A DNA stretch of 63,192 bases, filler included. It is 8 parts of 8 records of this genome, joined end to end, with 100 filler letters (N's around TTAATTAATTAA, not from the genome) between each part and the next. Parts side by side here need not be neighbours in the genome. Positions count along the whole stretch, not along the records: positions 45,078 to 56,663 come from SRR31156797_11815; 7 more parts are not named here. One strand, written 5' to 3'. The notes under the pieces are model-generated. The model searched no databases, was not told the DNA's origin, and worked only from the letters and a program-made list of their open reading frames with translations. A program made the translations under genes and the position numbers. Shown one piece after another: positions 1 to 63,192 of this stretch. Numbering within the stretch: the stretch's first letter is position 1; each line of letters starts with the position of its first letter.

Positions 1-1
1 A

Positions 2-1261
2 GAACATCTGAGTGTCGCCCTTTTTAAACTGAGCTTCAATATCAGGATTTGCTTCAGCGTCCATGATAAAAGTATCAACATCCATTGTATATTCAAGAGT
101 ATCGGCATTAGGATTGTTAGGATCGCCACCAACACATTCAGGAATAGATCCATTCCATGAATACATACTTGAAATTGAATTGTAAGTTTCAGAATAGTTA
201 AATGCGTTTCCATTGGAATCCTGGAATTTCGCCGGATTACAATCATTCTGAAGAATTACAAGACTCTCAGGAGGAGTTGACGCTCCAGTTACCTGCAAAC
301 CTTCCGGAGGACATGCATCAAAACCCATTGCGCCACAACCTGTTGAGTAAGCAAAACCAGGGTCACCTTCATTTACATGAAAAGTAACTTTAACAGTTGG
401 TTTGTCAGGGAATTCAAAGCCTGAAACACCAACGTCCTGGAACTGACCTACGTACTGTCCAAAACCATTGTAGATATAAACCATTTTCGGACTTATTCTC
501 TGCGATCTGTAAACAAGAATAACAGACCATCCTGCAACAACAGTTGAGCTGTAAATACTTCCGTTTGCAACCTGAGATATATATTGTGAGTCATTTGTAC
601 ATGTAACATCACTAACTGTATAGTCACCAACAAGAGAGTAGCCATCTTCAAGAACGCCCGCTTCACGACCTTTAGTGTGAATGCTGACGAACCAGTCTGT
701 TACATCGGCTCTGTATGTATAATATCCGCCAACGATAGTTCCTGCGTTTTCAATTGCAACACCTTCAAAAGTGAAATCCTGCTGTCCGGGATTTAACTCT
801 GTTCCAGGAACACCCTGTCTTGGAGCTGTCACTGAAAGAGTTTCGTTAATAGATCCATCTGCAGAAGCAAACGCAATTGTCGCCTGATTATCCGTTGGTG
901 CCAGTGCATTATTTGGATCAATACTAGTGCTCCAGACAAGAAAAGCTTTTTCTATGTACGCATCACTTGGAATACTGCCTTCTTTTAAAGTAAAAGTACT
1001 TGACTCAAGACAAGTATCAGACTCCGGGTTTCCCGGAAGATCACAACCAACACTTGGATCAGGGTTTGTATCACACTGAACTCTGTTGGTGTTGGTCATT
1101 AAAGATTTAAACATAACAAAATGATCAAAACTTCCAGCTTCCCACTTAAGCTCCTTGCCGTCAAGCTGAGAAACATTCGGTCCGATAAGCTGTCCGGTAT
1201 ACTGCCCATAGACCGGAAGAAAAAACGTCATTAAAAACACAACAAATAGAATCTTTTTCAT
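2..1261 (-). CDS. Secreted protein, paralog of the 1364..4375 protein; N-terminal part only, runs off the window
   Basis: Not in the ORF track because it has no stop in the window. ATG at 1261 after SD GGAG. Translates MKKILFVVFLMTFFLPVYGQ (signal peptide)...ELKWEAGSFDHFVMFKSL...AYIEKAFLVWS...YTYRADVTDWF...GWSVILVY...GFEFP...EGDP...YNSISS...MDVDTF, matching the neighbour motif for motif. Confidence 0.9.
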   Translation of the reverse strand, partial: MKKILFVVFLMTFFLPVYGQYTGQLIGPNVSQLDGKELKWEAGSFDHFVMFKSLMTNTNRVQCDTNPDPSVGCDLPGNPESDTCLESSTFTLKEGSIPSDAYIEKAFLVWSTSIDPNNALAPTDNQATIAFASADGSINETLSVTAPRQGVPGTELNPGQQDFTFEGVAIENAGTIVGGYYTYRADVTDWFVSIHTKGREAGVLEDGYSLVGDYTVSDVTCTNDSQYISQVANGSIYSSTVVAGWSVILVYRSQRISPKMVYIYNGFGQYVGQFQDVGVSGFEFPDKPTVKVTFHVNEGDPGFAYSTGCGAMGFDACPPEGLQVTGASTPPESLVILQNDCNPAKFQDSNGNAFNYSETYNSISSMYSWNGSIPECVGGDPNNPNADTLEYTMDVDTFIMDAEANPDIEAQFKKGDTQMF

Positions 1262-1322
1262 AAGCTCACTCCTGCAAAAATATTTTCACCATAAATTTTA
1301 GTTACAATCACAATCGGTTTTT

Positions 1323-1351
1323 ATCATAATTAAAGAAAAGACTTATGTCAA
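1323..1351 (-). promoter_or_regulatory. Sigma70-type promoter TTGACA-N17-TATGAT
   Basis: tgtcaa 1346-1351 and atcata 1323-1328 on the + strand, 17-nt spacer, upstream of the ATG at 1261. Confidence 0.7.
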
Positions 1352-1363
1352 AAGGAAATTGAA

Positions 1364-4300
1364 TTAGTGATTTCTACCACGTTTTCTTTCAATGAGAAAT
1401 GCTGCAAATGCAACAATAGCTGAGAAAAGAAGTCCAAAAACTACAGTTGAAGTTTTTTCTGATGAAACAGCTGTTACTGAACATCCATCATCTTCACCGC
1501 AAACTTCGTATTTAGGATCACACTCATAGCGATATTCTTTTGAATTTACAGGTGTTCCAAGAACATCTCTGTCACTTTCAATACCAACTGTTGCAACTTC
1601 AAGCTGAAAATAGTCGCCATCTTTAAGATTAAGAGCTGCTCTAACAGTAAGGTATTTAGGCTGATCAGCAGGAACGCTGAAAGCAAGGTCTCTAAAGTTA
1701 TGAAGCTGAGCTGAATCTGTTGAAGCAGCTTTAGCTATTTCCGTGTCGCCTTTTCCATCGTTATCTGTATCTTCCCAAATAGAAATACTGCTAAGACCTG
1801 AGCCGAAACTTGCCATATCTGACTTTCCAAGCTTGATCTTAAAACTTGTGATCTTATCTTCTGAAGTAGTAGACGTTACCTTAAGCTGAAGAATATCATG
1901 CGTACCGTTCATGTCCTTTTTCTCAGGAACTGCAGGATCATTCATGCCCTGTGTAACAATAAAAGAATCTTCAGGCTCGAACTGGAACTCACTGAATTCA
2001 AGAGGAAGTCCGCCTAGCTTTGCACTTCCTGCATCACTAACGAGTATTCCCTGATTTTCTATGCTAGGCATAAATGTAGCATTTCTTGAGATCTTTTCGT
2101 CTTCTTTATATCCGGCATCTACAACAAGCAGGAGATTGTTGATCTTATTCGCAAAGAACATTCCGGAAGCACCTGATATTGAAAAAGAGGCATAGCCATC
2201 ACTTAATGATTCCACTGATCCAATTACAGCATCCTTGTCTTCACCTTCTCCAACTTCAGCATCCGGATCAAAAGATCCATTTCCATTTGCATCATAAACA
2301 AGCTTGAAATTCTTCAACAGAACATTATTGTCATCAACTTTAACCTTAAGTCCAAGCTGAGTAACTTTATAAAAACATTCTCCACCCGACTCTTCAGTAA
2401 GAGCTATCTGACCCATCACGAGTCCTTCCTGAGGAGCAATAAAGATCGTTTCACTAACAGGAGAGTTCTTACCAAGAGCAGCAGTTACTGAGCTGTCCTT
2501 ACATTCAACAATCTCAGGATCCTGAACACAAACTTTATCAGTAGGATCACATATCTCGAATTTTCCACACTCTGCATCTGTTTCACAACCACCGACACCA
2601 ACACCACCACAAAGTGTGAGATCAATATCTTCAGCGTTTGAAACACAGCCTGAAGGAGTGTTGATAAGTTTTACAGGAAGACCAAGGTTTGTTCTGTATG
2701 TTGGAAAACCTGTAGTATCGATCATTGCAACGTTTTCAATCACAGCGTTTTTCTTTGTGCTTGAAGGAACAGTTGCTCTGAATCTTACAACGATAAGGTT
2801 TTCACAGGAAAGATAGTCTGCATCATTTGCACAGAAATCAATTGTCTCAGCCACTTTAAATCCTGAAGCTAATGGGAATTCTCCGTCACCAAGGTCAGGG
2901 ATCCTAGTCCATTTTATAGCGATCTTCTCAGTTCCTTCTGTTTTAAACTCAGTTGCATACTCTGTTGATCCGGGAACATATTCCATACCATCCGGAATTG
3001 TATCTTTTACGATAACTGCAGGAGTAATGTCATCACCCCAGTTCTGAATTCTTATTGCAAAAGTATGCTCACCTTTATCACACCATTTTCCTTCTAAGTT
3101 TGCCGGTGTACAAGCAACTTTTTCAGGTCTGCCGGGAATGTCAAAAGTAGGAGCTTTCGTATCAACTGAAACAACCATCATGTTTGTAATAGTCTGATCC
3201 TGGTTTGCACCAATTCTCAGCGCTATTCTCTGTCCGCCCTTATTAAAATGAGCAGCATAACTTCCGTCAGTTGAGGAATCCATAACAAAAGTATCAACAT
3301 CCATTGCATACTCAATATTCTCAAAATCCCAAACAGGAGGAGTTCCACCAATACATGTAGGGTCAGTATCCGCCCAGCCGTAAACTGAAGAGATCGAGTT
3401 GTATATTTCTGTGTAAAAAAGAGTGCTTACGCCATCACTTCTCTGTGCTTCAGGGTTACATACATTGTTGATGAGAAGCCATCCAACCTGGTCTCCCTGA
3501 ACCTGAAGACCTTCAGGAATAGCAGGGCCGCCATTAGGGTTTTCCAAAGAAGAAAGATTAGGGTCACCTTCATGAGATATAAGTGTAAGTCTTACTTCCG
3601 GATCGGTCGGAAATTCAAAACCTGTAACATTTATTTCACTTTCTTCATGCCAGTAAGCTTTAAATCCATCATAGAAATAGATCTTTTTAGGGCTGATCTC
3701 TGTTGATGTGTAAACCATAACAAGTGACCAACCGGAAACCATTTCAGTTGAACCGATATAACTGGAATCAGAAGCACAGGTGAGGCCTGAAAGATTGTAG
3801 TTACCAAAAAGAGAATAACCATCATACTCAAGACCAAGTTCACGGCCTTTGTCGTGGATGCTCTTGAAGAATTCAGTTACATCAACTCTGTACGTGAAAT
3901 AACTGTGGTTAGGGTTATCAAGATCTCTAAATGCATCAAATTCAAAGTCTGCACTTTCAGTGATCTTATATGCTTTTTTTGCTGTAACAGTCTGAGTTTC
4001 AACTATCTTGCCATCAGCAGAAGTATAGGTGAACGTTACTTCATTATCAGTCGGGTCATTAATATTTGCTATTGGAACTGCTCCGGACCATACAAGAAAC
4101 GCTCTAGAAACATAGGCATCTCCCGGAACATGAGAAATATCAAGAGCATATGTGCTTCCAGCACCTTCGCTCATACAAGCATCAGCCTGTGGATTGTCGC
4201 CATCAGCCTGAAGATTCTCAAGAAGAGTCTTGAACATAACATGGTATCCATAGGCACCATCTTCCCATTTAAGTTCCTCATCACGGTACTTAGAAACTTC

Positions 4301-4375
4301 CGGCCCAAGTGTTCCGGCAATTAAGAACGCGGGAATAAACAGTAAAATAATCAATTTTGTAAATTTTCTGTACAT
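1364..4375 (-). CDS. Large secreted/surface protein with a DUF11-like (conserved repeat) domain, a Cys-rich segment, Ig-like repeats and a MYXO-CTERM-like C-terminal anchor
   Basis: Start moved to the ATG at 4375 (SD GAGGTG). Signal peptide; HTFAIRIQNWG...VKDTIPDGMEYVPGST (DUF11-like); GCETDAECGKFEICDPTDKVC; Ca-binding-like DANGNG and DTDNDG; tail DDGCSV-linker-TM-RKRGR. Confidence 0.75.
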   Translation of the reverse strand: MYRKFTKLIILLFIPAFLIAGTLGPEVSKYRDEELKWEDGAYGYHVMFKTLLENLQADGDNPQADACMSEGAGSTYALDISHVPGDAYVSRAFLVWSGAVPIANINDPTDNEVTFTYTSADGKIVETQTVTAKKAYKITESADFEFDAFRDLDNPNHSYFTYRVDVTEFFKSIHDKGRELGLEYDGYSLFGNYNLSGLTCASDSSYIGSTEMVSGWSLVMVYTSTEISPKKIYFYDGFKAYWHEESEINVTGFEFPTDPEVRLTLISHEGDPNLSSLENPNGGPAIPEGLQVQGDQVGWLLINNVCNPEAQRSDGVSTLFYTEIYNSISSVYGWADTDPTCIGGTPPVWDFENIEYAMDVDTFVMDSSTDGSYAAHFNKGGQRIALRIGANQDQTITNMMVVSVDTKAPTFDIPGRPEKVACTPANLEGKWCDKGEHTFAIRIQNWGDDITPAVIVKDTIPDGMEYVPGSTEYATEFKTEGTEKIAIKWTRIPDLGDGEFPLASGFKVAETIDFCANDADYLSCENLIVVRFRATVPSSTKKNAVIENVAMIDTTGFPTYRTNLGLPVKLINTPSGCVSNAEDIDLTLCGGVGVGGCETDAECGKFEICDPTDKVCVQDPEIVECKDSSVTAALGKNSPVSETIFIAPQEGLVMGQIALTEESGGECFYKVTQLGLKVKVDDNNVLLKNFKLVYDANGNGSFDPDAEVGEGEDKDAVIGSVESLSDGYASFSISGASGMFFANKINNLLLVVDAGYKEDEKISRNATFMPSIENQGILVSDAGSAKLGGLPLEFSEFQFEPEDSFIVTQGMNDPAVPEKKDMNGTHDILQLKVTSTTSEDKITSFKIKLGKSDMASFGSGLSSISIWEDTDNDGKGDTEIAKAASTDSAQLHNFRDLAFSVPADQPKYLTVRAALNLKDGDYFQLEVATVGIESDRDVLGTPVNSKEYRYECDPKYEVCGEDDGCSVTAVSSEKTSTVVFGLLFSAIVAFAAFLIERKRGRNH

Positions 4376-4424
4376 TGTACACCTCAAAATAATGTTGTAA
4401 GCCTCAAATTCACCAACTTCATCT

Positions 4425-4452
4425 ATAATAAACGAACATTTTTTTTTGTCAA
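4425..4452 (-). promoter_or_regulatory. Putative sigma70 promoter TTGACA-N16-TATTAT
   Basis: tgtcaa 4447-4452 and ataata 4425-4430 on the + strand, upstream of the ATG at 4375. Confidence 0.5.
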
Positions 4453-4462
4453 TCCATTAAGC

Positions 4463-5059
4463 CTAATTAATTAGCATAACGGAACAGCCTCCCTCATCGC
4501 CAGCACCAGTATCCTCACCCGGCTTGAGTCTGCATCCTTCGTCGGTTTCATCACAAGTATATTTAAACTCTTCTGTGATAACCTCAACACCCGCAATTGT
4601 TTCAGGGTCTGAAAGCTGTACATCTCCGTTCTTAGAAATATAAAACTCTGTCACCTGTCCGCTGTAAAACTCTATTTCAGCTTCAATGACAATAAATCTT
4701 TCCTCGCCCTTTTGCAGATCAAAAGTACCTGCAGGAAATGTTAAAAGAGTCTGACTTGAAATTGTATCAAAAGCAGTCTCAACAAGTTTAGTATCACCCT
4801 TTCCATCATTATTGTCGTCAGAGTAAGCCACAAGTCTTTTCACTCCATTACCATAAGCCACCGCCGACCCGTTAAGTCTGATATTTAGTGCCTTAAGTTC
4901 ATTGTTTTTATCAAGTGCTTTCATTCTAAGGTGCATTATCTTATATGTTCCATTCATTTCAGGCCACTGAGGAGCTTCCGGAAAATGTTTCCCTGATGCA
5001 AGCAGAAAATGTCCTGATTCAGGCTCGAAAACGAACCTCGGCAGCACAAGACTTGCCGG
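4463..5059 (-). CDS. C-terminal fragment of a third paralog, truncated by the contig end; ends GGCSVMLIN
   Basis: Frame stays open to the contig edge (PASLVLPRFVFEPESG...). Aligns with the last Ig-like unit of 1364..4375 (FEPE, DNDGKGDT, Y-x-CD, GCSV). Confidence 0.8.
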   Translation of the reverse strand, partial: PASLVLPRFVFEPESGHFLLASGKHFPEAPQWPEMNGTYKIMHLRMKALDKNNELKALNIRLNGSAVAYGNGVKRLVAYSDDNNDGKGDTKLVETAFDTISSQTLLTFPAGTFDLQKGEERFIVIEAEIEFYSGQVTEFYISKNGDVQLSDPETIAGVEVITEEFKYTCDETDEGCRLKPGEDTGAGDEGGCSVMLIN

Positions 5060-5061
5060 AG

Positions 5062-5161
5062 NNNNNNNNNNNNNNNNNNNNNNNNNNNNNNNNNNNNNNN
5101 NNNNNTTAATTAATTAANNNNNNNNNNNNNNNNNNNNNNNNNNNNNNNNNNNNNNNNNNNN
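5062..5161. other. Artificial contig spacer (N-run, TTAATTAATTAA, N-run)
   Basis: 100-nt block with a six-frame-stop linker; composition changes across it. Confidence 0.98.
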
Positions 5162-5227
5162 ATATTTTTTAGAACAATTCAAAATTGAATCATTTTTGAA
5201 TTAAAAAATATATAAAAGGAGATTAAA

Positions 5228-6148
5228 ATGAATAAACTAGGAGCTTTAAGTTCATTAACATTTGCAGCAATTATAGTAGGAAGTACTCTCGTTATCAGTA
5301 GAGTTATATCAACAGGAAGTTCAATCTACTGCCTGCAATTTATCAGTATGATAATTGCTAGTTTTAGCCTTATACTTTTAATTGGAGTGAAAAATATAAA
5401 AGAGGAGATTAAGAAAATTAACAAAAGTGATTATCTCATCTTTTTACTTCAAACATTGACAGGTGTAGTTCTATTTAGAGTTTTTATTATTTACGGTGTA
5501 AGATTGACAAAAGCTATCGATGCAGGAGTTATACTCAGCTTAACTCCCATAACAACTGTACTTCTGTCTATTATTTTTCTTCGTGAAAAACCATCAAAAT
5601 ATGAACTGTCAGCGTTGGCATTAGCTTCATTTGGTGTATTGATTCTTAATCTAAATGGTGTAAACAGCAATAGCTCTGTTATCAATAGATTATTAGGTAA
5701 TTTACTTATTTTATTAGCTGTATTAGGTGAGTCTACTTTTGTAGTCTGTAGTAAAAAAGCAACGTCAAACATTTCGTCATTAACCAAAAGTTTAATGATT
5801 TGCTTATGCGCAGTAGTTCTATTTTTTCCTCTTAGCATATATGAACTTAGCAGAAATTACAGTTTTTTATTCGAATATAATTTTTGGCTGTTAGCACTTT
5901 ATACCGGATTAATATTAACTGTTTTAGCTTATGTTCTATGGTTCAGAGCTATCATCTATGTTAATGGTACAACAGCAGGAGTTTTCAACACGCTTATTCC
6001 ACTTAGCGCTATTTTATTAGTTTTTATCTTTTTAGGTGAAAGTATTAGCCGGTCACAGTTAGCAGGTTTAGCATTAATTTTAGCTGCTGTTTCACTGGTG
6101 ATTTACTCGAATACTAAACTTCCGAAAAAAGTCAAAAGTTCAATTTAG
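5228..6148 (+). CDS. DMT/EamA family transporter
   Basis: About 10 hydrophobic helices in two EamA repeats (AGVILSLTPITTVLLSIIFLREK; TAGVFNTLIPLSAILLVFIFLGE); SD AAGGAG. Confidence 0.9.
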   Translation: MNKLGALSSLTFAAIIVGSTLVISRVISTGSSIYCLQFISMIIASFSLILLIGVKNIKEEIKKINKSDYLIFLLQTLTGVVLFRVFIIYGVRLTKAIDAGVILSLTPITTVLLSIIFLREKPSKYELSALALASFGVLILNLNGVNSNSSVINRLLGNLLILLAVLGESTFVVCSKKATSNISSLTKSLMICLCAVVLFFPLSIYELSRNYSFLFEYNFWLLALYTGLILTVLAYVLWFRAIIYVNGTTAGVFNTLIPLSAILLVFIFLGESISRSQLAGLALILAAVSLVIYSNTKLPKKVKSSI

Positions 6149-6173
6149 TATACTTATCCGAAATTTTCACTCC

Positions 6174-6203
6174 TTGACAAAACACCTTTCATCAGGTAAT
6201 AAT
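6174..6203 (+). promoter_or_regulatory. Putative sigma70 promoter (TTGACA ... TAATAAT)
   Basis: Perfect TTGACA at 6174-6179 with an AT-rich -10-like box 17-18 nt downstream. Confidence 0.5.
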
Positions 6204-6252
6204 TTAGTTGTGTACTAGTTGTTTAATACTTGATAAAGAAGAGGGTGGAATA

Positions 6253-7134
6253 ATGAAGAGGAAAGGGATTTTCATATTAACAATTATATTATTAAGCTAT
6301 AATTTTACTTTTTCAGAAGATCAACTCTCAAATCACAATAGAGTAGTTAAGTGGGGATATATGGCTAATGCGGCTCCTCTTAGCTGGTTTGATAGAGAAA
6401 CAAATACTCCAATGGGAGTTAATGTGGAAATTATTCAAGATATAATGAATGAGTTGGGATTAGAGGTCGAGCATCATTTTTATCCATGGTCCAGAGTTCA
6501 ACACATGGTCAAGCTTGGTGAGTTAGATGGGATGTCTACTACGCCAAATAGCTCAAGGTGGAAATATTCCCTCTATGGAAAAGAAAACTGTTTACCTAAT
6601 TACTGGAATCTGTTCTTTCATAAGGATAATACTGAATTAGCGAAAAAAGCAAAGGAATTTACTGAACTTGAGCAGCTCAAAGAGTATGAAACAGCTGATT
6701 TTATAGGAAATGGTTGGGCAGAAGCTTTTATGAGTGAAGGCTATAAAAAAAGAAATGTAAGATCACTTGATCAAATGCCAATGCTATTAGCTCGTAATAA
6801 AATTGACTATATAATTTCGTCATCAAGCTGGATTAATTGGAGAATTAAGAAGCTTGGTTTAACAGATAGCATTATTGAGATAGAAAATGAGAATATTTAT
6901 TTTTCCAGATTTCATTTTGTATTTATGGTTTCAAGGGAATCTCCATGGATAGATGAAGGACTTCTCAAAGCTATGGATAGAGAATTAATCAAAATGAAAG
7001 AATCCGGTAAATGGCATGAAATTCTTAGAAAATACGAGAATCCTCATGGCTTTGGTAAGCCATTTAAAACCCACCTAAAAACTGACAAATATTATATGGA
7101 TTATGATAATTATCCTGAGTATATCAAAAAATAA
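6253..7134 (+). CDS. Amino-acid-type (family 3) substrate-binding periplasmic protein
   Basis: Likely start ATG 6253 (SD GAGGGTGG). Signal peptide; PLSW...GVNVEI...YPWSRVQHMVKLGELDG is typical of SBP_bac_3. Confidence 0.8.
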   Translation: MKRKGIFILTIILLSYNFTFSEDQLSNHNRVVKWGYMANAAPLSWFDRETNTPMGVNVEIIQDIMNELGLEVEHHFYPWSRVQHMVKLGELDGMSTTPNSSRWKYSLYGKENCLPNYWNLFFHKDNTELAKKAKEFTELEQLKEYETADFIGNGWAEAFMSEGYKKRNVRSLDQMPMLLARNKIDYIISSSSWINWRIKKLGLTDSIIEIENENIYFSRFHFVFMVSRESPWIDEGLLKAMDRELIKMKESGKWHEILRKYENPHGFGKPFKTHLKTDKYYMDYDNYPEYIKK

Positions 7135-7166
7135 ATTCCGAGTAAACACTCGGAATTTTTTATTTT
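7133..7166. terminator. Bidirectional intrinsic terminator
   Basis: AAATTCCGAGT-AAAC-ACTCGGAATTT hairpin with A/T tails between convergent genes. Confidence 0.85.
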
Positions 7167-7170
7167 GATA

Positions 7171-7704
7171 TTAAATTCTCTCTAACATTTTTGATATTGA
7201 GCTAAAAAAAGTCAATAGAGCAAGTATTAATAAAAACGCTAAAGTACTAATATTTTTAAGTATTGTACAAGTACTGATAATTTTTACAAAAAATGCATTC
7301 GTATAATTATTTAGCATTAAGTAAATCCCAACATTCTCCAAGTAATCGAATATTACTATTAAAATAGGGACGGCAATTGCAAGCTCATGGATATTAATCC
7401 ATCTGCTAAAGCAAAAATAACTAATATATGCAAATAGAAGCAATAACGGGGGATATAAAAAAGATAGCGGAAGGTGTACTTTTTTATAAAACTGTTTTCC
7501 TTCATATGATAAATTTTCAATTATCTCTTTAGCTTCCTCAACGCTAAATCCATTTGTTCTCAGCTCAAATGCTTTAATTCCATTCATCTCGCTACTTAGA
7601 TGTGGAAGTGTCAAAGTAGTCATTATTGCATAAATGATCATTGCAAATGTCAAAGCAATAAAAGCTGTTTCAATTGTAAAATATTGCTCAAACTCTCTTC
7701 TCAT
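7171..7704 (-). CDS. Hypothetical 4-TM membrane protein
   Basis: Four hydrophobic segments; IFDYLEN motif; SD GGAGAG. Confidence 0.75.
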   Translation of the reverse strand: MRREFEQYFTIETAFIALTFAMIIYAIMTTLTLPHLSSEMNGIKAFELRTNGFSVEEAKEIIENLSYEGKQFYKKVHLPLSFLYPPLLLLFAYISYFCFSRWINIHELAIAVPILIVIFDYLENVGIYLMLNNYTNAFFVKIISTCTILKNISTLAFLLILALLTFFSSISKMLERI

Positions 7705-7860
7705 AACTGTCTCTCTCCGTGATTTTAATTTATAGCTAACTATAGTTGTTTATTATATAAATATTATCATATTTCAAGGTAAATGTTAAGGAAAAGTAAA
7801 AAATGTTACTTAGAAATCAATCTAAATAACACTCTTTATTATAGCTGTTCTTATTTATAA

Positions 7861-8265
7861 TTATGCCCCTAAAAGTGGTAATTTTTTAAGTTTATGATAT
7901 TTTAAAGCAAGTGATATGCAATGTCCCAAAATCTCTACAGGAATTTCCTCGGATAAGTCAAGCACAATAGCTCTATTCCCCTCAAATATCAATTGATCTT
8001 TATAAATCTCTCGAAATGTTTCAACTAAAGTTGTTTTACAATTAAAAAAAATATAAAATTTTTGGGGAGTTTTTTCTTTCCAATCAATTCTAAGAGGGCT
8101 CCCGTTTATTGCTTTATAACTTATTTCATTCCACTTTAAACTTTCTTCTATCTTAGATATATTTTGCGGCTTGGCAGTTTTGTAGATCAATTCTCTTATC
8201 TTCATTGCAAATTCTCTGGCTTCTTCAGGATATGTTTCAAATTTTAATTTAACTTCATTTATCAT
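7861..8265 (-). CDS. DUF1801 (YdhG-like) protein
   Basis: EESLKWNEISY...LRIDWK...FFNCKTTLVETF...FEGNRAI is characteristic; SD GAGG. Confidence 0.85.
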   Translation of the reverse strand: MINEVKLKFETYPEEAREFAMKIRELIYKTAKPQNISKIEESLKWNEISYKAINGSPLRIDWKEKTPQKFYIFFNCKTTLVETFREIYKDQLIFEGNRAIVLDLSEEIPVEILGHCISLALKYHKLKKLPLLGA

Positions 8266-8294
8266 AAAAGCCTCCTATTGATTACATGAATAAT

Positions 8295-9206
8295 CTAATC
8301 AGCCGTTACATACCAACTGGGAATATAAGTTTTGTAGCCATCATACCATCTCATAATATTCTCTGCTTGTCGAAGCATAGTATTTACTTCACCTTCCCCA
8401 TATGGAATAGCCCATGTTACTGCTCCCAATTGATTCGAGCCTATGTATAGTGCTAAAAGCCTAAAGAATTCATCAGGTACATCTCCGTCAAAGTATCCGT
8501 CTATTCTACCTGAAGCGAAGTAACTGCTTGCATCTGCGCAAAAAGTAATTCTGTTAAACTCCTCCCAGGGATCACCAATATCGTATCTGTCGAAATCAAT
8601 TACTCCAATTTGTCCGTCTTTTGTAATCAGCATATTCCCAATATGATAGTCACCATGTTGAAAAAACTGTGGTCTGCTATCTAACAAATATCTATTTTTA
8701 TTAATATATTCTATGATTTGCTCTGATCCATCAAACTGAATAGAGCATGATCTACTCATCTCGATTTTTCGGTCAATTTTTTTATTAAATCTGTCAGCCC
8801 ATTTCAAATCACTTCCACCAACATTAGCATCATGTAACATTCTATTAATTTTACCAGCTTGATAGCCTAATTCATACTGCTCTTTTTCACTTAGTTGCGG
8901 TATTTTATCCTCTGCCTCATCTCCATCAATCCAAGTATACAAGACATAAACATTTGAATTATCATTACATCTACCTATTTCGATCGGTCTGGACATGAGA
9001 ATTGGTAAATCGGATAGTTTCTTTAAGAAATCAAACTCCTGTTTTTTCTGCTCATATTTTGATATATCTGATAATTTCAGCAATAACTGCTCATCATCAC
9101 TAGTTTCTATATAATATTTAGTATCATGTGACCAGCCTTTATCTATTAGTTTTACTGTTTTCCAAGTATTTGATTTTGCTATGTCTTTGAAGTTTATAAC
9201 TGCCAC
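8295..9206 (-). CDS. Aminoglycoside phosphotransferase (APH)/choline kinase-like protein
   Basis: KGWSHDTKY P-loop, HGDYHIGN catalytic loop, IDFDR metal-binding motif. Confidence 0.9.
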   Translation of the reverse strand: MAVINFKDIAKSNTWKTVKLIDKGWSHDTKYYIETSDDEQLLLKLSDISKYEQKKQEFDFLKKLSDLPILMSRPIEIGRCNDNSNVYVLYTWIDGDEAEDKIPQLSEKEQYELGYQAGKINRMLHDANVGGSDLKWADRFNKKIDRKIEMSRSCSIQFDGSEQIIEYINKNRYLLDSRPQFFQHGDYHIGNMLITKDGQIGVIDFDRYDIGDPWEEFNRITFCADASSYFASGRIDGYFDGDVPDEFFRLLALYIGSNQLGAVTWAIPYGEGEVNTMLRQAENIMRWYDGYKTYIPSWYVTAD

Positions 9207-9242
9207 CTAACCTTTCGTATTAATATTTTTTGATATTTAACC

Positions 9243-9773
9243 TCATTTAATCCACTCTTCTTCAAGAATAGAATATTCATAAGCATCGTGCCAATTAGGA
9301 TTCCCTAAATCATCAACACTGAAATAAGCTATTTTCTTAAATTCAGCTTCTCTTCTAAAATTATTTCTCTCCAATAGTTTCAATGAATTGCTATTTTGAG
9401 TATTACATCTCGCTATAACTCTATGTGCGTTTTTCTCTTCAAACAAAACTTTCAATAATTCCTGAATTGCCTCACTTGCATAACCTTTTCCCCAGTAATC
9501 AGAATTAAATACATAACCTATCATCCATGTTTTGTAATTCTCAGGTCCGAATTTAGTCATAAAAACATTTCCTATAACTTTCTCTTCATCTACTTTTTCA
9601 ACTGCTAAAAAATTTTCACTCTCAGCTCTCTCTTTTACACATTTAATGCTTTCATCAATTGAATGAACTTCATAAGGTTCATATTCTACGACTTCTTCTT
9701 TTGATAAATAATCATGTAAATCTTTATAGTCAGATTCCTTAAACTTTCTCAATAATATTCTTTTGATTATCAT
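9243..9773 (-). CDS. GNAT acetyltransferase, RimJ/RimL family
   Basis: IGYVFNSDYWGKGYASEA; NSNSLKLLERNNFRREA. Confidence 0.9.
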   Translation of the reverse strand: MIIKRILLRKFKESDYKDLHDYLSKEEVVEYEPYEVHSIDESIKCVKERAESENFLAVEKVDEEKVIGNVFMTKFGPENYKTWMIGYVFNSDYWGKGYASEAIQELLKVLFEEKNAHRVIARCNTQNSNSLKLLERNNFRREAEFKKIAYFSVDDLGNPNWHDAYEYSILEEEWIK

Positions 9774-9810
9774 TCATACCCCCATTTCAATCTTTAAATT
9801 AACATTTATA

Positions 9811-9864
9811 TTACTCAAGTCTATCTTTCGTAGGATTTGCTGCAATCCAAGTTTCAAAACTCAT
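9811..9864 (-). CDS. 17-aa small ORF MSFETWIAANPTKDRLE (LysE/RhtB-like N-terminus; gene remnant or leader peptide)
   Basis: SD AAGGAG 8 nt before the ATG, directly downstream of the promoter at 9910-9938. Confidence 0.4.
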   Translation of the reverse strand: MSFETWIAANPTKDRLE

Positions 9865-9909
9865 TAATATAGCTCCTTGATATTTTTAATTTATTCAAAC
9901 TACATTTAA

Positions 9910-9957
9910 ATTATACCATCTCTCAAAGCATCATCCAAAACACTTTTTCAGATTACA
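9910..9957 (-). promoter_or_regulatory. Extended -10 promoter (TGGTATAAT, -35 TTGGAT) with upstream 20-bp element, copy 1
   Basis: TATAAT 9910-9915, 17-nt spacer; TGTAATCTGAAAAAGTGTTT at 9938-9957 is identical to 17336-17355. Confidence 0.6.
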
Positions 9958-10007
9958 TTTCTGACGATTTCATTTTCAACTCATATTTATAATCTTCATC
10001 TTAACAA

Positions 10008-10043
10008 TAAAACACTCCAAAAATATAGAATTGGAGTGTTTTA
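10008..10043. terminator. Intrinsic terminator hairpin
   Basis: TAAAACACTCCAA-N10-TTGGAGTGTTTTA, a perfect 13-bp stem downstream of the GNAT at 10082..10522. Confidence 0.75.
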
Positions 10044-10081
10044 ATTAATTTTATTAAATTCATTTATTAAAAAAGATTTTT

Positions 10082-10522
10082 TCATATTTCCAAACAGAAA
10101 ATCTGCTCCAAATTCCCACAAATATCTTTTCTTTCTGCAATTTTATCAAAGCCATATTTTTCATATAAACCTTTTTCCTCAGTAACGAGAAAAACTTTTG
10201 AAAAACCTAGTTTTTTAACATAATTTGATGAAAATCCAATCATTTTTTCACTTAGTCTTTTCCCTCTATGATCTTCGTCAACAAAAACAAATCCCACATA
10301 AGGTGTGTATTCAACGTCAGGAATGCATTCTTTTTTAGTTATTGTACAATAAGCAGCTATTTTCTTATCTATCAAAATCACAACTACTTTTTCCCAATCT
10401 TCAAAGGAGTTCTCTCGCATCTTTTTAGCAAGAAACGAACCTGCGCGCCACGAGCAATTCATAGCGTAGTCAATAAGTTCATTCCACAATTTATCATTAT
10501 ATTTAAGTGCCCTAATTTTCAA
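10082..10522 (-). CDS. GNAT family acetyltransferase
   Basis: FVFVDEDHRGKRLS acetyl-CoA motif A; GLYEKYGF; TTG start with SD AGGAG. Confidence 0.9.
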   Translation of the reverse strand: MKIRALKYNDKLWNELIDYAMNCSWRAGSFLAKKMRENSFEDWEKVVVILIDKKIAAYCTITKKECIPDVEYTPYVGFVFVDEDHRGKRLSEKMIGFSSNYVKKLGFSKVFLVTEEKGLYEKYGFDKIAERKDICGNLEQIFCLEI

Positions 10523-10657
10523 GTTCTCTTCTCCTAATTTATTAAAATTTAATCTCTTTTTACAAATCTCTTAATTTTCTTTGCATCAGCATCAATATCT
10601 AAATTCATCGCTTCTTCTAATACTTTATCACACAACTTCTTATTTTGTATTAATCAC

Positions 10658-10687
10658 ATTATACACTTTTTTGTTCTTTTGTGTCAT
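10658..10687 (-). promoter_or_regulatory. Putative promoter ATGACA-N18-TATAAT
   Basis: TATAAT 10658-10663 (preceded by GTG) and ATGACA 10682-10687, upstream of the GNAT starting at 10522. Confidence 0.45.
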
Positions 10688-10760
10688 TAAATCATCAGAA
10701 TAAAGTTCATTTAATGTTTTGGCAGTTCTTCTAACAGCAATAAATACCGGAGTCTATCTT

Positions 10761-12968
10761 TTAGTTTTCAACAACTTCAACTTGATTTCTTCCGTTTGTT
10801 TTTGCCTTATATAAGGCTTTATCTATTCTTTTAATTATTGATGCTCTAGTATCACCTTCCTTATAAGCTCCTACTCCAAAACTAGCAGTTTTATTACCCT
10901 CTATTGGAAAAGTACCACTTGCAATTTTCTCTCTTAAAATTTCAGCTAACTTTGAGGCTTGCTCTAAACTTGTTTCCGGACATATTATTAAAAACTCTTC
11001 TCCGCCCCAACGACCTACTACATCACTTTTTCGCACTGAGCTTTTTAAAATATTCGAAAAAGCAACCAAGAAGTCATCGCCTACATCATGACCATAATCA
11101 TCATTTACCGATTTAAAAAAATCAATATCAATTATCATTAATGAAAATGAAGTTTGATACCGTTCTGAGCGATTAATCTCTTTTTCTAAAGTATCATCTA
11201 AACACCGTCTATTCGATAAAGATGTTAAACTATCTGTATTAGAAAGTCGCTCTACTTCAGATTTTGCTTTTGCCAATTGCTTATTCAGATTAACTAATTT
11301 TCTATTCCAAACCATTATAACTATTAAAATTATTATACTTGCAGTAATAATTTTAATAATCAGATCATAATCTGTTTCCTGCTCATATATAACAGAAAAC
11401 CACTTATCTTTAAGCTCTGTCTTTTCCATTTCACTAATAGATTCAATAGTTTTATTTAGAATTTCTAAAAGCTGAGAATTCTCACCTTTCTTTACAGCCA
11501 TAGATAACTTCAAATCAACATCCAATTTTCCACCGATTTTTATATCTATTAAGTTATTTTTTTTTATACTATATCCGATAGAAGCGATTGTATCTACGTA
11601 ACCATAAAGTTCACCTGATCGAACCATTTTCAAACCTTCGTTGATATTTTCAACCTGAACGATATTAATCTCAGAAAATCTCTTCCTAAGAAGTTCATCA
11701 TATGGATAACTTTTGATTACACCTAGCTTTTTATCCTTTATCGCTTCAAGTCCTTCAACAAAAAGTTCATCAGAACTAACAGCTACAACTAAAGGAAATA
11801 CCATATATGTCTGAGAAAATTCCATCCATTCCCTACGTGAAGGAGTCGGTACAATTGCCGGAATAATATCACTTTCACCATTTCGAAATTCACTAAGTGA
11901 TTCCTTCCATGTTTCCGTATTTTGCAGAACAAACTTTACGTCAAGTTTTTTACTGATCAAATCAATGAAATCAGCAACAATTCCAATATATTCTTCATTT
12001 TTATCAATATGTTCATAAGGTAACCAGCTTGGGTCAACGCTAATTTTTATTTCCTCTAAATTACTTAAATACTCTCTCTCGTCATCAGTTATAAAGAGAG
12101 TTTTAGTAGTTGATACTTTTAAATCCGTACTACTTAAAAACCACTTTTCTCGAAGTTTTTTCATTTCATATGATGATATCCGTCCAGCCAGCTTAAATAA
12201 AATATTTTGCAAAACCTCATTATTTTTAGCAACTGTAATAGCCACCAATTGATTTTTCATGTCAGGTAATACTGCTGGACCTGTAGGACGAAGATTAGGC
12301 AACTTTCTTTTCTGAGACCAATATGTTGCTATCGCTATATCTTGCAATGTCGCATCAGCAAAACCATAGGACACTGCTTCCAGTGCGGCAACAAATGAAT
12401 CAACAGCTACTATTTCTACTTCTGGTACTTCTCGAATTAATTTTTTCTCAAAAAAATGCCCTGAAGGTAATGCTACTCGCATGTTCTTTAATTTTTTTAT
12501 ATCTCTAACAGCTTGTTCCGTTGTACGCATAATGATTGCCGGATAGCTTATTAAAACTTCTGGTTTTGCAAAACGCATTGCTTCTAAACGTTCGGGTGTA
12601 TAAAGCATCGATGTTAAGATATGTGCTTTTTCTTCATCCAAATAATTTTTATACCCATATGATCGCTTTCTATCATCATGAATTAATTTAACATCTAAAC
12701 CTTCAAACATTATATCCAAGACATCTATCCAGAAGCCTTTATATTCTCCGCCTTCTATAAATGTATATGGTGGTAATCCGGATTTATTTAGTACGATTAA
12801 TTCAGGATGTTTTTCTAGATATTTAATCTCTTCTTTACTTAATAGTTGATATTTCTTAGTATCATTTTTCACTCCAAAGGTATATTGTGATAACATAAAT
12901 ATTAATAATAAAATCTTCAGATATTTTAAGTAATGATTATATTTTTCTATCATCAGAATCAACTCCAT
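10761..12968 (-). CDS. Diguanylate cyclase with two periplasmic SBP_bac_3 (BvgS-like) sensor domains
   Basis: Two PPY/WLPY SBP repeats, a TM helix, coiled coil, TDSLTSLSNRR, IDIDFFKSVNDDYGHDVGD, RKSD I-site, RWGGEEF. Confidence 0.93.
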   Translation of the reverse strand: MELILMIEKYNHYLKYLKILLLIFMLSQYTFGVKNDTKKYQLLSKEEIKYLEKHPELIVLNKSGLPPYTFIEGGEYKGFWIDVLDIMFEGLDVKLIHDDRKRSYGYKNYLDEEKAHILTSMLYTPERLEAMRFAKPEVLISYPAIIMRTTEQAVRDIKKLKNMRVALPSGHFFEKKLIREVPEVEIVAVDSFVAALEAVSYGFADATLQDIAIATYWSQKRKLPNLRPTGPAVLPDMKNQLVAITVAKNNEVLQNILFKLAGRISSYEMKKLREKWFLSSTDLKVSTTKTLFITDDEREYLSNLEEIKISVDPSWLPYEHIDKNEEYIGIVADFIDLISKKLDVKFVLQNTETWKESLSEFRNGESDIIPAIVPTPSRREWMEFSQTYMVFPLVVAVSSDELFVEGLEAIKDKKLGVIKSYPYDELLRKRFSEINIVQVENINEGLKMVRSGELYGYVDTIASIGYSIKKNNLIDIKIGGKLDVDLKLSMAVKKGENSQLLEILNKTIESISEMEKTELKDKWFSVIYEQETDYDLIIKIITASIIILIVIMVWNRKLVNLNKQLAKAKSEVERLSNTDSLTSLSNRRCLDDTLEKEINRSERYQTSFSLMIIDIDFFKSVNDDYGHDVGDDFLVAFSNILKSSVRKSDVVGRWGGEEFLIICPETSLEQASKLAEILREKIASGTFPIEGNKTASFGVGAYKEGDTRASIIKRIDKALYKAKTNGRNQVEVVEN

Positions 12969-13181
12969 TTTTTATACTAAAAGAATCATATTATCAAATT
13001 TTAGCTTATTTAAGTTTAACCCATTTCTCTTTGAATTTCAAAGCAACACCATATTTTTTTCTTCTTCTAATCTTTGGATTAAATAAGAATATTCCTTCAG
13101 TTAAATTTTAATCATATATCTTAAAATTATTAATATAGAATTTAATATTTAATTGAACAAATCATTAAGGGAGTGATATTT

Positions 13182-13562
13182 ATGAAGAAGCTCACTATTG
13201 TTTTAATAATATCTTCATTTTTAATCTTTTGTGGATGTGATCTATTTGCTATTTTTAACTCCGGTTCAGCTATTATGGAAGTGTTTACAGATCATAATTA
13301 TCGTTATGCTATCGATGGAACTGCTGACAGTTATAACATCATAATTGCTGATGAAAATGGAAATAAATTAACTTGGGAGAATGTTTCAAGTGATTGGGAA
13401 TACTCATGGGATCAGAACTCAGAGAAATGGCGATATATTTCGGCAAAAAATAACGATGGTTATGGTACTGTAACTGTTAAATTATACAGAAATGAAGATA
13501 TACTGGTATCAAATACAACTTATGGAGGTCGAGGAACAGCTTCGGTAAGTGGATTCTATTAG
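13182..13562 (+). CDS. Hypothetical lipoprotein
   Basis: MKK + hydrophobic stretch + lipobox-like IFCGC; SD GGGAG; beta-rich body. Confidence 0.7.
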   Translation: MKKLTIVLIISSFLIFCGCDLFAIFNSGSAIMEVFTDHNYRYAIDGTADSYNIIIADENGNKLTWENVSSDWEYSWDQNSEKWRYISAKNNDGYGTVTVKLYRNEDILVSNTTYGGRGTASVSGFY

Positions 13563-13610
13563 CTTATATTAATCTTCAGGTTTTGGAAATAAGTTTTTTT
13601 ATAATCAAGA

Positions 13611-13637
13611 TGTCACACTAACACAAACTCCTCCGTC
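13611..13637 (+). promoter_or_regulatory. ECF sigma promoter TGTCACA-N16-CGTC
   Basis: Exact match with a 16-nt spacer, 37 nt upstream of the ATG at 13674; an ECF sigma gene lies convergent next door. Confidence 0.7.
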
Positions 13638-13673
13638 TAAATAAATAGTAGCATAAATAAAAGGAGGATTTTC

Positions 13674-14000
13674 ATGAAAAAATTTGTTATTTCACTCGCA
13701 CTTGGTATGTTCTTTGGTCTATTGGATATTATTCCAATGATAATAAGGAGATTAAATCCCGTATTTATCATTTCAGCATTTCTATTATGGACTATTGTCG
13801 GGGTTCTGTACTCAATGATAGCGCTTGAGATCAATCTTTATTTAAGAAGTCTCATCATCATAAGTTGTGTTCTAATTCCAAGTTTGCCATTAATTTATCT
13901 GCTGGATAAAGCTTCTATACCAATCATCATTGCAACTAGTCTCATATTTAGCCTTTGTTTGGCATTTATGAGTAAAAAATTAGGGATAGTTAGTTTTTAA
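13674..14000 (+). CDS. Small 4-TM membrane protein
   Basis: SD AGGAGG; GMFFGLLDIIPMI motif; hydrophobic throughout. Confidence 0.8.
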   Translation: MKKFVISLALGMFFGLLDIIPMIIRRLNPVFIISAFLLWTIVGVLYSMIALEINLYLRSLIIISCVLIPSLPLIYLLDKASIPIIIATSLIFSLCLAFMSKKLGIVSF

Positions 14001-14792
14001 CTATCCCATTTCTAAAATCATATATTTTCCGTTATTAATCATCTTTTTCAATTTTTCTTTCAACTCATTATTCAATTCATAAAAAGGACTCGCCTTATAA
14101 ATTTTTGAAATTTTATCTAAATCATTTACACTATTTACAAATTCAGATATTGGCACTGACTTTTCTTTATAAAAAATCAAGTTATCTTTTACAAGCCTTT
14201 GTTTTTCAATTGCAACTGGTAATCGTCTTTTACAATTACACACAGCATTTTCATTTACTAAACCACAATTATCATGTATAAATAAGTTTACTTTTGTATT
14301 AATTCTTGATAGTCTCTTTCTATATGTTGCTGCTTGAATATCCAATATTTCTCCACCAATATTACTATTTATATCGAATATATTACTCAAAATAAAAATG
14401 ATTCTACTCTCCTTATCGAGGCAATGAAGCATCGCATGAGTACAGCCGATTTTCATCTCTTCAACATACATTTTTTCATCTATTTCACTCATTCCTGAGT
14501 AGGTATATCTGCTATAATCAATATTCAGATCATCAGAAAATTCTTTGTAAGTTAATTCTTTAAATTTATAATTTTTTATATCAAGTAGGTGATTTACAGT
14601 AATTCTATAAACCCAAGTTTCCAGTTTACTTTTTTGTTCAAATTTGTCTATATTTTTTATAATTTTATAGAGCACTTCCTGTGTTGCATCTTCAGCTTCT
14701 TCTTTTATATACAACATTCTAAGTGAAATATTATATATGTATCTGCTCAGCTCTAGTATTTTTTCTTCATTTAAGAGGTTGTTCATTTTCAC
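14001..14792 (-). CDS. ECF RNA polymerase sigma factor with a Cys-rich linker and C-terminal extension
   Basis: Region 2 EAEDATQEV...TWVYRITVNHLLD; region 4 HTH TYRKRLSR; GCTHAMLHCL and CGLVNENAVCNC. Confidence 0.9.
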   Translation of the reverse strand: MKMNNLLNEEKILELSRYIYNISLRMLYIKEEAEDATQEVLYKIIKNIDKFEQKSKLETWVYRITVNHLLDIKNYKFKELTYKEFSDDLNIDYSRYTYSGMSEIDEKMYVEEMKIGCTHAMLHCLDKESRIIFILSNIFDINSNIGGEILDIQAATYRKRLSRINTKVNLFIHDNCGLVNENAVCNCKRRLPVAIEKQRLVKDNLIFYKEKSVPISEFVNSVNDLDKISKIYKASPFYELNNELKEKLKKMINNGKYMILEMG

Positions 14793-14805
14793 TCCTTATT
14801 CAGTT

Positions 14806-15201
14806 CTATTTTAACTTTCTCATCAGTAATGATGTTCTTATTTCAAAACCAAACTTTTCATAAAATGATGTTACTTGTTCAGGACAATAAAGTTCAATAT
14901 GTTTTACTTCTCTCAATTTTTCATGCTCCAATAGCGTCTCAACAATAAATTTCCCAACACCTTCATTTTGATACTCCTCTTTAACAATAACATCAAAAAT
15001 AAACGCTTTGTAAACACCATCAGAAATAACTCTACAGAAGCCTACTAACTCATCTTGCTCTATAAATCCTAATGTCAGATATGAGTTTTCTAACATTTTT
15101 ACAATATCGTTATATTTTCTTCCTTGAGTAAACCACACTTTTTTATACATCTCATATAACTGGTCAATTTGTGCTGAATTTAGCTTTTCGATAATATTCA
15201 T
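14806..15201 (-). CDS. GNAT family acetyltransferase
   Basis: VGFCRVISDG...IFDVIVKEEYQNEGVGK...FYEKFGF. Confidence 0.92.
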   Translation of the reverse strand: MNIIEKLNSAQIDQLYEMYKKVWFTQGRKYNDIVKMLENSYLTLGFIEQDELVGFCRVISDGVYKAFIFDVIVKEEYQNEGVGKFIVETLLEHEKLREVKHIELYCPEQVTSFYEKFGFEIRTSLLMRKLK

Positions 15202-15253
15202 AGATTCCTCCGAAGTTTAGTTAAATGGGTAAACAAATAAATTAAAATTCTCT

Positions 15254-17224
15254 TTAAATTTCAACAACACCAATTTTTTTTAAATACTCGTATGTTTGAT
15301 CATAAAATTCATATTTTCTTGTTTGGTCTAAGTTATCCCCGATCGGAATAAATATTACCATTCCTTGTCTCGCTCTAGTTAACAAAACTCTATAAGCATT
15401 TTTTAGATACTTTTTTCTAATTTCAGAATTTATATTTTGCCATTTTGTACCTCTAAAGCTTTTGTATTTCCATCTTTCATCTTCTAAGTAAAAATCTGCT
15501 CCCCAACACATACAAGTCCAATCTAATTCGAGACCTTGAATATCAAACTCTGTTGCAACATCTTCTAAAAAATATGAAGATCGAATATCTTCTTTATTAT
15601 TCAAAAACCACTTTGAGGAACTTATTTCATTTTTTACATCTATACCTATCGCTCTTAACCTTCTCGCACCCGATGAAGCTATTAAACCAAACCTTTCACT
15701 TCCTTTTGAGTTTTCTTTTATAAATTTTTTTGCACTTTCTAAGTTTCGTGTAACTACTATGGGATATTTTTTTATTAATTGTTCATAAAGTAGCTTTGAA
15801 TTATTAATATCAAGGTTTATCAAATTTTCAATAAATTCTGATAATTTTTCACTCCTAAACGATCTTAGTGATACTGACAAATGTAAATCAGACTTTTTAT
15901 GACATTTTTCTCTTAACCAGTTTCTTAATTTTAATTTATTTAAATAGTTTGGATCCATTTCTATTAAATTCGAATAATAAACACTCCAATCCATATATTT
16001 GTTTTTTAGAGCTTTGATCCATTCTTCTAAGCCTGCTTCGCCAGTGTTAATTTCTTGCCCTCCTCCTATTAAACATACAATCGTACACCAATTCTTATGC
16101 CTATTCATAACATCAATTAAAAATTCTGGTTCAGACATAGTGAAATTTGGAAATCCTTTTTTTCTTTTCATAAAAGAACTTGTTTGTTCTAAATCCCAAG
16201 CTCTTTGGGCTTCATCAAAAACAACAACTTTTTCAACTGGTGGTTCTTTTAAAATCAAGTTATCATCTCTAAAATGATGAATATTTTGAATAAAAGCCTC
16301 TGTTTTTATCTTTGCTTCTTTTTTTGTTATTTCTATTCCTTTTTCTTTTTCAGATATAACTTTATCTCTAGTTAAAGCCTCCCTTAAAACTTCAATTAAA
16401 GGTCCATTTCCAGATAAGAAAACAGCATGCTCATTTTCATCAGCTTTCATTCTTTCAGTCGCAATATTTAATCCCGCTAATGTTTTACCTGCTCCAGGTA
16501 CTCCTGTTATAAAACAAATTGATTTTTCATTATTCTGTTTAGAATTTTCAATAATCTTATTTAAGCAATTTGTTGTATTAGATAAATTGATTGCTCCAGA
16601 GTCAGAACGAGATATTGCTTTTACATTGTGACCTTTATAAAGAGCTTGTGCTGCTTCAACAATAGTAGGTGTTGGTTTGTATTTTGAGTTTAGCCACTCC
16701 TTTGCATTAATATAATGCTTTGTTGAAATGCTAGAAATTTTTAAAATCAATTTTTCTATATATTTTGAATTTATAAGTAAAGGATTATATAGTTTTTCAT
16801 GATATATAGATATTTCATCTTTATTAGTTAATGCTTCTGTTGAAACTAATATAGGGTAAATTTTACTGTTATGGCTTCCCTCGTGAAAATTCTTTAAATC
16901 AAGTGCATAATCCATTACTTGTTCGACAGCATAATTGTCAAATTTAGAACCTCCTATTTTAAATTCAAAAACAAGAATTGAATCTTTTAAAATAATAATA
17001 TTATCAACACGTTTCCCCATTCTCGGAATTGAAAATTCAAAAAAAATCTCTCCGTTTTTAATATTTTTAAGACTTTTTTTTAATATTCTAATTTGGTCTA
17101 TCCAGGCATTTTTTTGTAATTCCTCTAACGAATGTGAATGATATTTAGTTAATTCCCCTAAAATGAGATTTGTATCATCTAAAATAAATTTATTTATTGA
17201 GTTCGAATAATATGCTCTTTTAAT
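15254..17224 (-). CDS. DUF2075 (Schlafen group 3-like) SF1 helicase with an N-terminal PD-(D/E)xK-like nuclease; probable ATT start
   Basis: GVPGAGKT Walker A, VVFDEAQR Walker B, QGLELD, YRVLLTRARQG; N-terminal EFSIPRMGKRVD...VFEFK. The ORF track start (17308) falls in the -10 box; SD GGAGGGG precedes ATT at 17224. Confidence 0.88.
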   Translation of the reverse strand: MKRAYYSNSINKFILDDTNLILGELTKYHSHSLEELQKNAWIDQIRILKKSLKNIKNGEIFFEFSIPRMGKRVDNIIILKDSILVFEFKIGGSKFDNYAVEQVMDYALDLKNFHEGSHNSKIYPILVSTEALTNKDEISIYHEKLYNPLLINSKYIEKLILKISSISTKHYINAKEWLNSKYKPTPTIVEAAQALYKGHNVKAISRSDSGAINLSNTTNCLNKIIENSKQNNEKSICFITGVPGAGKTLAGLNIATERMKADENEHAVFLSGNGPLIEVLREALTRDKVISEKEKGIEITKKEAKIKTEAFIQNIHHFRDDNLILKEPPVEKVVVFDEAQRAWDLEQTSSFMKRKKGFPNFTMSEPEFLIDVMNRHKNWCTIVCLIGGGQEINTGEAGLEEWIKALKNKYMDWSVYYSNLIEMDPNYLNKLKLRNWLREKCHKKSDLHLSVSLRSFRSEKLSEFIENLINLDINNSKLLYEQLIKKYPIVVTRNLESAKKFIKENSKGSERFGLIASSGARRLRAIGIDVKNEISSSKWFLNNKEDIRSSYFLEDVATEFDIQGLELDWTCMCWGADFYLEDERWKYKSFRGTKWQNINSEIRKKYLKNAYRVLLTRARQGMVIFIPIGDNLDQTRKYEFYDQTYEYLKKIGVVEI

Positions 17225-17307
17225 GTTAACCCCTCCAAAGTTTATATAAATACATAGTAAGTAATATTTTCCCCTTAACTTCTTGAGCTCTAAGTTTCTT
17301 CCTCTCA

Positions 17308-17355
17308 ATTATACCACCACCTAAAACCTCAACACAAACACTTTTTCAGATTACA
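17308..17355 (-). promoter_or_regulatory. Extended -10 promoter (TGGTATAAT) with upstream 20-bp element, copy 2
   Basis: TATAAT 17308-17313; the 20-mer at 17336-17355 is identical to 9938-9957. Confidence 0.6.
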
Positions 17356-17536
17356 ATTCAACTCATTTAATTTTATTATTTCATTTTTTATCTATATATA
17401 TCCATTATTCAGCAGTTTTTAAACTATATCTAAATTCATAAAAGCTCAAAAACACCAACTCTCTATTTAGCATTTGTAAATACTAGTCTAAAATAGTATA
17501 ATTTAAAGGAATATTGCGAATTTGTGAGGTGAAAGG

Positions 17537-17636
17537 NNNNNNNNNNNNNNNNNNNNNNNNNNNNNNNNNNNNNNNNNNNNTTAATTAATTAANNNNNNNN
17601 NNNNNNNNNNNNNNNNNNNNNNNNNNNNNNNNNNNN
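17537..17636. other. Artificial contig spacer
   Basis: N-run + TTAATTAATTAA + N-run. Confidence 0.98.
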
Positions 17637-17761
17637 AGTACATTTTTCTGTGATTCTTCTATCTGAACACTTATGTGGGAATCTTCAATTTCAGATAGTT
17701 CTGCATCTGTCATGGAAGCATCGAATTCTGTTTCCATGTTTAGCATCTTTCGCAGGTTCAT
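17637..17761 (-). CDS. N-terminus of the next operon gene, probably a second T2SS-F/TadC-like platform protein (truncated)
   Basis: ATG at 17761 lies 1 nt after the previous stop; MNLRKMLNMETEFDASM... is open to the contig edge. Identity inferred from operon position only. Confidence 0.5.
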
Positions 17762-17762
17762 T

Positions 17763-18686
17763 TCAGGCCTCCGGAGTCATCATATTAATAAGAACAACAT
17801 ACATGATACTGCCAATTGGTATCAGTGCGTAGATAATTATGTAAAGGAAAACCATCTGTGCATTTCCCATGATAGACATAATCGATATAACCACCACAAG
17901 GAAAAGTGGACCTGCAACAAAAGCTGTTACATATGTTTCTCCCAGAAGTCCCAGTGTTTCAAGAAATTCTTTCTGACTCTGGCGGTTCTCCGCGATGTAC
18001 TGATCAGTCTTTATCTTGAAATAAGGCTCAAGCTGACCTCCTGACGTGATTACGGTAATTGCTCCCTGCAGGAATTCCTGCAATACAAGAGAAGGCGTAG
18101 TAACTGAAAGATTTTTCATTGCAGTTACAAGATCATGTCCCAGGATCTCAAGATCACGCACCAGGTAACGACATTCAACCGATACCTCACCATAGATGTC
18201 GTTATTTGCAAGGGACCTGAAAAGATCCACCGGAAGAACACCGGCACCAGACATTGCAGACATGTAGTTCACAGCATAAGGTAGCATGCTGTCAATCCTT
18301 CTTTTTCTGTCACCTGCCATGAGACTGGGGTATATCTGGAACAGTTTATAGACAGTGAAGAACACCAGCACAGTGAATAATATAGATAAAAATATACCGG
18401 CAAAAACAGCTTTATACTGAACAATAGGTGCCATCCACATGGGGAAAGTCAGCCTTGTTGCTTTCAGCTCGGGAACACCGAATGCCAGAAGTAACAGGCC
18501 AATAAATAAAAGGCCACCAACTGCACATAAAATGGAGCTTAATAGCGCACTTGACATGTAGACATCATAAGAAACATCCATCCTGTTCTTCAGTAAACCA
18601 TGTCGAAGGCCAAAAAAATCGACCCTCTTCTTTTCATAGTACTTACCAAAAAGATTGTAAGCAAAGACGAAATACGGATTAGCCAT
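17763..18686 (-). CDS. Archaeal type II secretion system F / type IV pilus platform protein (TadC/FlaJ-like)
   Basis: RKRRIDSMLPYAVNYMSAMSGAG...YGEVS...GHDLVTAM...TPSLVLQEFL...ETYVTAFVAGPLF. Confidence 0.9.
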   Translation of the reverse strand: MANPYFVFAYNLFGKYYEKKRVDFFGLRHGLLKNRMDVSYDVYMSSALLSSILCAVGGLLFIGLLLLAFGVPELKATRLTFPMWMAPIVQYKAVFAGIFLSILFTVLVFFTVYKLFQIYPSLMAGDRKRRIDSMLPYAVNYMSAMSGAGVLPVDLFRSLANNDIYGEVSVECRYLVRDLEILGHDLVTAMKNLSVTTPSLVLQEFLQGAITVITSGGQLEPYFKIKTDQYIAENRQSQKEFLETLGLLGETYVTAFVAGPLFLVVVISIMSIMGNAQMVFLYIIIYALIPIGSIMYVVLINMMTPEA

Positions 18687-20808
18687 ATAATTCCTGCCTT
18701 ACGAGTTTCATTATCATTTCCGGTTCACGGTTATAACCCACAACAATCTTTGCGAAATCCCCGAAGTGCGAGATCTTCTTCACACGCGCCCATTCAAGGA
18801 TATCCTGTCTGCGCTTTAACTCGTCACGAACTTTCTCTTCTGGCCAGCCACGTCCTTCCATAACACTTTCAATTACGTAGGATCTGCCTGAATATTGGAA
18901 CATATCCTTTGCTGCATCCCAGACAAAGACATCATTTGTCAGGAGTTCGCCAGTCCTTGGATCAACACCAACAATCTCCGTTAATGTCTTACAACGCCTG
19001 ACACGCTCGTCACCTACTTTGACCTGTACCTGTATCGCAACAAGATCCAACGCCTGAATCATGATCCTTGGTACATTTATAGGTGGATTCTCCAGCCTGT
19101 GTACTACAGATTGTACTGAATCGGCGTGCATGGTGGAGAAAGTGGTGTGACCTGTTGACATTGCCTGGAAAAGTACATAGGCTTCAGCTCCTCGTACCTC
19201 ACCCACAAGGATATATTCAGGTCTTTGCCTCAGGGAAGCTCTGAGAAGCTCATACATTTCAATAGAACCCTTGTCATCACCTGAGAATGATTGTCTTGTA
19301 ACACCTGGAATCCAGTTTGGATGAGTGAGATTAAGTTCCCTTGTATCCTCAATGGAAACAATTTTCATTTCCGGCTGGATGAAAAGCGAGACAGCATTCA
19401 TTGCTGTTGTCTTACCGGAAGCTGTACCACCGGCAAATACAAGACTCTTGCTTGAATCCACAGCAAGCCACAGATATGCCATCATTGCTGTTGAGAATGT
19501 GTGGAACTCTACCAGGGTGGTAGGAGTTATCGGATTATCTTTGAATCTCCTGATTGTAAAAGTAGTACCACGCGTGGTAATTTCCCTTCCAAGCGTCATC
19601 TGGATACGGGAGCCATCAGGCATTGTAGCATCAAGCAAAGGCCTTGCAATAGATATGTGCCTGCCACATATCTGAGCAATTCTGATAGCAAATGAATCCA
19701 GTATATCATCAGACTCAAACTCTATATTAGAAGATATAGAATTGTATTCTTTGTGATAGATAAAAACTGGAGTATTTGGCCCATCACAGGAAATATCCTC
19801 GATGTAGGGGTCTCTCATCAATGTATCAATCTGACCATATCCAACATAATCCCGAACGAGATGATAAATAATCCTTTCACGTTTTCTCGGGGAAATATCA
19901 ATCTGGAATTCCTTCAGGTAGTTATACACATTTTCCTTGAGATATTCTTCGGCATTCTTGCGGGAAACTTCTTTAAGGTTCACATCAAGCGTTTCGATGA
20001 ATTTTAGTTTAATAGCATCAAGGAGCTCCTGCTCACTTTTAGAGAGAATAGGTTCTATTGACTGATACTGGAACTCATGAGTTTCAGGATCATATGCTAT
20101 CCTTATATAAGCATAAAGTGGATTTACCTCATACAGTTCCACTTCTTTAAAAGGACTGTCAGAAGGAATAGTGAGGTCAACTATAGGACCATGTTCCACG
20201 ATATTATAAGGATCTAGATTAACTTCCTTTCTGGAAAATAGCTTGCTCACACGGTCAACTATGGATTCTTTCTCTTCTTCCTCTTCTATAAAGAATCCAT
20301 CTTCAATAGGTTCGATTTCAAAGATATCATTGATGGTCTTTTGCCAGAAAGACTCGTTCTCATATTCAATGGCATCGATATAATATTCTACCTTAACCCC
20401 ATCAACCTTGCTCTTTAATGATTCAATGTTCACAGGCTCTGCATCCGGAAGAATCAGATCTGCAAGATCATCGATAACATCATCATGGTCTACTGATAGA
20501 AGACTTTCAAGCAATTTATCTGCTTCTTCCGGATCAAGATCTTCATCTTCAACGTCTTCCACAGGCACGTCATCAGCCTCAAAAACATCCAGGGAAATAT
20601 CCGGTTCTGAATTACCATCCTCCGGAATATTCGTCGCCATTTCCGATTCCGTGTCTTCTACTTCGTCTTCCTCTGTTGTTTCGATCTGCAGAAGAGAATC
20701 ATCCTCGCGTTCCAGTACTGGTTGCTCATCCTCTAAATCTAATGTCTCAGTTGGAAGAGTGTTATCCTCGTCTTTATCTTCGGTTCGGTCATCTGAAATG
20801 TTATTCAA
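18679..20808 (-). CDS. Type II/IV secretion system ATPase (VirB11/FlaI/TadA-like) with an acidic N-terminal extension
   Basis: IEDISCDG, GGTASGKTT Walker A, SIEDTREL Asp box, LRQRPEYILVGEVRG Walker B, TGH...TMHA His box. Confidence 0.95.
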   Translation of the reverse strand: MNNISDDRTEDKDEDNTLPTETLDLEDEQPVLEREDDSLLQIETTEEDEVEDTESEMATNIPEDGNSEPDISLDVFEADDVPVEDVEDEDLDPEEADKLLESLLSVDHDDVIDDLADLILPDAEPVNIESLKSKVDGVKVEYYIDAIEYENESFWQKTINDIFEIEPIEDGFFIEEEEEKESIVDRVSKLFSRKEVNLDPYNIVEHGPIVDLTIPSDSPFKEVELYEVNPLYAYIRIAYDPETHEFQYQSIEPILSKSEQELLDAIKLKFIETLDVNLKEVSRKNAEEYLKENVYNYLKEFQIDISPRKRERIIYHLVRDYVGYGQIDTLMRDPYIEDISCDGPNTPVFIYHKEYNSISSNIEFESDDILDSFAIRIAQICGRHISIARPLLDATMPDGSRIQMTLGREITTRGTTFTIRRFKDNPITPTTLVEFHTFSTAMMAYLWLAVDSSKSLVFAGGTASGKTTAMNAVSLFIQPEMKIVSIEDTRELNLTHPNWIPGVTRQSFSGDDKGSIEMYELLRASLRQRPEYILVGEVRGAEAYVLFQAMSTGHTTFSTMHADSVQSVVHRLENPPINVPRIMIQALDLVAIQVQVKVGDERVRRCKTLTEIVGVDPRTGELLTNDVFVWDAAKDMFQYSGRSYVIESVMEGRGWPEEKVRDELKRRQDILEWARVKKISHFGDFAKIVVGYNREPEMIMKLVRQELYG

Positions 20809-20885
20809 TTATTACCAACCCCAATATTAGCGGTCATTTTTTGATCTCATAGTGTACAGCATCTTATCACGGCCTTATTGTGAGA

Positions 20886-21683
20886 TCAATTCTTGTCCTT
20901 TGACAAAGAAAACTTCCTGCCTTTCTTCTTTCTGGCTTTTTCTTCCTCTTCTTTCTGTGCTTGCGGAGATAGCATAATACCTGCTATATCAGCCGCTTCT
21001 TTGTTGAAACCCACTGATGCCGGTGAACCCGGATACTTGATTACAAGTGGTGATTTAAATGCAAGGGCATTCTTTACATTGTTGTCTTCTTCAACGATCC
21101 CCAGAATTTTAAGACCCAGCGCAGTTTCAATTCTGTCTGCACTTAACTCATTTGGAGTGACACCTGTCCTGTTAAGAAATACTCCGCGGAAAGGTTTACC
21201 CATGTTCTCAGAAATTGCCTTCATTTTCATTGCACCTGCAAGGGATGCAATATCCGGATTCAGTACCTGTATGACCTCATCCGCCAGAGACAGAGTATAA
21301 ATAGAATTCTTGTTGATACCGGTGGGAGAATCCACTATAATGAAATCATATTTTTCTTTTACACCATCAATTATCTCGCTGAGGGTACTGATATCTGTAT
21401 TAACAAAACTCTGGAGGGAAATACTTCCCGGCAGAATGTGCAGATTATTCGGCCCGTCATAGATCGCTTCTTTCAAATCTGCAGTACCAGCAAGTAGATC
21501 ATGAAGACTTGCTTTTGATGTGTCTAAACCCAACATCAGCCCTATATTGGGCATTCCAATATCAGCGTCGATAACCAGAGTTTTTTTTGCAAACCCCGCA
21601 ATAGCAGCGCTGAGATTGATTGCAGCTGTAGTTGTGCCGACACCACCTTTCCCTGAAACAATAGTAATAATTGTTGCTGTCAT
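20886..21683 (-). CDS. minD: MinD/ParA-family ATPase with a degenerate Walker A (GKGGVGTTT)
   Basis: SGKGGVG, IDADIGMPN, DFIIVDSPTG, FLNR; basic C-terminal tail. Confidence 0.8.
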   Translation of the reverse strand: MTATIITIVSGKGGVGTTTAAINLSAAIAGFAKKTLVIDADIGMPNIGLMLGLDTSKASLHDLLAGTADLKEAIYDGPNNLHILPGSISLQSFVNTDISTLSEIIDGVKEKYDFIIVDSPTGINKNSIYTLSLADEVIQVLNPDIASLAGAMKMKAISENMGKPFRGVFLNRTGVTPNELSADRIETALGLKILGIVEEDNNVKNALAFKSPLVIKYPGSPASVGFNKEAADIAGIMLSPQAQKEEEEKARKKKGRKFSLSKDKN

Positions 21684-21931
21684 AAAATGCCTCTATTAAT
21701 ATGATTACGGATTCCTTTTCAGTTGAAGACGTTTACACTATCATGTCATCTAAAGTATATACTAAAGTAAATATCACTTAAAAATATAAATACATATCTA
21801 TATTATATTCCTATAAATGTCTGATAAGTCTCTGACAAATATCTTACAATTTTCAGATAATTGCAGATCAATTTTGAATATCAATTTTGCAGGTCAATCA
21901 CAATATATATGATCAGGTAGCATTCCCACAC

Positions 21932-22453
21932 ATGAACCAAAATGAAAAAAAGGATATTAAGCTCTTCCTTTATCATGCAAAACAATGTGATCCGAAGAAA
22001 TGCACCGGTAAGAAAATGGCCAGGTTCGGACTTGTAAACCTTTCTGAAAAAATAGAAAAAATTCCTTCAAGGTCCATATTGCTGGACCCTATGGCAGAAA
22101 AAGCACTTTCTCCTGCCGATAGTATAAAAAAAGGAATAACAGTCCTGGATTGCTCATGGGAAGAAGTTGAAAGAGTATTCCCTCAACTTTTAAAGCTAAG
22201 GCTTGAACACCGCGCACTACCATATCTGGTGGCTGCAAATCCGGTTAATTTCGGAAGACCTTTCAAGTTAACATCTGTTGAGGCATTTGCCGCTTCTCTG
22301 TACATACTGGGCAATAAAAAGCAGGCAGATAAGATCATGTCCAAGTTTAACTGGGGCCACACATTCCTTGAACTAAACCATGAACCTCTGGAAGAGTATT
22401 CACAGGCAAAAGACAGCAAGGATATACTGCGGATACAAAGCGAGTACATGTAA
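21932..22453 (+). CDS. tsr3: 16S rRNA aminocarboxypropyltransferase Tsr3 (DUF367)
   Basis: [42 protein letters not shown]; likely start ATG 21932. Confidence 0.93.
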
Positions 22454-22481
22454 AAGCTATAAACCAGAGGTGTAACATAAA

Positions 22482-22934
22482 ATGATACAAATCGGAGTTA
22501 TCGGTGCGGGTTCCTGCGACAGGAAAATAAAACTGTTAGCAGAAGAAGTTGGAGCTGAGATCGCAAGAAGCGGAGCAATCCTTATTTGTGGCGGCCTTGG
22601 AGGAATCATGGAAGCATCTGCAGCCGGTGCCAAAAACAAAGGTGGAACAACGATAGGTGTCCTTCCGGGAGATAGTCGCACAGATGCAAACCCTCACATT
22701 GATATTGCAATCGTGACTGAGATGGGACATGCGCGCAACGTAATAATTGCACGCTCCTCAGATGCCCTGATAGCTGTTGACGGAGAGTATGGGACACTCT
22801 CGGAAATTGCACACTCCCTGAAAATGGGCAAGATCGTCGTGACACTGGAATCAAAATGGGAGATAGAGGGCACCATCAAAGCAAATAGCCCCCGAGAAGC
22901 TGTCAGGATTGCAATTGACAGCCTCAGCAGATGA
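22482..22934 (+). CDS. TIGR00725 family protein (LOG/SLOG Rossmann-fold nucleotide-binding)
   Basis: IGVIG, CGGLGGIMEA, TIGVLPG, GHARN, GEYGTLSEI; SD GAGGTG. Confidence 0.9.
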   Translation: MIQIGVIGAGSCDRKIKLLAEEVGAEIARSGAILICGGLGGIMEASAAGAKNKGGTTIGVLPGDSRTDANPHIDIAIVTEMGHARNVIIARSSDALIAVDGEYGTLSEIAHSLKMGKIVVTLESKWEIEGTIKANSPREAVRIAIDSLSR

Positions 22935-22967
22935 TTATAACACTATAAATTATCCATTTCCTGGATC

Positions 22968-23396
22968 GTAGAAATCCTGCTAATTACAACTCAGAACTCA
23001 GCAATTTTCAATAACTGAATTATTTCAATTGTATTCAGGATGGTAGCAAAGGACCGTGCTGCATGCGGCGGATACTTGTATCGTCCTTTGTTGCCAATGA
23101 TTTTTTGCAAAGCCATCAGAAACACACGGATGCAGGGAACAATAATGTCACTAGCCAGAAAACATGAATTACCAAATCCATGCCGGAGGTTACGGCGAAG
23201 CCGGAGCGATCTAAAAAGATGAATAAAATAATCAGCTGTTTCAACTCTTTTTCTGCAGATCCGTGATTAAAAATCGCCATGTTTTTGGCTCTGTAGAAAT
23301 CCTGTAAATTAAACTTTGAATTCAGTAATTTTCAACAACTGCATATTTCAATAGGCTTCAGGATAGTGGTGATGGAACGCGCCGCCTGCGGCGGAT
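22968..23396 (+). repeat. Intergenic direct repeat: 22968-23073 and 23293-23396 (period 325 bp), structured
   Basis: Two copies of about 105 nt, GTAGAAATCCTG...TTCAGGAT...TGCGGCGGAT; about 22 differences in 106 columns by manual alignment; the contig ends inside copy 2. Confidence 0.85.
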
Positions 23397-23496
23397 NNNN
23401 NNNNNNNNNNNNNNNNNNNNNNNNNNNNNNNNNNNNNNNNTTAATTAATTAANNNNNNNNNNNNNNNNNNNNNNNNNNNNNNNNNNNNNNNNNNNN
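23397..23496. other. Artificial contig spacer
   Basis: N-run + TTAATTAATTAA + N-run. Confidence 0.98.
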
Positions 23497-23537
23497 GCCG
23501 CAAAGATGATAACCGGCATCCGGAAAATTTTGAGCAA

Positions 23538-24905
23538 ATGAAAAAAGCGAAAGATGATACAGGCTCCCTGTTGTCCCCCCTTTTAACCTCGTTTTTCAAT
23601 GCCCTTGACACCGGCGACATTCCCTTTTGCGTCCTGAGAAACTATGATACCCTTCCGGAATATACCGCCAATGATGTTGATATACTGGTGTGCAAAAGCT
23701 GTTTTGACCAAGCCGTACAATTGCTTTGTGAAAATGCCGGACGCCTGGGCCTTATCCCGCACATGCAGATTGACTATGCCTGCCTTGCGCTCATGTTTCA
23801 TGCGGCGGCCAATCCCGGTGATCAGTATCACATCGATCTGTATAAAGAGATTACCTGGAAAGGGTTTTCCATTGCCGATCCAAATGCAATTCTAAGGTCC
23901 CGCCGCCCCCATCATGGATTTTATATTCCGGATTCTGCCTGGGAACAGACGATCAATCTGCTTGTCGGCATAGTCTACCATGGCCGTGTTAAAGAAAAAT
24001 ACAAACAAATGATTCATAAAACCGCAGAGGATAAGCGTCACGGCAACACCTTTTTATCAGTATTAACCGGGGTATTGGGTCCCCGAGAAGGCAGTGCCTT
24101 ATGGAAACATGCCAAAACATCCGCATGGAAATCCATTGAAAAAAGATATGGGAAGGTGCGAACCGCATTGATGGGTCAAAATATGCAAAAAGACCTGCCG
24201 GGTCTGCTCCGGCGCCAGGCCGCCATGGCCGGGCGGCTGGTGAGGCGATTGTTTTATCCTGCCGGTATGTCAATGGCAATAATCGGCCCGGACGGTGCCG
24301 GAAAATCGTCCGTGATCAGGGCGCTCGGGCAGAGGCTGATCACAACCTTTAAAGATAAGCAAAGGGTTGTTCACTGGCGGCCGGAGCTTATAGAGCCGTC
24401 TGTTGTATCCCGGCCGCCTGAAACAGCCCCCCATGGGAAACCCCTAAGGGGCAAGGGGCTGTCCATGATTTTTTTTACCTATCACACCCTGATGTTTATC
24501 ATTGGATATGCCCTGAAGCTGTCACCCTTGCGGTTCAAGGGGTGGGTGATTTTCCTGGACAGGTATTATTATGATTTTTTTGTTGATTTGAAACGGTTTC
24601 GCCTGACCCTTTCAAACCAATGGGTACATCTGGGATTCTTTTTTGTTCCCAAACCGGATATTGTCCTGCTGCTGGATGCCCCGCCCGGATTAATCAGGGA
24701 GCGAAAACAGGAGGTGAGTGAAGATGAGACTGCTCGCCAATGTCTTGCCTACCGGAAATTGTCCAGCCGCCTGCCCAACAGCTATATCCTGAATGCAGAC
24801 CAGCCTGTTGGCCGAGTCGTGGATGATGCCGTGAAAATTGTAATGGACGTTCTTTCCCAAAAGGCTGCACACCCCAGGGAGAAAGATCGGTGGCAGAAGC
24901 GTTGA
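23538..24905 (+). CDS. Fusion of a nucleotidyltransferase-like domain and a thymidylate-kinase-like P-loop kinase
   Basis: N-terminal LRNY..LP...NDVDIL and HIDL (Pol-beta-like DxD); C-terminal GPDGAGKS, FLDRYYYD, PKPD...RKQE. Confidence 0.75.
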   Translation: MKKAKDDTGSLLSPLLTSFFNALDTGDIPFCVLRNYDTLPEYTANDVDILVCKSCFDQAVQLLCENAGRLGLIPHMQIDYACLALMFHAAANPGDQYHIDLYKEITWKGFSIADPNAILRSRRPHHGFYIPDSAWEQTINLLVGIVYHGRVKEKYKQMIHKTAEDKRHGNTFLSVLTGVLGPREGSALWKHAKTSAWKSIEKRYGKVRTALMGQNMQKDLPGLLRRQAAMAGRLVRRLFYPAGMSMAIIGPDGAGKSSVIRALGQRLITTFKDKQRVVHWRPELIEPSVVSRPPETAPHGKPLRGKGLSMIFFTYHTLMFIIGYALKLSPLRFKGWVIFLDRYYYDFFVDLKRFRLTLSNQWVHLGFFFVPKPDIVLLLDAPPGLIRERKQEVSEDETARQCLAYRKLSSRLPNSYILNADQPVGRVVDDAVKIVMDVLSQKAAHPREKDRWQKR

Positions 24906-26176
24906 ATGGACATACAAAGCCGCCCTGGTCGTTTCTGCTGCCCGAAAAAGGGAATATTGCCCTAAAAGATATTCCGTTGTTCCCCCCGGATAAACGGTGT
25001 TCTCGAATTACCGGAAGCCTTGGTGAAACCCATTTAAACAAATTTGAGGGCATTGTTCTTGGCGCTCCCGGGAAAACAGATATCAGCCTGCTGAAAAAGA
25101 AGGGGTTTTCATGGTGCTACGCCTTTGCATCCATCCCGTCTCTTAAGTCGCCGCTCTGGTGCATTTCCACAGAGAACAGGCAGGTATCAGCCATGGGGCT
25201 GGATCTCTATACTCCCCAGCGATGGTTCGGGAAAATGGCAAAGCATTTTGCCCGGGGTCTTGATCTGCCCCGGTCGGCCTTTGGGTTTCCGGCCCGTCTC
25301 TTAATCGGATTAAGACAGCCTGCGACATTGGTGAAATTTTGCAGAAAATGGACCGGGTCCAAAGAGATTTTTTTCAATTTTTCGCAAGGCGCCAAAGGGC
25401 CGTTTCGGAAAACCACAATACAGGTTGTGGAAAAAAACGGATCACCGGCCCTGTATATCAAGGCGGCCGACACAAAAAAGGCCGGGAGGAGAATTGACAA
25501 TGAGGCACGGGTTCTCACCCTGCTGAATTCAAAACCGCTGCTTGCCGGCCATATTCCCGATCTTCTTTTCTTTGGGGACCATGGGAACCAGCATGTTCTT
25601 GCCCAGTCCGTGGTACAGGGCACCAGCGGGCCGAATTCCCCGGATAAGCTTTTATACACGTTTCTGACTAAGCTGGTGGGGGATGAACGGGTCCCGTTAA
25701 ACGGCCTGCCGTTCTGGCGGAACAGAGTACAAGATGAACTCGTCCCCTGCCGGTTTGACAACCTCAGGGCAAAAATAAAGAACAGCCTGGCCCATGCGGT
25801 GATTCCGAAAACAATCATGCACGGTGATTTTGCCCCCTGGAACGTATTCGTTCACAAAGAACAGATTATGGTGATTGACTGGGAATCCTGTGAACCGGAA
25901 GGACTTCCTTTTTTCGACATCTTTCACTATGTCCTGCGGTATGGGTTCCTGGTGGGACATTGGCCCGCTCAAAGGGCATTGAAGAAGATGCGGGCCCTGA
26001 TCAATTCGGCGTTGTTCCGGGGATATATGGAAAAAATAAATATGGATATGACCATGGCCTGGATATTTCTTGAACTCTACCTCATTGTTTCCCTTGGTGA
26101 TGAAGATGTCCGGCTTGATAAACGCTTTCGTGACCAGCACCTTGAACTGCTCAAGGTATTGGAGGGCTGCCGTTGA
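24890..26176 (+). CDS. APH/choline-kinase-like phosphotransferase of a polysaccharide cluster
   Basis: YIK..., NEA..L, HGDFAPWN, IDWE, FDIFHY. Confidence 0.8.
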   Translation: MAEALNGHTKPPWSFLLPEKGNIALKDIPLFPPDKRCSRITGSLGETHLNKFEGIVLGAPGKTDISLLKKKGFSWCYAFASIPSLKSPLWCISTENRQVSAMGLDLYTPQRWFGKMAKHFARGLDLPRSAFGFPARLLIGLRQPATLVKFCRKWTGSKEIFFNFSQGAKGPFRKTTIQVVEKNGSPALYIKAADTKKAGRRIDNEARVLTLLNSKPLLAGHIPDLLFFGDHGNQHVLAQSVVQGTSGPNSPDKLLYTFLTKLVGDERVPLNGLPFWRNRVQDELVPCRFDNLRAKIKNSLAHAVIPKTIMHGDFAPWNVFVHKEQIMVIDWESCEPEGLPFFDIFHYVLRYGFLVGHWPAQRALKKMRALINSALFRGYMEKINMDMTMAWIFLELYLIVSLGDEDVRLDKRFRDQHLELLKVLEGCR

Positions 26177-26215
26177 CTTTGACCCCGGCCCGAAAGATGA
26201 ACAGACCATAATACC

Positions 26216-28126
26216 ATGTGCGGCATCTCAGGATATATCGGCAAGCAGCCAGTGACGGAGCAAGAGGTCTCTTCTGTCCGAAAGATGAACCATTACCTGA
26301 TTCACAGGGGACCGGATGATAGCGGTTTCTTCAGCGAACACCAGGTGTGTCTTGCCATGCGGCGGTTGAGCATCATTGATATTCACTCCGGCAGCCAGCC
26401 CATTTATAACGAAGACAAAACCCTTGTACTGGTATTTAACGGTGAGATCTATAACTATAAAGCCCTTAGAAAGGCCCTGGTTGAAAAGGGCCACCGGTTT
26501 AAAACCGCCTCTGATTCGGAAACAATCGTCCATTTATACGAGGAATACGGCACGGACTGCCTGGGCCATTTGCGGGGAATGTTTGTCATTGCACTCTATG
26601 ACCGTTTAAAAAGGACCCTATTCATTGCCCGGGACCGGATCGGTGAAAAGCCGCTCTATGTATATGAAAATGGCTCGGGTGTTTTTTTTGCCTCTGAAAT
26701 AAAGGCATTGATAAAATCCGGAATTGCACCGCCCGACATTGATTATAAAGCCCTTCATTACTATTTCCATTACCGGTATATACCCGACCCCATGACCCCT
26801 CTGGCCGGGATAAGAAAACTCGAACCGGCCCATTATATGCTGATCCGCCCGGAGCCTTGGAAAATAAAAACATCATGCTATTGGCGCATGGCGGATATTC
26901 CGCCTGTTGAGGGGAACCCGGTTCAGCTTTTCCGCGGCGTCCTTGAGGATATATCGGAAAATATCGCCCAGTCCCATGCGCCTGTGGGTATTGCCCTGAG
27001 CGGGGGACTGGATTCAAGTGCACTTGCCTGTCTGCTGGCTGCTCGGGGAAAGGCCTTTCATGCCATTTCAATCGGGTATGAAGGCTGTCATTATTCTGAT
27101 GAACGAAAGGATGCCCGGGCATTGGCCAGGCATCTTAAGGTCCCCTTTACCGAGGTTGCGGTGAACACCGGCGAGATGGCGGCCGCCTTTGCCGATACGG
27201 TTTATCACAGGGATGATCCTATTTCGGATATTTCCGGATACAGTTATTATACCATCATGGAAACCGCGAGGAAAAAGGGTATCAAGGTCATGATCCAGGG
27301 CCAGGGAGGAGATGAGCTTTTTTTATCCTATGACTGGGTATGCAAGGCGCTGAACAACTCCGGATTGAAGGACCGTCTGTCCGGCAGGCAAACGATCCTC
27401 GACTGTTTGAATATGCACCTGCCCGGGAATCTGAGTCTGCGGTCTTTAAAATCCTGGATATCGGACCTGGGAGGCCTCTATTCTAGTTTTGAGACCTATC
27501 GAAACCTGAAAACCCTTCCCCGGAACCAGCTTGAGTTTTATAACCTTGAAAAGATGTATAAACATAATTTAAACCATGCCTCCGGCATGTATACGGATCA
27601 ATTCTCAGACCGGATACGAGGTACAAATGTAAATGATACCTTTACCTACGACCGGCCATGGGGCAATGTCGATCTATTAATCATGTCTTCTTTATTTAAA
27701 ACCTACCTGCTGCAGAACGGAATCACCCAGGGGGAAAGATTGAGTATGGCGGCATCGGTGGAGCTCAGGCTTCCTTTTGTAGACCACAAGCTGGTGGAAC
27801 TGATGGTCGGACTGCGGAAAGCTGAGGTTTATTTGGGAAGAAGGTCCAAAGAGCTTCTTAAAGCCTCCCTGTCTGATACCCTGCCCGCCTTTGTGCTGAA
27901 CCGGCCGAAAAAAGGGTTTTCTCCACCGATGAAATCATGGGTGAAGGCCATCCATAAGGAATATAAACATCTTTTCAATGACGGGTTTTTAACAAATCAT
28001 TCAATCCTAGATGAATCCTATATTAAAAATCGCTTTTTATCCGGGCCGCCGTCTTCTGTATACGGAAGAAACCAATTTATGAAAGTCCTGGTTCTGGAAT
28101 TGTGGTTCAGGCAGATGACGGGATGA
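26216..28126 (+). CDS. asnB: Asparagine synthase (glutamine-hydrolysing)-family amidotransferase
   Basis: MCGI N-terminal Cys, HRGPD, RRLSIID, FNGEIYN, RDRIGEKPLY, LSGGLDSS, GGDELF, RPKKGF. Confidence 0.95.
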   Translation: MCGISGYIGKQPVTEQEVSSVRKMNHYLIHRGPDDSGFFSEHQVCLAMRRLSIIDIHSGSQPIYNEDKTLVLVFNGEIYNYKALRKALVEKGHRFKTASDSETIVHLYEEYGTDCLGHLRGMFVIALYDRLKRTLFIARDRIGEKPLYVYENGSGVFFASEIKALIKSGIAPPDIDYKALHYYFHYRYIPDPMTPLAGIRKLEPAHYMLIRPEPWKIKTSCYWRMADIPPVEGNPVQLFRGVLEDISENIAQSHAPVGIALSGGLDSSALACLLAARGKAFHAISIGYEGCHYSDERKDARALARHLKVPFTEVAVNTGEMAAAFADTVYHRDDPISDISGYSYYTIMETARKKGIKVMIQGQGGDELFLSYDWVCKALNNSGLKDRLSGRQTILDCLNMHLPGNLSLRSLKSWISDLGGLYSSFETYRNLKTLPRNQLEFYNLEKMYKHNLNHASGMYTDQFSDRIRGTNVNDTFTYDRPWGNVDLLIMSSLFKTYLLQNGITQGERLSMAASVELRLPFVDHKLVELMVGLRKAEVYLGRRSKELLKASLSDTLPAFVLNRPKKGFSPPMKSWVKAIHKEYKHLFNDGFLTNHSILDESYIKNRFLSGPPSSVYGRNQFMKVLVLELWFRQMTG

Positions 28127-28872
28127 GCAGGCAGAAACGGTTTATTGTGACAACAAGCTGGGATGACGGAAGTCCCGAAGATCTCAAAATGATGGCGCTT
28201 CTGTACCGGTACGGCCTGGCCGGCACATTCTATATCCCTGTTAAGAATGATGAACGGCCTGTTATGAAGCGCCGGGATATTCTGGAGCTTGGTAAAAATT
28301 TTGAAATAGGAAGCCACACCTATGATCATCTTGCCTTGCCGGGGCTTTCAACCGGGGAGATGAGAAAACAAATTCTTGACGGAAAAAGATGGCTTGAACA
28401 ATTGCTGGGCAGGGAGGTCCCAAGTTTTTGTTATCCAAAAGGGAAATTCAGCCCCAGGACAGTCCAATCTGTAAAAGATGCAGGGGTTCGACTGGCCCGA
28501 ACAACACGGGCCTTTAAAATTTCTCCGGTCTGCACTCCGTTTGTCTGCGGCACCGCCTTGCAGGCCTTTCCCGAAAAACCGGTCATTCACCTTCGGCACG
28601 GACTAAAGGGGTTTAACTTATCCGGTATATACCTGTATGCGGTAAAACTGCACCTGGCCTCAAACTGGAAATCTCTGGCCATGAATCTGTTTGACATGGC
28701 TGTTCAGGCCGGCGGCACCTGGCATTTATGGGGACATTCCTGGGAAATAGCGGCATATGGTCTCTGGAAAGATCTTGAGGAGATCTTTGAGTATGTCGCA
28801 GGCCATGATGAGGCAGCGTATCTGACAAATGGAGAATTGGCGGAGGTCGTCAAACCTAAAAATAATCTATGA
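28123..28872 (+). CDS. Polysaccharide deacetylase (NodB/CE4)
   Basis: TTSWDDG, EIGSHTYDH, FCYPKG, HLWGHSWE; ATG 28123 overlaps the asnB stop. Confidence 0.9.
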   Translation: MSRQKRFIVTTSWDDGSPEDLKMMALLYRYGLAGTFYIPVKNDERPVMKRRDILELGKNFEIGSHTYDHLALPGLSTGEMRKQILDGKRWLEQLLGREVPSFCYPKGKFSPRTVQSVKDAGVRLARTTRAFKISPVCTPFVCGTALQAFPEKPVIHLRHGLKGFNLSGIYLYAVKLHLASNWKSLAMNLFDMAVQAGGTWHLWGHSWEIAAYGLWKDLEEIFEYVAGHDEAAYLTNGELAEVVKPKNNL

Positions 28873-29726
28873 AAATCAAGGATATCCTTTCTTTTTTGTC
28901 CTGCCCCGAAGATCGGTCCCCGCTTGAGATCCGTCCCGATTACCTGGGCTGCCCGGAATGCGGAAGCCAATACCCGGTTTTAGGGGATAATTTTTTTGAA
29001 ATTCTTCCTAAAACCATAACCCACCATAAGAATGGGAGTCCGGCATATCTGAAATCTTACAGGGCGGATTTCAAAAAACCATTCACCTGGATGGAGAGTG
29101 CCGCGGCGTGGGGCAGATGTGATCTGGCCCCTGCCTCATGGTCTGCCAAACGGTTACGGCAGGTTGAATTTTCAAAGAAATTGCTTTTCCGGACCCCTGT
29201 TGTCTGTGATGTATCAGCCGGTGCCGGGACCTATACCTTTGAACTGGCAAAGAAATTTCAATGGGTCATTCACTGTGATCTTTCAGTAGGGAATCTGAAC
29301 GATGTCTACCAACAAAGACAGAGGGCGGGGATAGACAACCTTATACTGATCCGGTGTGATTACTTTCAGCTGCCTTTTTTCAATACCCTGCCCCAATTGA
29401 TTTGCACAGACACTCTGATACGGGGGCCCTATCATGAAAAGTCTCTTCTTACTTCCCTGACAGCGGCATTGGCAAAAGACGGGCATGCCCTTGTGGATTT
29501 TCATAACTGGTGGCACAACCCCCTGCGCCGCATGGGGCTGATGAGGGATAATTTCAGTGATAATACAAGCTACACAAGGAAGTCCGCAGAGAAAATCCTT
29601 TGGGAATCGGGGATTACCAACTGGGAGTATTTTCCCTTTATCCAGGAGCCGCTGCCTGGGCCGTACAGAATTCTCAAGACAATTATCCCCCCCACAAGAC
29701 TGATGTATCGATTTAAAAAACAATGA
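28869..29726 (+). CDS. Class I SAM-dependent methyltransferase with an N-terminal Trm112-like Zn-ribbon
   Basis: LSCPEDRSPL...CPECGSQYPV; CDVSAGAG motif I; DLS; DYFQLPF. Confidence 0.8.
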   Translation: MKIKDILSFLSCPEDRSPLEIRPDYLGCPECGSQYPVLGDNFFEILPKTITHHKNGSPAYLKSYRADFKKPFTWMESAAAWGRCDLAPASWSAKRLRQVEFSKKLLFRTPVVCDVSAGAGTYTFELAKKFQWVIHCDLSVGNLNDVYQQRQRAGIDNLILIRCDYFQLPFFNTLPQLICTDTLIRGPYHEKSLLTSLTAALAKDGHALVDFHNWWHNPLRRMGLMRDNFSDNTSYTRKSAEKILWESGITNWEYFPFIQEPLPGPYRILKTIIPPTRLMYRFKKQ

Positions 29727-29790
29727 AAATTCTTCAGGTACACAACCGGTATCAAAACAGGGGTGGAGAAGACGCCGTGGTTGAAACGGA
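29723..29790 (+). CDS. Glycosyltransferase family 4, N-terminus (truncated)
   Basis: MKILQVHNRYQNRGGEDAVVET is a typical GT4 start; ATGA overlap with the previous stop. Confidence 0.8.
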
Positions 29791-29890
29791 NNNNNNNNNN
29801 NNNNNNNNNNNNNNNNNNNNNNNNNNNNNNNNNNTTAATTAATTAANNNNNNNNNNNNNNNNNNNNNNNNNNNNNNNNNNNNNNNNNNNN
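29791..29890. other. Artificial contig spacer
   Basis: N-run + TTAATTAATTAA + N-run. Confidence 0.98.
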
Positions 29891-30544
29891 GATTGGAAAG
29901 ATTTTAACGAAGAGGTGGAAGGGGATGGCACCCCAATTACCTATATGCCCTTTACTGTGGCCTATTCCGCATCTTTAGGGGATGGTGCCGGCCGTACGGA
30001 TTTCAGTGCGGGCTTAAATTTTCTGTTCAGGGAGTGGTTTGTTAATGATACGGATGAATTTGAAGCCAAACGCTACGGTTCCACAGGCAATTATATATAC
30101 CTGACTGCCGGGGTGGAACGCCGCCAGAAACTGCCGAAAGATTTCTCGCTTTTTGCCCGTTTTGACGGCCAGGCCAGCGGCCAGCCATTGATCTCCAATG
30201 AACAATACAACGCCGGCGGAGTAAATTCCGTCAGGGGGTATATGGAATCGGAAATGCCGGGAGATAATGCTGTCCACGGCACCCTGGAAGTGTTCTCTCC
30301 CTCTCTTTTAAAGGCATTTCCCATGGTTCCCTATTGTTTTTATGATTTTGCCTGGCTGGACCGAAAGCAGCCTTTGGAAGGAGAGTATTCGGATGCCTTT
30401 ATCCATGGCACGGGCATCGGCATCCAGGGCGCTTGGAAAAAAATGATTGAATATAAACTGGACCTTGGTGTGGCCCTTAAAGATACGGAAGATACGCAGA
30501 CCGGTGATACCCAGATTTATTTTAAAATTAAATGGCGGTTTTAG
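29891..30544 (+). CDS. TpsB (ShlB/FhaC/HecB) outer-membrane transporter, C-terminal part
   Basis: Open from the contig edge; GQPLISNEQYNAGGVNSVRGY (VRGY motif); C-terminal beta signal IKWRF. Confidence 0.92.
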   Translation, partial: DWKDFNEEVEGDGTPITYMPFTVAYSASLGDGAGRTDFSAGLNFLFREWFVNDTDEFEAKRYGSTGNYIYLTAGVERRQKLPKDFSLFARFDGQASGQPLISNEQYNAGGVNSVRGYMESEMPGDNAVHGTLEVFSPSLLKAFPMVPYCFYDFAWLDRKQPLEGEYSDAFIHGTGIGIQGAWKKMIEYKLDLGVALKDTEDTQTGDTQIYFKIKWRF

Positions 30545-30585
30545 CTTAAACCAAAATGAAAAGATAAAGAGTTGGAATAAAGAAA

Positions 30586-33500
30586 ATGAGAGTGTCAGGC
30601 ATACGATGTATTTTAAATTTGGTGATATTATATTTATGCACCTATTTAGTGTTTTTTCCTACCCTGACCTGGGCCAGAGTTTTTTATTCATCATCTTCGT
30701 CTGCGGTGTCAGCCCCGGCATCAACGTCCCTTCCCACGGGGGGATCATTTTCAAGCGGAACCGGCAGTATTTCAACAGATGAAGACAGTCATTACATGAC
30801 CGTTACCCAAAACTCAACCAAAGGTACGGTGGAATGGAGTACATTTAATATAGGTTCCAGCAGTACCGTTGATTTTCAAAACGGTTCATCCGGGGTCACC
30901 TTAAACAGGATCGGCGATACCAGCCCTTCCAAGATCTGGGGAACCCTGACATCCGAAGGCGCTATCTATCTGATTAACCACAACGGGTTTGTATTCGGCA
31001 CCGGTTCCTCGGTCCAGGCCCGGTCTCTTGTGGTCAGTTCCCTGGATATTACCGATGACAACTTTGACCACGGTGTCTGGGCGTTTTCCAGTGAAGGTTA
31101 CGAAGCCGGTGATGTGGTTAATAACGGAACGATCACCTCGACCAATGCCGGCCGGATCATGATCCTGGGAAGCAGTGTGACCAATAACGGCATTCTTTCC
31201 GCAGACGGCGGGGAGGTTGTGCTGGGTGCGGCATCTTCGTTTGCCATTGAAGAGTCGGTCGCGTCCGAAGTCAATAAGCTTGTAGTAACCGACGATGATG
31301 AGGATTTTGATAATGACGGCGATGAAGACGACACGTTGACAGCCCTTAACGGCGAGGTGGTAAATACATCAAACGGCGTGATCATGGCTGATGTGGGCGA
31401 GGTGGGTATTTACGGCAAGATCATCCGCCAGAACGGACAGATCCAGGCGGTATCCACCCTTGAACGCGGCAGCGTCATAGAGCTTGTAGCCACCGAGTCC
31501 ATTACCACCGGGGCAAACAGTGTGATTGACTCTTCCGTGGACAATGACACTGACCGGAACGGGGTTTATGATGAGGATGATGAAATTACCACAGACGATC
31601 CATTTGCATACCGTGAGTTGACCATCTCAACCCTGGATGATGACACCTATGCCATTGATATTGAACTCAACGGTGACATCGTCATGCCTTCGGGAAACCT
31701 TGATATTGATGCCGGAGAAGGTGGAAACATCTATATCCAGGATGGGGCCGGTATTGATCTTTCCGGGTGCTGGACCACAAAAGATGCCAAAGACCAGGTG
31801 ATAACCGCTACCTTGAATTCAGAGGAACTCAGAGATGAGCAGGCACAGCAGGATGGTGTGCTGCAGGGAGAAACCATCTATTTTCTGCTGCGGGAAGGCA
31901 CTAATATCGGTAATGTGAGCGATTATATCACCTCTCGCAGCCAATCGGCTTATGAACAGGGAAGCGAGGGCGGATATCTGTCCCTTGATACCGGCAACGG
32001 TGTTGTGACCATTGCCGACGGGGCAAGCATTGACATCTCCGGCGGCGGCATCATATATGAAGCAGGTTTCGTGGAAACCACAGTACTGGTGGATTCCAAC
32101 GGAACTGTTTATGACATCAGTGAGGCCCCGGATTATCTGGAATATACGGATGTTATCAATCCTGGTGACGATGATTACTCTTATAAATACAGCCGACGTG
32201 TTCCTGAATACAGTGTGGGAGCAGATGCCGGAACTCTGCGAATTAAAGCCTCTCAGGTTGGGTTTGAAGGCAGTTTGAGTGCCGGGGCCACCGTTGGCCT
32301 GTATCAGGTGAACGAAGATGAACTTACCGATGATCTTGGCTACCGGAAGACAGATGAAACCGCCATCCCTGAATTTGGTACGCTGATTATCGGCATAGCG
32401 AATACCACTGTGGATTGGGACGTCCGGGACCATATCACTACTGAAATTGTTATTAAAGAGGACACCTCAAGCGGCGATCCGGGTGATGAGACCTGGTTGT
32501 CCGAGAGCCTGCTGTCATGCTCCGGACTGGGAACGGTGGAATTGTACGCCAATGAGGGCATCACCATAGAGGAAGGGGTGACCATAAGCCTTTACTATGG
32601 CGATTTTACCGCTGTTTCACGCACCATCTATGTGGCTGGCTCCATTATTGTGCCATCGGGCGACATCTCTTTGACCACCTATGCCAACTACACCTCTGTT
32701 GAGGGGGATGAGGGAAATTATGTGGATGTCGGCCCTGAACGTATCGAACTGGCATCCACTGGTGTGCTCTCTGTTGCCGGTGAAGGTGTTGACAACTCTG
32801 ATAACACGGATCAGGTTCAATATTATGCCTATCTTGACGCCGGTACCATTACACTGACAGACAATAATAAATATGGCCAGGGCATGGTGGCCCGCTCCGG
32901 GTCTGAGATCAATGTGGATGGCGGCTGGTTCATCGATACGGACGGCGAACTTACCGATGCCGGTGATGCCGGGTCCCTTGAGATCTATGGAGACACCATT
33001 ATTCTGGACGGTACAGTATCGGGCCTGTCCATGGACGGGTATGAAGGCGCTTCCATCACACTGTATGCAAACTATGTTGAGATCGTCACCTCCGGGTCAT
33101 CCAACCGGGCAGCTTCCTTTAATTCAGGCCAGGACATTTCGAACAGTGTGGCCGGTTATCTTGTTCTTGATGACGATTACCTCAGTGACACGGGTTTTAC
33201 CAATATCACCATTGCTGCGACATATGACCTGACAGTGGAAAGCGGTGTTTCCTTGGCCCCGTCACAGACAAAACTGCTGTACAACTGGTATGCCGGCTTT
33301 ATTGAGATAGAGCGGGATCTTGATTATATAGGCGATACCTCCATCTCTCTTTCTGCAGGGCAATACTGGGTCAATGACTTGTACGAGGATCATAGTTATG
33401 ACGAAGAATTGCTTGATGCGGCTGTTTTGACCATTAATAAAAACACAGAGCTCGAAGTTGCTCCCGGCGGCAGTATCTCCCTTTATGGCAAAGGGGGAAT

Positions 33501-36500
33501 GGATATTTCAGGCACCTATACAGCCATGGCAGGTTCCATCAGTCTGGAAACCAGCGGCGGGGTTTTGCTGGTGAATTCAGATGCCGCATTTTACGCCGGC
33601 GGATATAATCTGGATACCGAAGAGACAATTAATAATGGAGAAATTGTCTGGGATCTGATGGACGGAGGGGAGATCAGTTTTGATGCTCTCGGAGTTCTCG
33701 TGCTTTCATCCGGTGTTGTGGTTGATGTTTCAGGCTCTCAAGCGGTCTTGCTGTATAAAACCGGCGACAGGGTGGGGACCCTGGACGCCTATTGGGGTGC
33801 CGCGTCTCCCGGCAGCGTTTCCATCACATACGGGGCTGACTCAAATGATGAGTATACCACAACCCTTGATGCCAAATTTATTGCAACAAAATATCTCAGT
33901 ACCCTGTATGGCGGATCGTTTTCCCTTTTCAGCGACATTGGACTGATCATTGATGACGCATTCCTCTCCATGCTGGATGAAGCCGGGTTTGATTATTTAA
34001 GCCTTTCTTCTGAGTTCAGTATTGATTTCAGCACCAGTCTTTCCATTGAGATGACCCGGGGCATCGAGATTGATACCCCGCTGATCACAGCCGAAGAGGG
34101 CAATGAGATTTTTTTGACCTCGGCCTGGGTTCAGATGAGCAATACCTGCGAGTCTGGATATGAATGGGAAGGTCTTGATTCCGGCCTTGAAATAACCACC
34201 GGCGGAACCCTGGTGGTGGATGCCGATTATATTGATATTACCGGTGCTGTCGAAGCCACAGGGTTTGAGTCGGTTACGCTGAACGCCAATGAATATATCC
34301 GGTTAACCGATACCTCCTACAGAGAGATAAAAGATGATGGGGACTTCTGGACCGGTCTTTTCTATGTGGACGGGGATCTGAACCTGGTCTCTTCCTGCAC
34401 CTATGTCACCACAGGATCTGATTTTATCCTGGCCTCGGACAGCGCGATATACACGCAGTCTTCGGGCTCCACCGATATCGATGCCATCTATTCCGCCTAT
34501 GGACAGCTCACTGTGGAGGGAGACAATATCTATCATTACGGCGTACTTGCCGCGCCCAACGGACAGATCTTCCTTGATGCCGAAGATACGGTCTATCTGG
34601 CATCCGGGTCTGAGCTCAGTGTGGCCGGATCGGGTGTGGCGGTCAATTACGGGGAGGTGGATGATGATAACCTGGACTGGACCACGGATTATGAACAAAA
34701 GTATGATAGTACAGCATCAGAAACGGTTATCAGTTCCACAGATGACCTTGAGGAGAAATTGATCACCATAGAGGGCTCCACGGTTATTGCCATGGACGGT
34801 TCCATCATCAACATAGATGGTGGCGGCACGGTGTATGGTTACACGTTTATGGCCGGCCAGGAAGGGTCCTATGACCAGTTGGCCATGGACGGTGTGTACG
34901 TGATTGTGCCTTATAACACCAATCTTCCCGGTGATGCCGTGTACCTTGAGGGCAACGAATTGATTGAAGCGGGGTTATATTCCCTTTTGTCCGAGGAATA
35001 CGCCTTTCTTGACGGTGCCGTTGTCATTGAGTCTGCAGGGTCTGCCAACAGTGATGTGGCTGTTTCGACCTCAGATGAGGGGTATGCTGAAATCATCGGT
35101 TATGAGGCTGATGCACTGACCGGGTATCACTCCTCCGAGGCCACCCTTTACACTGTGCGGGAAGCCGGGGATGTGATGGCCGAAGGGGAATATGAGACAG
35201 TTTTACTGGTTACCGGCGATGCCGGATCTCTGATTATAGACAGTACCACCACCATACTTGACGCCACGGTGTCTGCCACAGCGTTAAGTTCGGACTATGA
35301 CTCGGGAAGTATTGATTTAGCTGCAGCAAATATTATTGTCACGGATACAGCAGAATCGATTATTTCCAGCAGTTTTTCCATTGAGTCCGATCTGGATTCA
35401 CTGCTTTCAGACTATAAAGGCACCCTGTATATCAGCGATGACTTTTTAAGCGGCGGCGGGTTTGGCTCCATTACCCTTTCCAGTGAAGTCAGCAGCGATG
35501 ATGGAGCATATACCATAACATTTGAATCCGGCACGTCAGTCAGCATTGAACGCCTGTCTCTTGAGGCCGAAGACGATATCATTCTTGAGTCCGGGGCATC
35601 AATCGCAAGCACCGGTGATGAGGGCTATATTGATATACTCTCTGAGACCGGTTCCCTTATCTTAGGCAGCAATGCCGCGATTTCATCCTCTTATTACCTC
35701 GGCATTGAGGCCCAGGGTATAGAGGGGGATCAGGATGCCATCTCCACGGGTTCAATTCTGGCGTTAACCTCTGATTCCCTTTACCTGGTGGATAACAGCT
35801 ATGTATCATCTGATAGCGCGCTTGTGTTAGACAGTGATCTGTGGGAATCGTTTGCTTCCCTGGACCAGGTTGTACTCACCGGAAATGAAGTGCTTGGATT
35901 TTACGGTACCATCTCTTTTGGGTCAAACACCACCGATATCACCTTGGACACGCCCACACTTGCAGCGCTTAGTGACGGAACAAGTGTTACCATAGAGGCG
36001 GATCAGGCCACCATCTACAACTCTTCAGATGATACCGGAAGCGATGAATACAACTTTGACGCCCGGTTTACCCTGAATGCCGGCAGCATAGATATCGGCA
36101 ATGGTGAGGTGCAGATCTCAGGGGTTGACACAGTGGCAATGTCTGCCACTGAAAATATTACCTTCATTGGCGATGGGGTCCTGACCACAGGGGATGCGGA
36201 TCTGACGCTCTCGGCCGCTGCAGTGACCGGATCTTACACCTGGATTGATGCGGAACCCGAAGGAGAAAATGATCCTGAATATGAATATGAAGCCGTGGAT
36301 TTTACTGTTGATGCCGGGGACGGAGCCCTTATTACAATCCTTTCCAATGGTAATGGCGCAGAAGACAAAGGTAATATCGGCGGTATGATTACCCTTACTG
36401 CTGACACCATCACAAGTTCGGGCAACATTCTTTTAAGTTCCGGGGTGGTGTACTTGTCTGCCACGGGCAGTGACGACAGCGACGGCATTTATATGGAAAA

Positions 36501-39500
36501 CGGTGCTGTGATTGACGTGTCAGGGTCTGGAGATGAAGAACTCTCTTATAACGGGGGGACGGTTTTTTATGAATCTGAATCTGTCATTGTTCTGGCGTCA
36601 GGCTCGGTCACAAATGTATCTGCCGGCTCCGCCTATGGAGATGCCGGCATCATCTATATTGACAACCCTGGTGGGACTGCCGCCATCAACGGTACGCTGC
36701 TGGGCACGGCATCCGGGGGCAGCGGCGGTTCCTTTATCATGGATACCGGAGCCCTGTCCGATACAAGCCAAGTGGACGGGTTGACCTGCCAGGATCTGTC
36801 AGGCCTTGCCCAGACTTTGTCCGGCGGCAGCTTTATCAATGATATCAGTTTGCGGTTTAGAAACGGAAGCGTCTTGTTGGATTCCACAGTCAGCATTGCC
36901 GCCCAAACGTTTAAACTCTCTTTGGATGACGGTTCGATTTTGATTCAGGGCAGCCTGGATGATGAGGGCAACGGGGATGCCACCATTGATGCGTCATCGG
37001 ACGATGGCGGCGGCACCATTGAGCTGTACGCATCCGAAGACATCACCATTGAAAATGCGTTTCTTTCAGTCCAGGGCACCGGTGTTGACGCCGATGGCGG
37101 ACAGATCATCATCAACCCGGGTATCAACGAAGGTGATCCCGGATCATTAACGGTCACGGATTCAATTATCAATCTTTCGGGCACGGGTGAAGACGGCTCT
37201 ATTTACCTAAGGACCCTGGCTGTTGAAACCGGTTCCGGAGTTGAGGCCATCGCCTATACGGTGCCAGTCACCCTGACCGGCAACACCCTGACCGGTGTTG
37301 CCGGCCTGACTGTGGAAGCGGTCACAGTTGATTCATCAACAGGGTCTTCCATTACCTCCAGTGACACCAGGGATTGGGATGACTGGATGGAAGATGTCAT
37401 GGCATCGGAGGACTACATTAAAGGCGCTTTGTTAACGGGCAATACCGCAGATGTTACCGTGTCTTTGGTGCCGGGTATTGAGGCTCAGCGTGATGGGGGT
37501 TTAAAAATTAAGGATTCCAGCTACTTAGGTGAATTAAGTGACTGGCGTTTTGGGAACGATGATGTGGCGGCTGTGTTAACATTTAAGGCCACCGGAGATA
37601 TCACGATCACAAAGGATATCATTGATGCCCCCACTGATGAGGTTAATATCAGCGCAGATACCGTGAAAACCAGCACAACCATAAACATTGCGGCCGGTGC
37701 CAGTTTGACAAACCCGGATATCCTGGCTCTTGACAGTGAAGAAGCGACCCTGACCATTGATGACGAGGTGATGATCTACACGGAATCAGGAGCCATCACC
37801 TTTGCTTCGGGCGGAGATACAGTCATCGGTTATGCCCCCGGGGTGGATACCAGTCACACTACCGACGATACCAACTATATGAATTCCAATCCTCTGTCGT
37901 ATAATATAGGATCATATTCCGGCACAGTTACAGGCTACACAGGACAGGATTTGACCATTACCGGCGGTGTGATTCAGACAGCCGTATCTGACATTATTCT
38001 CAGTGTGGCCGGGGATTTGATTCTCGCACAAGATGATGATGGAAATCTTGGTACTATCCGGACCGTGGGCGATGTCCCCGGGATTTGTCTTAGTTCTGAA
38101 TATGCAGGTACTTTTTATGTAGCATATTTTCAGCAGATGTTTACCGCGGATTACCATGACGGCGGCGGCATTACGATCACCGCTCAGGGTGATGTTGTCA
38201 GCCGGGCCAAGAATTATGATGAGGCTGAGGGGGATATCCTTCGGGGATTGAACCTGGATGCCTGGGATGCAGCACTCTACATCTATGAAATTTATGACGA
38301 TGGAGAGTTTCCAAGCCGGGTTGACGATGTTTTCGCTTGGGGTGCCTGTTATAACACCAATACTAGTGTTTCGGTCAATGACAGTGGTGGCAGCGTCACC
38401 CAGGGCATTGCCACCATGGGCGGCGGAGATATCTCCATCATAGCAGGGGGAAATGTACTGACCCAGGCAGGCACCTTTGATGAAGGGGATGTAACCATCA
38501 CAGCCGGGGGGGATATCAACGGTGTCTTTGTTAATGATGAAGGCAGTTTAAGCCTGCTTTCCATGGGCAGTGTCGGAAACACCAGCGGAGACCAGGTGAT
38601 TGAGGCCTGTGATACCCAGGTCTCTGTGGTTAGCCAGGGCGATATAGATTTAAGCGGTGTGGTAAATCCCACCCTTAGCAGCGATTACATAGTTGACGGG
38701 TCACTGTTCTACCTGACCTATTCACAGGACGCGTCCGTGGCATTGTCCTCTATTCAGGGATCTGTATATATTGGCGATGAAGGTCTGGATGAGTTCCTGA
38801 ATATGGGAAGTGTTGGTGACGGTGCAATGATCAACCTGATGCCGGCAACTTTAGGCATTACGGCGGCTCAAGATATTGTTGTGTGCAATACTATCTATTT
38901 GGCCCCTTCCGAAAACGGTCAACTCTATCTTTCTACCGGCAATGATTTTACCAGCGGTCTGTCAAGCCTCAGCGGCACTCAGGATCTTTACGGCATTATC
39001 ATTAGTAATGCAGATCCGGACGATGTATATGGTTATCAAAGCAGCACCGTCCAAAGACTCATCACAACAACTGAATATTCGGGTACCCTGCATGAAGAAG
39101 ATACCACCGGCAATGCCATAATCGAGACAGGCAACGACATTATAAACATCGAGATAGCCATTCCAAAAGCAGCAACCATAACGGCCGGCGGAGATATCAT
39201 CAACCTTGACTACACAGGTCAGAACTTGTCGTCAACGGATATAACAACCATTTCGGCCGCCGACAGTATTACATTTGTAGATGACACTGATCTAGGGATT
39301 GATGTGGCAAATCCAACTAAAACGTCAGACAGTTATCTGGGTATTGAAGTCGGCGGTCCCGGACAGACCATTATACAGGCTGGAGACAACATTGATCTGG
39401 CTGACTCCGCCGGTATTGAAATTGTCGGCAATTCAGTAAATACCTACCTTGATTCCGGTGAAAACAACCTGATTCTGGTGGCCGGGATGTCACAGGACAG

Positions 39501-39511
39501 TGTATTTGCCA
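30586..39511 (+). CDS. TpsA filamentous-haemagglutinin-family exoprotein, >2970 aa, very acidic, truncated by the contig end
   Basis: Signal peptide; TPS domain LPTGG...WSTFNIG...LNRI...IYLINHNGFVFG; long beta-helix-like Gly/Ser/Thr/Asp repeats; directly follows tpsB. Confidence 0.92.
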
Positions 39512-39611
39512 NNNNNNNNNNNNNNNNNNNNNNNNNNNNNNNNNNNNNNNNNNNNTTAATTAATTAANNNNNNNNNNNNNNNNNNNNNNNNNNNNNNNNN
39601 NNNNNNNNNNN
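39512..39611. other. Artificial contig spacer
   Basis: N-run + TTAATTAATTAA + N-run; the ORF-track XXXLIN ending is an artefact of it. Confidence 0.98.
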
Positions 39612-39918
39612 AAAACAAAAAGATAAAAAATAAGGGTTTGTCCAGCCAAAGTATGCTGTTGATTTTAATTTTCCAAATATTTCAGTAAAAATCTTTTGTA
39701 AAACTTGTTATATGAGGTTTGCATAGCTTTTGATTAACATAAAGGTAAGGTTTGCGTGGATTGTTAATAACAAAGAAACACTTCTTCCCAATTACAAGTG
39801 AAATAAACATTCATGTCATCTCAATGCAAACAAATTAACATAACAATATATTTGCAAGTTGTCAGATTGTTAAAACATATGTTTGGTTGGAACAAGAAAA
39901 TACGTTTTACAATGGTAG

Positions 39919-42303
39919 TTAAAAATCGTTTGTCGTAAATGAATACAATTTTCCTGTTTCAGTGTTTTGACTTATAAGCTTACCCCTATAACGTAGGTTT
40001 AATTTATTGCCCAATACCGAATGTACTTTTAAGGCAGTAAGAACTCCTTCTTTCCAGGAAATTGAAATCTCAAAACCACCACGTCCTTTTAAGCCCGAAA
40101 TATTTCCACTACTTAAACCCGAAGGTAGTGCAGGTAAAATGTCCAGGTAATAATCACCGTTTTCATCCCGAAGATGCGACTGCAACAACATTTCTGTGAT
40201 GCCGGAAGTTGCTCCAAAATTTCCATCAATTTGGAAAGGCGGATGTGCGTCAAACAGATTGTTGTATAATCCTCCGCGATCTTTATTCTGTTCCGGAGTC
40301 CGGGCAGGCAGAATTAGATTTTTTAGAATCAAAAAGGCATGATCACCATCCAACAGTCGTGCCCAGAAGTTCATTTTCCAGGCACGCGACCAGCCTGTTC
40401 CTTCATCTCCACGATGAGATAGTGTAATTTTACAAGCTTCAGCTAATTCCGGAGTGGTTAACGGGTGAATTTCGTTGCCTGGATGTAATCCCCATAAATG
40501 GGACACATGGCGGTGCTCATTTTTCGGATCATCAATATCCTTAAGCCATTCTTGTAACTGACCAAACTGACCGATCTGATTTGGAGCAATTTTTACACGT
40601 TTCTCTTTTAAAACAGAAATAAACTCAGCATCTACGTCTAATATTTCCGCAGCTTCTATTGTATTTGCAAACAGGTTTCTAATAATTTGGTGATCCATTG
40701 TTGGAGCCATAACCAAACCCCCGTTTTCCGGGCTGTTACTTGGGCCGCTTACCAACCATTCCGGATTGTTCGAATCCGTTACCAGGTAGTCGACAAAAAA
40801 TTCACAGGCTGATTTCATAACCGGGTAAGCTCTTGTTCCCAAAAAGTCTTTGTCTCCTGAAAACTGGTAATGCCACCAAAGGTTCTGACATAGCCAGGCT
40901 CCACCTGTTGGCCAAATTCCATGATTTGCATTATTAATTGGAGCTGCTCCCCGCCAAATATCGGTGTTGTGATGTGCTACCCATCCGTCAAGGTTATAAT
41001 GTTCTTTAGCTATTTTTCTTCCGGTTAGTGCCAGTTCTTCGGTCATTTGCATTATCGGATCAGCTAATTCGGGTAGGTTTGTAATTTCTGCCGGCCAATA
41101 ATTCATTTCAGCGTTTATGTTGATGGTATATTTACTGTCCCAAGCTGGAGCCAGTTGATCGTTCCATATCCCCTGTAAATTAGCAGCTTGTGTTCCTTCG
41201 CGCGACGAAGAGATTAACAGGTACCTACCGTATTGAAACAATAAAGCAACCAGACTTGGGTCTTCATCTTGCTGAAAGCTTTTTAAACGTTCGTTGGTCG
41301 GGCGGTTCGAGATTTCCGATTTTCCCAGGTCAAGAGCAACACGACCAAAAAGATTCCGGTAATCTTTTAGATGGGTTTCTTTAAGTGATGCATAAGATTT
41401 GCTTTCCAGTTTCGATAGGTAGTTTTGGCAACGTTTCGATGGGTCAGCGCTAATGTCTTGATAATTTACAAAGTTGGTAGCTGCTACCAATATTAATGTT
41501 GCTCCTTTCGAATTTTGTACTGTAACCGTAGTATCGCTGGCCACGATATGTCCACCTTCAGGAATAATTTGTAGACGAGCCTCAAATTCAACTTTGCTGT
41601 CGGGGTAACCTCCGCCAGCTCTGATTTTTTCTTGTGGGTAATTGTTTGCTTTTCCCTTTAGGATGATTACATCATTTTTTACCGAAACGTTGTACTTATC
41701 GTGCGGAGAATCCATCCCAACTGTAAATTCTAATTTGCCATTTTTTGAGGCTTCCAAATGAACTACTGTTGCTTGATCGGGATTGGAAGAAAATACTTCG
41801 CGCTTATAGGTAACATCTTCAATAGTGTACGAAACAGAAGTGATTGCATTTTCAAGATCCAGCGTTCTTTTATAATTGGTTACATTTTCATGGTCCGGAA
41901 AATTGAGTAAAATATTTCCGAATGGCTGGTAATTTAGTTGTCCCAACGGCTGAGACATAAAGCTGGCATTCCCAAGCTCTTCAGCCTCATCTTGTTTACC
42001 TTTCCAAAGCAGTTCTCTCATTTTCTGAAAGCTCTTGTTAGCATCTTTGTGTGCATAAGCATGTGGAGCACCGGTCCATAGCGTTTCTTCATTAAACTGA
42101 ACAGTTTCGCTGTTGGTTTTTCCATAAACCATGGCACCTAAACGGCCATTTCCTATCGGAAGTGCTTCGGTCCAATCTGCAGCTGGTTTGTCGTACCAGA
42201 GTACCAGCGAGGGATTTAGCTCTTTTTCCGGTTGATCATATGTCTTACAAGAGAATTGGGTTAATACGCAAAAAATCAAGATGATAACAGAGATGTACTT
42301 CAT
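39919..42303 (-). CDS. Glycoside hydrolase family 95 (alpha-1,2-L-fucosidase-like) lipoprotein
   Basis: EALPIGNGRLGAM, FQYGRYLLISSSR, NLQGIWN, NINAEMNYWP, HRHVSHL, HPPFQIDGNFG; lipobox FSC. Confidence 0.95.
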   Translation of the reverse strand: MKYISVIILIFCVLTQFSCKTYDQPEKELNPSLVLWYDKPAADWTEALPIGNGRLGAMVYGKTNSETVQFNEETLWTGAPHAYAHKDANKSFQKMRELLWKGKQDEAEELGNASFMSQPLGQLNYQPFGNILLNFPDHENVTNYKRTLDLENAITSVSYTIEDVTYKREVFSSNPDQATVVHLEASKNGKLEFTVGMDSPHDKYNVSVKNDVIILKGKANNYPQEKIRAGGGYPDSKVEFEARLQIIPEGGHIVASDTTVTVQNSKGATLILVAATNFVNYQDISADPSKRCQNYLSKLESKSYASLKETHLKDYRNLFGRVALDLGKSEISNRPTNERLKSFQQDEDPSLVALLFQYGRYLLISSSREGTQAANLQGIWNDQLAPAWDSKYTININAEMNYWPAEITNLPELADPIMQMTEELALTGRKIAKEHYNLDGWVAHHNTDIWRGAAPINNANHGIWPTGGAWLCQNLWWHYQFSGDKDFLGTRAYPVMKSACEFFVDYLVTDSNNPEWLVSGPSNSPENGGLVMAPTMDHQIIRNLFANTIEAAEILDVDAEFISVLKEKRVKIAPNQIGQFGQLQEWLKDIDDPKNEHRHVSHLWGLHPGNEIHPLTTPELAEACKITLSHRGDEGTGWSRAWKMNFWARLLDGDHAFLILKNLILPARTPEQNKDRGGLYNNLFDAHPPFQIDGNFGATSGITEMLLQSHLRDENGDYYLDILPALPSGLSSGNISGLKGRGGFEISISWKEGVLTALKVHSVLGNKLNLRYRGKLISQNTETGKLYSFTTNDF

Positions 42304-42533
42304 TGTAATAAGAATAGGTAATTGAAACGAATGTAAATTTACGAAATATTGAGCTTGTTAGGGATATGAGCTATTATAAAAAGGGTAGAAAAGAAGTGCT
42401 TATAAATGTTGAGATAACATTGGTACAACCACAAAAAGAGATGATTCGCCCAAAATAGATGCGTTAAATAATATCGAATAGTTACATTGAATCTTTGTAT
42501 TTTTAGATATATTTTTCATGCAATATAAAGAAT

Positions 42534-43268
42534 ATGTGTTACAACGTAGAGCAGGTAAGGGTGAAGATTGAAATGATGATAAAACGAGGCTATTTAAGCC
42601 GCGCTGATTTTAATAATATGCCCGATTCGTGGGTGTTGAAAGGCTTTTACAATCCATCGGTAATGGTAATTACCAATGAAAAGCCTTACAAAGCGAGAGA
42701 ACTTTCGTGGGGGCTAATTCCTGAGAATACCAGTAGCCTTGACTATGCCAATTCGATTAAAACCAAAACACTTAATGCCCGATGCGAAGATTTGCTTGAT
42801 CGCCCATCGTATAAACACCTGGTGGGACACAGGCATTGTCTGATTCCTGTTTCCGGTTTTTACGAATGGCGCGATATTCACAAAAGTAAATACCCTTATT
42901 ACATTTACATGAAAGACCGTAGCCCTTTTATGCTGGCTGGTTTGTGGGACAGATGGACGGAGCCAGGTACTTTAAACATACATGAAACATTTTCTATAAT
43001 TACATGCGAAGCAAATGACCTGATGAAGACTATTCACAACAAAAAACAACGTATGCCTGTAATTATTTCTCCGGAAGATGAAGAAAAATGGTTAACTGCC
43101 AATGATTATCAAACGATCATTAATCTTTGTCAACCTTTTGATGATGAAATAATGGATGCGCATACCATTGACAAATCCATTATTATGAGAAAAACAGGTT
43201 ACAACGTTCCAAACGTCAACGAATTTGTTTTTTATCCTGAAACCGAACAGAAAACATTATTTGATTAG
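42534..43268 (+). CDS. SRAP (SOS response-associated peptidase; YedK/HMCES family)
   Basis: N-terminal MC, WGLIP, LNARCE, CLIPVSGFYEW, LAGLW, IHN..RMP. Confidence 0.93.
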   Translation: MCYNVEQVRVKIEMMIKRGYLSRADFNNMPDSWVLKGFYNPSVMVITNEKPYKARELSWGLIPENTSSLDYANSIKTKTLNARCEDLLDRPSYKHLVGHRHCLIPVSGFYEWRDIHKSKYPYYIYMKDRSPFMLAGLWDRWTEPGTLNIHETFSIITCEANDLMKTIHNKKQRMPVIISPEDEEKWLTANDYQTIINLCQPFDDEIMDAHTIDKSIIMRKTGYNVPNVNEFVFYPETEQKTLFD

Positions 43269-44767
43269 AGTTTGATTTTAACCGGAGCAGAAGTAATACT
43301 TTCATTATTTAACCGGTCCAGCACGGTTATCCTAACTTCGTACACTTTCTTTTTCCTGTTAATCTTTTCAAATTTAATTTTGTTGTTTTTTATTATCGTA
43401 TACAACATTTCCGGATTATTAGGATCAAAAGAACTACCCTCTTGGTAAAGGTATACAACCGATTGCCAGGCTTTGTCCATTTCGATTTTGGTTTCCTTGG
43501 TCTTCCATTTTACTTTTCTTCCCGATTTTTTAATGTCGAAAGCTGGAAGTGGAGGTTTTTTATCGATCCATAGCATGGGGGGGACTATAGCAGGTTTTGT
43601 ATAAAAGCGTTGTGTTAAGCTGTCTTGAAAGCCCAAAAGGTCCTTGCGGAACCAGTTACTGCTAAAAAACGCAGATCCTTTAATCTCAGGGATCTTTCTT
43701 AAAATTTCAATTTGTTTTGGAAGTTGGTCAGATTCGGTCCATTCTTTGGTTTTTGAAGTTGCACTAATTCTATAAGGAGCTTGTCCGATGTACATAGCCC
43801 TGTCGTAAGAATGGTTCTTCCACCAGTTAGCCAATAGATTAAAATCAACAGCCGGATGTCCAATATGCCAGTATAACTGTGGTAAACAGTAGTCAATCCA
43901 GCCTTCTTTCTGCCATTTTACAATATCGGCATACAGGTGGTCGTAGTTGGTTGCTCCCGCCTGTGTGTCTGAGCCAAGTGGATCGTCAGCTTTATTTCGC
44001 CAAACACCAAAAGGACTTATTCCGAATTTCACCCAGGGCTTGGTGGCTTTTATGGTTTCGTTTAATATTCTTATTGTAATGTTAACATTATCCCTTCGCC
44101 AGTCAGCTTTATTTTCCACCAGGAAGCCACGATTGAATTGTCTAAACGACGCAGTATCAGGGAATTCTTCCTTGAGCGGGTACGGATAAAAGTAGTCATC
44201 CATATGAATTGCATCAATGTCGTAACGTGCAACAATATCTTTTACAACTTTGGTAATAAATGTTCTGGTTTGTGGCAGTCCGGGATCAAAATAAAGTTTA
44301 TCGCCATACTTTAGTATCCATTCAGGATGTTGAAAAGCAATGTGTTCAGTCGATAATTCTTCCGTATACTTTTGAGCAACACGATAAGGATTTAACCAGG
44401 CATGTAATTCCATTCCCCGTTTATGGCATTCTTCCGTCCAAAACGTTAGAGGATCGTAAAATTTGTCGGGGGCTTGTCCCTGTGTTCCTGTAAGGTATCT
44501 CGACCAGTGTTCCAGGTTCGATTTGTAAAAGGCATCGGCAGCGGGGCGAACTTGCAAAATAATAGTATTCATTCCCAGGTTTTTATGCAGGTTGAGAATA
44601 TCGATTATTTCCTGTTTTTGTTGTTTGGTACTTAATCCCGGTTTTGATGGCCAGTCGATGTTTGCTACGGTTGCAACCCAAACCGCACGAAACTCGTATT
44701 TTGGTTGAGAAAGCAAAGAGAAAGGGATTAAAAGGCAAATTAGAAGAGTTGGAATTAGTTGCTTCAT
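43265..44767 (-). CDS. Family 10-like glycosyl hydrolase (GHL10, YngK/YddW-like)
   Basis: EFRAVWVATVANIDWPS, QVRP, HAWLNPYR, HMDDYFYPY, FGISPFGVW, PQLYW; likely start ATG 44767. Confidence 0.92.
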   Translation of the reverse strand: MKQLIPTLLICLLIPFSLLSQPKYEFRAVWVATVANIDWPSKPGLSTKQQKQEIIDILNLHKNLGMNTIILQVRPAADAFYKSNLEHWSRYLTGTQGQAPDKFYDPLTFWTEECHKRGMELHAWLNPYRVAQKYTEELSTEHIAFQHPEWILKYGDKLYFDPGLPQTRTFITKVVKDIVARYDIDAIHMDDYFYPYPLKEEFPDTASFRQFNRGFLVENKADWRRDNVNITIRILNETIKATKPWVKFGISPFGVWRNKADDPLGSDTQAGATNYDHLYADIVKWQKEGWIDYCLPQLYWHIGHPAVDFNLLANWWKNHSYDRAMYIGQAPYRISATSKTKEWTESDQLPKQIEILRKIPEIKGSAFFSSNWFRKDLLGFQDSLTQRFYTKPAIVPPMLWIDKKPPLPAFDIKKSGRKVKWKTKETKIEMDKAWQSVVYLYQEGSSFDPNNPEMLYTIIKNNKIKFEKINRKKKVYEVRITVLDRLNNESITSAPVKIKL

Positions 44768-44790
44768 TTTGTGGAATTGATTCATGTTGA

Positions 44791-44798
44791 CAAAAATA
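44791..44798 (-). promoter_or_regulatory. Bacteroidota -7 promoter element TAnnTTTG
   Basis: TATTTTTG just upstream of the GHL10 start. Confidence 0.6.
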
Positions 44799-44835
44799 AG
44801 AGAATGTTACCTTGTAGGAAACGAAATGGGTAGAA

Positions 44836-44878
44836 TTTGCAACTTAGGTTTTGCAACTAAAAAAAATTGATATCTTTG
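44836..44878 (+). promoter_or_regulatory. Bacteroidota promoter (-33 TTTG, -7 TATCTTTG) with a TTTGCAACT direct repeat
   Basis: TATCTTTG 44871-44878; TTTGCAACT at 44836-44844 and 44850-44858. Confidence 0.6.
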
Positions 44879-44977
44879 TCGCAGCTAAAAAGTTAAAAAG
44901 GAATTAAGATATTTAAGAAAAACACCAGGCTTGCCATTCTGGTAAGTTTGTGGTTTATTAGGTTTAGTTGGTTTAGG

Positions 44978-45077
44978 NNNNNNNNNNNNNNNNNNNNNNN
45001 NNNNNNNNNNNNNNNNNNNNNTTAATTAATTAANNNNNNNNNNNNNNNNNNNNNNNNNNNNNNNNNNNNNNNNNNNN
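44978..45077. other. Artificial contig spacer
   Basis: N-run + TTAATTAATTAA + N-run. Confidence 0.98.
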
Positions 45078-45078
45078 G

Positions 45079-46038
45079 GGTGGGCTGTTAGCTAATCCTG
45101 ATTCAGGGGTCACGGAGAGCAATCTTGATCAGGCTCTCGTGGCTGGCGCTCAAGGATCAGATGTTGATAGTCATAATGATATCCTATCCGGAGGCGATGG
45201 CCTTTACAACGACACCCCAGATACCCCGGTGGACACAGAAGCTCCTGGGGGCACCTCAAACACGAACCCAGGGAATACAAATTCGGGGAATACGAATTCA
45301 GGGAGCACGACGACAAGAACTTTGCCCGTAACCATGCCGGAGGTTTCACTTGACACGGTAGAGCCATACGTTCCGAGTGAAGCAGATACCGTGGCCGGTA
45401 GGCTTAATGGTTTATTGGCGTCGGAAAGCCAATACATGCAGGCTGCGAGAGAAGCAGGCGAGAGGGATGCACAGGCCCGTGGTCTGCTTAATTCCTCGCT
45501 TGCCGCTGAGGCGTCTGAAAAAGCCGCAATTGAAGCAGCCCTTCCGATTGCACAGCAAGATTCGCAGTCGTTGATTTCCACAGCAGCCGATCAGAATATT
45601 GTGAACACCAAAGCCTATCAAAGCGCACAGCTTTCAGCACAAGAGGCTAATCAAACAAGCTTATTAAATGACCAGCAAAACCAAGCAGCGTCCGACCTTT
45701 CGACACAAGACGCTGAGCAAGATGCTGCCCTTGAGGAAATAAAGCAGCAATGGGCGAACTATCGTCAACAAGTTGAGTTGGACTTCAATGACAGTATGTC
45801 TGCCATGGAGCTGACTACAAATGAAAAAAATGCCCTGGCAAGTTCCATCCAGGCATTGGGGGATAGCTTTCAATCAAACGTGGCAGGTATCCAAATTAGC
45901 GACAAGGGCAGGGGCACAAGAACAGCCGCCATAAATGACTTAGCCGACGTGTACCAAGCTAATATTGAAGCGTTGGGGTCTATCTATGGTGTTGAAGTGA
46001 CATGGTCAGGATTCGAAATGGACTGGTCTCACCTATAA
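45079..46038 (+). CDS. Phage virion protein (putative internal/ejection protein), 5'-truncated
   Basis: Frame open from the contig edge (GGLLANPDSG...); TVAGRLNGLLASESQYMQAA...ARGLLNSSLA...ALPIAQQD helical motif; Q/N-rich coiled coil. Confidence 0.65.
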   Translation, partial: GGLLANPDSGVTESNLDQALVAGAQGSDVDSHNDILSGGDGLYNDTPDTPVDTEAPGGTSNTNPGNTNSGNTNSGSTTTRTLPVTMPEVSLDTVEPYVPSEADTVAGRLNGLLASESQYMQAAREAGERDAQARGLLNSSLAAEASEKAAIEAALPIAQQDSQSLISTAADQNIVNTKAYQSAQLSAQEANQTSLLNDQQNQAASDLSTQDAEQDAALEEIKQQWANYRQQVELDFNDSMSAMELTTNEKNALASSIQALGDSFQSNVAGIQISDKGRGTRTAAINDLADVYQANIEALGSIYGVEVTWSGFEMDWSHL

Positions 46039-46047
46039 TAGCGAGGT

Positions 46048-46527
46048 TTGGTTGTGAGTATGGAAAAAGATGGGGGAAAAAAATTCGGGGTGACCAGGAC
46101 TTTTGACGAAGAAATCCTCAGTCAGATATTCAATCACCCAAGAGTCCATGGGTGGATTATAGATGATAAGTCGCCGGGGTTCCATAAGCCCATTATCAAC
46201 CCGGCTATAATTTATCTTGTCGATGAATCGAAAAGAGCAGTGGTTCAGATAAACCCTCTCAATGGTGTCTCTTGCAATGTCCACGTAGCTGCGCTGCCAG
46301 AAATGTGGGGAGTCGTTGATAAGTTCGTCAAGGAAGCTATCCAGTGGGGAATTGAGAACACAAGATACATGAAAGCTGTCGCGATGATCCCAGCGTATAA
46401 CAAGTGCGCTTTGGAAATCGCCAGGCGGGTTGGGTTTCTGCATGAAGGTGTTTTAAGAAAATCGTTTTTAAAGAATTGGAAACTTCATGACCAAATAATT
46501 TTGGGTCTTTGTAAGGAGGATATTTAA
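46048..46527 (+). CDS. Phage GNAT-fold protein (DUF2824/P22 gp14-like)
   Basis: CNVHVAALPEMWG...AMIPAYNKCALEIARRVGFLHEGVLRKSFLKNWKLHDQIILGL; true start may be ATG 46060. Confidence 0.75.
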   Translation: MVVSMEKDGGKKFGVTRTFDEEILSQIFNHPRVHGWIIDDKSPGFHKPIINPAIIYLVDESKRAVVQINPLNGVSCNVHVAALPEMWGVVDKFVKEAIQWGIENTRYMKAVAMIPAYNKCALEIARRVGFLHEGVLRKSFLKNWKLHDQIILGLCKEDI

Positions 46528-47297
46528 TGGCATCAGGAGCGGTAGCAGTGGCTGCCTGGATAGGTTCATCAGTAGGGGCGGCGGTTGGGTCAGCCGCTAC
46601 GGCAGTGGGTGTGTCTGCTGCAACAGCTGCGACGGTAGCAGCAGCAGTGACGGCCGTAGCCACAAAGGTGGTTATAGGGGCAGCCGTGGGCGCTGTGATT
46701 GGAGGGGCCACATCGGCCATTACCGGGGGCAATATTCTTGACGGGGCGTTAAGGGGGGCCGCAATCGGAGGGGTGACAGCCGGGGTTTTCTCCGGGCTCA
46801 GTATGGCTACCGGGTATGCGTCAGCCGCCGAACAGATGGCCGGGCTTGGGCTGACTGAAACTGGGGCTGCTTTGCCGGAAGTTACTGCGCCTGCCTCAAC
46901 CGGGGCTCTTGCCCAAGGCAGTGCCGGTGCTGTGGATATACCCGCCGCACCATCAGGGCTTCTTGCCCAAGGCAGTACCGGTGCTGTGGATATACCCGCG
47001 TCCAATATTGCTGCCAACGGAGGCGGAGAAGCAGCAAAACAAGGCCTTTTGAGTAGAATATCAGATTCAGCTTTAAGCGATGAAGGCATAGGCGGCATGA
47101 TTGAAGGCGGCTTCAAGGGGGTCGGTCAAGTTGCCGCATCGAAACTTGAAAAAGACAAAGAGATGGAGCTGGCGGAATATGAAGTCAAACAAAAAGCCAT
47201 AGATCAATCTCAGGCCGACGATTTTCAAGCGCGGACTGCAAACATTAAAGTCCCGGATTGGTGGAACAAGTACTCTAAGACGGAGGCAACGGCATGA
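46527..47297 (+). CDS. Ala/Gly-rich hydrophobic phage protein, putative ejection protein (gp7-like position)
   Basis: Glycine-zipper N-terminus (GAAVGAVIGGATSAITGG...GAAIGG); position after the GNAT gene. Confidence 0.65.
   Translation: MASGAVAVAAWIGSSVGAAVGSAATAVGVSAATAATVAAAVTAVATKVVIGAAVGAVIGGATSAITGGNILDGALRGAAIGGVTAGVFSGLSMATGYASAAEQMAGLGLTETGAALPEVTAPASTGALAQGSAGAVDIPAAPSGLLAQGSTGAVDIPASNIAANGGGEAAKQGLLSRISDSALSDEGIGGMIEGGFKGVGQVAASKLEKDKEMELAEYEVKQKAIDQSQADDFQARTANIKVPDWWNKYSKTEATA
46907..46999 (+). repeat. In-frame tandem duplication, period 54 bp (18 aa)
   Basis: TCTTGCCCAAGGCAGT[G/A]CCGGTGCTGTGGATATACCCGC at 46907-46945 and 46961-46999, one mismatch in 39. Confidence 0.9.
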
Positions 47298-47860
47298 ATT
47301 TAAATGATGCTATGCAGAGTGACCAGGGCCAGCAGGCCCAGCCCTCACAGCAGCCTGTCAGACAGCAAACCGCCCAACAAGGCCAGCAGCAAGCCGAGCA
47401 AGGACAGGTGTCACCTGAAGCACAACAGGAGTTTGATATCTTCGTTGCAAACGGAATGAGCGTAATCCATTCCCAACAGGTTACTGAAGGCATCTTGTAT
47501 AATGTCTCAAAAAATAAAAACAGGCTTGAAGCCTTTGCTACAATACTTGTCAGCGTGGTTTCTAAGCTGTTCGATTCAGCGAGTAATAATGGAGTTAAAA
47601 TCACAAATGATACCCTTGTCCATGGATCCAATGTTTTGTTGCAAGAAATTTTGGGCGTAGCACAGGCTGCCGGAATGGGAGAATTAAACGAAGAACAAAA
47701 AACTGAAATCTTCCAGCGTGGGATTGGCATGTATTTGGACCAGGCCGTTAAAACCGGGAGGATGACCAAGGAGGAGCTTGTCTCTATGGGTGAGCAGGCC
47801 AAGCAAACTCCGGAGGGCCAAGAAGTCATGCAAACCGCACAGAAGTCAGGGGGACTTTAA
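47294..47860 (+). CDS. Hypothetical phage protein with a Gln-rich N-terminus
   Basis: ATGA overlap and SD GGAGG; helical core. Confidence 0.75.
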   Translation: MNLNDAMQSDQGQQAQPSQQPVRQQTAQQGQQQAEQGQVSPEAQQEFDIFVANGMSVIHSQQVTEGILYNVSKNKNRLEAFATILVSVVSKLFDSASNNGVKITNDTLVHGSNVLLQEILGVAQAAGMGELNEEQKTEIFQRGIGMYLDQAVKTGRMTKEELVSMGEQAKQTPEGQEVMQTAQKSGGL

Positions 47861-48997
47861 ATGGGTTCATGGGGAGCAGGTCTCCTTGCGGCCGTTAGCG
47901 GTGCTGGGGAGGGTTTAGGCAAGGCCATGGGCAACCAGGCCCGTGAAAAAAGGAAAGAAACAGTTGATGCGGCGAAGGCCAGGGCTCTTGAGGAAAAACA
48001 AAAGAACCTTTTATTCCTGCAAAACGAATTAGCCGGTCAACGCCAGGATAGACAAAACGCTTTTAAGGTGGGTCAACAAGGATCTGGTAGGTTCGATGGT
48101 GGACACGAACTGACCAATGCTGAATTTGGCGCTCTCCCGGAGTCTGGGCGCAAAGGGCTCCTCTCTACTGCTGAGTATGAACAGTCTTTGGCTGATCGAA
48201 AATTTGGCGAAGCAAAAAAAGTAGCGGATTACCAACATGGCCTTGGCATGCAAAGGGATAGCCATAAGGCTGGATTGAAAACAACATCCAAGACGGATCT
48301 TGAGCAGAAATATAATTTTCTTGCCAATACCTTTGGTGAAGAAAAAGCAAAAGAAATGATCTCCGCATCACTGGTTAAGAAAAGTGGTGGTGATACAGCC
48401 CTTGATTACCGCAAATTATGGAACGACGCCTACAACAAGAAACTGAAGATTTTGACGGAAGACATGTCAGACCAAAGGACTCTTACTGAAAAAGAAGCCG
48501 ATGCAAGGGCAATGGCGGACCAGGTGGCAGGCGTTTCATTGGGCGGTGGACAGGGTGGGGTTGTACCTGGTTCTCTTGCCGACCGCGTTGCAAGAATCAA
48601 TAGTCAGAAAAAAGAGCCGCAAAAACCGATGCCCAAGACAGAGGATGGTTCTCAACAATCAGCCCAAGGGAGCCGTGGTCTTTTGTCTATGGATCCAAGC
48701 ACACCAATAGCAGAAAGCCGTAAAATAGAAAATGCTGCAGGGTTTAAAACCTCGATGGATTCCATTGCTGAAAATTCAGGCATGAACGCATCGGCCAATG
48801 TTCAGAATGCAATAAAACTCACAAGGGGGCAGTACAACCCGACAGATGGCTCTATTCAGTTTAAACCCAAAGATGAGTCAGATCTGAAAGCTATTTTGGT
48901 TGAGCTGAAAAAACAAGGCATAGAGTTTGGTGCTGAGCGCGGGAGCAATGGAGAAATCATACTTCGTATCACCGAAAGACAAAGGTTTGTGAATTAA
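47861..48997 (+). CDS. Putative phage ejection protein (gp20-like position)
   Basis: MGSWGAGLLAAVSGAGEGLG amphipathic start followed by charged helices. Confidence 0.6.
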   Translation: MGSWGAGLLAAVSGAGEGLGKAMGNQAREKRKETVDAAKARALEEKQKNLLFLQNELAGQRQDRQNAFKVGQQGSGRFDGGHELTNAEFGALPESGRKGLLSTAEYEQSLADRKFGEAKKVADYQHGLGMQRDSHKAGLKTTSKTDLEQKYNFLANTFGEEKAKEMISASLVKKSGGDTALDYRKLWNDAYNKKLKILTEDMSDQRTLTEKEADARAMADQVAGVSLGGGQGGVVPGSLADRVARINSQKKEPQKPMPKTEDGSQQSAQGSRGLLSMDPSTPIAESRKIENAAGFKTSMDSIAENSGMNASANVQNAIKLTRGQYNPTDGSIQFKPKDESDLKAILVELKKQGIEFGAERGSNGEIILRITERQRFVN

Positions 48998-49001
48998 GCT
49001 T

Positions 49002-52000
49002 ATGCAATTCTCTTTCATGGACGATCCCGGATGGGGCCAACTAGACCACGACACCAAGCAGGCAGTGATAGTTTCTGCATTTGAGGATGATATTGTTTCT
49101 GACCCAGGGTGGTCGAATCTGGATGACGACACCAAGCGGCAAGTGCAGGATAGTTATTTCCAAGATGCTGAGGAGTATAGCCGGAAAGTTTCTCCACACG
49201 CTGACGGTTTTCTTGGTGCTGTCACGGGAGGTGCCGAGCATGCGTTAAGTAGCGTCATGACGGCATGGAATGCATTAACCGGGGATGACGAGGAGGTTAA
49301 AGATTTAACCAGCGATGCTTCAAGGATTTTGAAAACCTCGGAACAAGATGCTTTTATCCAATCTCTTCAGGATAAAAAGACAGATGATCAAAAAGTCACA
49401 GGCTGGGAAAGCTTTAAGCAAGGACTCGGGAACGTTGCCGGAGCCGCATGGGACGAACCCATGGGCGCATTGCATGAAGTTGCCGGCCAGATCCCGAATG
49501 CCGGAATCGCACTGGGTGGTATGTGGGCCGGGGCCAAGACTGGAGCTGCGGTTGGGTCATTAACTGGGACTCCGCTTGGCGCAGGAGTGGGGGGTATTGT
49601 TGGTGGCATCATGGGGCTCTTTTTTGGGAATGCTGCCCTGGAGGTCGGCAATGTTGCCCAGGACCAGGCCCGGGCCGGAACATATGATCGTGGCGACACA
49701 TTGAAGCGAGGAACTATAAAAGGTGCGGTTATTACCGGTGTTGATACGGCCACCATGGGTATTTCCAAGGCTCTTTTTACACCTGCTTTCCGTGCGGCCG
49801 GTAAGGCGTCACAGGAAGCCGTTGAAAATGTATTAAAGGCAAGTAACATCAATCCGTTTGACGATGCGGCAGTAAAGCTTGCATTGTCCCAGGACGCCGG
49901 GTTGAAAAAAGCGGTTATGGATGCCGGGGCCAAAGCTGCACTTGAAGCTGCCCCAAAGGGGATCAAGAACGCTGGCCTTCACGGGATTGCCATGGGAGCC
50001 GACATTATCGGAGAAGGCGGCGGAGAGTTTTACGGTTCCATGGCCGCCGGGTTAAACCCGGATATTAGCGACGCCATCCTTGAAGCGGCTATGTCTATGC
50101 CGCATGGTGCCGCAGAGGTCGCAGTCGGCAAGTCTCTTGCGAAAGGCAAGGGTTTGTTAGCAGGGTCGGACAACTCTGTTTCGAGTATTGGTGCCGCACA
50201 AACAGCCGACGAAGCAGTTCAGGCCTTTGAATCATCTGTTTCTGATGAATTGGACAGTGTTGCTTCTGAAGCCCAGAGCGACGAAATGGCAACCCAACAG
50301 CAAACAACCAGCCCGAACTTAATGGGGCGCGAATCTGATGAGTTCAGCCAGTTCCAGGAAAGCTTTCGTGATCAGAAAATTGATGATTTTGAGCAGGAGT
50401 TAAAGCAGGCTCAAACCGATATCCAAAGTTATTCCCACCCGGATGTTCGCCCAGAAATGACACCCGCGCAAAGAGAAGCAATCAACCGGATGGACCCGGA
50501 GTGGAGAAGGCGAGACGATGCGGCCAAAGCGCTTGAGGCACAGATAGATAGGCGTGAGCCGGTTAATCCTGATCAATTCAATTTTCAGCGAGGATTAAGA
50601 GCTCAACCCCAAGAACAAGACCGGATGCCGTTACCAGGGGAGATGCCAGCCTTTCAACGGAGCATGGACGGCAAGGGTCAACGCCCTTTTGCTGACCTGG
50701 ATAAGCGTATCGCAGATAAAGAACGCGGCACGACGGTTAAGGCCGAAATGTTGCCGGCAGAACGTGGTTACGATGATGGTTTGGACGTGACGGCAGATGC
50801 CGAGTATATACCCAATTCTGTTATTGATCAGCGAAATTTTCAAAATGGCTTGGGTGATAATGAGTTTTTTGGAATGCAGGACTTGGGCGGCAAAGATATA
50901 GATAAGGCCAAAATCCCATTATCCACACCTGGACCAGTTGTAAAGAAATCCCTTACAACCAAAAAGCAAACCCCAATCGTCAAAGAAAACTTGACAGTTG
51001 CCCCGGGTGCAGCCGTTACCTGGCAGAATAAAAAGGGCCAATCCTTTTCCGGGATGTTGGTGCAAAAACGGCCCGGCAGCAAATCCACATGGCAAATCAA
51101 GAGGGGTGACGGAAAACGAGTCTTTTTGTCAGAGAAAAGCTTTTCTGTTGCTCCGCAAGCAATTACCGATAGCCGTACAGTTGAAACGCCGCCGGTTACG
51201 GGTGAGTTGCAAACCGAGCCAGTCAACAAACAATCAACAAAAACACCCACCGAAGAACAGCCACATACAGGCGTTTCAAAAGAAAGTGACAAAAGACCAC
51301 CTTTATTTGTTACCCAGGAATCAAATAAAAAAGATTCCTTGAAAGCAGGAGAAGCCCGGGGAGCATCCGATGATTCAGGAATAACACAAAAAGACAGTGA
51401 AGGCACTCCCAATCAAACACCACTCCGCAAGCAAAGAACTATCAATGATATTGCGGGTGGAGAAGTTCGGCTCTCCACATCCAACGATCTTAAAAGCGTC
51501 AAAGGTTACATTCAAAAAGCACTGGCTGGTGAAGGGCTGCCAAACAAGAAGATTGGCGTCGTATCTTCCGAGCATGCAAAAAGAATTCAATCACTGACAG
51601 GCGTCGATGTCTCGGGCTTCACCCATGAACTTGTTGCAAATGACATCCGTCATGCAATGAACAGCCACGGTGATGCTAAAAAAGAAGCCAAGAGAAATCA
51701 GGTCGCAATCACTGAAGACGATTTAAGATTGATTCCAGATATTATAGCCAGCCCTGATTCAATCCAAAAAGGATCTATCAGTAACCAGGGGCAAAAATCT
51801 GTACGTTTTATTAAGAGGGTCAATGGCACGATCGTATATGTTGAAGTTGTGCATAAAAAAGGGTCTTTGCAATCAAAGACCCTTTGGAAAAAGCCATCTG
51901 CCAGTGCCGATGCTGCATCAAGAATGCCCTCCGACAATACGTCCGAAACTGCTGTCAGTCCGCTTTTAGATAATAATATATCAAACAAACCCGATTCAGG

Positions 52001-55000
52001 CAATGAAAAGTATCAAGCCGATTCAGGGGCGCCGCAAAAAATAGAACAACCCGACAAACAACAATCAGATTACGGTCAAAAAAACAAAGTCTTCACCAAA
52101 GAAGGCGCCGACAAGGCCCGTGAACTTCTCCGCAAAAAACTCTCCGGCACCCAATTAAATTCCGGGATCGATCCTGAAGTTATGCTGGCCGGCATCCAAC
52201 TGGCCGGGTATCACATCGAAGCGGGAGCCCGGTCCTTCTCTGAATACTCCAAAGCTATGATTAAGGATGTGGGTGAAACCATCAAGCCTTACCTGCGGTC
52301 CTTTTATGAGGGGGCCAGACACTACCCTGAATTTGATTCTGCGGGCATGGATGATGCCGCCACTCCGGATGCTACACCGAAAACTCAAGGCGATACAATT
52401 GGAAAAGCCGTAAGTGCCAGGATCAATGACAAATATGCGGACATCTTATCACTACCAGAGGATTTATCCGGACCGGAGATCCTTGATGGGATCAATGAAG
52501 GCACATTAACCCCCAGGGCACTTGACAAGTTTCTTGAAAAATCAGATTCTTTAGAGGAAGATATTCAAACCGCAAAGGCTGCGGTCGCTGACCGGATAGG
52601 TGATTTAAAGGAGACTTACCGCTATGAAAGCGAAAAAGAAGGAAAGGTCCTCGAAGAATACATTGACTCCCTGCTCACCGTCTTGTCGAAAGACCGGGTA
52701 TCCGGAAACGCCTTGCCAGATCGAGGTGCCACATCCAAAGACGGAGAAGCGGCCAGAGGGGTATCCGACGATTCAGGAGTAAAAGAGAATCGCGCCCAAT
52801 ATTCCACCAGTAGCGCACCGGAGAAAGGTGCGCAGTATTCCCTTGGCCATTCCCCTGGTCAAGATCTCTCTGTCGGTGAAGACATGCCGATGTTCCAGGT
52901 TGATCAAGCCGCGCACGATTCCAAACCCAGCTCTCTGAAGGGCGACCCTCTCACCCCAACAGAACCCGAAAAGAAGAAAACTTACAGCCAAATTGCATCC
53001 GGCATATCCAATGTGATCAAAAACCGGAAAAACAAGGGGCCTGGATATAAAAAAGACATCGGTGTCATAGAAAACACCCTGGGTTTAATGTCCCATTATT
53101 CCGAAGGTATTCCCGCATTAAAAAGAGCATTCGAAGAACTCCTTAAGCGCCCCGAATGGAAGTTCCAGAAAGAAAACGAACTGTTCAAAAACGGTGAAGA
53201 ATCAATGATTGGTACCATTGAGGATTTGCAGAAGCATAATAAAGCGGCCTACTTTAGGTTGAAAGAGTATCTTGTTGATCGGGATATCAATCAAATCGGT
53301 GCCATTATTTCTCAGGACGAAGATGGCACATGGACAATCAAATCTCCAAAAGACGAACGTACCGGTAAGCGATCCATTTTAGAAGAAGGGATTTCAACAA
53401 AAAAGAAAGCTCGTGATTTAGCGATTCAGTACGAGGTGGATGAGTATCCAGACTCTACTGGCCGCGATGCGCTACGGGCCTTCCGTACTATGACAGCCAA
53501 TCTCCATGATTTCTATGCCGAATCCTGGGAAGCCATCATGAAAGAATATGAGGATCGTGGCCTTACTCTGCCAGAGGTTGTGTCCCGGACAAAATCAGGT
53601 GAAGTCAGAATTGATTTAAAAGTGGCCCTGGCCCAGATGGGCGAAAGGTCGTCTTATTATTTTCCGAGGCAGCGGTCGAATGGTGACTGGCAGGTATTTG
53701 CTTCTAAAAAAGGAGAGCACGATTTCATCGAATACCGGGATTTAAAAACAACTGCTGATTATCTGGCCGGAAGGATGATTGCCGAAGGGTATGATGTTGA
53801 GGTTAAAAAGGTCGGCAGCATGTCCGAGGATTTATTTCAAGGGGTTGGCAGCCCCCTTTTCGTGCAATCTTTAGTTAACCAGGCCCTGGCCGAAACCAAG
53901 ATGGATGTGAAAGTTCGAGACTTGAAAGATCTCGGGCTGAAGGGCGAATGGAGGAAGGACGGATATTACATCCCCAACGGTGGCGTTTACGAGTGGTCTT
54001 CTTCTGTCCTGTCAAGGCTGGGTGGGCGTGAGTATTCAGACCACGGGAAACGGGGGATGTCGTGGTCTCCCGGGTATTGGTTCGAAAACGCCCCCAAAGA
54101 CATAGAAGAGGTCGTAACCAACGCATTATATGTTGCCAGGGGACAGGAAACTGATGTTTCTTTTGAAATCGCCCAGAGTTTAGCCAATCAGCTATCCGAT
54201 ACATTACGGTCCAGGGGCAGCAGGGCTAGGATGATATCCAGGTCAGATGCTATCGGGAAAGATGTTCCTATCGGATATGAGACGGATCCGTTAAAAGCCA
54301 TCGCCCAAGCTGTAAATTCTGCTGCCGGCGGTTACGCAAAGCAGCAAGTTGCCATGAATACGTCTAAGGCGATCACGGGCCAGCACTACACCTGGGATGA
54401 ATGGCAGAAACAACACCCGGACTATGATGCCCTGACAGCTGCCGAGGATGATTTGAAATCCCTTCAAAAAAATTCGAGCACCGAAGAGGAACGAATTGCA
54501 GACATTGATCGTGAAATAAAGGAGCTGCAGCGAGAACGGACAGGGGTAAAAACAGAGTCAGAAAAAGCCAGGCAAGACCGGCTTTTCCGTATCGGTACCC
54601 TGTTCAGGGAAAAGGAGAAAATCCGAAAGTGGACGGATAAAAAACAGGCCGCTGATGCACACCAGGAGATTGCCAGATTAAGAGGGGTTATTCATCGGGA
54701 GTACCGGGAATACATTCAAGAAAACATGATTGACCCGAAGAAACAAAAACGGGCCTATACTGATGTCGTGAACGCTGTTGAGAATGTTCTTAAAAACGAT
54801 GAGGCCGCCGACCGGGTAATTGGAACGCTTAAAGGTCTTGCATCGGTTTGGTTTTTAGGTGGACGCCTGTCTTCTGCTGCTATCAACCTGACAGCCATGG
54901 GGACCACGGTTCCGGCCGCCATGGACTCCTATGGCGGAATTCCCTTGAAGCGGACAGTTCGGCATATTGCGAAAGCCGGAAAGGCTTATGCATCTTTTAT

Positions 55001-56222
55001 CACCGGCAAAGGGACAGTTTCAAAGGCAGATCGGGCAATCCTGGAAGATATTTTTTCCAGAGGATGGGTTGCGGCACAGTTGAACATGGAAACTGTAAAT
55101 GCGTTGAAATCTGGTCCGGCACAAAAGTATGGGCGGGTCGTTGAATTGCTCATGACGCCGTTTAAGATCACGGAGGAATTCAATCGTGGCGTTACCATCT
55201 TGGCCGCATATAAGGGGGTCGTGGCTGAAAACCCTGATATGAACAAGGAAGATGCATTGGCAAAAGCCAAAACCGTATCTGACCGTGCCCATGGTATCTA
55301 TGGTGTTGAAAATCAACCGGCGTTACTGAGAAAGGGCAGGGGGCTACGGGCTGCATCAGCCATGTATATTTTCCAGACATTCATGCACAATTATTTTACC
55401 ACGTTGTCTTATATGATTGGCCGGAGGCAAGCAGGTGCGGCAACATATATGATCCTTTCTCCTATGGTGTTCGGCGGTGCGGCCAGTTCCATCATGTTGC
55501 CCGCTGTAAAAATGATATTCAAAGCTTTTGATGAGGATGATCCAGAAGAAAAAATATATCAGATTGCTGAAAAGTTATTTGGTGAACCCGGTGGTAGTGT
55601 TGCCCGTTATGGCCTACCTGGTTTAGCAGGGGTTTCTCTGAAAGGGTCTCTTGCGCCCAATTTGCCAGACTTTAAAGAGCCATTGGACGCCCTAGGCCCA
55701 ATCGGTGGAATGATGCGCAATATCTACCAAGGAGGGGTTAATATTACCCAAGGCGATTACCTGAAAGGGGTTGAAAAGATCACACCGCTTGCCATGGGTA
55801 ATATAGCGAAAGCCTACCGAGAGGTTTCTGATGGGGTTACCACCAGGGCCGGGGACCCGGTCTTTTTCGGTGATGAACAGATTAAAGGAAATATCGGAAC
55901 CGGTATTATGAGGGCCGCCGGGCTAAATCCCACAAGGATTGCGAAACCTCGCGAGGTCCAATGGAATGAAACAACGCTCAAGCGTCAATATGCTGAACTA
56001 AAACGCAGGATCTACAGCATGATTATTCGTTATCACGCTCAGCCTATATCAAAAAAGAGCCCTACCGAATGGAGGGATATCGTCCAGGATATTAAAGAAT
56101 TTAATGCCAGGGTGAAAAGTAATGGGCTGGGTGATGTTGTGCCTATAATTACGGCCAAAACGATTAAAAACAGAGTCCGTAGGGCATTCCGACCAAACAA
56201 GCGCGAGCGAGACAGAGCATAA
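49002..56222 (+). CDS. Giant polyvalent phage virion protein: glycine-zipper TM region, SH3-like segment, PBECR3-like nuclease, PLxRFG-like C-terminal region
   Basis: GAKTGAAVG...GGIVGGIMG; IGVVS...TGVDVSGFTHEL...IRHAMNSHG...E..RNQVAITEDD...IPDII..PD...YVEV (PBECR3-like); YYFPRQR; WFLG...SAAINL...EEFNR...AHGIY...N.P. Confidence 0.75.
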   Translation: MQFSFMDDPGWGQLDHDTKQAVIVSAFEDDIVSDPGWSNLDDDTKRQVQDSYFQDAEEYSRKVSPHADGFLGAVTGGAEHALSSVMTAWNALTGDDEEVKDLTSDASRILKTSEQDAFIQSLQDKKTDDQKVTGWESFKQGLGNVAGAAWDEPMGALHEVAGQIPNAGIALGGMWAGAKTGAAVGSLTGTPLGAGVGGIVGGIMGLFFGNAALEVGNVAQDQARAGTYDRGDTLKRGTIKGAVITGVDTATMGISKALFTPAFRAAGKASQEAVENVLKASNINPFDDAAVKLALSQDAGLKKAVMDAGAKAALEAAPKGIKNAGLHGIAMGADIIGEGGGEFYGSMAAGLNPDISDAILEAAMSMPHGAAEVAVGKSLAKGKGLLAGSDNSVSSIGAAQTADEAVQAFESSVSDELDSVASEAQSDEMATQQQTTSPNLMGRESDEFSQFQESFRDQKIDDFEQELKQAQTDIQSYSHPDVRPEMTPAQREAINRMDPEWRRRDDAAKALEAQIDRREPVNPDQFNFQRGLRAQPQEQDRMPLPGEMPAFQRSMDGKGQRPFADLDKRIADKERGTTVKAEMLPAERGYDDGLDVTADAEYIPNSVIDQRNFQNGLGDNEFFGMQDLGGKDIDKAKIPLSTPGPVVKKSLTTKKQTPIVKENLTVAPGAAVTWQNKKGQSFSGMLVQKRPGSKSTWQIKRGDGKRVFLSEKSFSVAPQAITDSRTVETPPVTGELQTEPVNKQSTKTPTEEQPHTGVSKESDKRPPLFVTQESNKKDSLKAGEARGASDDSGITQKDSEGTPNQTPLRKQRTINDIAGGEVRLSTSNDLKSVKGYIQKALAGEGLPNKKIGVVSSEHAKRIQSLTGVDVSGFTHELVANDIRHAMNSHGDAKKEAKRNQVAITEDDLRLIPDIIASPDSIQKGSISNQGQKSVRFIKRVNGTIVYVEVVHKKGSLQSKTLWKKPSASADAASRMPSDNTSETAVSPLLDNNISNKPDSGNEKYQADSGAPQKIEQPDKQQSDYGQKNKVFTKEGADKARELLRKKLSGTQLNSGIDPEVMLAGIQLAGYHIEAGARSFSEYSKAMIKDVGETIKPYLRSFYEGARHYPEFDSAGMDDAATPDATPKTQGDTIGKAVSARINDKYADILSLPEDLSGPEILDGINEGTLTPRALDKFLEKSDSLEEDIQTAKAAVADRIGDLKETYRYESEKEGKVLEEYIDSLLTVLSKDRVSGNALPDRGATSKDGEAARGVSDDSGVKENRAQYSTSSAPEKGAQYSLGHSPGQDLSVGEDMPMFQVDQAAHDSKPSSLKGDPLTPTEPEKKKTYSQIASGISNVIKNRKNKGPGYKKDIGVIENTLGLMSHYSEGIPALKRAFEELLKRPEWKFQKENELFKNGEESMIGTIEDLQKHNKAAYFRLKEYLVDRDINQIGAIISQDEDGTWTIKSPKDERTGKRSILEEGISTKKKARDLAIQYEVDEYPDSTGRDALRAFRTMTANLHDFYAESWEAIMKEYEDRGLTLPEVVSRTKSGEVRIDLKVALAQMGERSSYYFPRQRSNGDWQVFASKKGEHDFIEYRDLKTTADYLAGRMIAEGYDVEVKKVGSMSEDLFQGVGSPLFVQSLVNQALAETKMDVKVRDLKDLGLKGEWRKDGYYIPNGGVYEWSSSVLSRLGGREYSDHGKRGMSWSPGYWFENAPKDIEEVVTNALYVARGQETDVSFEIAQSLANQLSDTLRSRGSRARMISRSDAIGKDVPIGYETDPLKAIAQAVNSAAGGYAKQQVAMNTSKAITGQHYTWDEWQKQHPDYDALTAAEDDLKSLQKNSSTEEERIADIDREIKELQRERTGVKTESEKARQDRLFRIGTLFREKEKIRKWTDKKQAADAHQEIARLRGVIHREYREYIQENMIDPKKQKRAYTDVVNAVENVLKNDEAADRVIGTLKGLASVWFLGGRLSSAAINLTAMGTTVPAAMDSYGGIPLKRTVRHIAKAGKAYASFITGKGTVSKADRAILEDIFSRGWVAAQLNMETVNALKSGPAQKYGRVVELLMTPFKITEEFNRGVTILAAYKGVVAENPDMNKEDALAKAKTVSDRAHGIYGVENQPALLRKGRGLRAASAMYIFQTFMHNYFTTLSYMIGRRQAGAATYMILSPMVFGGAASSIMLPAVKMIFKAFDEDDPEEKIYQIAEKLFGEPGGSVARYGLPGLAGVSLKGSLAPNLPDFKEPLDALGPIGGMMRNIYQGGVNITQGDYLKGVEKITPLAMGNIAKAYREVSDGVTTRAGDPVFFGDEQIKGNIGTGIMRAAGLNPTRIAKPREVQWNETTLKRQYAELKRRIYSMIIRYHAQPISKKSPTEWRDIVQDIKEFNARVKSNGLGDVVPIITAKTIKNRVRRAFRPNKRERDRA

Positions 56223-56244
56223 TACAAATTAAGGATATAAAAAA

Positions 56245-56625
56245 ATGAAACAACTACCAGTATCACAAGGTCGAGTAGTCGCCAAGGGCACAATAAGCAA
56301 AATGATCCGGGCGGTTGGCTCGGACGGAACCGCACAGACAATAAGTTCAGCAGAATATCGCGAGTTTTTTGTACCGGAAGAAGCGGCGTTTAATGGAGCG
56401 CTGGTCATGGTGCAGATTGCGACGTTGTCTGGATACGATCCGGAAAGTAATAACCTGCCATTTTACTGGTCAGACAAAGACCCGGGGTCAGATGCAACCG
56501 CTATCGTTGGAAATTTCCCATGGTCTGGGATGTCTGCTGGTGTTTCCAAGCAAGCTGGAGCTAGCCTTGGTTTTTTTAAGGCTGAGGCAACCGGCGCCAA
56601 CGTGGTTTTGTGGTGCCGGGAATAA
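56245..56625 (+). CDS. Hypothetical phage protein
   Basis: 126-aa ORF with SD AAGGA; no recognisable motif. Confidence 0.6.
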   Translation: MKQLPVSQGRVVAKGTISKMIRAVGSDGTAQTISSAEYREFFVPEEAAFNGALVMVQIATLSGYDPESNNLPFYWSDKDPGSDATAIVGNFPWSGMSAGVSKQAGASLGFFKAEATGANVVLWCRE

Positions 56626-56663
56626 TCAATTTTATAATGCATTAAATAGAATAAGGGATATTT

Positions 56664-56763
56664 NNNNNNNNNNNNNNNNNNNNNNNNNNNNNNNNNNNNN
56701 NNNNNNNTTAATTAATTAANNNNNNNNNNNNNNNNNNNNNNNNNNNNNNNNNNNNNNNNNNNN
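56664..56763. other. Artificial contig spacer
   Basis: N-run + TTAATTAATTAA + N-run. Confidence 0.98.
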
Positions 56764-56803
56764 CGCATGACGTGATAACTCCTTCTTGGATTGCTGCCGG
56801 ACC

Positions 56804-57901
56804 TCAGCCCAAACGTCCATCGACCAGATTGTCGGTCAAGGGCGCCGGCCGGGCGGCGGAGGTTTCGATGGTGATTGGTCGGCCTTCTTGCGAAGACCTT
56901 TCGAAGGCTTCGATGACTTCCAGCACATGCAGGGCCAATTCGCCGCTGGCCCGATGGGGACGGTCGTCGCGCAGGGCATGGGCCATGTCGGCCAAACCGA
57001 TGCTGCGATAGTTGCCGTCCGCGTAAGGCATATCGGTCGCGACCGGTGTCCAGTCGCCGCCGGTCGGCAGGATTTCGATTTCGCCGTCGAAACAGTTCGG
57101 ATCGGGCACGATCATGGTGGCCTCGGTGCCGTAAACCTCGAGCGGCAGATGCCGGTGGCCGGCGACGTCGAAACTCATTGTGATCTGTACGACGGCGCCG
57201 TTGGCGAATTCCATGAATCCGGTGATGTGGGTCGGCACCTCGACCTCGATAATCTGGCCGCGCAAAGGCTCGCTCAGGATCGGTCGCTGCGCGCGCGTTT
57301 TGGTCGCCGCGCCGGAGACCGACTTGACCGGCCCCAACAGATTGACCAGATCGGTAATGTAGTACGGCCCCATATCGAGCATCGGGCCTCCGCCCTGCTC
57401 GTAGTAGAACACCGGGCTGGGATGCCAGCGTTCGTGGCCCGGGCCCATGAAATAGGCCGTGCCGCCGACGATCGTACCCAAAGCGCCTTCATCGACAAGG
57501 TGCCGGCAGCGCTGATGGGTGCCGCCGAAAAAGGTATCGGGGGCGCAGCCGACCCGTAAATTCTTTTCCCTAGCCCGGGCCATCAGGTCCTTCGCCTCGG
57601 CGAAGCGAACGGCCAGTGGTTTCTCGGAATAGAGGTTCTTGCCGGCGTCCAGCGCCTTCAGGCCGACTTCGACATGGGCATTGGGAATGGTCAGGTTGAG
57701 GATGATCTCGACCTCGGGATCGCCGAGCAGGACCTCGACCGAGACGGCCTTTAACCCAAATTCGCTTGCCTTGGCATCGGCCGCTTCGGGAACCGCGTCG
57801 GCCAAACCTTTGATATCGAGAATGGGAAATTTCCTTGCGGCCTTCAGATAGGCGCCCGAAATGTTGCCGCATCCGATGATGCCGATGCCGACCTTTTTCA
57901 T
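56804..57901 (-). CDS. Gfo/Idh/MocA family oxidoreductase
   Basis: IGIIGCGNIS Rossmann motif, YSEKPL, GCAPDTF, GGGPMLDMGPYY. Confidence 0.95.
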   Translation of the reverse strand: MKKVGIGIIGCGNISGAYLKAARKFPILDIKGLADAVPEAADAKASEFGLKAVSVEVLLGDPEVEIILNLTIPNAHVEVGLKALDAGKNLYSEKPLAVRFAEAKDLMARAREKNLRVGCAPDTFFGGTHQRCRHLVDEGALGTIVGGTAYFMGPGHERWHPSPVFYYEQGGGPMLDMGPYYITDLVNLLGPVKSVSGAATKTRAQRPILSEPLRGQIIEVEVPTHITGFMEFANGAVVQITMSFDVAGHRHLPLEVYGTEATMIVPDPNCFDGEIEILPTGGDWTPVATDMPYADGNYRSIGLADMAHALRDDRPHRASGELALHVLEVIEAFERSSQEGRPITIETSAARPAPLTDNLVDGRLG

Positions 57902-57932
57902 AGTTAACTCCTCCCGGTAATGGTTTTTTTCT

Positions 57933-59150
57933 TCAGTCGGTACTCAAGGGAACCGGGCCCGTGGTGCTCCATGGTGCGCCGTAAAGGTCGTGCAATGCCA
58001 TGCCTGCGGCGCCGCGTGCCCAGTCCGTATTGTCGATATCGTCGACGACGATCTGCGAAACATCACCCAGGGATGTCGAGATCGCTTCCGCAAGGGAACG
58101 CCGCATCGGCGCCAGCAGATAGTCACCGAGAACCAGGGCCCGGCCGACCAGAACGACCCGCGGCGGCGCGAACAAGGTGACGATGTTGGCAATCACGCGG
58201 CCCAGCACCTCACCCGACCGGGCGATGGCGCCGGTCAGTTCGGTATTTCCCGATTTGAGCAGCGACAGAACGTATTCCATGCCACGGCCCTGGCCGAGAA
58301 CATTGGCATATTCGGGATCGTGACGCAGGGCGTCGCGGATCAGGTTGTTGGGGGTGAACATGTCGGCACGGGTGAGGGCGGGCGGATCGGATTCCGAGGC
58401 TGCCACAACCATGCTGCCGACATCGAAACTCATGCCGCGGGCGCCCCGGAACAACTGGCCCTCATGCATGACGCCCAGGTCGATGGAACGTTCGATACTG
58501 ACAACGATGAAATCCTCGAAGTCGCCGTAATCGCGAAACCAATGTTCGGCCACGGCTGCGGCGTTGGCGTCGCTTTCGATGGTGATCGGCAGATCGAACC
58601 GGCGCGACAGGATTTCGCCAAAGGGAATATTGATGTCCTTGAGGATCGGGCTGTAGCGGACGAAGCCGGAACTGTGCTCGATAAGGCCCGGCAGGGCGAC
58701 GCACAGGCTTTTGATGTCCTTGAGCCACAAATTGGCATCGGCGACGCAACGCTTGACGCCGTCTTCGATCAGATCGGTCACGACCATCACTGTCTGGCGA
58801 TCGACACGAACCGGAATGCTGACCGAAGCCAGGATATCGCCCTTGAAGTCGGTCACGACGAGGACGATGCCCTGAGGTGCGATCCGGATTCCGATAACGC
58901 GCGCGGCATCGGGATTGATGTCGAGCATGACGCGTGGGCGGCCGCGCGAGGAACTTCGGATGCCGCCGGTTGGCCGCGGTACAATCAGTTGATCGTCGAG
59001 AAGCGCGGCGGTGATTGCCGAGATCGTCGTCGAACTCAATTCGGTCTGTGCACAGATGTCGGTTCGGCAGATCGGACCACGGCGACGGATCGAGTCCATG
59101 ACGTGATACCGGTTGATCGCCCTCATCAGTTCCGGATCGGCTGTTTTCAC
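57933..59150 (-). CDS. ROK family transcriptional repressor
   Basis: N-terminal wHTH with RGRPR; ALPGLIE; IESDANAAAVAEHWF; LFRGARG; WARGAA. Confidence 0.93.
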   Translation of the reverse strand: MKTADPELMRAINRYHVMDSIRRRGPICRTDICAQTELSSTTISAITAALLDDQLIVPRPTGGIRSSSRGRPRVMLDINPDAARVIGIRIAPQGIVLVVTDFKGDILASVSIPVRVDRQTVMVVTDLIEDGVKRCVADANLWLKDIKSLCVALPGLIEHSSGFVRYSPILKDINIPFGEILSRRFDLPITIESDANAAAVAEHWFRDYGDFEDFIVVSIERSIDLGVMHEGQLFRGARGMSFDVGSMVVAASESDPPALTRADMFTPNNLIRDALRHDPEYANVLGQGRGMEYVLSLLKSGNTELTGAIARSGEVLGRVIANIVTLFAPPRVVLVGRALVLGDYLLAPMRRSLAEAISTSLGDVSQIVVDDIDNTDWARGAAGMALHDLYGAPWSTTGPVPLSTD

Positions 59151-59182
59151 GCGGTCACCTCGTGACTGGAGTGTCTTGTCAT

Positions 59183-59656
59183 TTTATTCCGGTCCAGGAA
59201 AAAATAAGTTTTTTCCAAGTACTTTGAATAAATGGATTTTCCCGCCAAACCATTTCGAATGTCAAGGCTCCTTAACGTTATTTTGAAACGAGGCGGGTGT
59301 GGCCGACGAGCAATTCGATTCGTATATTTACTGCATAAACCGGAATAAATATGGCACAATTGAGCCGCTTACGGGCATTTCCCGCCGCCCGCCGAAGGGG
59401 GAGGTTTGCGGGTGGAAATCAGGTTTTTGGCCGCTATGCTGTAGAATCACGGCGGGGCGGTGCGTTCGATTGGCCGCCGATGGGCCGAAAGAAGCGGAGC
59501 CGGAAAAGCCGGGATATTTATTTCCGCGCTCAGTGAATAATTCCAAGCACCTGCAACGGTGTAATCTGAAAATATAACGTAAAATCAATTAGATGCAAAA
59601 TGCGCTTGACATACCTGAGAAAAACAGATGGGATTAAATCCGGTATCCGCGAAAAA
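59183..59656. promoter_or_regulatory. Divergent promoter region with four candidate 23-bp ROK operators and two TTGACA -35 boxes
   Basis: Sites at 59183-59205, 59327-59349 (reverse), 59518-59540 and 59634-59656 share TTWWWTCCG-N6-G and an A-rich end; TTGACA at 59606 (+) and 59260-59265 (-). Confidence 0.6.
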
Positions 59657-59685
59657 TCTCCGGGGATCTAGGGAGGAGTTTAAAG

Positions 59686-60978
59686 ATGTTTCAAGTTGCC
59701 CAGGCCAATATTGCACGCTGCGCTTTGGCCGGCGTTTTTTTAGCCGCGGGATTGGCCGTCACCACATCGGTGTGTGCCGAAACGACCGTTCGGTTGATGC
59801 ACGCGAATAAGAACCAAAGGGATGTCGATGTCTGGCGTTCGATTGCCGACGATTACGAGGCCGCGAACCCCGACGTCAAAGTCAGTATCGAGTTTCTCGA
59901 AAACGAGGCATTCAAAGCCAAGCTTCCGACTTTGCTGCAATCCGATTTCGCGCCCGATCTTTTCTACAGCTGGTCAGGCGGCGTCTTGAAGGAGCAGGCC
60001 AAAACCGGGGCCGTTCAGGACCTGACCGAGGTTCTGCATGCCAACGACGGAACCTGGGCCAAGAAGTATATTCCTGCGGTCATGCGCGGTGTGACGATCG
60101 ACGATCGCGCCCTTTGCGTGCCGTACAAGATGAGCGTCATCGGCTTCTTCTATAACAAGGCCTTGTTCCGCAAGGCCGGCGTCGACGCAGAAGCGATCAA
60201 AACCTGGAAAGATTTCCTGGGTGCGGTCAAGACGCTGAAGGCGGCGGGGATTACGCCGATTTCCGGCGGCGGCGGCGATAAATGGCCCCTGCATTTCTAC
60301 TGGTCCTACCTTGCCCTGCGTATTGGCGGGGAAGAGGCTTTTGCCGCGGCCAAGGCCGGCAAGAACGGTGGTTTCAAGGCAGAGCCTTTCGTCGAAGCCG
60401 GCAGGAAACTGCGGGAACTGGGCGAGCTCGAACCCTTCCAGCCGGGCTATCTCGGCACCCGTTGGCAGGAAGCGTTGAATACCTTCGGTGACGGGCGCGC
60501 CGCCATCATCCTCAGCTTCGAGGACACCTATAATCGCCAAGTCGCGGCTTCGGCCGACGGTAAGGGCATTCCGCGCGACGAAATCGGCATATTTGCCTTC
60601 CCGTCGGTTGAGGGTGGAAAGGGCGCCGAAAGCGCCACATTCGGCGGCGTCAATTGCTGGGCCGTTTCCCGTAACGCACCGGCCGAGGCGCTTGATTTCG
60701 CTAAATTCTTCACGGCCAAGAAAGCCGAGCAGAAGATGGCGGAAAACAACATGCTGATCCCGGTCGCCATCGGCGCCGAAGCCGGATTGAAGGATCCGAT
60801 CATTGCCGACTTTGCCGGCAAGCTGGCGAATTCCAAATTCCACCAGATCTATCTCGATCAGGATTTGGGTCCGTCGGTCGGACGAGTCGTCAACGACATC
60901 ACCGTTGAGGTCGTTTCGGGTTCGATGACACCCGAGGAGGCCGTCGAACAGATTCAGGACGCTTTCGAACTCGAATAG
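59686..60978 (+). CDS. Carbohydrate ABC transporter substrate-binding protein (CUT1)
   Basis: Signal peptide; YEAANPDVKV...ENEAFKAKL...PDLFYSWSGG; FFYNKALF; SD GGGAGGAG. Confidence 0.93.
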   Translation: MFQVAQANIARCALAGVFLAAGLAVTTSVCAETTVRLMHANKNQRDVDVWRSIADDYEAANPDVKVSIEFLENEAFKAKLPTLLQSDFAPDLFYSWSGGVLKEQAKTGAVQDLTEVLHANDGTWAKKYIPAVMRGVTIDDRALCVPYKMSVIGFFYNKALFRKAGVDAEAIKTWKDFLGAVKTLKAAGITPISGGGGDKWPLHFYWSYLALRIGGEEAFAAAKAGKNGGFKAEPFVEAGRKLRELGELEPFQPGYLGTRWQEALNTFGDGRAAIILSFEDTYNRQVAASADGKGIPRDEIGIFAFPSVEGGKGAESATFGGVNCWAVSRNAPAEALDFAKFFTAKKAEQKMAENNMLIPVAIGAEAGLKDPIIADFAGKLANSKFHQIYLDQDLGPSVGRVVNDITVEVVSGSMTPEEAVEQIQDAFELE

Positions 60979-61067
60979 AGAAGCAAGTTTAGTTCGCATC
61001 ATAAAACTGGCCGGTCGCGGCGATTTCCGTCGCGGCCGGCAATATCAACGGACAGAGAACTCAACCA

Positions 61068-62024
61068 ATGGCGTATGCGACCGGCCTCGATGCACGGAAA
61101 TCCTCTCCGATCGGGGCGAAAGCGATTAACCGGAAAAGGGCACCGAATGCCGGTCGGAAAAACATCGGCAACATTTGGCCCGTCCTGGTTCTGTTCCTGC
61201 CCCCGGCGATCCTGCTTTTTACGGTCTTTGTGATTTTGCCGATCGGCGAGGCCGCCTGGTACAGCTTCTTTAAATGGAGCGGCTACGGCTCCCCGGTGGA
61301 TTTCGTCGGGTTCCGCAATTTCGAGATCTTGTTGCGCAATGGCGCTTTCCGGACGGCGCTGACCAACAACGGCCTGATCATCCTGGTTTCGATGGTTCTG
61401 CAACTGCCGCTGGCTTTGTGGCTGGCGACGCTTCTGTTCAACCGAATCCCCGGCGCGACTTCGTTCCGGCTGATCTTTTTTCTGCCCTATGTCCTTGCCG
61501 ATGTTGCGGCCGGCCTGATCTGGCGTTTCGTCTATGACGGCGACTACGGCTTGGTGGCGGCGGTTGCGAGCCTGCTCAATTTCGCAACGCCCTATGTCCT
61601 GGCCGATCGCGACATCGCCATCTATGCGGTGCTGGCCGTCGTCGTCTGGAAGTATTTCGGGTTCCACATGATGCTGTTCATTGCCGGCCTGCAGTCGATC
61701 GACGAATCGCTTTACGAGGCGGCCGATCTGGATGGAGCGACCGCCCTGCAGAAGTTCACCAACGTGACGCTGCCGCTGTTGTTGCCGACCGTCCGTCTAT
61801 CGGTTTTTTTCGCGGTCATCGGGTCGTTGCAGCTGTTCGACCTGATCATGCCGCTGACGGCGGGCGGCCCCTCGAACTCGACCCAGACGATGGTGACGTT
61901 CCTCTACACCTATGGCGTCACGCGGATGAAGGTCGGCTTCGGCAGTGCCGTCGGTGTCGTTCTGTTCGTCATCTGCGTCGTCCTCGCCTTCAGCTACAAA
62001 CGGATTTTCATGCGCAATGACTGA
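61068..62024 (+). CDS. Carbohydrate ABC transporter permease 1
   Basis: FVGFRNF; AGLQSIDESLYEAADLDGA EAA loop; LTAGGP. Confidence 0.95.
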   Translation: MAYATGLDARKSSPIGAKAINRKRAPNAGRKNIGNIWPVLVLFLPPAILLFTVFVILPIGEAAWYSFFKWSGYGSPVDFVGFRNFEILLRNGAFRTALTNNGLIILVSMVLQLPLALWLATLLFNRIPGATSFRLIFFLPYVLADVAAGLIWRFVYDGDYGLVAAVASLLNFATPYVLADRDIAIYAVLAVVVWKYFGFHMMLFIAGLQSIDESLYEAADLDGATALQKFTNVTLPLLLPTVRLSVFFAVIGSLQLFDLIMPLTAGGPSNSTQTMVTFLYTYGVTRMKVGFGSAVGVVLFVICVVLAFSYKRIFMRND

Positions 62025-62892
62025 CACCGCAAAAACGTCAGCACCCAAACAGAACGGGCGCCGTCGGCGGATCGGGTTCGTCGGCTATCTGTACATCTAT
62101 GCCAGCCTGTTCATTATTGCGGCGATCGTGATGATCCCGTTGCTGACGACGGCGTTGGGCGGCCTCAAATCGCTAGGCGAACTCAGGGTCAACCCCTTCG
62201 GCCTGCCCCAGGATTGGCAGTGGTCGAACTATTGGGACATCCTGGTCAGCCTGCGCTACTGGCAGATGCTGTTCAATTCCATGGTGATCGCCATTTTCAC
62301 CGTCGGGCTGACCGTCATGGTGGCGGCGATGGCCGCCTTCACCCTGGCCCACGTCCATTTCTTCGGCGCCAACTTCCTGATGAATTATTTTCTGATCGGT
62401 CTGATGTTCCCGATCGCGACGGCGATTCTGCCGCTGTTCATCCGCATCCGCGACCTCGGCCTGCTCGACAGCTATACCGGTGTTGTGCTGCCGCAGGTCG
62501 CCTTCGGCCTCGGGATGAGTATTTTGCTGTTCCGCAATTTCTTCCGCAACGTGCCGCGCGAACTGTTCGATGCGGCGCTGGTCGACGGCAGCGGCTATAT
62601 CCGCTTTTTCTGGTACATCACCCTGCCGCTATCCCGTCCGATCCTGGCGACAGTGGGCATCGTCGCCTTCGTTCACAGCTGGAACAGCTACATCATGCCG
62701 CTGATCATGCTGAACAGCCAGGACAAGTACCCCTGGCCGCTCGGCATCATGGTCTATCAGGGCGAATTCTCGACGGATTGGCATCTGGTTCTTGCCTTCA
62801 TCACGCTGACCATTCTGCCCACCGTCATCGTCTTTTTCGCCGCCCAGAAACACATCGTCGCGGGTCTGACGGCCGGCGCCGTCAAGGGTTGA
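62017..62892 (+). CDS. Carbohydrate ABC transporter permease 2
   Basis: Start ATG 62017; PRELFDAALVDGSG EAA loop; C-terminal GLTAGAVKG. Confidence 0.95.
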   Translation: MTDTAKTSAPKQNGRRRRIGFVGYLYIYASLFIIAAIVMIPLLTTALGGLKSLGELRVNPFGLPQDWQWSNYWDILVSLRYWQMLFNSMVIAIFTVGLTVMVAAMAAFTLAHVHFFGANFLMNYFLIGLMFPIATAILPLFIRIRDLGLLDSYTGVVLPQVAFGLGMSILLFRNFFRNVPRELFDAALVDGSGYIRFFWYITLPLSRPILATVGIVAFVHSWNSYIMPLIMLNSQDKYPWPLGIMVYQGEFSTDWHLVLAFITLTILPTVIVFFAAQKHIVAGLTAGAVKG

Positions 62893-62943
62893 GCCCGTCA
62901 AGGCGCATCAAAAAGCGACCGACAATAGGAGACTTCCGAGGAC

Positions 62944-63192
62944 ATGGCATCGATCGCAATTCAAACGGTCTGCAAATCGTTCGGCATTCACCAGGTTCTA
63001 TTCGACGTTTCAATCGATATCGACGACGGCGAGTTCGTGATCCTGGTCGGGCCGTCGGGATGCGGGAAATCCACCCTCCTGCGGATGATCGCCGGTCTTG
63101 AGGACATCACCGCCGGCGATATCAAAATCGGCGAACGCATCGTCAATAACTTGGCGCCGAAGGATCGCGACATCGCCATGGTGTTCCAGAAC
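62944..63192 (+). CDS. Sugar ABC transporter ATP-binding subunit (MalK/UgpC-like), truncated
   Basis: [14 protein letters not shown]...[25 protein letters not shown]...[10 protein letters not shown]; absent from the ORF track because it has no stop in the window. Confidence 0.95.

Follow-up and report, generated by a model that had tools for sequence, protein, structure and literature searches.

Among the closest described counterparts of the motif reported here is the capsid-targeting sequence of T4, an N-terminal signal of ~10 residues carried by the non-homologous internal proteins IpI–IpIII and removed by the prohead protease. According to the available part of one source, the first ten residues of IpIII are enough for fusions to be packaged, and in P22 the scaffold is required for loading of the ejection proteins, the portal is not, and each ejection protein loads independently (PMC8402733). 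The same part names no common loading motif for P22, whose gp7, gp20 and gp16 genes follow the gene-block logic of the locus described below, with a GNAT-fold gene beside the ejection genes. Phage polyvalent proteins have also been proposed as packaged, and the accessible text of that proposal describes no short common tag on neighbouring proteins (Iyer et al. 2017, PMC5512222).

We analysed a window of 63,192 nucleotides (eight joined parts, filler included), in which small putative ejection proteins, named E1 to E4, are encoded in one gene block and three of them carry a recurrent GLL. As in T4, a short peptide recurs on non-homologous proteins, here presumed internal from gene order. Unlike the T4 signal, it covers 3–4 residues, occurs in multiple copies at either end or in linkers, is unrelated in sequence and belongs to a podophage group with no protease detected in five near-complete relatives.

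The locus and its putative ejection proteins

The gene block follows the nozzle and fibres, includes an IVP-A-like acetyltransferase and has a very large protein last (synteny maps, phrog_651); its GNAT-fold gene occupies the same position as T7 IVP-A and P22 gp14 (Table 1). Judged by this synteny and by an ejection-block criterion for podoviruses taken from part of PMC4819975, E1–E4 are likely internal virion proteins that would be packed in the head and injected. The 2406-aa protein shares the PBECR3 domain with polyvalent proteins and also matches large virion-protein PHROGs.

The group falls among podophages with an N4 gp56-type capsid (N4, Xuquatrovirus PTXU04 and the Pseudoalteromonas phage vB_Pun_Y3), its capsid profile matching solved N4-like capsids (E about 1e-24). 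The PTXU04 nozzle matches too, E1 is homologous to PTXU04 gp19 (hhalign 97.7%) and E3 matches gp23; in these homologous proteins the corresponding ends bear a Met-rich motif in place of GLL. Peptide fingerprinting of PTXU04 virions assigned gp7, gp10, gp11 and gp12 only, none of them from E1–E4 (PMC6563267). Homology of E1 to P22 gp7 was unsupported (hhalign probability 0.1%), and no phage chain in the PDB matched the E1 or E3 profiles. Fold searches with models of E3 (best Z 7.6, without a clear match) and of the scaffold returned nothing informative except uncharacterised phage proteins, and an Atlas search with E3 returned hypothetical viral clusters only.

Table 1. Coordinates of genes and GLL sites, counted along the window
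Feature	Position	Strand	Remarks
Source contig SRR31156797_11815	45078-56663		Part of the joined stretch
E1, first putative ejection protein	45079..46038	+	5' end cut by contig edge; conserved core ends ALPIAQQD
GLL in E1 at contig edge	45082..45090	+	Aligns with GGSLM of a homologue with N-terminal-part DUF4214
GLL, E1 core site A	45409..45417	+	Conserved column; GLL in 27 loci, GIL in 8
GLL, E1 core site B (RGLLNSS)	45481..45489	+	
GNAT-fold head-morphogenesis protein	46060..46527	+	Without tag; phrog_651 E 9.5e-9, phrog_4470
E2, 256 aa	46527..47297	+	N-terminal third Gly/Ala-rich and hydrophobic; low-complexity linker
GLL, E2 linker	46956..46964	+	Second copy of 54-bp-spaced duplication
GLL, E2	47043..47051	+	Same place retained in closest homologue (L003)
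E3, 188 aa	47294..47860	+	Helical core 41-184 predicted, ends unstructured
E4, 378 aa	47861..48997	+	Gly-rich N-terminal segment, then charged helical and linker regions
GLL, E4 residue 7	47879..47887	+	Position conserved
GLL, E4 residue 99	48155..48163	+	Closest homologue without it
GLL, E4 residue 273	48677..48685	+	Within polar insertion missing from closest homologue
2406-aa polyvalent-type protein	49002..56222	+	PBECR3 domain (aa 854-968)
GLL, giant protein residue 384	50151..50159	+	Chance-level alone

Enrichment and placement of the motif

All nine GLL sites listed in the first-pass annotation lie in frame (9/9), its coordinates being those of the residue that precedes Gly. Codons vary among the sites, which places the recurrence at the level of protein rather than DNA; a repeat origin was rejected with the single exception of the 54-bp-spaced duplication in E2, whose first copy reads GAL and whose GLL at 46956 is missing from the closest E2 homologue. 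The earlier count of eight GLL in ~950 aa, against a rough expectation of about one, held up: E1, E2 and E4 contain 8 in 953 aa versus 0.58 expected by composition (Poisson 1.8e-7). Under local 20-aa shuffling, E1–E4 averaged 0.7 GLL, and none of 2000 shuffles yielded more than 5.

The same excess was found in two sets of loci, 46 related loci for discovery and 33 further loci for separate validation, which are related to one another because they were picked via E1 similarity. In E2–E4, GLL was the rank 1 enriched tripeptide of the related loci (79 versus 19.8) and again of the further loci (81 versus 13.9). Once the hydrophobic N-terminal parts and the core of E1 were removed, the excess persisted (67 versus 10.4, 31 versus 7.6, 30 versus 7.1 and 30 versus 8.8), and 0/300 local shuffles of the trimmed sequences reached the observed counts. 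No GLL enrichment was seen in the portal (0 versus 2.9), scaffold (0 versus 1.6), capsid (2 versus 4.3), nozzle (5 versus 15.5) or GNAT protein (1 versus 3.1) of the related loci. Measured against shuffles, homologous loci and non-ejection proteins, the excess was confirmed in the E proteins only, and a short linear motif shared by this phage group, as had been proposed, is strongly supported by the discovery and validation loci. GLL and GLM together were also in excess in vB_Pun_Y3 (9 versus 1.6). Because ejection proteins of P22, N4 and SU10 had no GLL excess (P22 E-proteins 2 versus 1.0), the analogy with P22 is one of mechanism, not sequence, and N4 differs from the GLL group in this respect. 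The reversed word LLG was mildly enriched in E4 (15 versus 6.2).

The giant protein of the window has 1 GLL versus 0.92 expected, and across loci this protein was barely enriched (38 versus 28.5, 22 versus 14.8); it must be packaged too, and is the least enriched of the gene block. Three sites once counted in the pattern are probably incidental: KGLLA (50148) in the giant protein, which is at chance level; GGLLA (45079), on the evidence of its alignment with GGSLM; and the SGGL end of E3, whose codons overlap E4's G-rich ribosome-binding site. The window's E3 is without a full tag, and its homologues frequently have one at an end.

The motif was initially written GLL[A/S/N]. Ser and Asn are indeed preferred at +1, but the consensus, with 3 informative positions, is wider: G-[LIM]-[LIMV]. 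The early remark placed several sites in low-complexity linkers; across loci the motif clusters at termini and in linkers (E2 C-end 9 versus 2.6, E3 N-end 8 versus 1.8, E4 N-end 11 versus 2.2). Fifty-two motifs begin at residues 1–4 and 16 finish at most 3 residues from the C-terminus; among 42 E4 proteins, 36 motifs lie within the first 30 aa. A terminal motif was present in at least two of the four protein classes in 66/79 loci, and in one class or none in 13/79. Many copies stand alone in polar Q/P-rich tails or form the protein's last residues. The motif resembles a SLiM in its low-complexity or unstructured surroundings and in its gain and loss among close homologues; three sites are exceptions in that their positions are conserved, namely both core sites of E1 and the one at the N-terminus of E4.

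Within-genome concordance of the variant, and candidate readers

The tag variant (GLL, GLI, GIL or GLM) was concordant across proteins of one genome in 43/107 pairs versus 21.3, and in the further loci in 43/79 versus 21.7. It was also concordant within genomes in 45/53 loci, and the last letter of E1 core site B matched the genome's variant in 35/45. GC content and Leu usage were rejected as causes. Tree-corrected co-variation (independent pairs) ran in the same direction but had too little power and did not reach significance (median p at least 0.125), and one co-variation analysis gave ~1 opposite pair in three of five tests. The variant clusters by clade, yet sister loci can differ. GLL loci occur in genomes titled, by title only, as Halomonadales-like and Alteromonadales-like Gammaproteobacteria and also as Thermodesulfobacteriota.

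By analogy with P22, the lead candidate reader of the tag would be the scaffold or a small protein of ~100 aa encoded directly before it; that the scaffold itself reads the tag is possible, if doubtful. Complex prediction with two copies of the closest relative's scaffold (68-266) and the last 32 residues of that relative's E2 gave no answer either way, scoring 0.06 against a mark of 0.34 with its controls unfolded. A major-capsid A-domain column (V/I) matching the variant in 22/24 loci failed held-out prediction: of 14 new capsids, 10 were readable with a clear tag state, 3 of which agreed and 7 disagreed. No other capsid column stood out for co-variation with the variant. The GNAT protein, earlier listed among the targets for peptide docking, is unlikely to be the reader because loci with no called GNAT retain the enrichment (20 versus 4.9). 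The observation that it and the last ORF are without GLL is true but uninformative, because only 0.08 would be expected.

Readings of the motif and what they would mean

Enrichment, confinement to the E proteins, bias towards termini and linkers, turnover and within-genome variant agreement were observed directly. They are best explained, with about half of our confidence, by G-[LIM]-[LIMV] acting as a short linear docking tag for procapsid loading that has one phage head-assembly reader. The four small putative ejection proteins would share this tag (GLL here), a single phage-encoded head-assembly protein would read it and collect E1–E4 into the procapsid, and several weak copies would sum to a binding that could be released when DNA is packaged. 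Of the two functions first suggested, address or cleavage motif, address is the better reading and cleavage is disfavoured. Maturation cleavage does have precedent in myoviruses such as T4 and SPN3US, which cut internal proteins at short motifs, and the internal copies sit in linkers. However, a cut at the many copies lying at the very termini would remove almost nothing, none of 5 near-complete relatives yielded an S78 or ClpP-type protease, and searches of these five for S77 and Mu-like proteases, run without a positive control, were empty; we regard this reading as highly improbable. The chance of a compositional or post hoc artefact is close to negligible. The motif has only three residues, the E1-based choice relates the loci and overlapping ribosome-binding sites can yield a C-terminal Gly, but top rank in two separate sets, robustness to local shuffling and depletion in same-genome controls refute an artefact for the enrichment; it is a fair account of the single sites 45079, 50148 and SGGL.

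The enrichment and variant statistics would fit equally well a phage-internal docking after loading, in which the portal or an E protein (for example, folded E3) anchors the ejection proteins together as a core, or the tag guides them through portal and nozzle. The two E1 core sites, whose region is conserved and which follow the variant, would suit such protein–protein assembly, and E3 has a predicted compact helical core. Even so, this is somewhat unlikely: free position, use of both termini and fast turnover are more what one would expect of a tag for loose recruitment than of a stoichiometric structure, and E3 is itself tagged in many loci. We consider it unlikely that each ejection protein uses GLL separately, as a membrane-interface or helix-start motif, to cross the host envelope, with no common reader. 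The E4 N-terminal copy lies within a Gly/hydrophobic segment in most loci, and several amphibian antimicrobial peptides start with GLL; many copies, however, are isolated in polar tails or at a protein's very end, and lipid would not align the non-homologous proteins of one genome on GLL rather than GLI or GLM. The tag could also be read by a protein of the host, be it a chaperone, a protease adaptor or an envelope factor, with variants tracking host lineage. This would agree with their clustering by clade and has a parallel in P22 gp7, which according to its record annotation is trimmed by OpdA, a host protease. GLL in both Gammaproteobacteria- and Thermodesulfobacteriota-titled genomes, and sister loci that differ in variant, make a host reader quite unlikely.

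The proposed docking tag is close in idea to the T4 capsid-targeting sequence, which limits the surprise. A search of mostly open-access literature did not find a GLL or Gly-Leu-Leu motif described on phage virion proteins. Tentatively, short-tailed phages may load ejection proteins by a minimal, position-free, multi-copy peptide code that is read by the scaffold and drifts in step within each genome (GLL, GLI, GIL or GLM; Met-rich in Xuquatrovirus), and that could extend to phages of the HMO-2011 type, which are abundant in the sea. For P22, where the scaffold is needed for ejection-protein loading, the available part of PMC8402733 gives the binding sites as not known. Natural variants and cultured carriers, namely vB_Pun_Y3 (GLL/GLM) and, on E. 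coli, PTXU04 and Bas95 (alternative motif), make the recruitment question directly testable. If true, the docking tag would account for the recruitment of ejection proteins that have no leader for a protease to cleave, and would provide a three-residue handle to load cargo into podophage heads.

Gene block of the phage piece

The phage piece of the window codes for E1 (cut at its 5′ end), a protein of GNAT fold that matches phrog_651 ('head morphogenesis'), E2 (256 aa), E3 (188 aa), E4 (378 aa), a giant of 2406 aa that carries PBECR3, and a 126-aa ORF. In related loci, the gene order is portal, scaffold, capsid, adaptor, nozzle, fibres, E1, GNAT, E2, E3, E4 and giant. The group's capsid has a profile match to solved N4-like capsids, its adaptor one to SU10_adaptor; the name 'scaffold' is based on position, a coiled-coil/helical model and the annotation of the syntenic StenR_269 gene. 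From synteny and the IVP-A/acetyltransferase arrangement of ejection genes described in PMC4819975, we infer that E1–E4 are putative ejection proteins. Peptide fingerprinting of PTXU04 (PMC6563267) assigned four proteins only, all of them others than these.

The window comprises ten contigs with N/TTAATTAA spacers between them and GC from ~27% to 59%; the phage contig, one of the ten, may be mis-binned. Another contig, unrelated to the phage, holds an Asp/Thr/Gly-rich ORF of 2993 aa, resembling a large secreted protein of adhesin type. The E1 N-terminus of the closest relatives has a DUF4214-like segment that distant relatives seem to lack. In the subgroup L072–L082, E1 is followed by fibre and lysis-like genes instead of the GNAT-E2-E3-E4 block, and loci L023, L061, L181 and L186 have two additional genes between E3 and E4. 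Each end of the closest relative's scaffold has a short amphipathic helix (residues 12–26 and 283–295); the pair resemble each other and may be two capsid-binding elements.

Coordinates of features in the window and in related phage loci (L-numbers)
Feature	Sequence	Coordinates
Phage piece	window	45078-56663
E1 N-terminal region, where E1 of the closest relatives has the DUF4214-like segment (see also sequence P0002)	window	45079-45200
E1 core site A	window	45409..45417
E1 core site B	window	45481..45489
2993-aa ORF, truncated by contig end	window	30586-39567
Scaffold of closest relative	L087	85-975
PTXU04 ejection block	L083	18134-22648
Bas95 ejection block	L084	17634-22116

GLL in the window and in related loci

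All nine GLL sites listed by the first-pass annotation are present, with codons that vary among sites, and the excess over composition that it had estimated was borne out (8 GLL in E1, E2 and E4 together versus 0.58 expected); the giant has 1 versus 0.92. The site at 45079 aligns with GGSLM of a homologue that has a DUF4214 match in its N-terminal part. The SGGL with which E3 ends overlaps a G-rich stretch immediately 5′ of the E4 start, and one site sits in a duplication whose other copy is GAL.

An alignment of 56 E1 sequences led to 80 viral loci, 46 of which were hand-picked as a first set, with roles assigned by synteny; we discarded duplicate loci, those lacking downstream genes and a subgroup whose downstream block differs. 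We counted tripeptides in E2, E3, E4 and E2b (a second E2-type gene found in 11 loci), none of which had served as search query. In these homologous loci, GLL was the top tripeptide (79 versus 19.8), with GLI third and GLM eighth. Same-locus controls had no GLL excess (portal 0 versus 2.9, scaffold 0 versus 1.6, capsid 2 versus 4.3, adaptor 3 versus 3.1, nozzle 5 versus 15.5, GNAT 1 versus 3.1, other upstream ORFs 27 versus 25.8). Decoration proteins had 4 versus 1.7 (P = 0.09) and giants 38 versus 28.5. The reversed word LLG, unlike LGL, was mildly raised (E4 15 versus 6.2, E2b 5 versus 1.3).

A second set of 33 non-redundant loci with E1 and E3 passed automatic filters from 120 (40 genome, 80 metagenome). 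GLL again ranked first (81 versus 13.9); the head and tail controls had 4 versus 10.8, GNAT 1 versus 2.2 and giants 22 versus 14.8. Both sets sample one related group, because both were found via E1; 80 capsid-centred loci were left out of both. Local shuffles always stayed below the observed counts, even minus the hydrophobic E2/E4 N-termini and the E1 core. The 2390-aa giant of L021, unlike most giants, has eight GLL, five within its first 740 residues.

Position, variants and cultured relatives

GLL is biased to protein ends (E2 C-end 9 versus 2.6, E3 N-end 8 versus 1.8, E4 N-end 11 versus 2.2), and E3 is modelled as a helical core with unstructured ends. Of 79 loci, 66 have terminal copies of G-[LIMV]-[LIMV] in two or more of the four protein classes (three or more in 41, one in 10, none in 3). 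Positions are conserved for the two E1 core sites and for the N-terminal site of E4. The closest relative lacks two of three window E4 sites and one of two window E2 sites, and has a C-terminal E2 copy instead; as read from these sequences, such gain and loss, with the duplication copy, is typical short-linear-motif turnover.

One form of the tag tends to run across the proteins of a genome. The variant agrees in 43/107 protein pairs in the first set (21.3 ± 3.8 expected; 0 of 20000 permutations) and in 43/79 in the second (21.7 expected), counts that include shared ancestry. In 45/53 loci, E1+E3 have the same last letter as E2+E4, and E1 core site B matches the genome's last letter in 35/45, a match that is not significant within the validation subset by itself (P = 0.12). 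Neither GC content nor Leu usage accounts for the agreement. Independent pairs gave means of 3.6 same and 0.0 opposite on the nozzle tree (median P = 0.125) and about one opposite pair on other splits (P = 0.125–0.375). Because the counts include ancestry and the independent-pair tests are not significant, co-evolution of the variant across proteins is only suggested.

Among cultured relatives, vB_Pun_Y3 has G[LM][LM] 9 times versus 1.6, located terminally in E1, E3 and E4. PTXU04, in which gp19 is the homologue of E1 and gp23 that of E3, has no GLL excess; a Met-rich pattern picked after viewing sequences, [SGN]-M-[AMG]-x-[AS], occurs 10 times versus 1.1 there, 4 versus 1.4 in Bas95 and 2 versus 0.3 in Vibrio phage 1.232.O. 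PTXU04 and Bas95, E. coli phages suited to experiments, share a homologous ejection block with the Met-rich motif replacing GLL at protein ends. No GLL excess was seen in SU10, P22, N4 or StenR_269, nor overall in HMO-2011, CRP-1 and HTVC103P (L288, L309, L310). These last three do bear a lone GLM or GLL at some protein ends, which is a lead only: a ~165-aa protein terminates in GLM with basic residues in two of the three, two have a GGL[LM] word at the start of the protein encoded between portal and scaffold, and E1-like proteins were detected in two.

Possible reader and function

A cleavage motif, one role offered by the first-pass annotation, is unlikely because copies hug both termini (52 start within residues 1–4 and 16 end at most three residues from the stop) and S78 and ClpP-type proteases were not found in five near-complete relatives; S77 and Mu-like searches, run without a positive control, were also empty. 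The GNAT, listed there among proteins for peptide docking, is an unlikely reader: the 11 of 46 loci without a called GNAT, some perhaps missed calls, keep 20 GLL versus 4.9, and in L062, a clear GNAT-less case, an 89-aa tagged protein lies directly 3′ of E1. A capsid column tracking the variant agreed in only 3/10 held-out cases and was rejected as reader site. The scaffold would be the lead candidate reader, only because in P22 the scaffold, and not the portal, is needed for loading all three E-proteins (PMC8402733).

No description of the GLL motif turned up in the literature passages searched. The short motif is genuine and spans the group, on proteins with a putative ejection role. It would most likely act in the manner of a capsid-targeting signal, but it does not belong to the T4 family.
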